Shown here: positions 1 through 64,000 of the stretch, piece after piece
Position numbering within the stretch: position 1 is the first letter of the stretch
Layout of the letters: each line of letters starts with the position of its first letter
From: Gemmatimonadota bacterium
Lineage (GTDB): Bacteria > Gemmatimonadota > Gemmatimonadetes > Palauibacterales > Palauibacteraceae
NCBI GenBank assembly: GCA_963666735.1
Contig: OY762926.1
Span: 1,312,001-1,376,000, forward strand
Direction of reading: 5' to 3'
Length of the DNA stretch: 64,000 nucleotides
The notes under the pieces: model-generated
What the model was told of the DNA's origin: nothing
The model's database searches: none
Seen by the model: only the letters and a program-made list of their open reading frames with translations
Made by a program: the position numbers and the translations under genes

Positions 1-196
1 TGCCGTCGGGCAACCACACGTCGACGGCAATGCGGACGCCGTCCCGCATGGGGACGTGGAGCGCCTGGTTGCGCGTGAGCGCGCTCACGGGGGCCTCACC
101 CGCGCTATCGCCGGGAGTGGAAACGCCGTCCCCGCAGGCCAGCCCGGCCAGTGCCGCCAGCCCCACCGCTACGGAGGAGGGCCGCCCCAGGCTCAC
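1..196 (-). CDS. CocE/NonD-family hydrolase lipoprotein, 5' part (runs off the window)
   Basis: Hand translation: GTG overlaps the stop of the upstream gene. VSLGRPSSVAVGLAALAGLAC (lipobox) ... HVPMRDGVRIAVDVWLP is the typical N-terminal CocE/NonD motif. Not in the ORF track. Confidence 0.75.
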   Translation of the reverse strand, partial: MSLGRPSSVAVGLAALAGLACGDGVSTPGDSAGEAPVSALTRNQALHVPMRDGVRIAVDVWLPDG

Positions 197-1932
197 CAGG
201 CGATCGCGTGGCCGTCGCGGCGCGGATCGGACCCGCCCGCCAGAGCGCCCGTCTCCGCGTCCCGGTACACCCCCTGTACGCCGCCGAGATTGCCGGGCTC
301 CACCAGGTTGTGCCCTCGATCGGCGAGCTCTCCGTACACCTCCGGTGGGAAGCCCGCCTCCAGGTACGTGACCGAGTCCTCCGGAATCGGCGTCAGGCCG
401 CCGCCCCGGTTGAGGCACATCCGGGGTGACGCAATCGCAAGCTGCATGTCCATCCTGCCTGCCGTCAGCTTCGTGATCACCTGCCCGACCGTCTGCGGGA
501 TCGTGTAGCCGCCGGCGGCACCGACCGCCGCGACGAGATTCCCGTCCTTCATGACCACGCACGGCGTCATCACGCCCTTCGCCTTCTGCCCTCCCGCGAT
601 GTAGTTGACATGCCCTTCCTCGAGGGAGAAGCCGAACATGTGGCCGTTGTTCAGGAAGATCCCCGTGTCGCCCGCGATCACACCGCTCCCGTAGAGGGCG
701 ACGAGCGACTGCGTGAAGGCGACGGCGTTCCCCCAGCGGTCGGCGGAGGAGAGGCTCGTCGTCCCGAAGAACGGGAGCGGGGCGCCCGAGAAAGAGGCGA
801 TGCGGCCGGGATCGATCGTCCCCCGCTGCTCGTCCGCGTATTCCTTCGAGATGATCATGTCGACCGGGATCTCCGCGTCTTCGTTCCCCGTGTTGTACCG
901 TTCGTCATCGATCAGGGCGAGCCGGTTCGCCTCGAGCCACAGGTGGGCGAACTCGGAGCTGTAGAGGTCCATGTTCGCGAGGTCGAAGCCGTCCATGATG
1001 TTGAGCGCCTGGAACATCGTCATCCCGCACGATCCCGGCGGCATGGCGTACAGGTCGTGTCCCTGGAAGGTCGTCGCGATGGGCTCTCGCCACGCGACCT
1101 CGTATCCCTCGAGATCGGCCTTTGTCATGTGGCCGCCGTTCTCGGCGAGGAAGGCGACGATGCGGTCTCCGATCTCGCCCTTGTAGAGGTCGTCGGCGCC
1201 TTCGCGCGCGAGCCGACGCATGCTGGCGGCGAGTTCGGGCTGCTTGATGATCTCGCCCATCCGCGGCGGACGGCCGTTCGGGAACATGATCCGTGTGCTC
1301 GACGGGTAGTGCCCGAGCTTGTCCGCGCTCCCGGTGGTGTGGAGTTCATCGAACTTCGAGATGACGAAGCCGTCCTCGGCGAGCTGGATTGCGGGTTCGA
1401 ACACGTCGCCGAGGCTCATCGTCCCGTAACGCTCGAGCACGGCGGCCCAGCCCTTGAAGGCGCCGGGCACGATCGGCGCCCTGTAGCCCATCTCGACATC
1501 ATCCGGCGTGATCGTGCTCGCCGAAGATGCCGCGGGCGCCCGTCCGAGCGCGTCCAGGCCGACGACCCGGTTCTCCTCCGCCAGGTAGATGAGCATGAAG
1601 CCGCCGAAGCCGCCGAGCCCGGACATGTAGGGCTCGGAGACGTTGAGCGTGGCGGAAGCGGCGACGATGGCGTCGATCGCGTTCCCGCCCTGCATCATGA
1701 TCGTCGTGCCGGCGAGCGAGGCGTAGTAGTCGGCGGCGGCGGTCACACCGCGGCGACCCCACACGGTCCCGTGCGCGGGGCCGAGCAGACCGGGGACGTT
1801 CGAATCGCCCGCCGGGCCCCATTGTCCGATCCCGTCCGGGGGCGCGGCGGCCGTCTCGGGGGCGCGGCAAGCGATCAGACCGGATCCGGCGGCGGCCGCG
1901 GCGGAGGTGGCGAGGAAGTCTCGGCGTCTCAT
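193..1932 (-). CDS. ggt: Gamma-glutamyltransferase-family Ntn hydrolase, Tat lipoprotein (copy 1)
   Basis: MRRRDFL Tat motif, LIAC lipobox, GGNAIDA, nucleophile segment GTTSLSSADRWGNAV, C-terminal [17 protein letters not shown] upstream of ATG 1932. Confidence 0.9.
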   Translation of the reverse strand: MRRRDFLATSAAAAAGSGLIACRAPETAAAPPDGIGQWGPAGDSNVPGLLGPAHGTVWGRRGVTAAADYYASLAGTTIMMQGGNAIDAIVAASATLNVSEPYMSGLGGFGGFMLIYLAEENRVVGLDALGRAPAASSASTITPDDVEMGYRAPIVPGAFKGWAAVLERYGTMSLGDVFEPAIQLAEDGFVISKFDELHTTGSADKLGHYPSSTRIMFPNGRPPRMGEIIKQPELAASMRRLAREGADDLYKGEIGDRIVAFLAENGGHMTKADLEGYEVAWREPIATTFQGHDLYAMPPGSCGMTMFQALNIMDGFDLANMDLYSSEFAHLWLEANRLALIDDERYNTGNEDAEIPVDMIISKEYADEQRGTIDPGRIASFSGAPLPFFGTTSLSSADRWGNAVAFTQSLVALYGSGVIAGDTGIFLNNGHMFGFSLEEGHVNYIAGGQKAKGVMTPCVVMKDGNLVAAVGAAGGYTIPQTVGQVITKLTAGRMDMQLAIASPRMCLNRGGGLTPIPEDSVTYLEAGFPPEVYGELADRGHNLVEPGNLGGVQGVYRDAETGALAGGSDPRRDGHAIAW

Positions 1933-1969
1933 GGGACGGCTCCTGGGCAGGGGGGATCGCGCGACCCTC

Positions 1970-1999
1970 ATCCTAGACTCCGAGTTGCCCACCGCTCAA
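1970..1999 (-). promoter_or_regulatory. Sigma70-like promoter of ggt copy 1 (TTGAGC-N18-TAGGAT)
   Basis: Hexamers and spacer length are conserved upstream of all three paralogs while the spacer sequence has diverged. Confidence 0.7.
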
Positions 2000-2022
2000 G
2001 ACCCTTGTTGGCGCCCGGCCGG

Positions 2023-2062
2023 CGCATCGGCGGCACACCCTCCCGAGCGCGCCGCCGATGCG
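2023..2062 (-). terminator. GC-rich hairpin downstream of ggt copy 2
   Basis: CGCATCGGCGGC / GCCGCCGATGCG 12-bp stem; no strong U-tract. Confidence 0.45.
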
Positions 2063-2075
2063 TCGGGTGAGAGCC

Positions 2076-3818
2076 CTACCAGGCGATGGCGTGACCATCC
2101 CGCCGTGGGTCGGACCCGCCGGCCAGGGCGCCGGTCTCGGCATCGCGGTACACGCCCTGCACGCCGCCCGGGTTTCCGGGCTCGGCCAGGTGGTGGCCGC
2201 GGTCCTCGAGTTCGCCGTACACCTCGGGCGGGAAGCCCGCCTCCAGGTACGTGACCGAGTCCTCCGGGATCGGCGTTCGCCCCCCGCCCCGGTTGAGGCA
2301 CATGCGCGGCGAGGCGATCGCGAGCTGTATGTCCATTCCGCCCGTCGTCAGCTTGGTGATCACCTGCCCCACCGTCTGCGGGATCGTGTAACCGCCCGCG
2401 GCGCCTACCGCGGCGACGAGGTTGCCGTCCTTCATCACGACGCACGGCGTCATGACGCCCTTCGCCTTCTGGCCGCCTTCGAGGTGATTGACGTGCCCCT
2501 CCTCGAGGACGAAGCCGAAGGTGTGGCCGTTGTTGAGGAAGATCCCGGTGTCGCCGGCGATCACCCCGCTGCCGTAGCCGCTCACGAGCGACTGCGTGAA
2601 GGCGACCGCGTTCCCCCAACGATCGGCGGACGAGAGGCTCGTCGTGCCGAAGAAGGGGAGCGGGGCCCCGGAGAAGGAGGCGATGCGGGCGGGGTCGATC
2701 GTCGCCCGCTGCTCATCCGCGTATTCCTTGGAGATGATCATGTCGACGGGAATCTCGACATCTTCCTTCCCAGTGTTGTAGCGGTCGTCGTCGATGAGGG
2801 CGAGCCGGTACGCCTCGAGCCAGAGGTGCGCGAACTCCGAACTGTAGAGGTCCATGTTCGCGAGGTCGAAACCGTCCATGATGTTGAGCGCCTGGAACAT
2901 CGACATTCCGCACGAGCCAGGCGGCATCGCGTACAGGTCGTGCCCCTGGAAGGTCGTCGTGATCGGTTCCTTCCACGCGACGTCGTACGACTCCAGGTCG
3001 CCCATCGTCATGTGGCCCCCGTTCTCGGCGAGGAAGGAGACGACGCGCTCGCCGATCTCCCCCCTGTAGAAGTCCTCCGCGCCTTCGCGGGCGAGGCGGC
3101 GCATGCTCGCGGCGAGGTCGGGTTGCCGGATGATCTCGCCCATGCGAGGGGGGCGGCCGTTCGGGAACATCACGCGGGTGGTCGACGGGAACTGTCCCAG
3201 CTTCTCGGCAGCGGCGCCGTTCGTGTGGATCTCGTCGAAGCGCGAGACGACGAACCCGTCCTCGGCGAGGCGGATCGCGGGCTCGAATACGTCGCCCAAG
3301 CTCATCGTCCCGTAGCGTTCGAGGGCGGCGGCCCAGCCCTTGAAGGCGCCGGGCACGATGGGCGCCTTGTAGCCCGCGGCGAAATCGTCGAGCGTCATCG
3401 TCGCCGGAGACGAGGCAGCAGGCGACTTGCCGAGCGCGTCGAGTCCGACGACCCGGTTCTCCTCGGCGAGGTAGATGAGCATGAAGCCGCCGAAGCCCCC
3501 GATGCCGGACATGTAGGGCTCGGAGACGTTGAGCATGGCCGACGCGGCCACGATGGCGTCCACGGCATTTCCGCCCTGCATCATGATCGTCGTGCCGGCA
3601 AGCGAGGCGTAGTAGTCGGCGGCGGCCGTCACGCCCCGCGCCCCCCACACGGCCCGGTGCGCGGGTCCGAGCAGGCCCGGGACGTTCGAATCTCCGGCCG
3701 GGCCCCATTGCCCACCGCCGGAAGTGGCCGGGCCGGCGGTCTCGGGAGGCCGGCATCCGATGAGACTGGATCCGGCGGCTGCGGCGGCGGAGGTGGCGAG
3801 GAAGTCTCGGCGTCTCAT
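2076..3818 (-). CDS. ggt: Gamma-glutamyltransferase-family Ntn hydrolase, Tat lipoprotein (copy 2)
   Basis: Same motifs as copy 1; LIGC lipobox. Confidence 0.9.
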   Translation of the reverse strand: MRRRDFLATSAAAAAGSSLIGCRPPETAGPATSGGGQWGPAGDSNVPGLLGPAHRAVWGARGVTAAADYYASLAGTTIMMQGGNAVDAIVAASAMLNVSEPYMSGIGGFGGFMLIYLAEENRVVGLDALGKSPAASSPATMTLDDFAAGYKAPIVPGAFKGWAAALERYGTMSLGDVFEPAIRLAEDGFVVSRFDEIHTNGAAAEKLGQFPSTTRVMFPNGRPPRMGEIIRQPDLAASMRRLAREGAEDFYRGEIGERVVSFLAENGGHMTMGDLESYDVAWKEPITTTFQGHDLYAMPPGSCGMSMFQALNIMDGFDLANMDLYSSEFAHLWLEAYRLALIDDDRYNTGKEDVEIPVDMIISKEYADEQRATIDPARIASFSGAPLPFFGTTSLSSADRWGNAVAFTQSLVSGYGSGVIAGDTGIFLNNGHTFGFVLEEGHVNHLEGGQKAKGVMTPCVVMKDGNLVAAVGAAGGYTIPQTVGQVITKLTTGGMDIQLAIASPRMCLNRGGGRTPIPEDSVTYLEAGFPPEVYGELEDRGHHLAEPGNPGGVQGVYRDAETGALAGGSDPRRDGHAIAW

Positions 3819-3854
3819 GGGACAGCTCCTGGGCAGGGGGGATCGCAGACTCTG

Positions 3855-3884
3855 ATCCTAGGTTGCGGATCGCTCGCCGCTCAA
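3855..3884 (-). promoter_or_regulatory. Sigma70-like promoter of ggt copy 2 (TTGAGC-N18-TAGGAT)
   Basis: Conserved across paralogs. Confidence 0.7.
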
Positions 3885-3985
3885 GACCCGGCACACGGCG
3901 ACGGGAACCCGTGCAATAACCGCAGGACTCCCGCCTATGGACTATCGTAGACGGCATCCAGCTCATTCTTCCAGGATATCAAAAC

Positions 3986-5515
3986 GTGCTCGACCCCATC
4001 ACATCCAACCCGAGCCACCCCGACGGTTCGGTCATCGCCGCCCTCCGGGGCCTTCAGGGACGCGCCACCGTAGGCGATGTCGTCTCCGCCACCGGATTGC
4101 CGGACCACGAGGCCGAGGTCGCCCTGAGGTCCCTCCTGGAGACGCACCGCGGCCACCTCGAGGTCTCCGATTCGGGCGACCTCCTCTACCGGTTCGATCC
4201 CACGCTCATCGAACGGGACGCGGAACCGTTCCGGGCGCGCTTCCGCAGAGTCGCCTGGTCGGCCTTCCAGGTCGGCTTCAAGATCTGGACGGCCGTCATG
4301 CTGGTCGTCTACTTCGTCATCTTCGTCCTGATTCTGATCGCGCTGATGACCGCCAACCGCGACGGACGCGGCTCCGGCGGGCGCAGGGGCTTCAGCCTGG
4401 GGGACTTCTTCATCCTCCACTGGCTTCTCGGGGGCCGCGGGTGGGACCGGAGGGGCCTCTACTACGGCGACCGCCACGCCAGGCGGCTCCCGAAGGACGC
4501 CCGGCCGCCGTTCTACAAGAAGGTCTTCGCCTTCATCTTCGGCCCCGAGGAGCCCAGGCCGACGCAGCTCCAGAAGGATCGTACGGTTGTCCAGTTGATC
4601 CGGGCGCGGAAGGGCGTCCTGACGTCGTCGGAGTTGATCGAGCACACCGGCCTGCCGGTCGACGCCGCCGTCGAAGAAATGGGACGCCTCACCGGTGCCT
4701 ACGGAGGCGACCCGCGGGTGTCGGACGCGGGCGAGGTCGTGTACGCCTTCCCCGAGCTGATGAGAAGCGCCCACGGAGAGGTCCGCGCACGAGAGCCCGA
4801 ACCGGCATGGATGCGGTTGGAGTACCCAAGAAAGCTGACGGGCAACAGCGGCGGGGCCAACGTCGGCATCGGCGCCATGAACGGCTTCAACCTGGCGATG
4901 GCGAGCGTGATCGGGCTGCCCTCCTCGTTCGATCCGGTCACCTTCTACGGGCTGGGCGTCGTGCCGTTCACCTACAGCAGCCTCTTCTTCGCAATCCCCA
5001 TCGTCCGCTCGTTGACCCTGGCCGGGGAGAACCGCGCGCGTATGCGGCGCAACGTGCGGCGCCTGCTCGTGGGCCTGGTCTACTCCCGCAGCGTCGGGAC
5101 CGGTCAGTGGGTCGCAGCTGGCGACGCGATCCGCCACGTGACGCGCGCGCTCGATGGCCAGCAGGCGCCGCCGAAGATGATCCTGGCGGAGCTGGAACGC
5201 CTGGCGGCCGAGTTCGACGCGGAAGTGGAGGCGGAGGACGAAGGGTTCAGGTATCGTTTCCCCGCGATACGCGAGACCTTCGTCGAGGCGGAACTCATGC
5301 GGCGCCGGCTGAAGCTCCAGGATCAGCGTCTCGGCCGCATCGTCTACGCAACCTCCGACACCGCCGCGGAGGCCTCACGACGAGATCTGGCCGCCTTCGA
5401 CCGCGAACTCGAAGGTGCCCAACTCGACCTCTCCCGCTACCTCCCCTCCCACACCCGGGTAGGCTACGAGGAAGATTTCGAGGTGGTCATGGATCCGGAC
5501 CCGGCGAGGACGTAG
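3986..5515 (+). CDS. Conserved hypothetical membrane protein with repeated winged-helix-like units
   Basis: 509 aa with hydrophobic segments and three related motifs: GHLEVSDSGDLLYRF, GDPRVSDAGEVVYAFPE, AEVEAEDEGFRYRFP. Confidence 0.75.
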   Translation: MLDPITSNPSHPDGSVIAALRGLQGRATVGDVVSATGLPDHEAEVALRSLLETHRGHLEVSDSGDLLYRFDPTLIERDAEPFRARFRRVAWSAFQVGFKIWTAVMLVVYFVIFVLILIALMTANRDGRGSGGRRGFSLGDFFILHWLLGGRGWDRRGLYYGDRHARRLPKDARPPFYKKVFAFIFGPEEPRPTQLQKDRTVVQLIRARKGVLTSSELIEHTGLPVDAAVEEMGRLTGAYGGDPRVSDAGEVVYAFPELMRSAHGEVRAREPEPAWMRLEYPRKLTGNSGGANVGIGAMNGFNLAMASVIGLPSSFDPVTFYGLGVVPFTYSSLFFAIPIVRSLTLAGENRARMRRNVRRLLVGLVYSRSVGTGQWVAAGDAIRHVTRALDGQQAPPKMILAELERLAAEFDAEVEAEDEGFRYRFPAIRETFVEAELMRRRLKLQDQRLGRIVYATSDTAAEASRRDLAAFDRELEGAQLDLSRYLPSHTRVGYEEDFEVVMDPDPART

Positions 5516-5519
5516 AGGA

Positions 5520-7259
5520 CTACCAGGCGATGGCGTGGCCGTCGCGTCTCGGGTCCGACCCGCCGGAGAGGGCGCCCGTCCCCGCGTCGCGATGCACCGC
5601 CTGCACGCCCCCCAGGTTGCCGGGCTCCGCAAGGTAGTGGCCGCGGTCCGCCAACTCCTCGTAGACCTCGGACGGGAACCCGGCCTCGAGATAGGTGACG
5701 GAGTCCTCCGGGATCGGCGTCCGGCCGCCGCCCCGGTTCACGCACATGCGCGGCGAGGCGATCGCGAGCTGCATGTCCATGCCGGCCACCGCGAGCTTCG
5801 TGATCACCTGGCCGACCGTCTGCGGGATCGTATAGCCGCCCTGGGCCCCGACGGCCGCGAACAGGTCTCCGCCCCTCATCATGATGCAGGGCGTCATCAC
5901 GCCCTTCGCCCGCTTGCCGCCCTCGAGGTGGTTCACATGACCCTCTTCGAGCACGAAACCGAACATGTGGCCGTTGTTGAGGAAGATCCCGGTGTCCCCG
6001 GCGATCACGCCGCTCCCGTACGCGTTGACGAGCGATTGCGTGAAGGCGGCCGCGTTCCCCCACCGGTCGACGGTGGAGAGGCTCGTCGTCCCGAAGAACG
6101 GAAGCGGGGCCCCGGAGAAGGAGGCGACGCGCATCGGATCGATTTTCGCGCGCTGCTCGTCCGCGTACTCTCGCGAGATGATCCTGTCGACGGGGATATC
6201 CACGTCTTCCTTCCCGGTGTTGTACCGGTCATCGTCGGCGAGGGCGAGCTTGAACGCCTCCAGCCACAGGTGCACGAACTCCGAGCCGTACAGATCCATG
6301 TTCGCGAGGTCGAACCCATCCATGATGTTGAGCGCCTGGAACATCGACATCCCGCACGAACCCGGCGGCATGGCATGCAGGTCGTATCCCTGGAAGGTCG
6401 TCCTGATCGGCTCTCTCCACTCGACCTCATACGACTCCAGATCCGCCTTCGTCAGGTGGCCGCCGTTCCCGGCCAGGAAGGCGACGATGCGGTCGGCGAG
6501 TTCGCCCTTGTAGAGGTCGTCGGCCCCGGCGCTGGCGAGGTGTCGCATGCTGGCCGCGAGATCCGGCTGCTTGATGATCTCGCCCATGCGGGGCGGGCGC
6601 CCGTTGGGGAAGAACACGCGCGTCGTCGACGGGTATCGGCTCAGCTTGTCCGCACTCGACGCCGTGTAGCGCTCGTCGAACTTCGAGATCACGAAGCCGT
6701 CCTCGGCAAGCTGGATCGCGGGCTCGAACAGGTCGCCGAGACTCATCGTGCCGTAGCGCTCCAGGGCGGCGGCCCACCCCTTGAAGGCCCCGGGCACGAT
6801 CGGCGCCTTGTAGCCCATGGCGAAGTCGTCGAGCGTCATCGTCTCCGGCGACGAGGCGGCGGGCGACTTGCCGAGCGCGTCGAGACCGACGACGCGGTTC
6901 TCCCCGGCCAGGTAGATGAGCATGTAGCCGCCGAAGCCCCCGATGCCGGACATGTAGGGATCCGACACGTTCAGCGTGGCGCACGCGGCGACCATCGCGT
7001 CGATCGCGTTCCCGCCCCGCATCATGGTCTGCGTGCCCGCGAGCGACGCGTAGTAGTCGGAGCAGGCCGTCACCCCCGTGCGGCCCCACACGGTCCCGTG
7101 CGCGGGGCCGGCCAGACCGGGCACATGCGAGTAATCGCCCGACCCCCACTGCCCGGAAGTGACGGGCGGCGCGGCGGCGGTCTCGGGAGGGCGGCAAGCG
7201 ACGAGGCTCGATCCGGCGGCGGCCGCGGCGGACGCGGCGAGGAAGTCTCGGCGTTTCAT
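5520..7259 (-). CDS. ggt: Gamma-glutamyltransferase-family Ntn hydrolase, Tat lipoprotein (copy 3)
   Basis: MKRRDFL Tat motif, LVAC lipobox, GTTSLSTVDRWGN. Confidence 0.9.
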   Translation of the reverse strand: MKRRDFLAASAAAAAGSSLVACRPPETAAAPPVTSGQWGSGDYSHVPGLAGPAHGTVWGRTGVTACSDYYASLAGTQTMMRGGNAIDAMVAACATLNVSDPYMSGIGGFGGYMLIYLAGENRVVGLDALGKSPAASSPETMTLDDFAMGYKAPIVPGAFKGWAAALERYGTMSLGDLFEPAIQLAEDGFVISKFDERYTASSADKLSRYPSTTRVFFPNGRPPRMGEIIKQPDLAASMRHLASAGADDLYKGELADRIVAFLAGNGGHLTKADLESYEVEWREPIRTTFQGYDLHAMPPGSCGMSMFQALNIMDGFDLANMDLYGSEFVHLWLEAFKLALADDDRYNTGKEDVDIPVDRIISREYADEQRAKIDPMRVASFSGAPLPFFGTTSLSTVDRWGNAAAFTQSLVNAYGSGVIAGDTGIFLNNGHMFGFVLEEGHVNHLEGGKRAKGVMTPCIMMRGGDLFAAVGAQGGYTIPQTVGQVITKLAVAGMDMQLAIASPRMCVNRGGGRTPIPEDSVTYLEAGFPSEVYEELADRGHYLAEPGNLGGVQAVHRDAGTGALSGGSDPRRDGHAIAW

Positions 7260-7293
7260 CGGACGGCTCCTGGCAGGGGGATCGCAGACTTCG

Positions 7294-7323
7294 ATCCTAG
7301 ATCCGGGCCTGCCGATCGTTCAA
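7294..7323 (-). promoter_or_regulatory. Sigma70-like promoter of ggt copy 3 (TTGAAC-N18-TAGGAT)
   Basis: Conserved across paralogs. Confidence 0.7.
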
Positions 7324-7328
7324 GGCAC

Positions 7329-7610
7329 TTAGAGCTTCAGGTCGCCGCCGGGATCGCGGCGTCTCAGGCGCTCCAGCACCTCTTCGGCCGCCCGCATCCG
7401 GGAGCGGCGCGCCTCCTCGTCCAATACGGCCGCCGCCCACTCCGGCCGCCCGTCCTGCTCCGGCGCCCGCAGCACGGACCCTTCACGGCTTCCGGGGGGC
7501 AGCACGCTGGTGGGCACATCCTCGGTATGCTCGTCCTCGTCGCGTATGAGCAGGGCGATCGAGCCCTCCACCCGGTCGACGACCCAGAGACGCTCCCTAC
7601 GCTCGTTCAA
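7329..7610 (-). CDS. DUF3006-like small protein
   Basis: TTG start overlaps the upstream stop (TTGA). WVVDRVEGSIALL...LPPGSREGSVL pattern; this family commonly follows ComEC-like MBL genes. Confidence 0.7.
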   Translation of the reverse strand: MNERRERLWVVDRVEGSIALLIRDEDEHTEDVPTSVLPPGSREGSVLRAPEQDGRPEWAAAVLDEEARRSRMRAAEEVLERLRRRDPGGDLKL

Positions 7611-8977
7611 TAGTCGAACACGACCACGACCGCTCCCGTGCCGTCGTAGAGCGTCGCGGTGTCGCCGTTGTTGTTCCACACGGCCTGCCGCCGGCCCATG
7701 TAGTAGCGGGCGCCATCGGCGCGTCCGGAACCCGTGTGCACAACGAGTTGTTCGCCGGCCCCGAGTACGGCGCCCGCCGGGAACCGGAAGCATTGGTTGG
7801 CCCGGTCGCACAGCGACCAGCCGCCGATCGGCCGGTCGCCGGACTCGAGGCTTCGGATCACGGCGTACTCCCCGTTCGGATTCTCGTGATCGTTGCCGGG
7901 CGCATCGGCGTGTACCCGGAGTTGGAGCCGCACATCGCCGGGTCCGGCGGGAGGATCCATCGGCGCCGGAGCCGCCACGGGCGGGCGCCCGCGCGGGCCG
8001 TCCCCCGCCCCGCCGCGCAGCGCGACCTCCCCGCCGAACGACACGTCGTAGTCGCCGCTCTCGCGCCCCCGCACCGACACATGGCCGTGCCGATCCGTGC
8101 GGAACACGGTGGCCCCGGACGCCTCGTAGGCCCGGAGGGCGGCCGGCCGCGGGTGCCCGTAGCCGTTGTTGCGTCCCACCGAGATGACGACGACCCGAGG
8201 TCTGGCGGCGTTCAGAAACTCCCATGTGAAGCCGTTGTCGCTGCCGTGGTGCGGCGCCTTGAGCAGCGTCGCCCCGGTGACGGCCCCCCGGTTCACCAGG
8301 TGCGTGAGCTGCCGCACTTCGGAATCGCCGCTCAGGAAAGCCCGGAACTCTCCGAACCGCACGAGCAGACTCACCGAGCGGTCGTTGTGTTCCGTGGTTC
8401 CGCGAGGAAGCAGCGGCAGGACGTCGATCTCGACTTCTCCGAGCGCAAGCGTCCGCGGCGAGGCTTCCAGGTAGGTGATCTCCGGACGCGCCTCGAGGGC
8501 GGCGAGCAGCCGCCGGTAGGTCTGCGTCGCGTGCGGCTCGCCGTTGTCCATGTAGAACCGGACCGGGAACGCCGCGATGACGCCGGCCATGCCGCCAATG
8601 TGATCTGCATGCGGGTGGGTCGCGACGAGCAGATCGATCTCGGTCACGCCGAACCGGCGCAGGAGCGAAACGATGTCGCCTCGTCCCGCGTCCACGAGCG
8701 CCGTCCGGCCATCCGCCGTCTGGATGAGGACCGCATCGGCCTGTCCGACGTCGAGAAACGTGATGCGCAGCACGGAGTCCGCCGCCTCTTCGGACAGCGA
8801 CGCGACCGCACCGGCGAGTGGTGTCTCAAGGCCGGCGGCTGCCTCGTACGCGGGGGCGGATGCCGCAGAAACGGTGACCGAGGCACAAACCGCCAGAAAG
8901 ACCGCAGCCACCGCGCCGACCCTCGCGACGCGCCCGATCACCTGCGCTACACCGTCTCGAATTATCCCGCGCGACAT
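7607..8977 (-). CDS. Secreted ComEC/Rec2-like metallo-beta-lactamase-fold nuclease with C-terminal lamin-tail-like domain
   Basis: Signal peptide, FLDVGQAD, HPHADHIGG, KAPHHGS, GYGHP; C-terminal NGEY...WNNNGDTATL domain. Confidence 0.85.
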   Translation of the reverse strand: MSRGIIRDGVAQVIGRVARVGAVAAVFLAVCASVTVSAASAPAYEAAAGLETPLAGAVASLSEEAADSVLRITFLDVGQADAVLIQTADGRTALVDAGRGDIVSLLRRFGVTEIDLLVATHPHADHIGGMAGVIAAFPVRFYMDNGEPHATQTYRRLLAALEARPEITYLEASPRTLALGEVEIDVLPLLPRGTTEHNDRSVSLLVRFGEFRAFLSGDSEVRQLTHLVNRGAVTGATLLKAPHHGSDNGFTWEFLNAARPRVVVISVGRNNGYGHPRPAALRAYEASGATVFRTDRHGHVSVRGRESGDYDVSFGGEVALRGGAGDGPRGRPPVAAPAPMDPPAGPGDVRLQLRVHADAPGNDHENPNGEYAVIRSLESGDRPIGGWSLCDRANQCFRFPAGAVLGAGEQLVVHTGSGRADGARYYMGRRQAVWNNNGDTATLYDGTGAVVVVFDY

Positions 8978-9187
8978 GACTCACCTACATGACGCCCCCA
9001 ACGCGATGTCGCAAGAACCTCGCCGCAGTCTCATCGGACAGGGACGATCTCATCCGAGGGTTCCAGAGCGGCGTCACGTGAAGGCATTTCGGATGTTCAG
9101 CACGGGCACGGGGCGGCACAGCTCACTGAGACAGGGTGCCTTCGATCCGCTCGCTGCGATGCACGCCTCAGCACGCGACGTTTTCGC

Positions 9188-9216
9188 TTGACCACCACAT
9201 GTTGTGTAGCTATCAT
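9188..9216 (+). promoter_or_regulatory. Sigma70 promoter of the CBASS operon (TTGACC-N17-TATCAT)
   Basis: -35 at 9188-9193, -10 at 9211-9216, each 5/6 match to consensus, optimal spacing. Confidence 0.75.
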
Positions 9217-9239
9217 TTTCGGTCCACCAGATGTTGTGG
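9192..9239. promoter_or_regulatory. Tandem NrdR-box-like operators
   Basis: CCACCACATGTTGTGT (9192-9207) and CCACCAGATGTTGTGG (9224-9239) match the conserved positions of acaCwAtATaTwGtgt; start-to-start distance 32 bp. Confidence 0.7.
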
Positions 9240-9384
9240 GGGGCAGTGATATCGTCTGGAACGAAGCCGGTAGAAGGAACGCGGGTTCCCCCTCGTTGAA
9301 CCGCAATCCCCTTCAGCGGTTCAGGTCCCAGTTTTTCTTGGTCGGGCTGAGGCTACGTGTCAGCCCAAACGAGGAGGTTTGCCA

Positions 9385-10497
9385 TTGTCAACGGTTCTCG
9401 ACTCGCACGCCACCCATCTCAGTTTCCTGCTGGACGGGATCTGCCGTGCGATCCAGCTGACCGCGACCCAGCAGGAGGACGCCAAGCGAAAGTACGAAGC
9501 GGTGTCGAAGTGGCTTGCGGACCCCCACAGCGCGCTACAGCGATTCAATCCGCAGGTCTTTCCTCAGGGATCCGTCGCGATCGGTACCACAACGAAGCCT
9601 GTGGGGCGTGAGGACCACGATGTCGACTCCGTCGCGCTGCTCCACGGGAGCTTCGATGCGATGGAACTCTACGAGTTAGTCCATGATCGGCTCAGGGAGC
9701 ACGCGGATTACCGCCGGATCCTCGAGCCGAAGAAGCGCTGCCTTCGGCTGAACTACGCGGGAGACATTCATCTCGACGTGCTGCCAGCGCAGCCCCGTCG
9801 GTGGATCACCGAAACCGGACTGCTCGTGCCCGACCGGGAACTGCAGGACTGGTCTCCCAGCGATCCAAAGGGCTTCATCGCCTGGTTTGGCCACATCTCC
9901 CGCCGTCCATACCGGGAAATCAGACTCGGCGTCGAACCACTCCCCGAGCCCGAGGACGCCGACGCCAAGAGCCCGTTGCAGCGTGCCGTTCAGCTGCTGA
10001 AGCGTCGGCGCGACGTGTTCTTCAACGGCAATCAGGATGCCGCGCGGTCCATCGTCCTCACCACGCTCGCGGCCCGATCGCACGGAGGAGAACGAACTGA
10101 AATCGAAGCCCTCACGGCAGCACTCGATTCCATGGCCTCCGAGATATCGGCCAGCCCGGGAATCCTGGTGGTTCTAAACCCGACGCTACCCGACGAGAAT
10201 TTCGGCGATGGCTGGGATGCGAACTCATACGCGCAGTTCGAGCGGTTCGTGCGCAGTTTCCGGGACGAGGTCAGCAAGCTCCAAAGACTCTCTGGCCCCG
10301 ATCTTACGGCAGAACTGAGCCGGATGTTCGGCGAGCGGCCGGCGACCCGAGCCGCCGAGCAGTGGGGCGAGCACCTACGCCGCCAACGTGAAGCCAAGCG
10401 TCTGCACGTTAGTAGCATCGGCCTAGTGACAGCTGCCGGACGCGGGACACAACCCGTGCCGCCACACAACTTCTACGGCGGTGCGAGTAACCCGTGA
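9385..10497 (+). CDS. CBASS CD-NTase (cGAS/DncV-like cyclic oligonucleotide synthase)
   Basis: FPQGSVAIGTTTKP...DHDVD nucleotidyltransferase motif, HLDVLPA, SDPKG, C-terminal HNFYGG-ASNP. TTG 9385 lies 7 nt after a GAGGAGG RBS (the ORF track starts at 9379). Confidence 0.92.
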   Translation: MSTVLDSHATHLSFLLDGICRAIQLTATQQEDAKRKYEAVSKWLADPHSALQRFNPQVFPQGSVAIGTTTKPVGREDHDVDSVALLHGSFDAMELYELVHDRLREHADYRRILEPKKRCLRLNYAGDIHLDVLPAQPRRWITETGLLVPDRELQDWSPSDPKGFIAWFGHISRRPYREIRLGVEPLPEPEDADAKSPLQRAVQLLKRRRDVFFNGNQDAARSIVLTTLAARSHGGERTEIEALTAALDSMASEISASPGILVVLNPTLPDENFGDGWDANSYAQFERFVRSFRDEVSKLQRLSGPDLTAELSRMFGERPATRAAEQWGEHLRRQREAKRLHVSSIGLVTAAGRGTQPVPPHNFYGGASNP

Positions 10498-10946
10498 GGC
10501 GACGTCCGCCACGGTTCCGGCGCCGTAGTGTGGGATTGCACGAGCAGCGCGCCGCGATGCTGTATCGGTGGCCAGACTTCACATCCCATGTCGACGCGGG
10601 TCGTCTTACGTGCGAAGGGCGACTCCGTCCGACTCCGCTCGGTGCAAACTACCGTGTCCGAGTGCGATACACGGTGGGCCGACGCCCTCGAGCGTCGGTG
10701 CTCGATCCCCGGCTCCGTCGCCGAGAACAACAGCCACACGAACCGATCCCTCACACGTTCAATGATCGGTTTCCCGGCCGGGAGGAACCGTGCCTGCACT
10801 ACCGGGGCGAGTTTCGGTCGGATCGGCTGCTCGCCGGCACGATTCTACCCTGGTTCGCCGAATGGCTCGCTCACTACGAGATATGGCGCGCAACCGGAGT
10901 CTGGACGGGAGGGGGCGTGGAACACCGGAACGGAGCAAAGCACTGA
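10494..10946 (+). CDS. CBASS E2-like protein (type II-short, E2-only Cap2)
   Basis: GTGA-coupled to the CD-NTase; PH..., PCLH, ILPWFAEWLAHYEIWRATGVWTGGG signature. Confidence 0.85.
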   Translation: MRRRPPRFRRRSVGLHEQRAAMLYRWPDFTSHVDAGRLTCEGRLRPTPLGANYRVRVRYTVGRRPRASVLDPRLRRREQQPHEPIPHTFNDRFPGREEPCLHYRGEFRSDRLLAGTILPWFAEWLAHYEIWRATGVWTGGGVEHRNGAKH

Positions 10947-11956
10947 GCGATCGGGCCTCGGGGCGTACTCGTCCGTTCGAACCGATTGGGGACCGTCGAT
11001 TCCGAATCCTGAGTCTCGACGGCGGTGGCATCAAAGGCACGTTCACGGCGTCCGTCTTGGCGACCATCGAGGAGATGACCGAGAAGAATGTAGCCGAGCA
11101 CTTCGACCTAGTCGTCGGGACTTCCACCGGCGGGATCATCGCACTGGCTCTGGGTCTCGGTCTCCCGGCCCACCGAATTCGGGATCTCTATGTGAAGGAC
11201 GGTCCGCAGATCTTCGGAGCGACGGGTGTTCGCGGATCGTTTCGCAGATTCTTCCGGGCGAAGCACGATTCGAGACGGCTGCGGGAGGCGCTCAATGGGG
11301 AGTTTGGCGCTTGCCGATTCGGTGAGTCCACGACTCGCTTGGTGATTCCCTCGTTCAATGTCGTGTCCGGCGATGTACATCTGTTCAAGACCTCCCATCA
11401 TCCTCGCTTCAAGCGTGACTATCTCTGGAAGGTGAAGGACGTGGCGATGGCCACCTCCGCAGCCCCGACATACTTCTCGATCTTCCATCATGAGGCATCC
11501 GGTCTCCGGCTCGTTGATGGCGGGGTGTGGGCGAACAATCCGGTCGCGGTTGGCGTGAACGAGGCAATCGGCGTGCTCAGGTGCGCACTCGATGGCATCG
11601 AAGTCCTCAGCATTGGCACGACGGGGGCTCCGTTTCACATCAAGCCGAAGAAGCGACATGGCGGCCTACTCGGATGGGGGCGTAGTTCGATCCGGCTTCT
11701 GATGGAGGCCCAAACGCAGGGCATGGCTGGACTCGCGCACGCAATCACACAGCATGATCAGCGGCTACTCCGAGTCGATCCGACGGTCGCGCCGGGGCGA
11801 TTCTCCTTGGACGATCCGAAGCAGATCTCGGAACTCAGGGCGGTTGGGGAGGAGGCGGCGAGACACGCGGAGCGGCGAGTCAATGAACGCTTCCTTGACG
11901 AGCCCGCCCCGGCCTTCGAGCCCTATCGAGTTCTTTCGACCGAGGCCCGAAGCTGA
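10943..11956 (+). CDS. Patatin-like phospholipase CBASS effector (CapV-like)
   Basis: LDGGGIKG, GTSTGG, DGG motifs. Start uncertain: an in-frame CTG overlaps the E2 stop and follows GGAG. Confidence 0.88.
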   Translation: MSDRASGRTRPFEPIGDRRFRILSLDGGGIKGTFTASVLATIEEMTEKNVAEHFDLVVGTSTGGIIALALGLGLPAHRIRDLYVKDGPQIFGATGVRGSFRRFFRAKHDSRRLREALNGEFGACRFGESTTRLVIPSFNVVSGDVHLFKTSHHPRFKRDYLWKVKDVAMATSAAPTYFSIFHHEASGLRLVDGGVWANNPVAVGVNEAIGVLRCALDGIEVLSIGTTGAPFHIKPKKRHGGLLGWGRSSIRLLMEAQTQGMAGLAHAITQHDQRLLRVDPTVAPGRFSLDDPKQISELRAVGEEAARHAERRVNERFLDEPAPAFEPYRVLSTEARS

Positions 11957-12038
11957 TCGGGCCAGACGTTCAGACGACCTGTATGCCGATCGTGGCGAGG
12001 ATGTCTTGGATGTAGGTGTTCCGGTCCTCTTGAAAGAA

Positions 12039-13430
12039 GGTTCTTCGCTGTTTCAGGTGGGTAGTTTGAAGTCGAGTTTGCCGCACACGAGATAGGCGAT
12101 GGTGATGAAGTTCTCGGCGGTTCGATAGCCCCGGGCCCTGGCCTTGGCGGCCTGGACGAGCGAGTTGATGCCCTCGATCATGCCGTTGGTGATCCTCGAG
12201 CGGAACCAGAGGAGGATGCCGTCCCGGTGCTTCCCGATCGTCTTCGCCGCGTCGATGACGGGTTGGAGATCGCTCTTGCCGGCCCGGAAACACCATCTCT
12301 CGAGGTAGACGCCGGCCAGCCGGGGCGGGAGATCCCAGAACGCCTCGAAGGCGAGCTTGAACCGGTAGGCGAGAGCCGTCTTCAGGTTCCGCCGCGACGG
12401 ATCGAGCAGTTCGCCGATCCACTCGCGCTGGGAGGCGGTGAGCCCGCCGCGCCTCTTGAGCCACAGGTAGCGGGTGCGGTTCAGCTCGGGGCGCTCCCTG
12501 CGCTCGGCCCGCCTAACCTCGTCCACCGCCCGGTTCATGAGCCGCTGGACGTGGAAACGGTCGAAGGTGATCCCGGCCTCCGGGAACGCCTCCCGCGCCC
12601 CCTTCATGTACGCCGCCGACATGTCCATGCAGAGATCCCGGACGCTCCCGGCCCGGCCCCCGTGCGCCTCGAGGTCCTCCCGGAACAGGCTCACGACCGA
12701 GGCGTCGCGCCCCGGCGTCGCGTACAGCAGCCGCGAACGGTCCAGGTCGGCGAACAGCGTGATGTAGTCGTGGCCCCGCCGGCACGCCGTCTCGTCCACG
12801 GCCACCGCGCGCACCGACGAGAAGTCCGCCTCCGCCCGCGCCCGTCCCACGTGGCGCTTCAGAAGCCGCCACAGCCGCGTGTCGTGCTCGCCCACCAGCC
12901 GGGCCACCGCCCTGACCGGCATCTCCCGCGCCAGGGCCACCACCAGAGCCTCGAACCACAGCGTGAAGCCCGAACCCGGCTCCGCCCACGGCACCCTCGC
13001 CCGCCTCACTCCGCACGCCGGACACCTCACCCTCGGCACCCGCGCGTGCAGGTAGGCCCGGTGCTGAAAGAAGTCCAGGTGCCGCCAGCGCTTCGGGCTC
13101 GAGTCGTGCGCCTTGCAGCCCCCGCGCCCACACGAGCGGCAGTCGAACGTCCCGCCCGGGCTCGAAGTCCAGATGCAGGTCCAAGCGGCGCTCCGCCGCG
13201 TCGAACTCCGTCCGCTTCACCCGCCACGGCCACTCGAGTCCCAGCGCCCGCTCGAACAGTCCCCGCTCCGCCATGCCGCCGTCCCGCCCGGCCGCTCCGA
13301 GTCCCCCAACCGCCCCCGGCCGGCCCCGGAGACCACCGGGCGCGTCACGGACCCGCGAGGGCACCCGACGGCCACCGCCGCCGGCCCCGCCACTCTACCA
13401 CCCCTCATCCACCCCGAACAGCGAAGAGCC
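12039..13430 (-). mobile_element. ISL3-family insertion sequence, 1392 bp
   Basis: Imperfect terminal IRs GGTTCTTCGCTGTTTCAGGTGG / GGCTCTTCGCTGTTCGGGGTGG; 8-bp target duplication TGAAAGAA at 12031-12038 and 13431-13438. Confidence 0.93.
12053..13274 (-). pseudogene. ISL3 transposase with a single frameshift near 13155
   Basis: N-terminus MAERGLFERALGLEWPW... is in one frame. The zinc finger and DDE core (VDET, CMDMS, FDRFHV, TNGMIEGINS) are in another. Confidence 0.85.
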
Positions 13431-13843
13431 TGAAAGAAGGTGTTCCGCTTGCTGAGACCCACCTTGGTGTCGCCCCAGAGGTTTCTTATCTCCGCGTAAG
13501 TCGTTACCGACACGATGAAAAAATCCAGCGTGGCGGTGGGGTCGCCGAGGCGCCGCTCGATCCCCTTGATCTTCTGGTGGAACCGGACCTTCGGGCCGTA
13601 AGGCGCTTCTTGACGCAGCCCCTTCGGATCGATGAACGCGATCCGCTGGCGGCCTTCGCCGGCGGTCCAAAGGACGAAATCCGGGTGGAAGTTCGAGGTC
13701 TCGAAGAAGCTCACGCCGCGCCTGCAACTCATGTTCCGCATGAGCTGAAGGTCCGTGCTTTCGAGTCGATCTCGGTTATCCGCGCAGAACCGCTCCAGAT
13801 CTTGGACGAGCGTGTACTCCCCGCGTTTAGGTGGAGGGGGCGG

Positions 13844-14104
13844 CACGATGTCGTCGGCGATCCCTCCTTCGGCGACGCCATCCTCGACCGCCTCCTCAAC
13901 AACGCTCACAGGATCACCCTCAAGGGCGCTTCCATGACGAGGCTCTACGACTCGACGAAGGCCGGTACAAGCCGGTAGACTCCAACCCTCGAGCCCGACA
14001 CCCCGGCCCCGTCATGACCCTCCGCTCCTCCAAGGTGATCGGCATGCGTCGGAATCACCGATTCGGCTTGCCGGAATCGGTGGTCGGCATCGTCGGAATA
14101 CGCA
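13844..14104 (+). mobile_element. istB: IS21-family remnant: istB 3' end plus right end
   Basis: HDVVGDPSFGDAILDRLLNNAHRITLKGASM...* (stop 13978), then repeated CGGAAT-containing motifs ending ...CGGAATACGCA (terminal CA). Confidence 0.8.
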
Positions 14105-14190
14105 CGACCGCTCCCTGGCGCTACGGATCGGAGCAGTACAGATTATTACGTTTGCGATGTTCACCATGAGATGCCAAGAACGTTACCAAG

Positions 14191-15189
14191 ATGATATTTC
14201 GACACCCAGACATACCAGAACTTACAAGCAGATGTCGGCAGGGAACCGTCATTCTCGTATCGGCCCCTTTCTACAGTGAGGAGGGGTTACAGTGGATCTT
14301 GCCGTCGAATGAGAGCGCCGTTGAGTTCTGGACCCGACTCAACCCACACGATTGGGCGGTCGGTGTGTCCGATCCTCCAGCCCTCTTACGGTATCTTGAC
14401 GAAATAGGCGAAGATCGTGTTTCTCTGCGGGTTCACCGAGCTTTGCACGCTAAGATCTATCAGGTTGACGGGGACTGGGCGTGGATCGGCTCTCCTAACC
14501 TTACACGATCTGCGTTTACGAGCAACATTGAATTGGTTGCCGAATTGGACGCTGCGGAAAGCAGGCTCCTTGAGAACTTTGTCGAAGATCTTCGCAGTAG
14601 TTTGAAGGAGATATCTCTCGCAACCCTTCGCTCCTTTATCGACGTTACGAAGGATGCAATCGACCAGTTCGACGATGCTCGTTTTTTCGAGACTGAAGAT
14701 TTCAAAGCAGCCGTCGCTTTGGCGGACGAAGTCCTTGCTCCCAATCCAACGCTTCGGCCTTCCGACAAGTTACCTGCTCTCGAGGATTTCGTCGCTTTCA
14801 TCGAGCCGCTGCGTGGCGACGTGCCGAGCGTTGTCAGGGATCACCATAGCAACGAAAGTGGCCAGAATAGGCAGGGGCACGTTAGGCAATCCTACTACGC
14901 GTTATTTCTATTTCTTACCAATCCAAGAGGAAGTCGACTCGTTGAGGAGCTCGGGATGTGTGACCTAGATGTATATCCCACCTTACCTCCAGATTTTTTG
15001 AACACCTGGGTTCGTTTTCTCGACGATAACGCCTCGCACCACAATGATCATATCGGATACTCGTTTTCCGTTCTCCGCAATATACTTCCAGAACGTATGG
15101 GAGGATATCTCACGGCTGGAGGGGGAGCAATCGGCACCTTTACGCGCATGGTGCCACTCGTTGCACGCTTTTGCGTGAGTAAACACTGA
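14191..15189 (+). CDS. PLD-superfamily (single HKD) nuclease-like protein
   Basis: LHAKIYQVDGDWAWIGSPNLT...NIE motif, N-terminal SAPF; markedly lower GC than its flanks. Confidence 0.8.
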   Translation: MIFRHPDIPELTSRCRQGTVILVSAPFYSEEGLQWILPSNESAVEFWTRLNPHDWAVGVSDPPALLRYLDEIGEDRVSLRVHRALHAKIYQVDGDWAWIGSPNLTRSAFTSNIELVAELDAAESRLLENFVEDLRSSLKEISLATLRSFIDVTKDAIDQFDDARFFETEDFKAAVALADEVLAPNPTLRPSDKLPALEDFVAFIEPLRGDVPSVVRDHHSNESGQNRQGHVRQSYYALFLFLTNPRGSRLVEELGMCDLDVYPTLPPDFLNTWVRFLDDNASHHNDHIGYSFSVLRNILPERMGGYLTAGGGAIGTFTRMVPLVARFCVSKH

Positions 15190-15228
15190 ATGCGTCCGAT
15201 CCCAATGCGTGAGGCTGATTCGTCGATT

Positions 15229-18200
15229 TCATGAAGCGGGCACGCCGATGGCCGTGAGGATGTCACTGATGTAGGTGGCGCGATCCTCCTGGAAGAAGAT
15301 GTTACGCTTGGCAAGATCCGTCTTGTTCTCGCTCCACAGGTTCTTGAGGTCGGCGAACGACGTGACCGAGACGATGCACGAGTCCAACGTGACGGTGGGG
15401 TCGCCAAGCCGCCGTTCAATCTCTTTGATCTTCTCATGGAACCGGACCTTTGGGCCGTGCGGCGGCTCCTGCCTCATCCCCTTCGGATCGATGAACGCAA
15501 TGCGCTGGCAGCCCCTCCCCGTCGCCCAGAGGATGAAATCCGGATGGAAGTTGGAGGCCTCGAAGAAACTCAGACCGCGCCCGCGGCTCATGTTCCGCAT
15601 AAGATGAAGATTTATGCCATCCAGTCGGTCTCGGTTGTCCGCACAGAACCGCTCCAGATCCTGAACGAAGGTGTACTCGCCGCAGTTGAGTGGAGCAGGC
15701 GATACCCTAGCCAAGCTGTTGTTCGTCGTCGAAAGGAGAGGTCGGTAGAGATGGCGATCAAATGATATCGTCCTCACGTCGCCGTGTTGGTGCGGGTCGC
15801 GACGGCCGGCTTCCGCGTCTTCGATGAGCTGATCGATGGCCGCTGCAATCTCCGCGTCGGCCTCCGCATCTCCAGATCTGCCAATCTCGATCTCGTACCC
15901 CGTCTTGAGGGCCTCTTGGATGGCCACCGCCGGATAGCTGGGGTCGTCATAGTCCAGATCGCGATACTCGAGGTGTCGTGCCTCCCACGCCTGGCGACTC
16001 GCCGCGTAGAAGCGCGCCGCGTACTTCTTGAGTAGAGCGAGAGTGATGTCGCGCCAGACGCGGACCTTCCCGTAGTCGTCGAATTCCAGCTCGAGCGCAG
16101 GAATGCGGAGCCGATACCAGCTGGAGCCCACCTCGCCGCTGTCGTCAAGAAGCGCACGAATCGCTTCTTGGGATACGGTCAGATTGTGCCAACCCCGCTC
16201 CACCTTATGGCGTTGCAGGTCGATAAATAGTTCGTCCAAGTCGAGATGTTCGACGTGCCTGCGCGTGAGCAGCCCTTGGTGCGGCGCCTCTCGCACGGAC
16301 TCTCCTCCGGCTCCTTCTGAGCGGCGCACACGAATCTTCGGATACCAATCGACGACGACCGGATGCCGCAACAGGTAGGTATCAACTTCGGGGGAAGCAC
16401 CGGCACCCGGGGGCCGCAGTATGGCGTTCGGGCCGATCCTCGTGAAGGCGCTCGCGGGGTCCGTTCCCGCCACGGTTTCCTTGAGGCGGATCACCTTCAG
16501 CGCGGGTGCAGGGAGCGGTTCCAGTGTGACGGGTACGAAGCGGGGCTTCCGCTCGGTGTCAAGCCCTTCCTCCTCCAGAATGGCTCTGAACTGCGCCATG
16601 TAGTTGGCCCGTACGCCGAAGACTTGGAGAGTTTCCAAGGGGTTCAGGGAAACCGGCGGCTTTCCGAGAGCAGGCCCGAGCCGGGAACTACGCTTCAACG
16701 TCCAGTCCCGACCCTTGAGCCGGACGCCGCGGCCGAACAACTGAATGATCGTCGCCCCCTCGGTGCTCCCCACACGCATAAGGCCCATGGAACTAACGCG
16801 CCAGCTGTTCCAACCTTCGTTGAACTTCTTCGCGCCCACGAGGAGGTTCACCGTCGAATCGTCGTTGTTGATGCCGTGGAAGAGGGAGCCGGCGAACTGC
16901 CCGTCCACAACACGGAAACCCAACCCATCGAGGTGCTTGGCCAGCTTCGCGGGATCCCCCACGTTGATGACGCCGAACGGCTCATTGTCTCCGACGGTCA
17001 GCGCCAATTCTCCCTGTGCGCCCTCAAGGCGCGCGATGTGAAGCGATCCGCCGTCCGGAGCGTTGAAGAGGAGTTGGAGGGTCTCATCATAGACTGCATC
17101 CGCCGACAAGCCCTTCGACTTGAGCGCGACGAACTGCCCCTTGAACAGATCTTTCCCTTCGCTCGCGACCAGCCCGTCTGCCAGTATCTCGCGGATGCGG
17201 CTGACCACCGAAACGCGGTCCGATACGTAGTTGGCCAAGAACCCTAGTATATCCGCGATATCTGAGGCTTCCTTCGTGCTGAACCCGGCCACAACCCGGC
17301 TGCCGACGAACACCCACAGGGGGCGTTCAAGGTTGTACGGTCGCAGGGCAGAGCCACCCTCGCGGAAGAGGTGCTGCTGCTGAAAGAACGTTAGCAGCGC
17401 GGCGGTCAGGTACTTCGTGCGCCAAAGCTCGTTGCCGCGCTCCTGGCCCGGTTTTTCCTCCAGATTGAAGATCTTGAAGTCCTTGCCAAAGCCATCGTCG
17501 TGGAACCAGCGATACGAGTAATCGAACAGCGTCGCGCGGGCGTAACGGTCCGTCAGATCCCTGTTCCCCTTGACGGCCTGGGCAAAGGTCGCGGAGTACT
17601 CGAACGAGAACCCGTCGGCGCACAACTCGTCCCGCCTCCGAATCCACGCACCTGCCCTGCCCGACGAGGCCCCCCGGTGCCCCTCGTCAACGAGGACGAG
17701 GTTGTTGCCCTCGAACGCCTCGACCGGAACTGTCTTCTCGCCCCTACCGGCATCCCTGTCGTTCTCGTCCCGAAGCTTGTGCACATCCAGCACCTCGACC
17801 ACGGCCCCCGACAACAGACTGCCGTTCCTGTTGAACAATTCGGCGTTGATTCCGGCCGCTCGAAACTCCCGGATATGCTGCCGGGAGAGGCCCTCGTTCG
17901 GCGTAAGAAGGATCATGCGGTTCAGCGTGTGGATACGCCCGCCGGCCTTGAGGTGCCGCCGGTACTGGAGGATGTTGGCGTGCATGAGCAGCGTCTTGCC
18001 ACTGCCCGTCGCCATCTGGAACGCCACCTTGTTGAGTTGCGTGGCCGGATCCCCGTCCGGGTTGAACGCCGCGACTCGCTCGGCCTCCGGCAGAGATGCA
18101 TTGAACTGCTCCGCGTGGGACGCGAGTTCCGCTAGCAGCCCCGCCGGGTCCTCGAAGTACCGATCCAAGTAGATCTCCGTGAAGAGCAGCGACAGGTACT

Positions 18201-18525
18201 GGAAGTACTTCCACTTCAGCTCCGGCTCGCCTCGCTTGATACGCGGACGGTTAAGCCGTTGCGTGACTCCGACGATTGTCTGGTCATGCTCCAAGAGCCG
18301 GTCGTCCGGGAGCAAGGATCGCTGTTGCTCGGGTACATGCAGGCGCAGTGCTCGGTGCAGGCGGTGCACGTTGTCGGCATCCAATCCCTCAAGCGCCTCG
18401 TCTCGTAGATTGGCGGCCAACTGGTCGAAGGTCTCGCAACCAAACAGGCCAAGCAGCCACCGGTGGACGACGAGCTTGCGCGAGAAGGGGAGACGCGGCC
18501 TGGTCACGCGCCGTCCAGGCGTCAA
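15229..18525 (-). CDS. res: Type III restriction-modification Res subunit (SF2 helicase + PD-(D/E)xK nuclease)
   Basis: MATGSGKT, LVDEGH, EYSATF, QLFGRGVRL, C-terminal HPDF...FIDPKG. Confidence 0.92.
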   Translation of the reverse strand: MTPGRRVTRPRLPFSRKLVVHRWLLGLFGCETFDQLAANLRDEALEGLDADNVHRLHRALRLHVPEQQRSLLPDDRLLEHDQTIVGVTQRLNRPRIKRGEPELKWKYFQYLSLLFTEIYLDRYFEDPAGLLAELASHAEQFNASLPEAERVAAFNPDGDPATQLNKVAFQMATGSGKTLLMHANILQYRRHLKAGGRIHTLNRMILLTPNEGLSRQHIREFRAAGINAELFNRNGSLLSGAVVEVLDVHKLRDENDRDAGRGEKTVPVEAFEGNNLVLVDEGHRGASSGRAGAWIRRRDELCADGFSFEYSATFAQAVKGNRDLTDRYARATLFDYSYRWFHDDGFGKDFKIFNLEEKPGQERGNELWRTKYLTAALLTFFQQQHLFREGGSALRPYNLERPLWVFVGSRVVAGFSTKEASDIADILGFLANYVSDRVSVVSRIREILADGLVASEGKDLFKGQFVALKSKGLSADAVYDETLQLLFNAPDGGSLHIARLEGAQGELALTVGDNEPFGVINVGDPAKLAKHLDGLGFRVVDGQFAGSLFHGINNDDSTVNLLVGAKKFNEGWNSWRVSSMGLMRVGSTEGATIIQLFGRGVRLKGRDWTLKRSSRLGPALGKPPVSLNPLETLQVFGVRANYMAQFRAILEEEGLDTERKPRFVPVTLEPLPAPALKVIRLKETVAGTDPASAFTRIGPNAILRPPGAGASPEVDTYLLRHPVVVDWYPKIRVRRSEGAGGESVREAPHQGLLTRRHVEHLDLDELFIDLQRHKVERGWHNLTVSQEAIRALLDDSGEVGSSWYRLRIPALELEFDDYGKVRVWRDITLALLKKYAARFYAASRQAWEARHLEYRDLDYDDPSYPAVAIQEALKTGYEIEIGRSGDAEADAEIAAAIDQLIEDAEAGRRDPHQHGDVRTISFDRHLYRPLLSTTNNSLARVSPAPLNCGEYTFVQDLERFCADNRDRLDGINLHLMRNMSRGRGLSFFEASNFHPDFILWATGRGCQRIAFIDPKGMRQEPPHGPKVRFHEKIKEIERRLGDPTVTLDSCIVSVTSFADLKNLWSENKTDLAKRNIFFQEDRATYISDILTAIGVPAS

Positions 18526-18794
18526 CGGTCGTCCCTTCGCCCGCCCGCAGTCACGCGGCGGTTGGCCCTATCGATGTAGGTCCGCATTCCCTCGTTCCTC
18601 CCGCCCAAACTGGCATCCCGCCGCTCGCACACATCAATGGCGCGGCCCAACACCTTCCGGTCGACCATCTCTTGGTCCTCCAACAACGGCGAGGGATTTG
18701 AGCGCGATGCCAACGCCGCCGTACACCTACCTACCGGTTGCTTCCACGTCTCGATCTCCTCAGCAATCTCCTCATCGGCGAAAGTCACCGACAT
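18522..18794 (-). CDS. Hypothetical 90-aa protein between mod and res
   Basis: AGGGG RBS-like sequence; its stop overlaps the res TTG start. Confidence 0.5.
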   Translation of the reverse strand: MSVTFADEEIAEEIETWKQPVGRCTAALASRSNPSPLLEDQEMVDRKVLGRAIDVCERRDASLGGRNEGMRTYIDRANRRVTAGGRRDDR

Positions 18795-18816
18795 GATCCC
18801 CTAGTAACCTCCCCCG

Positions 18817-22515
<3,699 letters not shown>

Positions 22516-22525
22516 ACGGGCGGTC

Positions 22526-22912
22526 TCATGCGTCGCAGTGCGCGAAGATGTCGTAGTCGGCCAAAGGCCACCAAGTATGATGCGGCGGGCGTCCGATCTG
22601 CTGGAGGCGGCCCGCGCCTTCGCGGAGCAGAACGCGGCAAACCGACCGACCGCGAAGCGTCGGAAACCGCAGGGCCCTCTCGGCGTCGATTTGCTCCGCA
22701 AGCACGGATAGGCCGCGGACCCGATATTCCGATACGCCGCCAAATACTCGATCAGGGTGTTCGGCCCGCTGCGAGCGGAAATCACAGTCCGTGGGCGGCG
22801 GCGTGCGAACCAGCCTGAAGACGTATCGGCCGTGGACGATCTCCTCCGAGGTTGCTGGAGGGCAGTTCGGCGGTAGTGCCTCTCGATAGCTTGGGTGGCT
22901 GTCGCGCGCCAT
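22526..22912 (-). CDS. Hypothetical protein, possible ADP-ribosyltransferase-like fold
   Basis: LPPNCPP...VFRLV...DF...GLSV...HHTWW; R-S-H spacing as in Tse2-like ART folds (inference). Confidence 0.6.
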   Translation of the reverse strand: MARDSHPSYREALPPNCPPATSEEIVHGRYVFRLVRTPPPTDCDFRSQRAEHPDRVFGGVSEYRVRGLSVLAEQIDAERALRFPTLRGRSVCRVLLREGAGRLQQIGRPPHHTWWPLADYDIFAHCDA

Positions 22913-22930
22913 TTCTCTCTCGGTTCGGGT

Positions 22931-23572
22931 CTATGAGGTGCGAGGAGGCGAGGTTTCCCTGCGCGAGAGCTCAAGTGGTGCCGGATCCCTCGGCGTGGCC
23001 AGTTCGTATCCCGGCCGGGAGGGCTCCATGAACGTGATCGCCTCGTAGAAGTCGTCCAAGGCCACGAAGACTCCGTTCTCTTGCGCCCAACTCCGCATGC
23101 GTTGGTTGCAGGAGTTCGCCCGCGACAGGATTTCGATGCGCCATCCCCTCCCGTGCATCCGTTCCAGCGTCCGGTGGAAGTCGGCACCCTCGAGGTAGCC
23201 CGATCCGCCGCCGCTGAGGAGTATCGCGATACCGGGATCGCCGTTGTAGTCGAGTGCATCTTCGAGCGTGCGAAGCTGCAGCACGCGATCCGGCATGTCC
23301 TGCTCGCCCCGGTGGACCTCGCCGCGGTCGAACAGGCTCACCTCGATGCCCTGGGCCTCCATGCGGTTCCACAGGTGGCGTAGCTCGGGGGGGACCGAAC
23401 CGGCCGCGTACGCTCTCGTCACCGGCCGCCCGGCGTGGGCAAGCGCCAACAGTCGGTCGAATTGGATGCGTACGCGGCATCTGGCTCCGGGACCCTCCTG
23501 TCGCTCCTCCGCAAGGCGCTGGGCCTCGATGAAGATGTTCGAATGGTCCCAGTAGATGAAGCACGATTCCAT
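22931..23572 (-). CDS. NYN (PIN-like/LabA-DUF88) domain protein
   Basis: IYWDHSN, EQDMPD, LLSGGG (usually GDG), ADF, GWRIEILS. Confidence 0.8.
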   Translation of the reverse strand: MESCFIYWDHSNIFIEAQRLAEERQEGPGARCRVRIQFDRLLALAHAGRPVTRAYAAGSVPPELRHLWNRMEAQGIEVSLFDRGEVHRGEQDMPDRVLQLRTLEDALDYNGDPGIAILLSGGGSGYLEGADFHRTLERMHGRGWRIEILSRANSCNQRMRSWAQENGVFVALDDFYEAITFMEPSRPGYELATPRDPAPLELSRRETSPPRTS

Positions 23573-23706
23573 GTGTTTCTCCGTTTGTGGCCGCCGCGGC
23601 CGACTCCTGCCCCACTCTGGACGCTGCGTGGAAATCGGACTCCGCCCGGCCAGCAATCCAAGAATAGCGTTCGACGTGTCCAAGACCAACGCGCCAAGGC
23701 GAGGGT

Positions 23707-26700
23707 CTACCATGCGTCGAGTTCCAGGTGGGCCCCGCCCAGGCCGCGTTCCCGAGCGATCCCCTCCAGCTCGGGATCGCCGCGCACCAGGTATCCGAAG
23801 AAGCGTGGGTCAGCTTCGACGGAGATGTCCTGGAGGAGCCTGCGACGGTCCTCTCGGCCGATCGCATCCGTTGCCGCAGCCAATAGTTCGGTGTCCAGTG
23901 AGTAACGAGTGCCACGTTCGGACAACCCCCTACCGATGGCCTCCGCCATGATTCTCATGTCTTCCGGGGACGGCGGGAACTCCATCCGATTCTCGGTCAC
24001 GGCAACTTCTTCAGCCTTTCGTTGCGAACTTTCGTCGGCTTGGTGCAGGATCCAAGCGTTCGCGGCGTCTCGGTCACGGCGAAGCACATCGTGCAGCAGT
24101 TCGGGCGCACCGCACGTCACGGCGGCGTCACGCCATGCCACGCCCAAATTGCCGGGCGGCGGCCTTCGATCATGCAGATCCCACAGCGCGGCGGCCGTTT
24201 CGCCGCGAACCGTCTCGTCCCGATCCTCGAGCAACCGGATCCTCCACTCATCCGGAACGTCGGACCAGTGAACGGCAGCCCGCAAGACGCCGGCGTTTTC
24301 TCGCGCCGCAGCCATGACGTGTTGGACGGCCACGCGCGGCGGGTCGCGAAGGTAAGGACCAACCTGGAGGCCCGCCCACATGCCCACACCATGCCCCTCT
24401 ATACGCTCCAAGGTCCGCCACGGCGCCTCGCCAGATAGATCGGCGGCGACGGCTCCGGCGAGGAACGGGCCGATCCAAGCTTCTGGTGCCTGGCGGCTGG
24501 CGAACGCGCCAAGCCACGCGGACGGGTCATCGACCATCTCGGCCAGTTGAACCGTGATCAGATCCAGTGGACGCGTTCCGCGGTAGCCGCTCAGCTTGCC
24601 TTGGCGTTTCAATACCAGCATGCGGTCGACCACTGTTTCCGGCTTCTCTCGGCGCCATTCTTCAGCCAGCTGCAGCGCCGCCGCCTCAACCCGTTGAAGC
24701 CGCACGCGGGTCTCATCAAGTTGCTGGGCCGATGTCATCTCGCGGCGAGTGTTGCGGCCGACCGACGCGCGTGGGTACAACGCATCGATCCACCGATTCA
24801 ACGCTGCGTCGCCGATCTCCGGGATCTTCACGCCCAACGCATGCTCGCGGGCGATGCCGCACGCCCAGTGCAGGAAGCCCGGCTCCCGCCACACTTCGAA
24901 CGCCTGCTCAAGCATCCGCGGCACCTCGGCTCGGGACGCGACGCGGGTCTCGGGGAGTTTTCCGAGCACACGGACACCTGCGGTCCACTCCCGGATCACA
25001 CCCCGAGCGCATGCCATGCCGGGATCGCCCAGGTCAGTCAGGATGCGCATCGCGTCCGGCCATAGCCCCGCGAGCTGCGCGACGTCTTCCGCAGTGAGGG
25101 AACCCATCGGCATACGGAATTTCTCCCGGCTCACGGAGTCGCCCTCAATAGCCATGAAACCGAGCGCGAAGCATGTCCCAACGAGGCTCGCCACGACATT
25201 CGGCCTGCCCCGGGCCGACTGTCCCAGTTCGGTCAGCGCACTAAGGAGCGCTTGGCGCCGCATGAATGCGGAGGTGCCTGGCCGTCCAGCTCGAATCCAT
25301 GTGCCAACCGCCGAGAGGAGGTCCTCCGGCTGCGCGGTGGGAGGGGAACCATCACCGGGCTCGATCTCCAGCTCTCCGTGTTCTTCCGGGGGTTTGTCGC
25401 CTGATGTCATAGCGAGCGCGAGCAACCGCCTCAAGGCCCCGTCGGGAGCGAGCCGCAGCGCCGTAGACGCTACTGACGACGCCCGGTCGGGGTGTTGGTC
25501 CAGCACCCACATGGCTCCCTCGGCACCGGTCGCCGCGTAGATGTCGAGCACGCGGCTGCCGACGCCCGCCTTCTTGTGGGCACCGAGTCGGCTCTGGATG
25601 AGGTCGTGCGGCACCGGGGCACCGCGCGCGAGCGCGCCGAGGAGCGTTTCGGTGCAGGTGACGGCGTCCTCGACCACCTCCAGCGCCGGTTCGATCCGCA
25701 GCCTCAGCCCACCCGAGAAGTAGGTTCGAGCCACGAGGGCGTGACGCAGCACAGCTGGCCGGATGGCGATGGCGCGGCGGTACGTATCGGTCAGCGTACC
25801 CGTCCCCGATAGCGGCGCCAGCGACCCGCTCAGCGTCGCTTCCGGCAGTCCCACGGCTCGCGCCGCCGAACCCAGTTGCATGCCAGCACTCCCGCCCATG
25901 GCGAGCGTCGCCAAGTAGTGGAGGCCCGTGTCCGACAGCTGCCTGAAATCCTTCCGCAGGCCCTCCAACAGACGGTTGCCCCGGACGAGATCTTCGAGTC
26001 CCCGTTGTGCCGTGTACCGAGCCAGCGTAAGGGCCAGTCCCGGCCGACACGGGCCCGAGTGCTTCAGCATGTCGTCGGGCAGGTCCTCACACTGGTCGAG
26101 AATCTCGCGGATCACGCCGTCGGCGAGGTCGGGCTCTTCGCGGCGGATGATTTCCGCTACGGTCTCGCGCGGCAAGCCTCCGACCCGAATCAACCGATCC
26201 CTCCCCACGAACAACCGCACGGCCAGCGCCTGCTCGTAGCTCGGCCATGTCGACGCCACGATGCCGAAGTCGAAGCCGGGCTCCTCCCTCAGTCTGAGCA
26301 GGAGATCGAGCACCGACTCCCGGAGATGCGCGTCGTCCACGAAGACGAATTGCATGGGGGCGTCCCGGAACGCATCGGCGATTCTCCCGGGATCCTCCGA
26401 CACCGCGAACAGGCCGCGCCCTTCCCTCGCAAGCGTCTCCAGCAGCGCCGTCTTCCCGACGCCGGGCTGCCCCACGAGCAGAGCGTCGCCTTGGTGTCCG
26501 CGCAGCCAGTCGAGTTCCTGGTCCCGGCCAATGAGTTCGCCGACCCGAGACGGGCCCGGCAGACGGGGGAGCGCCGAGAGCGCGGGAGGATCGCCCGGCA
26601 GACCCAGGAGTTCGAGCCGCCACTTCGAGTTCCCGTAGAGCAGACCCGTGAAATAATCGCGGTCGTGGACGTTGCGGAGTGTGAAGCCGAGCTCCCGCGC

Positions 26701-27033
26701 GCGAGCCCCAAGGTTCCGCCGTCTTTGCGGGGTGAGCGCCTGAGACGTCGCCACGACCGCCTCCGTCGCGCCCCCCCCGGCGGCGCCATATGATTTCAGG
26801 CTACGGGTCAGGTTCCCGATAACGTCCGTTGCGGTGGTCGCGATCAGGGGGAGCGGCTCTCCGACGGCGTTCGGGATCGCGCCATCCATCCCGGCGTCTC
26901 CACCGCCCGTGACCGGAGCCAGCCCCGGATACGCATCCCGTAGCAGTTCCACCGCACAGCGCTCGAAGAGGTGGGGATCGAGCTTCTCACGCAGCCGTTC
27001 CTCGATCTTCCGGTACAGCGGATCCCGTATCAC
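23707..27033 (-). CDS. Nuclease-like N-terminus + STAND-type P-loop NTPase + helical C-terminus (Avs-like defence protein)
   Basis: FERCAVELL...GGGDAGMDG Mrr-like N-terminus; LIGRDQEL, GQPGVGKT Walker A, FVFVDDAH Walker B. Confidence 0.72.
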   Translation of the reverse strand: MIRDPLYRKIEERLREKLDPHLFERCAVELLRDAYPGLAPVTGGGDAGMDGAIPNAVGEPLPLIATTATDVIGNLTRSLKSYGAAGGGATEAVVATSQALTPQRRRNLGARARELGFTLRNVHDRDYFTGLLYGNSKWRLELLGLPGDPPALSALPRLPGPSRVGELIGRDQELDWLRGHQGDALLVGQPGVGKTALLETLAREGRGLFAVSEDPGRIADAFRDAPMQFVFVDDAHLRESVLDLLLRLREEPGFDFGIVASTWPSYEQALAVRLFVGRDRLIRVGGLPRETVAEIIRREEPDLADGVIREILDQCEDLPDDMLKHSGPCRPGLALTLARYTAQRGLEDLVRGNRLLEGLRKDFRQLSDTGLHYLATLAMGGSAGMQLGSAARAVGLPEATLSGSLAPLSGTGTLTDTYRRAIAIRPAVLRHALVARTYFSGGLRLRIEPALEVVEDAVTCTETLLGALARGAPVPHDLIQSRLGAHKKAGVGSRVLDIYAATGAEGAMWVLDQHPDRASSVASTALRLAPDGALRRLLALAMTSGDKPPEEHGELEIEPGDGSPPTAQPEDLLSAVGTWIRAGRPGTSAFMRRQALLSALTELGQSARGRPNVVASLVGTCFALGFMAIEGDSVSREKFRMPMGSLTAEDVAQLAGLWPDAMRILTDLGDPGMACARGVIREWTAGVRVLGKLPETRVASRAEVPRMLEQAFEVWREPGFLHWACGIAREHALGVKIPEIGDAALNRWIDALYPRASVGRNTRREMTSAQQLDETRVRLQRVEAAALQLAEEWRREKPETVVDRMLVLKRQGKLSGYRGTRPLDLITVQLAEMVDDPSAWLGAFASRQAPEAWIGPFLAGAVAADLSGEAPWRTLERIEGHGVGMWAGLQVGPYLRDPPRVAVQHVMAAARENAGVLRAAVHWSDVPDEWRIRLLEDRDETVRGETAAALWDLHDRRPPPGNLGVAWRDAAVTCGAPELLHDVLRRDRDAANAWILHQADESSQRKAEEVAVTENRMEFPPSPEDMRIMAEAIGRGLSERGTRYSLDTELLAAATDAIGREDRRRLLQDISVEADPRFFGYLVRGDPELEGIARERGLGGAHLELDAW

Positions 27034-27034
27034 C

Positions 27035-28441
27035 TCAACCTCCGATGAGCCACGCCAGCATCCCCGTCGGTATCGCGATGAGACCGGGGTCGCCCGTATC
27101 CAGCGCCCTCCGAGTCGCCACGAGGCCGCGCCACTTGGAATTCCGGATCACGGCCGCCCCCCGGGTCCACCGCTCGCCGTCCACGTACTTCGACTCGATG
27201 GCCAGGTCGCCGAACCCCGGGCCCACGAAGTCGATCTCCCGCCGCCCTCCCGTACGGTGATGGAGAACCGAGTCGAAGTTCAGGTACGAGGCCTGGTCTT
27301 CGCGCAGGAACGAGCGGACGAGCGCCACGCCCAGCTGCTGCTCCGACATGGGGCCGGGTTCGACAGGCACGGCGTGGGGCGAGAGGTGGACGTAGACGGG
27401 ATCGGCAAAGTAGGTCTTCTCCTGGGATCGCAGCGCTGGACGGAGAGAGCGCTCCGGATAACAGGGCCAGACGATGAACGCCTCTCGCAGCGCATCGATC
27501 CGGCGGCCGGCGGATTGACGCGAGGTGCCGAGATCCGTGGCGATGTCATGACGGTTCGTCGGTGACGCGAGCCCCCTCGCCAGCCGTGCCGTGAACGCGG
27601 CCGACTGCGCCTGCGACCACGCCGCCCCGGCGAAGGCCTCGCCGTGAATGACATGGAACAGGTCGCGGCGGAGTTCCCGCGCAGAGTCGTCGCCCCCAGC
27701 GGCGGCGGAGACCGCCTGAGGAAAACCGCCCACGCGGATGTACTCGTCCCACTTCCGCACGAGTTCGTTAAGCCATGGGGCCAGCGTTCGCACCCGCTCC
27801 CGCAGGACGGGAGGAGTGAGATCCGCCACCGACAGCGGTGGAATGCGCTGCGGTAGATCCGCATCGGAGTGCGCGCGCACGAAGGCCCGAAAGGACATTG
27901 GCAGGAGGACCCGGTCGGGATCCGGCACGCCACCGCGCCGTCCGGCGAGCGCCCTGACGGCTTCACCCAGATCCGCAGCCGACGATCCCGTGAGGACGAC
28001 AGTGTCGTCGCCGAAGCGGGAGTCGTTATCCCGCAGCCACTTGATGGCGGCGGGCCATCCGTCCGCGATGGCGGTGATCTCGTCGAAGAACCAGAAACGC
28101 CGTCCTTCCGGCGGCGTGAAGTCGGCGGCGACATCCACGATGCGCCCGAGATCCCCCGCCGACAGACGATCCGCAGCGAAATGAACGATCCGGCGGGGAT
28201 CTTCGCCATCTCCGATGAGGCGCTTGATCGTCTTCTTGACCTCGACCGACTTCCCGACCCGCCTCGGCCCGCGAAGCAGATAGAGGCCGCCGGGTCGAAG
28301 ATCATCGAGTACCTTGGCCGAGTAGTCGAACGGTGCCCGGGCCGCCTGACGGAGATCTCGGTCGGCCAATACCCACGAGCGCGGCTTGTCCCACCAACCC
28401 GTGAGAGCCAGCATGCTTCGGATGTCGTCAACGCTGGGCAT
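27035..28441 (-). CDS. AAA+ ATPase (AAA_14 / DUF4143 type)
   Basis: GPRRVGKS, FFDEI, LTGSS, GGFP, KTYFADP, REIDF, AIESK. Confidence 0.85.
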   Translation of the reverse strand: MPSVDDIRSMLALTGWWDKPRSWVLADRDLRQAARAPFDYSAKVLDDLRPGGLYLLRGPRRVGKSVEVKKTIKRLIGDGEDPRRIVHFAADRLSAGDLGRIVDVAADFTPPEGRRFWFFDEITAIADGWPAAIKWLRDNDSRFGDDTVVLTGSSAADLGEAVRALAGRRGGVPDPDRVLLPMSFRAFVRAHSDADLPQRIPPLSVADLTPPVLRERVRTLAPWLNELVRKWDEYIRVGGFPQAVSAAAGGDDSARELRRDLFHVIHGEAFAGAAWSQAQSAAFTARLARGLASPTNRHDIATDLGTSRQSAGRRIDALREAFIVWPCYPERSLRPALRSQEKTYFADPVYVHLSPHAVPVEPGPMSEQQLGVALVRSFLREDQASYLNFDSVLHHRTGGRREIDFVGPGFGDLAIESKYVDGERWTRGAAVIRNSKWRGLVATRRALDTGDPGLIAIPTGMLAWLIGG

Positions 28442-28537
28442 TCCGGCTCCCGCCGTTTACGATTCATCGAGGATTCGTCATCGGTGATGATGGTATGGCC
28501 CCGGGACACCGAGAGCAATTTTTCAACGAGAGATGCG

Positions 28538-28601
28538 ATACCATGGACGATTTTGCCGCGAAAATGACCATACCATGGACGATTTTGCCGCGAAAATGAC
28601 C
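28538..28601. repeat. Perfect 32-bp tandem duplication in a divergent intergenic region
   Basis: ATACCATGGACGATTTTGCCGCGAAAATGACC x2; each copy contains ATTTT-N6-AAAAT. Confidence 0.9.
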
Positions 28602-28625
28602 ACATTACTAAGAAGAGATGGGGAA

Positions 28626-29570
28626 ATGGGTGATACGCAGAGGGTCGGCCGCGTGCAGCGTGCAAAGCTGCGCGACGTGTGGGGACACGAAGCTCGAGAT
28701 TTCACGACTTGGTTGGAGGAGAACGTCGACCTCCTCAACGAGGCCACGGGCCTCAGCCTCAGCGGTGCCGAGCGGGAAAAGTCCACTGGTTCCTTCAGCA
28801 TCGATCTCATCGCCGAGGATGAGAAGGGTCGAGCGGTCGTGATCGAGAACCAGTTGGAGAAGAGCGATCACGATCATCTCGGCAAACTGCTCACGTACCT
28901 CGTGGGTTTCGAGGCGAAGCAGGCGATCTGGATCGTCGCCGATCCCCGCCCGGAGCATATCCGTGTGATCACCTGGTTGAACGAGAGTGCATCCGCAGAC
29001 TTTTACCTGATGAAGCTCGAAGCCATCCGAATCGACGATTCCGACCCGGCACCGTTCTTCACGCTGATCGTGGGTCCAAGTGAGGAAACGCGTGAGGTGG
29101 GCCGCTCAAAGAAGGAGATGACGGATCGCGTGCGTATCCGCCACCGATTCTTCGAACGATTGCTGGAACGTGCCAAGTCAAAGACTCGACTTCACGCCGG
29201 CGTCAGCCCCGGCACCGCACATTGGGTCGGCACGGGAGCAGGGATCGCGGGACTCAGTTACACGTACGTCGTGCGAAAACGCGACGCTCGCGTCGAACTC
29301 TACATTGACACTCCTGATGGCAAGGAGAACCGGCGGATCTTTGACGCGTTGTTCGGCGCCCGAGAAGAAATCGAACGTCGATTCGACGCCCCGTTGGAGT
29401 GGGACACAAAGGACGGGCGGCGGGCGTGTCGAATCAAGAAGACGTTCGACGTCGGAGGCTGGCACGACGAAGACGACGGGGAAGCCGTACACGAGCAGCT
29501 GGTTGAGGGAATGATCAAGCTCGAATCGGCCATCCGGCCCGATCTGACGAGACTACGCCAAGGCAGTTAG
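28626..29570 (+). CDS. DUF4268-domain protein with N-terminal PD-(D/E)xK-like domain
   Basis: LRDVWGHEARDFTTWL, IDLIAED...VIENQLEKSDHDHLGKLLTY; C-terminal VELYID...LEWD...RACRI. Confidence 0.8.
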   Translation: MGDTQRVGRVQRAKLRDVWGHEARDFTTWLEENVDLLNEATGLSLSGAEREKSTGSFSIDLIAEDEKGRAVVIENQLEKSDHDHLGKLLTYLVGFEAKQAIWIVADPRPEHIRVITWLNESASADFYLMKLEAIRIDDSDPAPFFTLIVGPSEETREVGRSKKEMTDRVRIRHRFFERLLERAKSKTRLHAGVSPGTAHWVGTGAGIAGLSYTYVVRKRDARVELYIDTPDGKENRRIFDALFGAREEIERRFDAPLEWDTKDGRRACRIKKTFDVGGWHDEDDGEAVHEQLVEGMIKLESAIRPDLTRLRQGS

Positions 29571-29693
29571 GCGCGTCCGGGTAGCGGAAGCTCTCCTTCT
29601 GGCTGACCGGTTCTCCCCCGTCGATGGCGCCCTCCGGTCCCCGCGGTGGGAACCCCTAGAGCAGTCCCCGGCTCACGGCCGTATCGTCATAAT

Positions 29694-29732
29694 GACCGTC
29701 AAAATGACGACTCCGCCGTCGTTTTGACGGTC
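29694..29732. repeat. 16-bp inverted repeat (operator or bidirectional hairpin)
   Basis: GACCGTCAAAATGACG-N7-CGTCGTTTTGACGGTC between convergent genes. Confidence 0.6.
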
Positions 29733-29826
29733 GACTTCCTATCGGCCAGCCTCAATTCCGAGTACCTCGACACGGTCAAGCGGCCGGCAACATCATGACC
29801 GATGCGGTTTTCGGACCGGGGACGGC

Positions 29827-30213
29827 TTACGATTTGATGGCGTCCCAGAATCCTCTTGGACTCACGATTGCGACCGGTGCAATCTCGGCGGCCCGTAGGA
29901 GATCTTCATCTCCCGTCACGAGGAGATCGGCCATTCCGGCTACCGCCTCCTCGAGGATGGGAACGTCGTCAGGATCATCGAGTGCGATCCCGAGTGCGGC
30001 GGCCTCGCGGATGATCTCGCCTTCCTCCCGAAGAAAGGTCTCGACAGCCTCGACCGTGCCGCGGGGGACACCGAATTTTCGCAGCAGGACCCGGCGCAAC
30101 TCGCGGAACACCGTCTCGCTCAAGACAAGCGAGTGGCTCTCGATCACGGAGCGGAGGACATCGGAGCAGAGCCCTCTGGTGGCCACCGCGCTGGCCACGA
30201 CATTGGTGTCGAG
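29827..30213 (-). pseudogene. PIN-domain toxin (TIGR00305-like), 5'-truncated
   Basis: LDTNV...DPDD...LVTGDEDLL...SPRGF. The expected Mxxx start before LDTNV is missing and no antitoxin is present. Confidence 0.7.
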
Positions 30214-30327
30214 GCCATGGATTCCGCCGGGGCTCTCGGGGTTGTCTTGCGCGCCGGGGACGGGACCAGCCACTGTGCGGAAGGCCCTGTGTCGCCGCAG
30301 TCATCCGCCGTCACCCCGGAGGTTCCG

Positions 30328-33300
30328 ATGGCGTTCCACTCGAAGTTCCAGCGATTCTCCCGGCTTCTCGTATCTCTCCTTCTTCCGCTGGCCCTCGCGA
30401 CGGCCCTTCCACGCACGACCCAGGGACAGTCCGCCTCCGAGCGTGCCGCCGACGCGGCCTCGGTGCTCGAATTCCGGGAACTGGGGCCGGCGATCATGGG
30501 CGGGCGGGTGGCCGACCTCGCGGTCGTGGAGAGCGACCCGCGCATCTTCTACGTCGGCCTCGGCGCGGGCGGCGTGTGGAAGACGACGAACGACGGCATG
30601 ACGTGGGATCCGGTGTTCGACGACCAGCCGACGGCCTCCGTCGGGGCCGTGAGCGTGGCTCCGTCCAACCCGAACCACGTGTGGGTGGGGACGGGCGAAC
30701 CGGCGAACCGCCAGAGTTCGCCGTGGGGCGTCGGCGTCTTCAAGTCGACGGACGCGGGCGGGACATGGACGCACGTGGGGCTCGAGGACACGCGCCATAT
30801 CAGCAGGATCAGGATCGACCCGCGCGATCCCGGCGTCGTCTACGTGGGCGCGATGGGCCACCTGTGGGGCCCGAACGAGGAGCGCGGCCTTTTCAAGACG
30901 ACCGATGGCGGCGCGACGTGGGAGAACATCCTCCACATCGACGAGCACACCGGGATCATCGACCTCGTCATGGACCACAACGACCCGAACACGCTCTTCG
31001 CGGCGACCTACCAGCGGCAGCGCACCGGCTTCGGATTCGCGGCCGGCGGCGGCGGGTCGGGCCTGTGGCGCACGACGGACGGCGGAGAGAGCTGGACCCG
31101 GCTCGAGGAGGGGCTGCCGGAGGGTGAACTGGGCCGCATCGGACTCGACATCTACCGGCGGGACGGCAACCTCGTGTACGCGATCGTGGAGGCGCACGAG
31201 GGCCAGGGCGTGTACCGCTCCACCGACCGCGGCGAAACGTGGGAGTTCATGAGCGACCGCAACCCGCGGCCGATGTATTTCTCCCTCATCCGGATCGACC
31301 CCAACAACCCGGAGCGGATTTACTTGGGCGGCGTCCAGTCATCGGCCTCCGACGACGGGGGCCGCACGTGGTGGCCCGGCAACGCGACGGACCAGATCCA
31401 CTCCGACCACCACGCATTGTGGATCAATCCCGACAATTCGAACCATCTCATCAACGGGAACGACGGCGGGTTGGCCTTCTCGCGCGATGGCTCCGTCACC
31501 TGGCGTTCGATCCGGAACATGGCGATCGGCCAGTTCTACGAGATCGACGTCGACATGAGCGATCCGTACAACGTGTGCGGCGGGCTGCAGGACAACGGCA
31601 ACTGGTGCGCTCCGCACCGGACGCAGTCCACATGGGGCGTGCGCAACCGCGAGTGGACGCACATGTGGTTCGGGGACGGGTTCCACAACCACTCCGACCC
31701 CGAAGATCCGAACATCATGTTTTCGGAGTCGCAGGGCGGGAACATGGCGCGCATCGACGTGGCCACGCGCGAGGGGCAGTCGATCCGGCCTTTTCCGCGC
31801 CCGGCGGGAGATGAGGCGGAGGACGACGAGCCGCGCCGCTACCGCTTCAACTGGGACTCGCCGTTCGCGATCTCGCGCCACGACCGGGGGACGATCTACC
31901 TGGGCGGGAACCACCTCTTCCGGTCGCGGGACCGGGGCGGGAACTGGGAAGAGGCGAGCCCCGACCTCACGAAGCAGATCGACCGCGACACGCTGGAGAT
32001 CATGGGCCGGGTGGTGACGGACGAGACGCTGTCGGACAACGACGGGATCGCCTCATACGGCAACATCACGGCGTTCGCGGAGTCGAAGCACTCGCCCGGC
32101 GCCCTTTACGTGGGGACGGATGACGGGAACCTGCAGGTGACGCTCGACGGCGGCGCCACCTGGACGAACGTCATCGACCAGGTGCCCGGCGTCCCGCCCC
32201 GCACCTACGTGAGTCGTCTCGAGACGTCGCATGCGGTGGACGGACGCGTGTACGTGACGTTCGACGGGCACAGAAACGACGACTATGCGCCCTACGCCTA
32301 CGCGAGCGAAGACCACGGTACGACCTGGCGGCAGATTGCGGCCGGCCTCCCCGACGGCTGGTCGGTGAACGTGATCCGGGAGCACCCGCGGAACCCGGAC
32401 CTCCTCTTCCTCGGGAACGAGGTCGGCGTCTACGTGTCGATCGACCGGGGCGAGTCCTGGGCGCGCATGGTGAACAACCTGCCCACGGTTCCGGTGGACG
32501 ACATCGCGATCCATCCGCGCGAGAACGACCTCGTGGTGGGGACGCACGGGCGCAGCATCTGGATCCTCGACGACATCACGCCGCTCGAGGAGATGTCCGC
32601 GGACGTGTTCGCGTCCGACTTCCGGCTGTTCGGCGCCCGGCGCGGCACGATGTGGTCGATGGGCATGGACTGGCCCTTCCAGCCGGCGACGTTCATCGCC
32701 CCCAACCCGCCGGCCGGGATGCCGCTCCGCTACTACCTGGGCGACGGGGTCGACTCGGACGGCGCGAGCCTCGAGATCCTCGATGGCGGCGAGGTCGTGC
32801 GCACGATGGACGCCGCCGGGGAGGCGGGGCTGAACGAAGTCCTGTGGGACTTCCGGGTCGATCCGGCCTTCGACGTGGATGGAGGCGGGGGAGGCTTCTC
32901 GCGTGGACCTCCGCCGGGCGCGGGGCCGCGGGTGCTGCCCGGCACCTATACCGTGCGGCTCACCGTCGGTGGTGAGAGCCAGGAGACCGAGGTGGGCGTG
33001 CGCCTCGACCCGCGGCGCGAGGCGAGCCGGGTGGCGCTCGTCGCCCGGCAGGACGCGATGATGCGGGCCCACGCGCTGGCCGGGCCCGTGCGGGACGCGC
33101 GGCAGCGGATCGGCACCATGAACGGCCGGCTGGACGAGATCAAGGCGCTGCTGGACGACGCGGAGATGGACGACGCGGACCGCGAGCGGATCGAGGCCAT
33201 GGCCGAGGAGATTTCCGGCGAACTCGAGGAGATCGACGACGATCTGGCTGACGCGGCCGGCGGCACCGGAATCTCGCAGATGGAAGGGTGGTCCGGCGAA

Positions 33301-33474
33301 CCCACGGCGGATCAAGTGTACCGGATCGACCGGGCCTGGGAAGCGCTCCCGCCGGTCGCGGAGCGGATTAACGCGCTCCTGGCCGGAAGCATGCCGGCGC
33401 TGGAAGCTCTGCTGGGCGACCTCGGGGTGATGCCGGATCTGGGCGACCCGATTCGCATCCCGCCGCGGCATTGA
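30328..33474 (+). CDS. Secreted VPS10/BNR (Asp-box) repeat beta-propeller protein, glycosyl-hydrolase-like
   Basis: GGAGG RBS, signal peptide, FRELGPAIMGGRV, many S/TxDGGxTW repeats, GTHGRSIWILDDI. Confidence 0.88.
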   Translation: MAFHSKFQRFSRLLVSLLLPLALATALPRTTQGQSASERAADAASVLEFRELGPAIMGGRVADLAVVESDPRIFYVGLGAGGVWKTTNDGMTWDPVFDDQPTASVGAVSVAPSNPNHVWVGTGEPANRQSSPWGVGVFKSTDAGGTWTHVGLEDTRHISRIRIDPRDPGVVYVGAMGHLWGPNEERGLFKTTDGGATWENILHIDEHTGIIDLVMDHNDPNTLFAATYQRQRTGFGFAAGGGGSGLWRTTDGGESWTRLEEGLPEGELGRIGLDIYRRDGNLVYAIVEAHEGQGVYRSTDRGETWEFMSDRNPRPMYFSLIRIDPNNPERIYLGGVQSSASDDGGRTWWPGNATDQIHSDHHALWINPDNSNHLINGNDGGLAFSRDGSVTWRSIRNMAIGQFYEIDVDMSDPYNVCGGLQDNGNWCAPHRTQSTWGVRNREWTHMWFGDGFHNHSDPEDPNIMFSESQGGNMARIDVATREGQSIRPFPRPAGDEAEDDEPRRYRFNWDSPFAISRHDRGTIYLGGNHLFRSRDRGGNWEEASPDLTKQIDRDTLEIMGRVVTDETLSDNDGIASYGNITAFAESKHSPGALYVGTDDGNLQVTLDGGATWTNVIDQVPGVPPRTYVSRLETSHAVDGRVYVTFDGHRNDDYAPYAYASEDHGTTWRQIAAGLPDGWSVNVIREHPRNPDLLFLGNEVGVYVSIDRGESWARMVNNLPTVPVDDIAIHPRENDLVVGTHGRSIWILDDITPLEEMSADVFASDFRLFGARRGTMWSMGMDWPFQPATFIAPNPPAGMPLRYYLGDGVDSDGASLEILDGGEVVRTMDAAGEAGLNEVLWDFRVDPAFDVDGGGGGFSRGPPPGAGPRVLPGTYTVRLTVGGESQETEVGVRLDPRREASRVALVARQDAMMRAHALAGPVRDARQRIGTMNGRLDEIKALLDDAEMDDADRERIEAMAEEISGELEEIDDDLADAAGGTGISQMEGWSGEPTADQVYRIDRAWEALPPVAERINALLAGSMPALEALLGDLGVMPDLGDPIRIPPRH

Positions 33475-33556
33475 CGCAGGGGGAGCGGCGGGCCGTCGGC
33501 GGGCGGCCCGTCGCCGCGCGGCGCCGGGAGCCTGGCAGACGCAGGCGGACCGCGCC

Positions 33557-36085
33557 TTGAGCGAACGCGCGCCGCAGCCGGCCACGGCGAGCATCGCCGT
33601 CATCGGGGCCGGCATCGTCGGCAGCTGCCTCGTCGAGCACCTCGCGCGGCGGGGCTGGGACGATCTCCTCCTCATCGACAAGGGGCCGCTGCCCGACCCC
33701 GGCGGCTCCACCGGTCACGCATCGAACTTCATCTTCCCCACCGACCACAACCGCGAGGTCGCCATGCTGACGCTGGAGAGCCAGCGGCAGTACGAGGCGC
33801 TCGGGGTGCAGACGACGTGCGGCGGCGCCGAGGTCGCCCGCACGGAGGCCCGCATGGAAGAACTGCGGCGCCGCATGACCTCGGCGCGCGCCTGGGGCAT
33901 CGACGCCGAGCTCCTCGCGCCGGGGGAAGTGGCCGAACGGATCCCGTTCGTGAACCCCGACGTCATATTGGGCGGCTTCTGGATGTCCTCCGTGTCCGTG
34001 GTCGACGCCGTCAGAGCCGGTACCCTTATGCGGGAGCGGGCCCTGTCCCGCGGCGCGCTCACGATCCTGGACAACACCGAGGTGACGGGATTCGAGGTCG
34101 ACCCCCGGCCCTTCGGGCGCCCGCGCCTGCAAGCCGTCCTCACGGCGCGCGGCCGCATCGAGGTCCGGCACGCCGTCATCGCGTGCGGCGTGTGGAGTCC
34201 ACGCATCGCGGAACTGGCCGGCGCCTCGATTCCGCTCACGCCGGCCGTCCACCAGATGGCGGACTTCGGCCCCATCGACCTCCTGCGCGCGACCGGCAAC
34301 GAGATCGGCTACCCCATCGTGCGCGACATGGACGCGTTCATGTACGAGCGCCAGAAGTACGAGGCGATGGAGGTCGGATCGTACGCGCACCGCCCCATCC
34401 TCGTGCGCCCCGGGGAGATCCCCTCGCGCGAGGCCTCGGAACGTTCGCCCACGGAGATGCCGTTCACGGGGGACGACTTCGCGCCGCAACTCGCGCAGGC
34501 GCGCGAGATCATGGGAGGACTGATCGAGGGCACGGAGATGGGATACGCGATCAACGGCCTCCTCTCCCTCACGCCCGACGCCCATCCGGTGCTGGGGGAA
34601 ACCGCCGAAGTCGCGAACCTGTGGTCGGCAGCGGCGGTGTGGATCAAGGAGGGCCCGGGCGCGGCGCGGCTCCTCGCCGAGTGGATCACCCACGGCCATC
34701 CCCGCCTGTGCGACCCGCACGAGTCGGACGTCACCCGGTTCCAGCCGCACGAGCGGACGCACGGGCATATCCGGGCCCGCGCCCGCGAGCACTTCAACAA
34801 GACGTACGGGATCGTACACCCGCGCGAGCAGTGGGAATCCTGCCGCGGCGCGCACCGCTCGGCGCTCCACGCCCACACCGAGGCCCTGGGGGCCGTGTAC
34901 TACGAGGCCCGCGGGTGGGAGCGTCCGCAGTGGTACGAGTCGAACGCGAAGCTCGCGGAACGATACGGCGTCCCGGATCGGCCGCACGAATGGGATCGCC
35001 GGTGGTGGTCTCCCATCATCGAGGCGGAACACCTGCACCTGCGCGAGAAGGCCGGCGTCGTCGACCTGGGCGCGTTCCAGATCTTCGACGTGACGGGCCC
35101 CGGGGCGCTCGCCTACCTGGAGCGGCTGGCGGCCAACGCGTGCGACCGGCCGCCGGGGACGTCCATCTACACGCCGCTGCTGACGCCGGACGGCGGCTTC
35201 AGGGCCGACCTCACCATCCAGAGGCTGGCGGCGGACCATTTCCGCGTCGTGACCGGCGCCTTTGACGGGGCGCGGGACGCGGCCTGGTTCCGCAAACAGC
35301 TGCCGGAGGATGGCTCCGCCCACTTCGAGGATCAGTCCTCGGAGGTCTGCGCGCTGGGCGTGTGGGGCCCCGCGGCGGAGGCACTGCTGGCGAAGATCTC
35401 CGCTGCGCCCCTCTCGCAGTCCGCGTTCCCGTACGCCTCCGTGCACGACGTCGAGCTGGACGGGATTCCCGTCACCATGTGCCGGATCTCGTATGTCGGG
35501 GAGAGCGGGTGGGAGATCTACGTGGAGGCCGGCCTCGCGACGCGGGCGTGGGACGCCGTATGGAAGGCGGGCCGGGCGTTCGGGCTTCGGCCGGTGGGTG
35601 CCGGCGTCTACGGTACGACGGGCCGCATGGAGAAGGGATACGCGCTCATGGGGGCCGAGCTCACCGCGGAGTATTCGCCGGTGGAAGCGGGTCTGGCGCG
35701 ACCCCGCGTGAAGCAGGCGGATTTCATCGGCCGGGCCGCCTACCTGGAGGCCCGGGAGGCGGGGCCGGCGGCGATGCTCCGCACGCTCACGATGGACGAC
35801 CACGCCGACGCTTCCGGCCTTGCCCGGTTCCCCACCGGAGGCAACGAGCCACTGCTCGGGCCTGACGGGGAGCGCATCGTCGACGCGCGCGGACGGGAAT
35901 CCCGCGTCACGTCGGCGGGGATGGGCCCCTCCGTCGGCAAGTACCTCCTGATGGCGTACCTGCCGCCGGAACTCGCCGCCCCCGGAACGCGCCTCCGGGT
36001 CCTCTACATGAACGAGGCCTTCCCGGTCACCGTGGCGGCCGTTACCGCGCTCTTCGACCCGAGCGGCGCCCGCATGAGATCGTAA
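33557..36085 (+). CDS. Dimethylglycine dehydrogenase/oxidase-like FAD oxidoreductase with GcvT domain
   Basis: VIGAGIVG, GGSTGHAS, GWERPQWY, RISYVGESGWEIY. Confidence 0.88.
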   Translation: MSERAPQPATASIAVIGAGIVGSCLVEHLARRGWDDLLLIDKGPLPDPGGSTGHASNFIFPTDHNREVAMLTLESQRQYEALGVQTTCGGAEVARTEARMEELRRRMTSARAWGIDAELLAPGEVAERIPFVNPDVILGGFWMSSVSVVDAVRAGTLMRERALSRGALTILDNTEVTGFEVDPRPFGRPRLQAVLTARGRIEVRHAVIACGVWSPRIAELAGASIPLTPAVHQMADFGPIDLLRATGNEIGYPIVRDMDAFMYERQKYEAMEVGSYAHRPILVRPGEIPSREASERSPTEMPFTGDDFAPQLAQAREIMGGLIEGTEMGYAINGLLSLTPDAHPVLGETAEVANLWSAAAVWIKEGPGAARLLAEWITHGHPRLCDPHESDVTRFQPHERTHGHIRARAREHFNKTYGIVHPREQWESCRGAHRSALHAHTEALGAVYYEARGWERPQWYESNAKLAERYGVPDRPHEWDRRWWSPIIEAEHLHLREKAGVVDLGAFQIFDVTGPGALAYLERLAANACDRPPGTSIYTPLLTPDGGFRADLTIQRLAADHFRVVTGAFDGARDAAWFRKQLPEDGSAHFEDQSSEVCALGVWGPAAEALLAKISAAPLSQSAFPYASVHDVELDGIPVTMCRISYVGESGWEIYVEAGLATRAWDAVWKAGRAFGLRPVGAGVYGTTGRMEKGYALMGAELTAEYSPVEAGLARPRVKQADFIGRAAYLEAREAGPAAMLRTLTMDDHADASGLARFPTGGNEPLLGPDGERIVDARGRESRVTSAGMGPSVGKYLLMAYLPPELAAPGTRLRVLYMNEAFPVTVAAVTALFDPSGARMRS

Positions 36086-36133
36086 TCCGGGCGGGGTTAC
36101 ATGGTCGCGGCGCGTCCGGCTCCGGGGGTCGGG

Positions 36134-37450
36134 CTACAGGGCCGCGTCGCGCCCCTGGGCCAGGGCCACCTCGCGGGTGCTGGGGTTCGCGGAAGGCCTG
36201 AACGGGACCTCGCAGACGCGGGCCGCGTCGGGCTTGCCCGGCACGCTCGCGTACTCGTCCGGGAGCCACACCGCGAGTTCCGTGCCGATGGCGGAGTCGG
36301 CGGGCGGGACGTACCCGAGCGCGATGTTGCTGCCCAACTCGGGGGCATGCCACGGCGACGTGAGGTATCCGACCGGATCGCCGCCGTCCGCGCGCGACAC
36401 GTGCCAGAAGTCGGGCGCGTAATCGTCGATCGGCGCGCCACCCAGCGTCATCCCCACCATCACGAGGGCGAACGGAGAGCGTCCCGCTTCGACCTCGGCA
36501 CGCTGGCGCTCCAGCGCGACGCGCCCGATGTAGTCGCCCGGTTTCTCGCGCGGCACCTGGTAGGCGAGGTTGCACTGGAACGGACTCGTCTCATGATCCA
36601 TGTCCTGCCCCCACGACAGGATCCCGGCCTGGATTCGGCGCTGATGCCCGGGGGCCGTGACCATCAACTCGTGCGCTTCACCCGCCTCGAGCACGGCTTG
36701 CCACAGCGCTTCCGCGTGCAGGGTCGCGTCCCGCAGGTAGACCTCGTAGCCCTTCTCCCCCGAGAATCCGGTCTGCGAGACCACGACCGAACAGCCGGCG
36801 ATCTCCGCTTCCATGAGCCCGTAGTAGGGCATGTCCCGGACGCCCTCCCCCACGAGATCGGCCATGAGCTCGACCGACCGCGGCCCCTGGATCTGCAGCG
36901 GGCAGACATCGATCTCATCGATCTCCACCCGCAGCCCGAGCCCGACGTTCACCCCCTGCAGCCAGAACAGGAGGTCGGAGTCGGCGAGCGAGAACCAGAA
37001 TTCGTCCTCGGAGAGCCGCAGCAGCACCGGGTCGTTGAGGATGCCGCCGCGCTCGTTGCAGAGGATGACGTACCTCGCGCGCATCGGTTCGATCCGGGTC
37101 GCGTCGCGGGTGATCACATGGTCGGTAAACGCCTCCGCGTCCGGTCCCTTGACGCGAATCTGCCGCTCCACGGCGACGTTCCACACCGTGACGCGATTGG
37201 TGAGCGCCTCGTGTTCGACCGCCGCTCCTCCCTCCTCGGGCCGCGCGTAGCCCCGCGGGTGGTAGATGCGGTTGTAGACGGTGGCCCGCCAGCAACCCGC
37301 CGCGTGCGACAGGTGCCAGTAGGGCGATTTCCGGACCCGGGTGGAGATGAGCATCTCGACCGGCGTCCGCCCGCTCTGCCGCAGGTTGATGGGGACGATG
37401 CGGTCCGACTGGTCCACGCTCGCGGGCTGGCCCGCTCCCGTTGTCGCCAT
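36134..37450 (-). CDS. GcvT/aminomethyltransferase-family folate-dependent demethylase
   Basis: WNVAVERQI, NDPVLLRL, QGP, SQTGFSGEKGYEVY. Confidence 0.85.
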   Translation of the reverse strand: MATTGAGQPASVDQSDRIVPINLRQSGRTPVEMLISTRVRKSPYWHLSHAAGCWRATVYNRIYHPRGYARPEEGGAAVEHEALTNRVTVWNVAVERQIRVKGPDAEAFTDHVITRDATRIEPMRARYVILCNERGGILNDPVLLRLSEDEFWFSLADSDLLFWLQGVNVGLGLRVEIDEIDVCPLQIQGPRSVELMADLVGEGVRDMPYYGLMEAEIAGCSVVVSQTGFSGEKGYEVYLRDATLHAEALWQAVLEAGEAHELMVTAPGHQRRIQAGILSWGQDMDHETSPFQCNLAYQVPREKPGDYIGRVALERQRAEVEAGRSPFALVMVGMTLGGAPIDDYAPDFWHVSRADGGDPVGYLTSPWHAPELGSNIALGYVPPADSAIGTELAVWLPDEYASVPGKPDAARVCEVPFRPSANPSTREVALAQGRDAAL

Positions 37451-37512
37451 CGAACATCCTCTCGTTCTGAGGTGCCGGGTGGGACCGGGCCTCCCGCCGG
37501 TGACAGTCTTCG

Positions 37513-37773
37513 CTAACGATAGACGTCACCGCGGTGCCCGACCTTCAGGATGATGATGATCAGGGTCTTCGTGCCGACGCTGTACAGAACCCGGTAAGGC
37601 CCCACGCGCACGCGAAAGACACCCTCGTAGCCCGTGAGCTTTCTCGTTCCCTTCGGGAACGGGTCGCGCGCCAGACTCGACATCCCGTGCGCCACCCGCT
37701 GCCGATCCGCATGGGGGAGCTTGCGCAGCTGCTTCTCCGCCGTTCGCGAGATCTCGATCTCATAACGAGCCAT
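37513..37773 (-). CDS. RelE/ParE-family toxin
   Basis: AEKQLRKL...KLTGYEGVFRVRVGPYRVLY...KVGHRGDVYR. Confidence 0.9.
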   Translation of the reverse strand: MARYEIEISRTAEKQLRKLPHADRQRVAHGMSSLARDPFPKGTRKLTGYEGVFRVRVGPYRVLYSVGTKTLIIIILKVGHRGDVYR

Positions 37774-37984
37774 CGAGGCCGAGTTCTCCGAGGACGTCTG
37801 CCAGCGGGCGAGTGGGTTCGTGCCTGATCTTCTTCAGATCCTCGATGTCTTCAAGTTCCTCGAGACGGTCGAGCAACGCTTCCTGCACGAAGTGATTGAT
37901 GGCCACGCCCCGCGGCCGGCAGTATCCCTCCACCGCGTCCTTCACCACCGCATCCACGCGGACGTTGATCTGCACTTTTTCCAT
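37760..37984 (-). CDS. Ribbon-helix-helix antitoxin
   Basis: QINVRVD...FVQEALLDRLEELEDIEDL; overlaps the toxin start. Confidence 0.8.
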   Translation of the reverse strand: MEKVQINVRVDAVVKDAVEGYCRPRGVAINHFVQEALLDRLEELEDIEDLKKIRHEPTRPLADVLGELGLDGSL

Positions 37985-38016
37985 CGTATCCCCTCATTTC
38001 GGCGGACACGCAGGGT

Positions 38017-38042
38017 TCCATGATAGCAATTGCTATCATGGA
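38017..38042. promoter_or_regulatory. Perfect 26-bp palindrome, likely TA autoregulatory operator
   Basis: TCCATGATAGCAATTGCTATCATGGA, about 33 bp upstream of the antitoxin ATG. Confidence 0.75.
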
Positions 38043-38081
38043 GAACAATCGCAGTCGCCCGAGGGTGATCCCGGATGGGCC

Positions 38082-39215
38082 CTAAGCGCTCTTCCAGTCC
38101 GCCAGGATCTGCGCGTCGCGGTCGAGGTTCAACTGAAGCTCCGCGCGGCGCTCCTCGGGTTCGCTCAGGAACCAATCGAGCGTCTCGCGCGCGGTCACCG
38201 CGAGCGGCCGGAAACGCAGCCCCGCCTCGACGCCCCGGTGCGACCGGACGCGCGCCAGCGCTCTCGCGCGGCCGTTCACCGAGTACCAGAGCGGGAAGCG
38301 CGCCGGCGGTTCGCGGTTCGCAAGGAAGTCCTCGTCCACCCACGTGAACGACACCCGGGACGTAGTGATGCCGCGGATCCCGTACAGGAACTCGTCCATC
38401 CGCGTCTCGTCGAGCGTCGGACCCGCCACGTTGAAGATGCCGCCCGTGTTCTCCTCCAGCAGGCGCACGCAGAACTCCGCCAGGTCCCGCACGTCGATGA
38501 ACTGCACGGGGTTGTCCATCTTGCCCGGCGCGATCACCTCGCCGCCGCGATGGATCCGGACCGGCCAGTATGTGAAGCGGCCGGTGGGGTCTCCCGGCCC
38601 CGCAACGACGTGCAGTCGGGTGACCGTGCCGCGGTCCCCGTAGATCTCCCGCACCGCCTCCTCGCACATCACCTTCAGCTCTCCGTAGTAGCGTCCCACG
38701 TCCTCGCTCTCGGGATCCGTCACCTCGAGCAGGCGGGCATCTTCCGGCAGTTCGTCCTGGGCGAAATCGTATACCGAGCCGGTGGAGGTGAACAGGTATC
38801 GGCCGACGGCGTCGCGCAGGAGGTTGCCCGAGTCGCGCACCAGGCGCGGCACGTAGCCGCTGTTGTCGATGACGTAGTCCCATTCCTTCCCGCGCAGCGC
38901 GTCGAGCGCGCCGTCGCGGTCGCCGATGAGGGTCTCGACCCCGGGGAAGAGATCGGGGTTCGTGCGTCCGCGGTTGAAGAGGGTGACCTCGTGGCCGCGC
39001 GCGAGGGCGTGGCGTACCATGTGAGGGCCGATGAAGCCGGTGCCGCCCAGAATGAGCAGCCGACCGGACCGGGCCACACCTTCGCCGGTGGCGCCTTCGG
39101 AATCGGTCGAGGGCCGGGGCTCCCCCGCGCCTGCGGCCGCCCCGGCGGCCGGGAGTGCCGCCGCCCCCGCGACGGCGAGCGAAGTCCCCGCGAATTCACG
39201 TCGCGTCATCGTCAT
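38082..39215 (-). CDS. Tat-exported NAD-dependent epimerase/dehydratase (atypical SDR)
   Basis: MTMTRREF Tat motif, LILGGTGFIG, YGELK, QFIDVRDLA. Confidence 0.85.
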   Translation of the reverse strand: MTMTRREFAGTSLAVAGAAALPAAGAAAGAGEPRPSTDSEGATGEGVARSGRLLILGGTGFIGPHMVRHALARGHEVTLFNRGRTNPDLFPGVETLIGDRDGALDALRGKEWDYVIDNSGYVPRLVRDSGNLLRDAVGRYLFTSTGSVYDFAQDELPEDARLLEVTDPESEDVGRYYGELKVMCEEAVREIYGDRGTVTRLHVVAGPGDPTGRFTYWPVRIHRGGEVIAPGKMDNPVQFIDVRDLAEFCVRLLEENTGGIFNVAGPTLDETRMDEFLYGIRGITTSRVSFTWVDEDFLANREPPARFPLWYSVNGRARALARVRSHRGVEAGLRFRPLAVTARETLDWFLSEPEERRAELQLNLDRDAQILADWKSA

Positions 39216-39298
39216 CGGATGTCCTCCTGTCCGTCGCTGCGCGTTCCCGCTGGAACGCCGGGATGTCGCCGCCTGGCCAGCCGGCGGTTGAAGACCGC

Positions 39299-40483
39299 TC
39301 AGGATCGCATCTCGCCTAGCGCCTCGCCAAGCAGGGCAATGTCCGCCTCGAACGACTCCGGGGCGAGGGGGCCGAAGGAGAAGCGGAAGAAGCTCGACAG
39401 CGGCGAGTCGTCGCCGAGGCGCTCCATGTCGCAGTCGGTACCCTTGAGAATCGCGGCCCCGCGCGTGAAGAGGCGCTCGTTCAGCTGCTGGGCGGTCCAG
39501 CCGTGCGGAAGCCGGCACCAGTGGTAGAAGCCGCCGTCGCCCGAAAAGAGCTCGAGGCCGAGATCTTCGAAGGCCCGGCCGTAGCGCTCACGCTGCATGG
39601 CGTAGAAGGCGGGGACGGCCGCCCGGACGTGGAGCATGCGCTCGGGGTCCAGGAGTTCGACCGCGTAGCACTGTGACGGGTGGGACACGCCGCCCATCCC
39701 GAACGAGGAGAAGTTCGCGAGCACTTCGATGTGCCGCTTCGCCGCCACGGCCCACCCGATGCGGATGCCGGGCGCCTGCAGACCCTTCGTGGCGGCGCCG
39801 ACGACGAACAGGTTGCCGCGCTCGATGTCGTCCACGTGCGCGAGAGCGCTCACCGGCTCGTCGTGGAGAAGCTCGTAGGCCTCGTCGACGAGGAGCCCCA
39901 GGCCGTCCTGCGCGCTGGCCGCGACGAGCGCCGCGAGTTCCTCCCCGGTCCGCGTCGCGCCGGTCGGATTGCACGGATTGCTCAGCAGCATCAGGGTGCG
40001 CCCCTCCCGCGGAGCCGTGTAGGCCGCGACCGGGGGCCGGAACCCGTTGTCCACGCCGCTGTGCAAGAGATGGTAGGGGCGGCGCAGCCGCTCGAGGACA
40101 TCGTAGTACGGAGTGTATTCCGTCGACGCCAGGCGAACCTCGATATCGGGTTCGAGGAAGAGGAGGAGCGCCACGATCGCGGGACGCCCGCCCGCGAACA
40201 CCATCACGTTCTCGGCCGTGATCTCGACACCGTACGACTGCCGGTAGTACCCCGCGATCGCCTCTCTCAGCGCCGGGAGCCCCCACGCCTTGGGGTATTT
40301 GCGGTGCTCGGAGGTCACCGTCACGGTTGACGGAAGCGGCGGGCCGTCCGGCAGGGCGACGGTCCGCGGGAACCCCTGGCTCCACGGGTTCGTGCCGGGC
40401 TCGCCCATGTAGGTGCCGAACGCCCCCAGGAAGGCGTAGAGCGTCTCGTAGATGCCCATCGGGGGCATGTATCTCAGGTACAA
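39299..40483 (-). CDS. PLP-dependent aminotransferase class I/II
   Basis: SNPCNPTG, VDEAY, TKGLQAPGIRIGW. Confidence 0.88.
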   Translation of the reverse strand: MYLRYMPPMGIYETLYAFLGAFGTYMGEPGTNPWSQGFPRTVALPDGPPLPSTVTVTSEHRKYPKAWGLPALREAIAGYYRQSYGVEITAENVMVFAGGRPAIVALLLFLEPDIEVRLASTEYTPYYDVLERLRRPYHLLHSGVDNGFRPPVAAYTAPREGRTLMLLSNPCNPTGATRTGEELAALVAASAQDGLGLLVDEAYELLHDEPVSALAHVDDIERGNLFVVGAATKGLQAPGIRIGWAVAAKRHIEVLANFSSFGMGGVSHPSQCYAVELLDPERMLHVRAAVPAFYAMQRERYGRAFEDLGLELFSGDGGFYHWCRLPHGWTAQQLNERLFTRGAAILKGTDCDMERLGDDSPLSSFFRFSFGPLAPESFEADIALLGEALGEMRS

Positions 40484-40546
40484 GCGGGTCGCTCCTTCCG
40501 GTTGGCGGCGCGCGGCAAGGGATGGCCGGGCGCGGTCAGGACATGA

Positions 40547-40990
40547 TCAGGAGGTCGGCGATGCCTCCACGGTGAGCGTCATGAGCATCCCGCGGCTGTC
40601 GTGGCCGGCGACATCGCACACCACGGTGTAGCTCCCGGGAGCAAGGTCGAGTTCTACCAGGCGAACCTCCCCGGTATTCACGTCCGTCTCGGTCTCCCAG
40701 AGAAGCTCTCCGCTCGCCGGGTCCACGAGCTTGAGGTTGTGCATTTCGAAGCCCTGGTTACTGAGGCGGAGCACCGTGGGGCCGGCCGGCAGCCGCGACG
40801 GCATGCCGATCGCGTACTCGAGCAGGGCCACGTCGACCGCCTCGACGGCGTACACGGCCGACAGATCCGGCTCCGAGGCGGCGCCGGCCGCTCCCGGCGC
40901 GGCGGCCGCGCGGGCCGACTCGGCCCTCGCATCCGCGGACTCCCCTTCTCCGCCGCATCCGAACGCGAGTACCGCGGCGGCGATGGGCAT
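40547..40990 (-). CDS. Cupredoxin-domain lipoprotein (start uncertain)
   Basis: AFGC lipobox; HN...C-x3-GH-x3-GM type-1 copper ligand pattern. Confidence 0.7.
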   Translation of the reverse strand: MPIAAAVLAFGCGGEGESADARAESARAAAAPGAAGAASEPDLSAVYAVEAVDVALLEYAIGMPSRLPAGPTVLRLSNQGFEMHNLKLVDPASGELLWETETDVNTGEVRLVELDLAPGSYTVVCDVAGHDSRGMLMTLTVEASPTS

Positions 40991-41040
40991 GCCACGACGA
41001 CGCGCCGGCGGCAGCACGGTCCGCCTCGCTGCCGGCGATC

Positions 41041-44418
<3,378 letters not shown>

Positions 44419-44425
44419 CCGGGGC

Positions 44426-45055
44426 TCACTGGGTTACATGGCGCGCCCGGCGTCCGGCCCAGGCGCGCTCGACTTGGTGTCGGATCGTTTCCGGCACGAG
44501 GAGGTGGACCGAACGCCCATCCTCGAGGCGCTGCCGGATCCGGCTCGCCGAGATATCCACTCGCGTGACGTGGGCGACAACATACTCGATCGGCATCGAT
44601 TCCGGGGAGGGCGCGGGCTCTCCGCCGCCCCGCGGCATCACCGCAATGCGGGCCAACTCCGGAAGCCGGCGCCAGCGTTCCCAGCGGTGGATCGCCGCGA
44701 ACTGGTCCGCGCCCATCGCGAGGACGAGCCGGTCGGCGGGAAAGCGCCGCGCGAGGGCTTCAAGCGTGTCCACCGTGTAGGAGGGACCGGCCCGCTCGAT
44801 CTCCATCGGGCTGACCTCGATGCCGGGCAGATCCGCAAAGGCCCGGCGCGTGAGGTCGAGGCGCACGTGGGCGGAGAGCGTAACCTCCCGGTGCGGTGGA
44901 TCGCCCGCGGGAATCACGAGCAGCCGGTCGAGGCGCAGCTCTTCGAGGAGATCGCGCGCCACCGAGACATGGCCCGCGTGCGGAGGATCGAAGCTCCCGC
45001 CGAGGATGCCCGTCCGGCGGCCGCCCGCCGGGACTTCAACGCGGGGACTCGACAT
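44426..45055 (-). CDS. nadD: Nicotinate-nucleotide adenylyltransferase
   Basis: GGSFDPPHAGH, SYTVDTL, ISASRIR. Confidence 0.93.
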   Translation of the reverse strand: MSSPRVEVPAGGRRTGILGGSFDPPHAGHVSVARDLLEELRLDRLLVIPAGDPPHREVTLSAHVRLDLTRRAFADLPGIEVSPMEIERAGPSYTVDTLEALARRFPADRLVLAMGADQFAAIHRWERWRRLPELARIAVMPRGGGEPAPSPESMPIEYVVAHVTRVDISASRIRQRLEDGRSVHLLVPETIRHQVERAWAGRRARHVTQ

Positions 45056-45857
45056 CCCCCGCCGGATCCTCCGCCGCCGCCGGGTCTTCGTCCGCCAGCA
45101 GCAACCGCGCTTCCTCCGAATCGGGAAACTCCGACAGCAGCCTCCCCCGGATGACGCCGGCCTCGGTTTCGTACCCCACGACACGGTAACTTCGATACAA
45201 CCGCAAGAGGAGATCCGGCAGGAATTCCCCGGTCGGCTCCTCCGCCAGCGATTTTTCGAAGTAGACGATCGCGGATTCCGCCAGTCTCCGGCGATCCTGA
45301 TAGTACTTCCCGATTTCGTAGCTCTTCTCGGCCAGCTTCGCCCGCGCGTCCGCCATCAGGCCTTCGGCCTGCTCCCGGAAGGGGGTCGTCGGGAAGAATT
45401 GCAACAGACGCTGGCATTCCTCGAGGGCCCGCCGGGTGAACTCCTGGGAGAGAGTGACCCGGGGCGAGGCCGCGAGGTAGGCCCGGCACAGCCCCAGCTG
45501 CGCGTCGTCCGCGAGGGGACTGTTGGGCCGGTTCGTGGCCATGCGCCGGAACTCCTCCACGGCGTCGAGCTCGTTGCCCGCCCGGAGCTGCCCCTCGGCA
45601 GCGAGGTACTGCGCGCTGTCGACGAGCGGATTCAGGGGATCTCGAACCATGAAGGCGAGGAAGCCCTCGGCCGCCCTGCGATATTCTTCGGCGTCGAACC
45701 GATCCTGCGCCCACTGGAAGAGATCCGGCGGCTCGAGATCGCCCGGGGGGCCGGAACTCGAGCAACCCGCGAGCATGAGGACCGCGGCGGCGAGCGCCGT
45801 GCGGAGGGCATCGCGAGCCCTCCCGGTGGGGCCCCTCATTCCGGTTGTGCCGCTCAT
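45036..45857 (-). CDS. bamD: Outer-membrane assembly lipoprotein BamD
   Basis: LAGC lipobox, TPR repeats, LAEKSYEIGKYY. Confidence 0.82.
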   Translation of the reverse strand: MSGTTGMRGPTGRARDALRTALAAAVLMLAGCSSSGPPGDLEPPDLFQWAQDRFDAEEYRRAAEGFLAFMVRDPLNPLVDSAQYLAAEGQLRAGNELDAVEEFRRMATNRPNSPLADDAQLGLCRAYLAASPRVTLSQEFTRRALEECQRLLQFFPTTPFREQAEGLMADARAKLAEKSYEIGKYYQDRRRLAESAIVYFEKSLAEEPTGEFLPDLLLRLYRSYRVVGYETEAGVIRGRLLSEFPDSEEARLLLADEDPAAAEDPAGDVESPR

Positions 45858-46774
45858 TCGAAGCCGAAGCGGATCTGTCGCATCCGCTCCTCCGCCCGCC
45901 GGACCAGCGCGTGCGTGCGGGTCGGGTTCAGTTCCAGCACGCGAGCGTAGTTGACGAGAGCTTCGTCCGTCTCGCCGAGCGCGAGGTGGAGTTCGCCGAT
46001 GAGGAAGTGCGCCTCGACCATGTGCGTCCGCGGCACGCCGAGTTCGACCATTTCGGCCAGCTTCTCGAGGGCGGAGGAGGGACGGCCCTCCGCCCGATCT
46101 TCATCGGCGGACACGTAAAGACAGTTCCCGTAGTGGTAACGTGCGTCCTCCAGGTTCGAGCGGCTTTGCTCCATCGCCTCGAGGAAATCGCGATAGAACG
46201 GCAGCGCGCGAGTGCACGCGCCGAGTTGCTCATATGCGAGACCGACATCGTACAGCACCGCCGGCTCCGGATCCCCCTCGCCGGCGAGAAGCGCGAGGCG
46301 CAGCGAGAGGGAACGTGCGTAGTCACCCTCAGCCGCATGATAGGCGGCCAGCGAGCGCTGGAGGTCGGTGGGCAGATAGCCCAATCCCCAATCCACGAGG
46401 GGCTGGAGCGCGCGGGACATGTTCTCCGCCGCGCCCCGCTCCCGCGCGGACCACGCAAGTCCGGCGAGCGAGGCCGCCGCCTGGTGCCGCAGCCGGGGGT
46501 CGCGCTCGGCGAGCGTCTCGTAGACGGTGAGCGCCTCGTCGACATCGCCGCGCACGGCGTAGGCATGCCCGAGCCGGAGGAGCAGGTCGTCGGTGTCCCC
46601 GCTGACGCGCCGGGCAAGGAGGTACTCGGCGATCGCCTTGTCCGCATCCCCGACGGCCAGGTATCGGTCCCCGCGCACGACGGACCGGTCCACCGGATCC
46701 TCGCACGCCGCAAGCGCAAGCGCCGCCAGGACCCCGGCGGTCCCCTGCACGATCCGCTGTCGGACGGTCACCAT
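45854..46774 (-). CDS. TPR-repeat lipoprotein
   Basis: LAAC lipobox, several TPR motifs. Confidence 0.75.
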   Translation of the reverse strand: MVTVRQRIVQGTAGVLAALALAACEDPVDRSVVRGDRYLAVGDADKAIAEYLLARRVSGDTDDLLLRLGHAYAVRGDVDEALTVYETLAERDPRLRHQAAASLAGLAWSARERGAAENMSRALQPLVDWGLGYLPTDLQRSLAAYHAAEGDYARSLSLRLALLAGEGDPEPAVLYDVGLAYEQLGACTRALPFYRDFLEAMEQSRSNLEDARYHYGNCLYVSADEDRAEGRPSSALEKLAEMVELGVPRTHMVEAHFLIGELHLALGETDEALVNYARVLELNPTRTHALVRRAEERMRQIRFGFE

Positions 46775-46809
46775 GGGCGCCCCCCGCCGGCCTTCGTCCC
46801 CCGCATGTC

Positions 46810-47589
46810 TCAACTCTCCCCGCTTTCGACGCCGCCATGGATGTCGCCCGTTGCCTCGCGAGAGGCGCGCGGCCCGCCCCCGCGCGTCCAGCGCCGCACG
46901 AGGCCGTACAGAAAGATACAGCGCAGGGCGGAGATGCCATCGCGCCACCCGATCTTCTTGCCCTCCGCGTACGTCCGTCCCGCGTAGGAGATCCCCACCT
47001 CGTACACGCGCCATCTACCCATGGCGACCTTCGCCGTGATTTCCGGTTCGACGCCGAAGGCCCGCTCCTCGATCGTGAGCTGCTCGATCACTTCCCGGCG
47101 GAAGCACTTATAACACGTCTCCATGTCCGTGAGGTTGAGATTCGTCATCATGTTCGACAGCCGAGTCAGCCACCGGTTCCCCACGTAGTGCCAGTAGTAG
47201 AGGACGCGATGCGGCTGCCCGCCCATGAATCGCGACCCGTAGACGACGTCCGCTCTGCCCGCGAGGATCGGCTCCAGGAGGCGCGGATACTCGGCGGGGT
47301 CGTATTCGAGATCCGCGTCCTGGATGATGACGATGTCGCCCTTGACGCGCCGGAACCCGGTGGAGAGGGCCGCGCCCTTCCCCCGGTTCCGCTCGTGGAC
47401 GAGCACCCGGTCGACCAGCCCTTCCGCCTCCAATCGGTTGAGGATCGACGCGGACGCGTCGGCCGAGCCGTCGTCGACCGCGATGAGTTCCACGTCCGGG
47501 GCGACCTCCCTCACGCGCCGGACGATCGCCTCGAGCGTCATCTCCTCGTTGTATACGGGCATGACCACGGAGACCCGGGTTCGCCCCAT
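46810..47589 (-). CDS. Glycosyltransferase family 2 (Dol-P-Man synthase-like)
   Basis: [31 protein letters not shown]. Confidence 0.9.
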
Positions 47590-47615
47590 GTCCTCCTCGC
47601 CTCCCCACCGTGCGA

Positions 47616-48566
47616 TCATTCGGGTGCTGCCCCGAGCGGCCGCATCTCCCGAAAATACTCGACCGTTCGCTTCAGCCCGACCTCGAGCGGGACTCGGGGA
47701 GTCCACTCCAGCCGCGCCGAGGCGAGAGAGATGTCCGGAGAGCGCATTCTCGGGTCGTCTTCGGGCAGCGGACGCACTTCGATCGTGGACGCGGAGTCCG
47801 TGGTCGCGAGCACGAGATCGGACAACGCCCGAATCGTATACTCCTCGGGATTGCCCAGGTTCACCGGCTCGTGGATGTCGGCGTTGAAGAGACGCCAGAT
47901 CCCTTCCACGAGGTCGGACACATAACAGAAGCTCCGTGACTGGGAGCCGTCTCCGTAGACGGTGAGCGGTTCCCCACGTAGTGCCTGGACGACGAAGTTC
48001 GACACCACGCGGCCATCGTCCGGACGCATGCGCGGGCCGTAGGTGTTGAAGATTCGCACGATGCGCGCGTCCACGCCGTGCTCGCGGTGGTAGGCCATCG
48101 TGATGGCCTCGGCGAAGCGCTTCGCCTCGTCGTACACGGAGCGCGGACCGACCGGGTTCACGTTGCCCCAATAGGTTTCGGGCTGAGGATGGACGAGCGG
48201 ATCACCGTAGACTTCCGAGGTGGACGCGAGGAGCAGCCGGGAGCCCCTCGCTCTGGCCAGGCCCAGGGCGTTGCGCGTACCGAGAGCGCCCGCTTCCAGC
48301 GTCTGGATCGGGAACCGAAGATAGTCCACCGGGCTGGCCGGCGAGGCGAAGTGGAAGATCCCTTCGATCTCCCCCTCGATCTCGAACGGCTCCGACACGT
48401 CCCGCTTGAGAAACGCGAACCTCGGCTCACCCCGCAGGTGGGCAAGGTTGCGTCGCGTCCCCGTGATCAGGCTGTCGATGCCGACGACGGAGTGCCCCTC
48501 GGCGAGGAGGCGGTCGGTGAGGTGCGAACCGAGGAAGCCGGCGGCGCCGGTGACGACCAGTCTCAT
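47616..48566 (-). CDS. UDP-glucuronate decarboxylase (UDP-xylose synthase)
   Basis: [32 protein letters not shown]. Confidence 0.9.
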
Positions 48567-49891
48567 GCGATTTCCGCCGGACCGATCTGCCTGCGCCCGA
48601 CCGGGTAGTGTTCGAACCCTCGCGAAGCCATGCGATCCGGTTCGAACACGTTGCGCCCGTCGAACACGATCGGGCGGGCCATGCGCTGCGCGAGTTGCGA
48701 CCAGTCGGGACGCCGGTACTGCAGCCACTCCGTCACAACGACGAGCGCGTCCGCCCCGTCGAGCGCCTCGTACTCGTTCGCCGCGTATTCCACGGCATCC
48801 CCCAGGTAGAACTCGCGCGACGGCGCCATGGCGGCGGGGTCGTGCGCCACGACCGACGCTCCCCGTTCGCGCAGCCCCTCGGCGACCGCGCGCGAGGGCG
48901 CTTCGCGCATGTCGTCCGTGCGTGGCTTGAACGCAAGCCCCCAGAGCGCGAAGCGCAGACCCGTGAGGTCATCGCCGAACCGCTTCCGGATTTTTCGGAC
49001 GAGGACGGTGGTCTGGCGATCGTTCGCCTCGCTCACGGACCTCAGGATGCCGAGGTCGACGCCCTGTTTTTTCGCGGAGCGGATGATCGCCCGCACATCC
49101 TTGGGAAGGCAGCTGCCGCCATACCCCGTGCCGGCATAGAGAAAGGCCGACCCGATGCGAGGATCCGAGCCCACGCCGCGGCGAACGCGCTCGATGTCGG
49201 CCCCGGCTTGCTCGCAGAGCTCGGCGAACTGGTTCATCATGCCGATCCGGGCGGCCAGCATCGCGTTCGCCGCGTACTTGGTCAGTTCCGCCGAGGCGAT
49301 ATCCATGAATATCAGCGGGTTTCCCGAGCGGATGAAGGGTTCGTACAGCTCCTCCATGCACCGCCGGGCGCGGTCCGAATCCACGCCGCAGACGACCCGG
49401 TCGGGGTACAGGAAATCCCCTACGGCGTCGCCTTCCTTGAGGAACTCGGGGTTGGAGCACATGTGGAAGGGCAGGTCGGTCCGTCGGGCGATCTCGGCCC
49501 GCACGATCTCGCTCGTCCCCACCGGAACGGTGCTCTTCATTACGACGACCGCGCCGGGGCGCACATGGTCTCCGATCACGCGAGCCGCGTCCAGCACGAA
49601 GTCGAGGTCCGCCAGCCCGTCCTCACCGGGCGGCGTACCCACCGCGACGAAGATGACGTCGGCCGTCCGGACGCCCTCCGCCGCGTCCGTTGTGAATCGA
49701 AGCCGTCCGGCGGCGAGGCCCTCCGAGATCAGGCGCTCGATGCCGGGTTCGTAGATCGGGACATCTCCGGAGTTCAAGCGCCGGATCTTCTCTTCGTCGA
49801 CATCGGCACAGGTGACGCGGTTTCCGGACCCGGCAAGACAGGACCCTGCCACGAGCCCGACGTATCCGGTGCCGATCACGGTGATTTCCAT
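48563..49891 (-). CDS. ugd: UDP-glucose 6-dehydrogenase
   Basis: [25 protein letters not shown]. Confidence 0.93.
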
Positions 49892-49913
49892 CGAGTTCTC
49901 CGTCGCTCCTCGT

Positions 49914-50912
49914 TCAGGGGGCCGTGTCGCTGCTCGACCGACGGGCGGCTCCGGAACTCGCGACCCAGTCCAGGGTGGCGTGCGCGCAGGCCCGCAGGTC
50001 GCGCTCCGCGCGCCACCCGGTTGCGGCCCGCAGCCGCGCGGGATCACCGACCACGGACTCCGGTTCTCCGCTCCGGACCAGGGCCGGATCGCGCACGATC
50101 TCGGGCTCGATCTCCGCCCTCTCGAGGACCCACTCGAGCAGGCGGCGGATCTTCGTCGCAATCCCGGAGCACACGTTGTACGCCATGTGGGGCGTCCCGT
50201 CGAGGTCGGCGATGTCCGCGAGCGCGCGAACCCCGTCGCGTACGTCCGTGAAGTCGCGCTCCACATCCAGATTGCCGACGGCGAGCCGAGGCTCCGCCAT
50301 TCCCCGCCGAATCGCGAGGGCGCGACGGCAGAAGCTCGGGAGCACGAACACGGGACGCTGTCCAGGACCGACGAGCGGAAAGAGCCGCGCGACGACCACA
50401 CGGACGCCGAGTGCCGCGCCGGCTCCGCGGGCGACAACGTCCTGGGCGGCCTTGGTGGCGCCGTACACGCTCGTCGGCCGAAGCGGCTGACGCTCTTGCA
50501 TCGGCCCGCCACCGCCGCCGCCGTACGAGTCCGCGGAACCCGCCACGACCACTGTGTGCACCGCCGCGGGGGCCCGCGCAACCGCTTCGACGAGGTTCAG
50601 CGTGCCCGCGCCGTTCACCGCGAGAGCATCCCGGGACCGCTTACCGGCCTCGGCTCCCGACGAGCAGCCGGCCAGGTGGAAGATTCGCCGAGGACGGGCG
50701 GCGTGCACGGTCGAAGCGACGGCGTCGGCGTCTCGCACATCGAGCCGCGTCCATGCGGCCGCCGCGCGACCGGCTGGCGAAAGAGTCCCGCCGGAGGGGA
50801 CTTCCCCCAGCATCGTCGCCGTCACCTCGTAGCCCCGGTCCAGCAGATGCTCGACCAGGTGCTGTCCGATGAACCCGTCGCCGCCCGTCACAAGGACTCT
50901 CACCGACGGCAC
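49914..50912 (-). CDS. NDP-sugar epimerase/reductase (Rmd/Gmd-like)
   Basis: TGGDGFIG, YGATK, GNLDVERDFTDVRD. Confidence 0.8.
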   Translation of the reverse strand: MPSVRVLVTGGDGFIGQHLVEHLLDRGYEVTATMLGEVPSGGTLSPAGRAAAAWTRLDVRDADAVASTVHAARPRRIFHLAGCSSGAEAGKRSRDALAVNGAGTLNLVEAVARAPAAVHTVVVAGSADSYGGGGGGPMQERQPLRPTSVYGATKAAQDVVARGAGAALGVRVVVARLFPLVGPGQRPVFVLPSFCRRALAIRRGMAEPRLAVGNLDVERDFTDVRDGVRALADIADLDGTPHMAYNVCSGIATKIRRLLEWVLERAEIEPEIVRDPALVRSGEPESVVGDPARLRAATGWRAERDLRACAHATLDWVASSGAARRSSSDTAP

Positions 50913-50915
50913 TCG

Positions 50916-51893
50916 CTAGAGCACACGCGCGAGGCGCCGCGCGGCATAGGTCACGATGAGGTCCGCCCCCGCGCGCCGGATGGCGCGGATCGCTTCCAGG
51001 CTGGCCGCTTCCGGGTCGAGCCAGCCTCGCGCGCCCGCAGCCTCGATCATCGCGTATTCCCCGCTCACCTGATACGCGGCGGTGGGCATCCGGAACTCAT
51101 CCTTGACTCGTCGGAGGATGTCGAGATTCGGCAGCGCCGGTTTCACCATGACCAGGTCCGCTCCCTCGGCGATGTCGAAACCGACCTCGCGGATCGCCTC
51201 ATCCGCGTTCCGCACGTCCATCTGATACCCGCGCCGGTCCCCGAAGGCGGGAGCGGAGTCCGCCGCGTCACGGAAAGGGCCGTAGAAAGCGCTCGCGTAC
51301 TTGATGGCATAGGACAGAATGGCCACGTCCCCGAGGTTGGCTTCGTCGAGCGAGGCGCGAATCACGCCGACCCGACCATCCATCATGTCCGAGGGGGCGA
51401 CGATGTCCGCCCCCGCGGCCGCGTGACTCACGGCCTGGGCGGCGAGCCGCTCGAGCGTCGGATCGTTCGCGACGCGACCGCCGTCGAGGATGCCGCAGTG
51501 GCCGTGATCCGTGTATTCGCACAGGCAGATATCCGTGATCAGGACCAGATCGGGAAGCGCGCCGCGAAGCGCCCGTAGCGAGCGCTGGATCACGCCGTCC
51601 GGCTGGTCCGCTCGCGAGCCCCGTGCATCCTTGCTTGCAGGCAGGCCGAACAGGAGAACGGCCCGTATCCCTTCCTCGAAGGCGGCGCCCGCTTCTTCGA
51701 CGGCCGCCTCGACACTCAAGCGGTCGATCCCGGGCATCGAAGGGATCCGCTGCCGCGGCGGTCCCCGGTCATCGATGAACATGGGGTAGACCAGATCGGA
51801 AGCCTCGAGCCGAGTCTCCCGCACGAGTTCGCGCAGGGAGGCCGTACGACGCAGGCGGCGTGGCCGGGAGGCGGGGAACGATGCGTCAGGCAT
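50916..51893 (-). CDS. hemB: Porphobilinogen synthase
   Basis: DICLCEYTDHGHCG, SDMMDGR, MVKP, AYQVSGEY. Confidence 0.96.
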   Translation of the reverse strand: MPDASFPASRPRRLRRTASLRELVRETRLEASDLVYPMFIDDRGPPRQRIPSMPGIDRLSVEAAVEEAGAAFEEGIRAVLLFGLPASKDARGSRADQPDGVIQRSLRALRGALPDLVLITDICLCEYTDHGHCGILDGGRVANDPTLERLAAQAVSHAAAGADIVAPSDMMDGRVGVIRASLDEANLGDVAILSYAIKYASAFYGPFRDAADSAPAFGDRRGYQMDVRNADEAIREVGFDIAEGADLVMVKPALPNLDILRRVKDEFRMPTAAYQVSGEYAMIEAAGARGWLDPEAASLEAIRAIRRAGADLIVTYAARRLARVL

Positions 51894-52695
51894 GGCCGTG
51901 AGTCGCGGCGAAACGGCCGGGGCGGGCGGCGGATGCCACCAGAGCGTCCACGAGCCCGGGCATCGAGTGCGTTGCCGCCACGACATGCACGGGCAGACCA
52001 AGTTCGGCGAGCGTCGATGCGGTCACGGGACTGATGGCGGCCACGAGAGCGCCGCCGGTCTGAGCACCGACGAGTTGCACGAAGGCACGGGCGGCGGACG
52101 AGGCCGTGAAGGTCAGCCAGTCTCCGCGACCCAGTTCGATGAACTCCCGGAGAACGTCTCGCACGTCGGGGTTGACCTCCACCGCGTAGGCCGCCGCAAC
52201 ATCGACCCGCGCTCCGGCGGCGACCAGTCGTTCCCGCAGGACGGGACGCGCTCGCTCGGCCTGCACGAGCAGGACCCGCGCGTCTGGACGGCTCCCCGGC
52301 CCGGTCGCCGCCACGATCTCATCCGCGAGCGCTTCGCCCCGATAGATCGGCGGCACGAGGCACTCCGCCACGCCGAGGGCGCGCAGCGCGTCCGCAGTCG
52401 CCGGCCCCACGGCGGCGAACCGGCCCGCCGCCAGCGCGCACATCGAGTCCGCCTCCGACACGGCGTCTCCCAGACGGCGGACGGCGTTCACGCTGGTCGG
52501 CACGATCCAGTCGTATTCGGCCAGCCGCGCGGCCGCCCGCGCCAGCGCCTCCGGATCGGCTGCGGGCGCCAGCCGGATCGTCGGCGCCGTCGTTACGGTC
52601 GCCCCCGCGGCCTCCAGGAGAGTACGGAAGCCCTCGGTCTGCCCGGCGGGCCGCGTAACCAGTACATGCTGGCCCGCGAGCGGGGGGGAGATCAC
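51886..52695 (-). CDS. hemD: Uroporphyrinogen-III synthase
   Basis: VLVTRP, TSVNAV, AVGPATA, TFTASS. Confidence 0.88.
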   Translation of the reverse strand: MISPPLAGQHVLVTRPAGQTEGFRTLLEAAGATVTTAPTIRLAPAADPEALARAAARLAEYDWIVPTSVNAVRRLGDAVSEADSMCALAAGRFAAVGPATADALRALGVAECLVPPIYRGEALADEIVAATGPGSRPDARVLLVQAERARPVLRERLVAAGARVDVAAAYAVEVNPDVRDVLREFIELGRGDWLTFTASSAARAFVQLVGAQTGGALVAAISPVTASTLAELGLPVHVVAATHSMPGLVDALVASAARPGRFAATHGHA

Positions 52696-52713
52696 CGGGC
52701 CACCGATGCGAGA

Positions 52714-52745
52714 CGACCGGCCGCGGGAACCCCCGCGGCCGGTCG
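52714..52745 (-). terminator. 14-bp-stem hairpin downstream of rpmB
   Basis: CGACCGGCCGCGGG-aacc-CCCGCGGCCGGTCG. Confidence 0.5.
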
Positions 52746-52780
52746 CCGGTCAGCGGTCGAAACGTCGCCGAGGCGCGTCG

Positions 52781-52972
52781 TCAGGACGCCTTGACGACTT
52801 TTCCCGCCTTGATACACCGCGTGCAGACGCGCACCCGCCGACGACCCGCACCCTCCACGATCTTCACCCGCTGGAGGTTCGGCATGAAGCGCCGTTTGCG
52901 CTTGTTGTTCGCGTTGCTGACGTGGTTCCCGACGCCGGGTCCCTTGCCGCAGACGTAACAGAAATTCGCCAT
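52781..52972 (-). CDS. rpmB: 50S ribosomal protein L28
   Basis: CYVCGK...GNHVSNANN...RRFMPNLQ...VCTRCIK. Confidence 0.95.
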
Positions 52973-52991
52973 GACTCGCTCCGTATTCCGC

Positions 52992-53495
52992 TCAGTGAAC
53001 GAACACGGAGTCGGCAAGAAGGAAGGTCGGGGACGATGGGATCAGTTCGCCCATTGACTCCATTACCGCTCCGGATTCGACCCACACGCCTGCGATCGAA
53101 TCGTTGAATGTGTAGATCTGCCCCCGCACGAAGACGCTGTCGCCTCCGTAGATCGTCGTCTCGGCCATCCTGAGAATCTGGATCGGGTCGGACTGAAGCA
53201 GCACCGGATAGGCGATGTCGTCCGCAAGCTGAAGAGCGAATGCGCCTTCCCCCAGCCCCGTCGCGACGCGGATTCCCGCGATCAAGACGCGGCGACTGAT
53301 GGCTGCCGCCGGATCGGAAAGCAGATCGGAGGCGTCCAGATCCCGAGCCGCCTCGATCTCGGCGGCTTCGGCGTCGGCGCGTGCCTGTTCGATATCGCGC
53401 GACTGGAGGTTCAGCCAATACATGAACCCTCCGATGGCCGCCAGCGCGACGATGCTGAGGATGACGCCGAGCCCACCTTCACCCTTGTTGGACAT
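52992..53495 (-). CDS. Hypothetical single-pass membrane protein
   Basis: N-terminal TM helix; co-oriented between rplQ and rpmB. Confidence 0.7.
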
Positions 53496-53513
53496 GTCTC
53501 TTCTCCCGGTTCC

Positions 53514-53876
53514 TCACGCCTCGCGATCGGTGAATTCGATGAGCGCCAACTCCGCTCCGTCACCCTTCCGCGCGCCCAACTTCAGAATCCTCGTGTATCC
53601 GCCCGGTCGATGTTCGAAACGCGGGCCGATCTTCTCGAAGAGCTTCCGCAGTGCAGCGCGGTCGGCGATCTGCCGACCGGCCAGTTGCCTGCTGTGCAGA
53701 TCGCCTCTCTTCGCCAAAGTGATGAGCTTTTCGGCGAACGGCCGCAACTCCTTCGCCTTCGCCTCGGTCGTACGGATCCGCTCGTGCAGGATGAGACTCG
53801 TCGCCATGTTTCGCAGCATCGCCTTCCGATGGCTGCGCGTCCGACTGAGTTCCCGCCCCTTCTTTCTATGCCTCAT
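53514..53876 (-). CDS. rplQ: 50S ribosomal protein L17
   Basis: [13 protein letters not shown]...TTEAKAKE...GGYTRI. Confidence 0.97.
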
Positions 53877-54969
53877 CGTCGCTCTGAGCTCCGTTTCCCG
53901 CCAGATCATCCTGCAGGTAGAGGTTCCCGTCCTCATCCCGCAGGAACGACATGCCGAACCGGAGTCCGTGCCGGCCGAGGACCTCCGCAAGCTCCTCGAG
54001 AGACTTCTCTCCGAAATTCTCCAACCTCAGGATGTCGTCCCGCGACCGCGTGACGACATCGCCCAGCGTCGTCACGCCCTGCTTTTCCAGTGTATTCCTC
54101 GAGCGGGCCGAGACCTCGCTGAAATCCTCGAGCGAGCGTTCGAGCAACTCGACAAGTTCCGCATCGACGGGCTCGCTTGCGCTGTCCTCCTGGACCGGCT
54201 CGACGGCCTCCGGCAGCGTGGGCACGGTCCCCATCTGACTGAAATACGACAGGTGCAGCCGGACGATCTCGGCCGCCTGCGAAACCGCCTCCGCCGGCTT
54301 GAGGGCTCCGTTCGTCTCGACGTCCACCTCGAGCCGGTCGAAGTCCGTGCGCTGGCCGACCCGGGTCTCCCTCACATTGAAATTCGCGCGGGTGACGGGG
54401 TTGTAAACGGCGTCTATCCGGATCGTCCCGACCGGAAACTCACGCTTGGCTTCGGTCTCTTCGGGAGGCGCATGGTGTTCCGCCATGACGAAGCCGCGAC
54501 CGCGATTCACCCACAGGTCGAAGGCGAGAGGACGCTTCTCCGGCAGATCCTCCTGCAGCGTGAAGAGCACGAGGTCCGGGTTCACCACTCGAACCGACGG
54601 ATGCTCCACGATCTGCTCCGCCGTTACCGGACCGGCCTTGTGCGCCGTGAGCGAGAGCTTCGCTTCCGCTTCGTCCTCATCCATCACCAGAACCAGACGC
54701 TTCAGGTTCTGAATGATCTGATGTACGTCCTCCGCGACCCCATCGACCGTCTGGTGTTCATGCTGAACGCCGTCCGCCCGGAAGGCCCAAACGGCCGCTC
54801 CGGGAAGCGAGGACAACATGATCCGCCGGATCGAGTTGCCGATCGTGTGTCCGAACCCGCGCTCCAGCGGCTGCAGGAGGAACGATGCGCGCGCCCCATT
54901 GGGGGATCGCCTCTGCTCCTCCATCGCTTCCGGCAGCACGAGACCGGCCAGATCTACCAACACCGTCAT
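53866..54969 (-). CDS. rpoA: RNA polymerase alpha subunit
   Basis: [32 protein letters not shown]. Confidence 0.97.
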
Positions 54970-55007
54970 ATGCGCTTCACTCCCTGTTTTTGCTCAGCGG
55001 ACTTCGC

Positions 55008-55033
55008 CGGCCGGGGGGCATGCCCCCCGGCCG
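55008..55033. other. Perfect 26-bp palindromic hairpin between rpsD and rpoA
   Basis: CGGCCGGGGGGCATGCCCCCCGGCCG. Confidence 0.55.
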
Positions 55034-55040
55034 CGCGGGC

Positions 55041-55673
55041 CTACTTGCTGTAGAGTTCGACGATCAACTGTTCTTCGACGGCGAGCGGAATGTCGGATCG
55101 GGAGGGGCGCTCGATCATGCGTCCGCTCGCCGCGTCGTAGTCGACGCCCAGCCACGACAGTTGATCGCGCGACCGGCGATCCTCGATCGCCTCGATCACA
55201 ACCGGCAACTTCCGCGCTCTCGGCGCCACCGACACCTCCGCGCCGGGTCCCACGGAATAGCTCGGCACGTCGACCATCGCCCCTTCGACCCGCACGTGGC
55301 GGTGCCGAATGAGCTGCCGCGCCGCCTTGCGAGAAGGCGCGAAACCGAGACGGTAGACGATGTTGTCGAGTCGGCTCTCGAGCGCGACGAGCAGGTTTTC
55401 GCCCGTGACGCCCGGGACGCGGGAAGCCTTCTTGAAGAGAGAGCGGAACTGCTTTTCCGCGAGTCCGTAGATCCGCTTCACCTTCTGCTTTTCCCGCAAC
55501 TGCACGGCGTACTCCGACTGGCGCCGACGACGACGACCGCCGCCATGCTGCCCCGGGGGGAACGCGCGACGCTCGATCGCGCATTTCTCCGTGAAGCAGC
55601 GCTTCCCCTTGAGGAAAAGCTTCTCTCCCTCACGCCGGCACAGCCGACAAACGGGCCCCGTATAGCGAGCCAT
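55041..55673 (-). CDS. rpsD: 30S ribosomal protein S4
   Basis: MARYTGPVCRLCRREG...LESRLDN...IVELYSK. Confidence 0.98.
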   Translation of the reverse strand: MARYTGPVCRLCRREGEKLFLKGKRCFTEKCAIERRAFPPGQHGGGRRRRRQSEYAVQLREKQKVKRIYGLAEKQFRSLFKKASRVPGVTGENLLVALESRLDNIVYRLGFAPSRKAARQLIRHRHVRVEGAMVDVPSYSVGPGAEVSVAPRARKLPVVIEAIEDRRSRDQLSWLGVDYDAASGRMIERPSRSDIPLAVEEQLIVELYSK

Positions 55674-56054
55674 CTATACCCTCCGCTTCTTCGGCGGACG
55701 GCATCCGTTGTGCGGAATCGGCGTCACGTCCTTGATTGAACGGATCGCGAGACCGGCCGCCTGCAGCGCCTGAATCGCCGACTCACGTCCCGACCCGGGG
55801 CCCTGCACTTCCACATGGACTCGCCGCATCCCCATGCCGGCCGCCTCGCGTCCCACCGTCTCGGCCGCGATGGTGGCGGCAAAGGGCGTGGACTTCTTGG
55901 AGCCCTTGAACCCCGCCTTTCCGGCACTGGCCCAGGCGACGGTGTCCCCGGTCAGGGTCGTGATCGTGATGATCGTATTGTTGAAGGTCGCCTTGATGTG
56001 GGCGACGCCCTCGGCGTCGACCTGGCGCTTCTTCTTTCTTACCCGTTTTGCCAT
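55674..56054 (-). CDS. rpsK: 30S ribosomal protein S11
   Basis: [25 protein letters not shown]. Confidence 0.98.
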
Positions 56055-56095
56055 TCCCTGCGCATCCTCCGTTTGGGCCGGCGTGGTTGCCGCAC

Positions 56096-56476
56096 CTACT
56101 TCCTGGGCGCCTTCTTCTTACCGGCCACGGCGCGCCGCGGCCCCTTTCGGGTCCGGGCGTTGGTGTGTGTTCGCTGGCCGCGCACGGGCAGGTTCCGCCT
56201 GTGCCGCATCCCGCGGTAGCATCCGATGTCCATCAGACGCTTCACGTTCATCGAGGTTTCGGTACGCAGCGAACCCTCGACCTTGTAGTGGTTCTCGATG
56301 ACTCGCCGCAGCTTGTTGACGTCGTCATCGGACAACTGATAGACGCGAACATCCCCATCCACGCCCGTCTCGGCCAGGATGTTGCGCGCCGTCGAGTGGC
56401 CGATTCCGTAGATGTACGTGAGGCCCACCTCGATCCGCTTGTTCCGCGGAAGATCGACTCCGGCTATACGTGCCAT
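56096..56476 (-). CDS. rpsM: 30S ribosomal protein S13
   Basis: [27 protein letters not shown]. Confidence 0.98.
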
Positions 56477-56486
56477 GTATTCCCGC

Positions 56487-56603
56487 CTATCCCTGCCGCT
56501 GCTTGTGCTTCGGATCTCGACTGCAGATCACCCGGACGACACCGCGCCTGCGGATGATCTTGCAATGCTCGCAAATTCGCCTGACACTCGAACGAACCTT
56601 CAT
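56487..56603 (-). CDS. rpmJ: 50S ribosomal protein L36
   Basis: Hand translation [38 protein letters not shown]; below the ORF-track length cutoff. Confidence 0.96.
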
Positions 56604-56701
56604 GCTTCCGTCCTCTGGTGGCGGTTCGATGGCAACCCTTCAAAATACCAGCCCGAACCGATCCGAACAAACTCCATCGCCGTAACCGGAACTTCCCCGG
56701 C

Positions 56702-56920
56702 TCACTTGTACCGGTACGTGATCCGCCCTCTCGTCAGATCGTAGGGCGACAACTCGACCGCGACCCGGTCTCCCGGCAGGATCCGTATGTAGTTCATGCG
56801 AATCTTGCCGGAGACGTGGCAGACGATCTGATGCCCGTTCTCCAGCTCCACGCGAAACATCGCGTTGGGAAGCGCCTCGGCGACCTCCCCCGTCATCTGG
56901 ATCGGTTCTTCCTTCGCCAA
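56702..56920 (-). CDS. infA: Translation initiation factor IF-1
   Basis: [13 protein letters not shown]...[13 protein letters not shown]. Confidence 0.98.
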
Positions 56921-56921
56921 C

Positions 56922-57704
56922 TCAGGCCTCCCCTGCTGCTCGCGCCGGACTCGCGACTCGCGTCAACACACGCGGGCCTTCCGGCGTCACCGCCACGGTG
57001 TGCTCGAAATGCGCCGAGAGGCGTCCATCCCCCGTCACCACCGTCCATTCATCGTCGAGTGTGCGGATCTCCGGCCCGCCCGCGTTGACCATCGGCTCGA
57101 TGGCGATGACAAGCCCCGGTTGCATCCGGAACCCGCGGTTGCGCACCCCATAGTTCGGAACCTGCGGTTCCTCGTGAGGCGCCTCCCCCACGCCATGCCC
57201 GACAAGCTCCCTGATCACACTGAAGCCCTCGGCTTCGACGTGCGTCTGTATCGCCCAGCCCAGGTCGCCGAACTGGGCTCCGGGACGCGCCGCCTCGATG
57301 CCCACATCGAGCGCCGTTCGGGTCACGCCCAGGAGACGCTCCGTAGCCGGCGCCACTTCACCCACGGGAATCGTGACGGCCGCGTCCGCGAACAGACCCT
57401 CGAGCTTGACGCCGACATCGACGCTCACAATGTCGCCCGACTGCAATTCACGCCGGAACGACGGTATGCCATGTACAACCTCGTCGTTGATGCTCGTACA
57501 CAGCGTGGCCGGGAATCCGTACAGCCCCTTGAACGCGGGCGTCGCGCCCGGGTTGTCGCGAATCAGCGCTTCCGCCATGTCGTCCAGCTCCCCGGTGCTC
57601 CGACCGGGGATGGCCTGCTCCGCCGCCATCTCGAGGACCTCCGCCACGATGGCCCCCGCCGCAGCGATGGCGTCGATCTGGGCGGACGACTTGAGCCGGA
57701 TCAA
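56922..57704 (-). CDS. map: Methionine aminopeptidase type I
   Basis: [16 protein letters not shown]...HEEP, AIEPM, SAHFEHT; TTG start overlaps the adk stop. Confidence 0.95.
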
Positions 57705-58363
57705 CCGGCCATCTCCGCTACGCGCAACGTTTCGAAGAGACGCCCCCGCACGGCGTCCTGCGTTCCCGTGCCGTCCACCGCGGTCAGTCCTGTCGCGGAC
57801 CGGGCGTAGTAGGCGAGCAGAGGTTCGGTCTGGGCGCGATAGACCGCGAGCCGATTGCGAACGGTCTCGGCGCGATCGTCCGAGCGCTGCACGAGGGCGG
57901 CTCCGCAATCCGGGCAGGCGGCATCCTCTCCCACGGCGCGCACATGAGTCACGAGGCCGCACGATCCGCACACCCGCCGCCCGGAAATGCGATCGACGAG
58001 TTCTTCCTCCGGCGCCTCGAGGGAAAGCACCGCGTCCAGTTCGAGGCCCCGGCCGGCCAGCAGCTCGCCGAGCCCGTCGGCCTGAGGAACCGTGCGCGGA
58101 AATCCGTCAAGCACGAACCCGCCGCTCGCCTCCGAGCCGTCGAACGCCTCGGCGATGAGTCCCAGCACGACCTCGTCCGGCACGAGCTCGCCCGCTTCAT
58201 AGTAGACGCGAACCCTCTCGCCGAGCGGGGTTCCGGCCTGAAGCGCAGCGCGGATCATGTCGCCGGTGGAAAGGCGCGGAACGCCAAGGCGTTCGGCGAG
58301 AAACTCGCCCTGAGTGCCCTTCCCGACGCCGGGAGGACCCATGATGATCAGCCGCACGCCCAT
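57701..58363 (-). CDS. adk: Adenylate kinase
   Basis: GPPGVGKGT, STGDMIR, LDGFPRT, Zn lid. Confidence 0.96.
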   Translation of the reverse strand: MGVRLIIMGPPGVGKGTQGEFLAERLGVPRLSTGDMIRAALQAGTPLGERVRVYYEAGELVPDEVVLGLIAEAFDGSEASGGFVLDGFPRTVPQADGLGELLAGRGLELDAVLSLEAPEEELVDRISGRRVCGSCGLVTHVRAVGEDAACPDCGAALVQRSDDRAETVRNRLAVYRAQTEPLLAYYARSATGLTAVDGTGTQDAVRGRLFETLRVAEMAG

Positions 58364-59721
58364 CACATGTAGCGCTGTCTGCCCCGATACTTGACGCGAC
58401 CCTTCTTCATGAATCCCTCGTACTGGCGCAGCAGAAGATGCTGTTGCAGTTGCTGCATCGTATCGAGCGCGACGCCCACCACGATGAGCAGCGAAGTGCC
58501 GCCGAAGAAGAAGGTCTGAAGATCGAAGATCGAGAAGATCAGGTAGGGCAGAACGGCGATCAGCGCCAGGTATACCGAGCCGGGCAGCGTGATCCGCGTG
58601 AGCACGTGATCGATATAGTCCGCCGTCTTCGCGCCGGGCTTGACGCCCGGGATGAACCCGCCCTGGCGCTTCAGATTCTCCGCCAGATCCGCCGGGTTGA
58701 AGATGATGGACGTGTAGAAGTAAGTAAAGTAGATGATGAGAACGACGTACAGCCCATAGTACCACGCCGTCCCCACCTGGAGCGCCTGGCTCATCTCGTA
58801 GATGAAGCGGCGGGCTCCGGAGCTGCCCGGTCCGGGGTTGCCCATGAACGCGGCCAGGGTTCCCGGAATGATGATGATCGACTGGGCGAAGATGATCGGC
58901 ATCACGCCCGCCGAGTTGATCCGCAGGGGGATGAACGACCGCTGCCCTTCCCGGATCCGGCCCCTGCCCACGACCTTTCGCGGGATCTGCACCGGAATCT
59001 TGCGCTGGGCCATCGTCAGAGCGACGACCGAGGCCATGACGGCGACGAGAGTCGCCGCCAGAGCGGCGAGCTTGATGATCGAGATGCCGCCGGCCTGGTA
59101 GAGTTCGAAGGTGTTGAGCACCGCTCCCGGGAAGCCCTGCAGAATCGAGAAGAAGATGAGCAGGGACATACCGTTGCCGACGCCGCGCTCGGTAATTTGC
59201 TCCCCGAGCCACATGACGAACACGCCCCCGGTCGTGAGCATCAGCACGGTGAGAAGGCGAAAACCGAGACCGGGATCGAGGACCGCACCCGGCTGAGCCT
59301 CGAGGAAAAGCGCGTAGGTGTAGGACTGCCCGATACACAGCACGACGGTCGTGTACCGCGTCCACTGCGTGAGCTTGCGGCGGCCTTCCTCCCCTTCCTT
59401 CTGCAGCTTTTCGATCGCCGGCATGACGGCGGCGAGGAGCTGGAAGAGAATACTCGCCGAGATGTAGGGCATGATGCCGAGGGCGAAGACGGTCGCGCGC
59501 TGCAGGCCGCCGCCCACGAAGAGGTCGTAGATGCCGAAGATCGTGCCCTGGAACTGTCCGGCGAGGGCCTGCAGGGCCACGACGTTCACACCCGGCGTCG
59601 TGATGTGGGAGCCGAGCCGATACAGGGCGAGACAGAGCAGGGTGAAGAGAATCTTCGCCTTGAGCTCCGGCACCTTGAAGATATTCGCCGCGGCAGCCGC
59701 CGCGTTCTGGCCGTTCGCCAT
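58363..59721 (-). CDS. secY: Preprotein translocase SecY
   Basis: FALGIMPYISASI, GVGNGMSL, AGVMPIIFA, GGTSLLIVVGV. Confidence 0.98.
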   Translation of the reverse strand: MANGQNAAAAAANIFKVPELKAKILFTLLCLALYRLGSHITTPGVNVVALQALAGQFQGTIFGIYDLFVGGGLQRATVFALGIMPYISASILFQLLAAVMPAIEKLQKEGEEGRRKLTQWTRYTTVVLCIGQSYTYALFLEAQPGAVLDPGLGFRLLTVLMLTTGGVFVMWLGEQITERGVGNGMSLLIFFSILQGFPGAVLNTFELYQAGGISIIKLAALAATLVAVMASVVALTMAQRKIPVQIPRKVVGRGRIREGQRSFIPLRINSAGVMPIIFAQSIIIIPGTLAAFMGNPGPGSSGARRFIYEMSQALQVGTAWYYGLYVVLIIYFTYFYTSIIFNPADLAENLKRQGGFIPGVKPGAKTADYIDHVLTRITLPGSVYLALIAVLPYLIFSIFDLQTFFFGGTSLLIVVGVALDTMQQLQQHLLLRQYEGFMKKGRVKYRGRQRYM

Positions 59722-59724
59722 GCC

Positions 59725-60183
59725 TTACTCGATCACCCTTGCCGTGCCGCCGGCCGCCTCGATCTTCTCACGGGCGGAGGCACTGAAGGCATGCGCGCGC
59801 ACGTCGACCGCCCGCCCGACCTCCCCGCGTCCGAGGATCTTCACGGGACGGTCCGTTGCGCGGATGACGCCGCTCGCGCGCAGCGCCCGAGGATCGATCC
59901 CGCTTCCCTCCACGCGGTCCAGTTCCGAAAGATTGACGATGTGCCACTCGGTACGCCGGTGCGGCTTGAACCCCCGCTTGGGCGTGCGCCGGTAGAGCGG
60001 CATCTGGCCGCCCTCGAACCACGCCGGAATCGACGCACCACTCCGCGACTTCTGGCCCTTGTGGCCGCGTCCCGACGTCTTTCCGGAGCCGGATCCGTGA
60101 CCGCGGCCGCGCCGTTTTGCGGAGGACTTCGAACCGCGCGGCGGGGAGAGATTGTCGAGCCCGATCCGCTCGCGTTCAGCCAT
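59725..60183 (-). CDS. rplO: 50S ribosomal protein L15
   Basis: GRGHGSGSGKTSGRGHKGQ, FEGGQMPL. Confidence 0.97.
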   Translation of the reverse strand: MAERERIGLDNLSPPRGSKSSAKRRGRGHGSGSGKTSGRGHKGQKSRSGASIPAWFEGGQMPLYRRTPKRGFKPHRRTEWHIVNLSELDRVEGSGIDPRALRASGVIRATDRPVKILGRGEVGRAVDVRAHAFSASAREKIEAAGGTARVIE

Positions 60184-60370
60184 CTTGCCCGACCTCCTCG
60201 ACTTCGACGAGATGCGCCACCGCATGGATCATCCCGCGGATCGCGCGATTATCCGGCTGCACCACCTGGTCCTGATGGTGCTTGAGGCCGAGGGCACGCA
60301 GGGTGTCCCGCTGCTTGCGCTGCGCGCCGAGGCCGCTCTTCACCTGACGGATCTTCAACCGCTCACCCAC
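60176..60370 (-). CDS. rpmD: 50S ribosomal protein L30
   Basis: LKIRQVKS...TLRALGL...AIRGMI...HLV. Confidence 0.94.
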
Positions 60371-60887
60371 GCATGGCCTCCCGGATCGTGGCAACATCCA
60401 CTCCGCGTTCGGCCGCAACCTGCTCCGGCGTGACCAGATCCTGCAGTCCGCTCATCGTCGCACGAACGATGTTGAGAGGATTGTTCGTGCCGAGGCTCTT
60501 CGTGAGGATGTCCTGCACGCCGGCGCACTCGAGTACGGCCCGGACCGGGCCGCCGGCGATGACGCCGGTTCCCGGACCGGCGGGCTTGAGCAGCACCCTG
60601 CCCGCGCCATGGCGCCCGAGGATCTCGTGGGGGATGGTCCCGTTCACGATCGGCACGACGACCATGGCCTGACGCGCCTGCTCGAATCCCTTGCGGATCG
60701 CCTCGGCGACTTCGTTCGCCTTGCCGAGGGCCATACCCACACGGCCCTGCCCGTCACCGACCGCAACGAGCGCGGTGAACGAAAAGCGACGGCCGCCTTT
60801 TACGACCTTCGAGACGCGATTGATGAAGATGACATTCTCCTTGAAGTTGTCACCGTCGTCGCGCCGTTTTCTTCCCCCTCTTGCCAT
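60363..60887 (-). CDS. rpsE: 30S ribosomal protein S5
   Basis: [24 protein letters not shown]. Confidence 0.98.
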
Positions 60888-60899
60888 GAAGCCCTCTCG

Positions 60900-61277
60900 T
60901 TAGAAGCGGAGACCGCCGTCGCGGGCGCCTTCGGCAAATGCCTGAACGCGGCCGTGGTAGGGATACCCGCCGCGGTCGAACACGATCTGTTCCACATCGG
61001 CCGCGACGGCCTTTTCCGCAAGTGTCCTGCCCGCAAGATACGCGTCGGCGACCTTGCCCGAGCGCGCTCCCGCGTCGCCGTCCGTGCCGGCCAGCGTCGA
61101 GACGCCGAGCAGCGTGACGCCACGATCGTCGTCCACCAGTTGGCCCTCGAGATGCCGCAGGCTTCGGAACACGACGAGGCGCGGCCGTCCGGCCGTTCCC
61201 CGGATCTTCTTCTTGATCCGGGCGTGTCGACGCGTGCGCAGTCGATGCCTCTGTTTTGTCCGACCCCTGATGTCCAT
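60900..61277 (-). CDS. rplR: 50S ribosomal protein L18
   Basis: RPRLVVFRS, FDRGGYPYHGRV. Confidence 0.97.
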   Translation of the reverse strand: MDIRGRTKQRHRLRTRRHARIKKKIRGTAGRPRLVVFRSLRHLEGQLVDDDRGVTLLGVSTLAGTDGDAGARSGKVADAYLAGRTLAEKAVAADVEQIVFDRGGYPYHGRVQAFAEGARDGGLRF

Positions 61278-61303
61278 CGTCTTCCCTCTGGTTTGATCGC
61301 AGA

Positions 61304-61846
61304 TCAGGCTGTGGCCGTGGCCTTGCCGGCCTTGCGGCGCACATGCTCGCCCACGTAGCGAATGCCCTTCCCCTTGTACGGTTCGGGCGGACGGATCGCG
61401 CGGATCTCCGCCGCCATCTGCCCGACCTTCTCCTTGTCGTTCCCCGCCACCTTGATCAGCGTCGGCGTCTCGACGCTCAACGCGATGCCCTCGGGCGGTT
61501 CAACGGTGACCGTATGGCTGTATCCGACGCTGAACACGACGCAGGCGGCCTTCTGTTCCGCCCGATAGCCGACGCCGTGGATCTCCAGGCGCTTCTCGTA
61601 CCCCTGCGACACGCCCGTGACCATGTTGGCGATCAGGGATCGCGTGAGCCCATGCAGAGCCCGGTGCCGCGCTTCATCCGAGGCGCGCCTTACAGACACC
61701 ACACCGTCGGACTGCGTGATCTCCATATCGGAGTCGAACGATCGCTCGAGCGCACCCCGAGGGCCCCTCACTCTCACGTGCGCGCCATCGATCCTCACCT
61801 CGACGCCGGCCGGCACGGGGATGGGCAGCTTTCCAATTCTCGACAC
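61304..61846 (-). CDS. rplF: 50S ribosomal protein L6
   Basis: SRIGKLPI, PEPYKGKGIRY. Confidence 0.97.
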   Translation of the reverse strand: MSRIGKLPIPVPAGVEVRIDGAHVRVRGPRGALERSFDSDMEITQSDGVVSVRRASDEARHRALHGLTRSLIANMVTGVSQGYEKRLEIHGVGYRAEQKAACVVFSVGYSHTVTVEPPEGIALSVETPTLIKVAGNDKEKVGQMAAEIRAIRPPEPYKGKGIRYVGEHVRRKAGKATATA

Positions 61847-61900
61847 GCTCTCTGCTCCCTCGCGGGGGCGACCGCCGGTCACCGACTCCCGGCAGCTCCG

Positions 61901-62299
61901 CTAGTAGATTCTCGCGACGATTTCCCCGCCGACGTGCTGCCGGCGGGCATCGCGATCCGTCATCAATCCGTTCGATGTCGACATGATCGCGATCCCCATC
62001 CCGGCACGAACCTTGGGGATCGAGTTCGCGTCGACATATTTCCTGAGGCCGGGTTTCGACACGCGTTCGAGCAGCCGAATCACGGGCCGGTCGTCCGACG
62101 TGTACTTGAGATACACGCGCAGGCGGCCGTGCCGGTTGTCGTCCAGCACCTTGTAGCCGCGAACGAAGTGGTTCTCCGCCAGGATCCTGGCGACCTCGAT
62201 CTTGATCTTCGAGAGCGGGATGTCGACGCGTCTGTGTCCGGCCCGGCCGGCGTTGCGGATGCGCGTCAGCATATCCGCGATCGGATCGGTCATGCTCAT
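61901..62299 (-). CDS. rpsH: 30S ribosomal protein S8
   Basis: TDPIADMLTRIRN, SKPGLR. Confidence 0.98.
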   Translation of the reverse strand: MSMTDPIADMLTRIRNAGRAGHRRVDIPLSKIKIEVARILAENHFVRGYKVLDDNRHGRLRVYLKYTSDDRPVIRLLERVSKPGLRKYVDANSIPKVRAGMGIAIMSTSNGLMTDRDARRQHVGGEIVARIY

Positions 62300-62300
62300 C

Positions 62301-62486
62301 TCACCAACTCGCTTTCCGAACGCCCGGGATCTCTCCGCGGAGCGCCTGCTCGCGGAAGCAGATCCGGCACAGACCGAACTTCCTCATGTAGGCGCGGGGC
62401 CGGCCGCAGCGATTGCAGCGTCGTACCGTGCGCGAACTGAACTTCGGCTTCCGGTTCGCCTTCTCGACTAGTGCCGTCTTTGCCAT
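62301..62486 (-). CDS. rpsN: 30S ribosomal protein S14 (Zn-binding type Z)
   Basis: RCNRCGR...LCRICFRE...PGVRKASW. Confidence 0.97.
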
Positions 62487-62500
62487 TCAGCCCTTTCCCG

Positions 62501-63076
62501 CTAGATGACGACCGGGACTTCATCGCGAAACGGCATCCCCATCTCGCGAAGCAGGACGAGCGCCTCATCGTCCCGGTTGGTCGTCGTGACGAACGTAATG
62601 TTGAGACCGTGGATCTTGACGATCTCGTCGTAATCGACCTCTGCGAAGACCATCTGCTCCCGTATCCCGACCGTGTAGTTGCCGCGTCCATCGAACGCCC
62701 GGCTCCGGAACCCCCTGAAGTCCCTGATGCGAGGCACGGCGGTACTGATGAACCGGTCGAGGAACTCGTACATGCGGGCATTGCGAAGCGTCACCATCGT
62801 CCCGATCGGCATGCCTTCACGCAGGCCGAAGTTCGAGATCGAGTTCCGCGCCCGCGTAACGACGGGTCGCTGGCCGCTGATCACGGCGATCTCGTTCGAG
62901 GCGGACTCGATCAGCCTGGGATTGTCCTTCCCTTCGCCGAGTCCCGCGTTGATCACGATCTTCTCGAGCCTGGGGATCTGGTGCGGGTTCTCGAAGCCGA
63001 AGGTATCGGCAAGCTTCGCCCGGACCGTGTCCTCGTAGTGTTTCCGCAGCCGCGGCTTTCCGTTTTCCGAACTCAT
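62501..63076 (-). CDS. rplE: 50S ribosomal protein L5
   Basis: PRLEKIVIN, PRIRDFRG, FDGRGNY. Confidence 0.97.
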   Translation of the reverse strand: MSSENGKPRLRKHYEDTVRAKLADTFGFENPHQIPRLEKIVINAGLGEGKDNPRLIESASNEIAVISGQRPVVTRARNSISNFGLREGMPIGTMVTLRNARMYEFLDRFISTAVPRIRDFRGFRSRAFDGRGNYTVGIREQMVFAEVDYDEIVKIHGLNITFVTTTNRDDEALVLLREMGMPFRDEVPVVI

Positions 63077-63083
63077 TTGCCTG

Positions 63084-63431
63084 CTAGCCCGCCGTCGGGA
63101 GGGGGTTGTCACAACGCCTGCAGATCCGCTCGATCGTGCCGTCCGCATCGCGCTGGCGGCGCACCCGCGCCGGTTCGTCGCACTGGGGACACACGAGCAT
63201 CACGTTCGAAGCGCTGATCGGCTCTTCGTAGGTGACGATGCCGCCTTCGGTGATCCCGCCCTTCGCGTTGGCCACGGGACGCTTGTGATGTTTGCGCATG
63301 TTCACGTCCTGCACCACGACGAGTCCCCGCGAAGGGATCGTGCGCAGCACCTGGCCCTGGGCGCCGGCATAGTTGCCCGCGATCACCCGAACCGTGTCCC
63401 CGGCTCTCATGTTCAGTTTCGTCCGTGTCAT
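63084..63431 (-). CDS. rplX: 50S ribosomal protein L24
   Basis: GDTVRVIAG (KOW), EEPISASNV. Confidence 0.95.
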   Translation of the reverse strand: MTRTKLNMRAGDTVRVIAGNYAGAQGQVLRTIPSRGLVVVQDVNMRKHHKRPVANAKGGITEGGIVTYEEPISASNVMLVCPQCDEPARVRRQRDADGTIERICRRCDNPLPTAG

Positions 63432-63472
63432 CTTCGTTTCAGTTCCTCGTGCGACACCTGGCGGCCCCGCGG

Positions 63473-63841
63473 CTAGATCACTTCGGGGGCGAGCGACACG
63501 ATCTTCATGAACTTCTTCTCGCGAAGCTCACGTGCCACCGGCCCGAAGATACGTGTCGCGGTCGGCTCTCCCGCATCGTTGATGATCACCGCCGCGTTCT
63601 CATCGAAGCGGATGTAGCTACCGTCGCGCCGCCGGCTCTCCTTGGCCGTCCGCACGACGACCGCGCGGACTACCTCGCCCTTCTTCACGTTCCCGTGCGG
63701 AGTCGCGTCCTTGATCGTCGCGACGATCACGTCGCCCACGCGGGCGTACCGGCGACGCGACCCGCCGAGGACTCGAATGCAGAGAGCCCGGCGAGCACCG
63801 GAATTGTCCGCGATGCGGACCATCGATTCCTGCTGAATCAT
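63473..63841 (-). CDS. rplN: 50S ribosomal protein L14
   Basis: MIQQES...[20 protein letters not shown]. Confidence 0.98.
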
Positions 63842-63856
63842 CTCGTCGTGCCCCCG

Positions 63857-64000
63857 TTACTCCGGACGCTGGACCAGCTCGAGCACGCGCCAGCGCTTGA
63901 GTCTGGAGAGCGGACGGGTCTCCTCGATCCGGACCACGTCACCCACCCGGTATTCGTTCTCTTCGTCGTGTGCCTGGTACCGTTTGCCTCGGCTCACCTG
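63857..64000 (-). CDS. rpsQ: 30S ribosomal protein S17, 3' part
   Basis: Hand translation ...[34 protein letters not shown]...*. Confidence 0.95.

Follow-up and report, generated by a model that had tools for sequence, protein, structure and literature searches.

Candidate tandem NrdR boxes over the promoter of an E2-type CBASS operon in a Gemmatimonadota genome

In this work we analysed a window of 64,000 nucleotides of a Gemmatimonadota genome, in which three intact genes (9385-11956, plus strand) encode a CBASS composed of a CD-NTase, a stand-alone E2 and a patatin phospholipase. The CD-NTase (9385..10497) matches the Pfam SMODS and DncV-like families and the PADLOC cyclase profile (E 1.9e-87). 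Its frame is open from 9379 and its start is most likely the second TTG (9385), 7 bases behind GAGGAGG, which gives a protein of 370 aa, like P0001. The QGS and DxD motifs and the third aspartate are intact and invariant in the alignment columns of 36 homologs, and a C-terminal glycine is followed by a short extension. The stand-alone E2 protein (10494..10946) matches PADLOC E2 (E 6.4e-35) and PDB 8hsb_B (E 5e-10), and its His87 and Cys100 residues, invariant in an alignment of 6 sequences, align with the solved Serratia marcescens E2. The patatin-like phospholipase effector (10943..11956; Pfam Patatin, E 5.6e-26; PADLOC phospholipase effector, E 5.9e-102) lies in a frame open from 10790; to judge from its translation, it most likely starts at CTG 10943, overlapping the E2 stop, rather than at GTG 10790. 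The translation contains the glycine loop, GTSTG and DGG motifs. No E1 or JAB gene lies within the operon, which, judged by its predicted products (an intact CD-NTase, a stand-alone E2 with its catalytic cysteine, and an effector), is an E2-type (short type II) CBASS. It resembles the E2-CBASS of S. marcescens (10.1101/2022.05.25.493364; PDB 8hsb) in the C-terminal glycine and short extension of the CD-NTase and in the stand-alone E2 with a catalytic cysteine; it differs in being distant in sequence, as the weak E2 match indicates, and in its putative NrdR control, which the available part of that report does not mention.

An earlier note on this DNA had described a promoter aimed at the CD-NTase and, over it, two 16-mers 32 bp apart that keep six conserved positions of NrdR boxes, and both descriptions were borne out. 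TTGACC-17-TATCAT is the sole promoter-like site found by a promoter scan of 8000-13000 (shuffled sequences gave a mean of 0.4), and corresponds to a predicted sigma-70-type promoter on the plus strand (9188..9216), with the -35 hexamer TTGACC at 9188-9193, a 17-bp spacer and the -10 hexamer TATCAT at 9211-9216; the position of this promoter predicts a transcription start near 9223. Candidate NrdR box 1 (CCACCACATGTTGTGT, 9192..9207) overlaps the last 2 bases of the -35 hexamer and 14 of the 17 spacer bases, while candidate box 2 (CCACCAGATGTTGTGG, 9224..9239) lies at the predicted start site; neither box is assigned to a strand. Their starts are 32 bp apart, which leaves a linker of 16 bp, and C4, A6, A8, T9, T11 and G13 are present in both, with A+T at 5/8 of the positions between C4 and G13 in each. 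The predicted leader of about 160 nt (9223..9384, plus strand) is expected from fold prediction to form two local hairpins; it has no significant structure (fold z-score -1.14) and 0 Rfam matches.

A cognate regulator is encoded in the genome: nrdR, whose presence had been proposed as a check, was found 26 kb away, above the family cut-off, with a zinc ribbon and an ATP-cone, and its product retains D15 and R17, the residues of NrdR that read C4/G13 (PMC13584703). According to this 2026 mutational study of NrdR binding, the operator must have C4/G13, A6/T11, a linker of 15-16 bp and an A+T content of at least about 63% between C4 and G13, and NrdR proteins bind foreign boxes (PMC13584703). As read from its letters, the CBASS site agrees with each of these published rules, at the lower A+T limit. 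Loaded with dATP and ATP, NrdR forms a tetramer that binds and represses, and no binding is shown by the form that carries ATP alone (PMC13584703; PMC12051234). The known reductase operators (S. coelicolor nrdRJ and nrdAB; E. coli nrdAB, nrdHIEF and nrdDG) likewise consist of two 16-bp part-palindromes with a 16-bp linker, the six conserved positions and an overlap with the RNA polymerase site, here a predicted promoter (PMC13584703, PMC12051234), and the S. coelicolor nrdRJ operator shares with the CBASS site a C at position 5 and 63% A+T (PMC13584703). The difference is that the genes regulated here would be those of an anti-phage system and not of a reductase. Action of NrdR beyond nrd genes has precedents in Pseudomonas aeruginosa topA (PMC4409342) and in the peripheral regulon of lactic acid bacteria (PMC3616900); however, topA has one box and is activated, and the text consulted on the lactic acid bacteria names no defence gene.

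The NrdR core pattern has 432 single matches in the 3.98-Mb genome. Among core pairs at spacings of 16-60 bp, two are found at 32 bp, none at 31, and one each at 20, 21, 34 and 44. Because only about 0.05 strict pairs are expected by chance per spacing, and two occur at 32 bp, the pair is beyond chance. The genome's only two pairs at 31-32 bp are at the CBASS promoter and at the promoter of nrdJ, the only reductase gene found (there is no nrdD match), 215 bp upstream of the nrdJ open frame. It had been suggested that the sites be scored against native nrd boxes, and they proved comparable to the nrdJ operator. In a matrix built from 86 distinct boxes of relatives and of the genome's own nrdJ, with the CBASS site left out, the two CBASS boxes reach 21.7 and 20.5, which places them 2nd and 4th in the genome, and the values at nrdJ are 18.3 and 22.7 (7th and 1st); the core columns of this matrix are circular, since training sites were picked by the same core pattern, and the other ten columns are not. 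The weaker box of the next best 31-32 bp pair scores 4.8; four further strong single boxes have no partner, and the genome's second CBASS has no box pair. The pair pattern marks the lineage, as it is present in 111 of the 121 genomes of the order (reversed control, 1/121). The sequence, spacing, genomic rank and promoter position of the two boxes support their assignment as NrdR-type operators.

The CBASS lies at the edge of a defence island of lower GC content (62% versus 68-71%), which also carries an ISL3 transposase and a type III-like restriction-modification pair. A protein search found no ortholog of this CBASS in 60 relatives, and the island is therefore rare; a profile search gave a match in 2 of 144 other genomes, with no box pair near the gene at either locus. 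Island DNA is present in sponge-metagenome runs and in other runs, no RNA dataset being among the listed matches that contain it, and among homologs with a named record the closest comes from a Gemmatimonadetes MAG. The host is uncultured. Upstream of the boxes, the divergent gene encodes a metallo-beta-lactamase/LTD protein, with its start codon at 8977, 215 bp from the boxes. This gene is present in 24 of 35 congeners, none of which has a box pair within 1.5 kb upstream of it, and similarity to the closest congener stops at about 9017. The comparison of these genomes indicates that the boxes came in together with the CBASS island, because the 24 relatives have the neighbouring gene without them.

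The known CBASS regulators CapW/BrxR, CapH with CapP, and CapK with CapS (PMC13373217) share with the scheme proposed here the principle that a toxic immune operon is held down by a repressor until stress is signalled. They differ in that they adjoin their operon and sense single-stranded DNA (PMC13373217), whereas the regulator here would be a chromosomal housekeeping gene 26 kb off and the signal its dATP/ATP state. No WYL family match was found in the whole genome, and no HTH or other regulator family in 50 of the 87 short open reading frames listed for 7000-30500. The earlier view that no local CBASS regulator is visible stands on these searches, which speak against regulation of the CapW, CapH-CapP or CapK-CapS type through a regulator gene beside the operon. 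The same note held that the CBASS regulators known to its author are dedicated and local, which is true of CapW, of CapH/CapP and of CapK/CapS (PMC13373217) and not of HapR, a host-wide regulator that raises CBASS transcription in Vibrio cholerae (PMC10653837). The VSP-1 CBASS of V. cholerae is similar to ours in that CBASS receives input from a host-wide regulator and from a nucleotide-precursor pathway; however, activation by HapR follows cell density, the target of folate is the enzyme, and neither is a dNTP-sensing repressor (PMC10653837).

Scanning homologous CD-NTases for tandem boxes, as the earlier note had advised, gave a mixed answer. The strict core pair was found in none of the 160 first-fetched CD-NTase loci, and the looser published pattern, applied to 200 upstream regions, showed no excess (3 loci at 31 bp and 7 at 32 bp, versus 1-14 at other spacings). 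Weaker pairs did come out with a softened matrix, within 1.5 kb upstream in 8 of 200 distinct CD-NTase loci (about 4%; 151 loci from a first collection and 49 from a second): 6 at 31-32 bp, 1 at 30, 1 at 29 and none at the other 22 spacings, with none in the matched downstream regions of the 200 loci. The excess at 31-32 bp has a binomial p of 5e-6, to be read with thresholds set after looking and loci that are not independent. The loci at 29 bp (L093, a homologous CBASS directly behind nrdJ) and at 30 bp (L161) depart from the canonical spacing, and we leave them out of the support. L054 (52% identity, different upstream gene), the only other locus with DNA in the well-supported clade of the window CD-NTase, has one perfect and one weak box 32 bp apart. 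In a different CD-NTase clade, a strict pair stands ahead of a CD-NTase/E2/NucC operon in G710, and at the homolog of this operon in G427 one box is perfect and the other weak. The pair precedes the effector as first gene of the operon in L166 and L194, and in L397/L532 the contig begins 128 bp before the boxes, so that a divergent target is possible. In three congeners no pair was seen at the CD-NTase loci. Similar degeneracy is found in the native nrdJ operators of G145, G146, G148 and G710, and nrdR is present in G145, G146, G710, G427 and G033. In a quick tree of 159 proteins the 8 box-bearing rows are scattered (8 changes for 8 rows), a distribution that would suit gain on several occasions or frequent loss. 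P0002-P0006, the five closest proteins, are 73-89% identical; the DNA comparison covered more distant loci, of which L054 is the closest. The operator is spanned by contigs from runs X7 and X9 that are about 88-93% alike and carry five indels, at 9173-9181 and 9240-9249, and zero between the boxes; this comparison reads indels, as the substitutions listed are the first 40 of 338, none of these from the operator region.

Pairs were also found at other genes. A second strict pair is present in thirteen of 36 related genomes. Six of these pairs follow nrdJ closely and three are chance-like; two stand beside a small regulator gene, a DUF1592 gene is preceded by one, and the last, in the congener G033, lies over a near-consensus promoter at the head of an Hma defence operon, in a different layout. 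In other genera of the family pairs precede small conserved genes of unknown function; NrdR-type pairs thus stand before several non-defence genes in the family, and defence is therefore not a special target. In a sample of Acidobacteriota strict pairs occur in 70 of 151 genomes. Of the 70 pairs examined (a further 21 fall outside the listing), many are at nrdJ or nrdD and the rest at varied genes; none clearly precedes a defence operon, and 2 of 70 flanking open reading frames have generic PADLOC matches. Because pairs occur at non-defence genes and none is clearly at defence in Acidobacteriota, the link of NrdR to defence is real yet uncommon, within a wider NrdR regulon in the lineage. Viral contigs were scanned with a 14-base version of the pattern at 32 bp and at a 36-bp control spacing; among the matches listed, both boxes score at least 11 bits in 86 of 124 distinct sites at 32 bp versus 18 of 107 at the control. 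The 42 downstream open reading frames scanned in viral contigs include 2 NrdD, 1 DNA polymerase and 6 large terminases, and also portal or head proteins.

Together with the presence of NrdR, the properties of the CBASS site make it likely that NrdR represses this promoter, and several other origins of the boxes have to be weighed against this conclusion. The divergent start codon is near enough for the pair to be an operator of the metallo-beta-lactamase/LTD gene, and the pair might otherwise be a chance match or a relic of a lost nrd gene. We consider these origins extremely unlikely, given the 0.05 strict pairs expected per spacing, the 24 congeners that carry the divergent gene (ComEC-like in the earlier note, which had raised this objection itself) with no pair, the end of similarity at about 9017, and the search for a displaced nrd gene, in which no nrd gene or remnant appeared nearby and nrdJ had no further match in the genome. 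Defence promoters often carry palindromic operators, and those of the CapW, CapH/P and CapK/S systems answer to local regulators (PMC13373217), so that a different protein, for example island- or phage-encoded, might bind these palindromes; we regard this as very unlikely, since neither a WYL match in the genome nor an HTH family in the 50 short frames was found, and since the boxes match the nrdJ operator as well as that operator itself does.

That the island took a copy of an nrdJ-type promoter out of mere need for a promoter, with boxes that may bind NrdR and are not selected, is a more serious alternative, though an improbable one. The CBASS and nrdJ promoters have the same layout, with the same hexamers at the same places; they share 40 of 54 bases, the best value among the relatives' oriented pairs compared, and the nrdJ promoter is the best BLASTN match of the CBASS upstream region in the genome (27/31 bases, E 0.002). 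The position of the L093 CBASS directly behind nrdJ and the scatter of box-bearing loci on the tree also speak for such a passenger. However, the next best pairs reach 39/54 and the flanks of the two operators are unrelated, so that the likeness is largely forced by the shared consensus; nrdJ differs in box 2 and in the distal linker, and box 2 of the CBASS is near-optimal all the same; the spacing is kept in the related contigs, as far as indels tell; and the different promoter layouts of G033 and G710 point to repeated recruitment. As to the history of this promoter, its sequence fits either capture from nrdJ or convergence.

We therefore favour a model in which the host NrdR represses the CBASS operon and releases it, together with nrdJ, when dATP falls or NrdR is titrated, a model that sequence comparisons make quite probable as a whole. 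A dATP/ATP-loaded NrdR tetramer bound to both boxes would block the -35 and spacer region and the start site; a drop in dATP, or the sequestering of NrdR, would clear the operator, and the CD-NTase, E2 and phospholipase genes would be transcribed alongside nrdJ. The toxic CBASS would thus be held down while DNA precursors abound, and its level would go up when fast host or phage replication consumes them. Transcription would only prime the system, as the CD-NTase would still require its own trigger; processing and conjugation of the CD-NTase by the E2 would follow the S. marcescens example (10.1101/2022.05.25.493364), and the phospholipase would be turned on by the second messenger. What this control is for is a separate question, on which the balance between an infection alarm and coupling to growth is roughly even. 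We infer that infection may lower dATP enough to free NrdR. Many lytic phages raise, and do not lower, dNTP pools, and a phage that brings its own reductase may push dNTPs up and so strengthen repression. The growth-coupling reading shares the NrdR binding step with the favoured model and differs in purpose: CBASS would be on in replicating cells, which are worth a phage's while, and off in resting ones, and infection would not be the inducer. In its favour, NrdR represses once replication stops and dNTPs accumulate (PMC13584703), the NrdR regulon of the family includes non-defence genes, and control of CBASS by population state is known from HapR (PMC10653837). Nothing speaks directly against it, although it leaves the correctly spaced NrdR-like pairs of phages unexplained, and we hold it tentatively, at somewhat less than an even chance. 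A bolder proposal, possible and a little more doubtful, is that NrdR is a guarded housekeeping sensor: phages would drain dNTPs, or soak up NrdR with copies of its operator, to activate the host reductase, and bacteria would repeatedly have recruited the operator to CBASS and to further defence operons, with the result that immunity is switched on as well. This proposal fits the boxes found on two CD-NTase clades and on the Hma operon, and also the correctly spaced NrdR-like pairs that phage DNA has in front of packaging, head and polymerase genes.

No report of NrdR control of CBASS or of any defence system was found in the literature searched, most of it outside the subscription journals; supplementary regulon tables could list such sites, and in one review nrdR appears solely as a transposon hit. 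This agrees with the earlier note, whose author knew of no such description: the operator is known and CBASS is known, and the wiring between them is apparently undescribed. The finding bears on the sensing of infection by defence systems and on the restraint that cells place on their suicide systems, where the known transcriptional inputs are local DNA-damage sensors and quorum sensing. If NrdR acts as proposed, the nucleotide pool would be an added input to defence, through a sensor present in most bacteria and with no extra gene; the NrdR regulon would extend from DNA-precursor supply to immunity, and an immune system may share its activation signal with the response to DNA-precursor shortage.

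A homologous CBASS operon (locus L093) lies immediately downstream of nrdJ, and NrdR-like boxes 29 bp apart are found between nrdJ and this CBASS (L093:3732-3776). This arrangement suggests a possible route by which such an operator could be captured. The leader of nrdJ at the nrdJ locus L002 (L002:3440-3545) contains several TTTTCCACA-like repeats, which resemble DnaA boxes, and, unlike this leader, the CBASS leader has no TTTTCCACA-like repeat. In another sequencing run (X7), both contigs related to the window operator region end within positions 9212-9241 of the window and share a 30-base overlap; these contig breaks could reflect the presence of this stretch in another context too in that sample.

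Within the window CBASS, the probable start codon of the patatin gene is a CTG that overlaps the stop codon of the E2 gene (10943-10946); GGAG is present 7 bases upstream of this CTG, and homologs have GTG or ATG at the same position. The region after the CBASS (window 12053-23259) carries an ISL3 transposase, a gene with a PLD domain and a res/mod pair of type III-like character; the restriction gene's end is present there a second time, as a partial copy at 13217-13909. Three tandem genes at window 193-7259 are closely related to one another and, judging by their sequence, resemble gamma-glutamyltransferases.

The second CBASS-like operon of the genome (G000:C1:2975871-2979242, L218), composed of a patatin, a CD-NTase and a further gene, belongs to another clade and is without NrdR boxes; G010 carries a relative. 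In G033, a related genome, a near-consensus promoter overlaid by a strict NrdR pair (L035:4002-4049 / L219) precedes a DUF5343 gene together with an Hma operon in which ATPase and GmrSD-like genes are embedded. In an Acidobacteriota genome, a strict NrdR-type pair lies upstream of an ArdC anti-restriction gene (L613:2487-2533). Among the matches listed for viral contigs (L225-L345), NrdR-like boxes often occur as tandem pairs with a spacing of 32 bp, and these pairs score far higher than the 36-bp control; the genes behind them are often terminase, portal, head protease or DNA polymerase, not nrd.

In one genus, two genomes have strict NrdR pairs (L346:4983-5030 and L348:4997-5044) beside divergent genes, the other flank being a polysaccharide-biosynthesis gene, as seen in L346. 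Finally, three small conserved genes of the host's family (L353:6470-6724, L353:1901-2227, L223:5133-5432 and relatives), none of which matches a Pfam family, are each preceded by an NrdR pair of their own, one directly after nrdJ and one divergent from cold-shock-type genes. Their position makes these three genes candidates for unknown members of the NrdR regulon.
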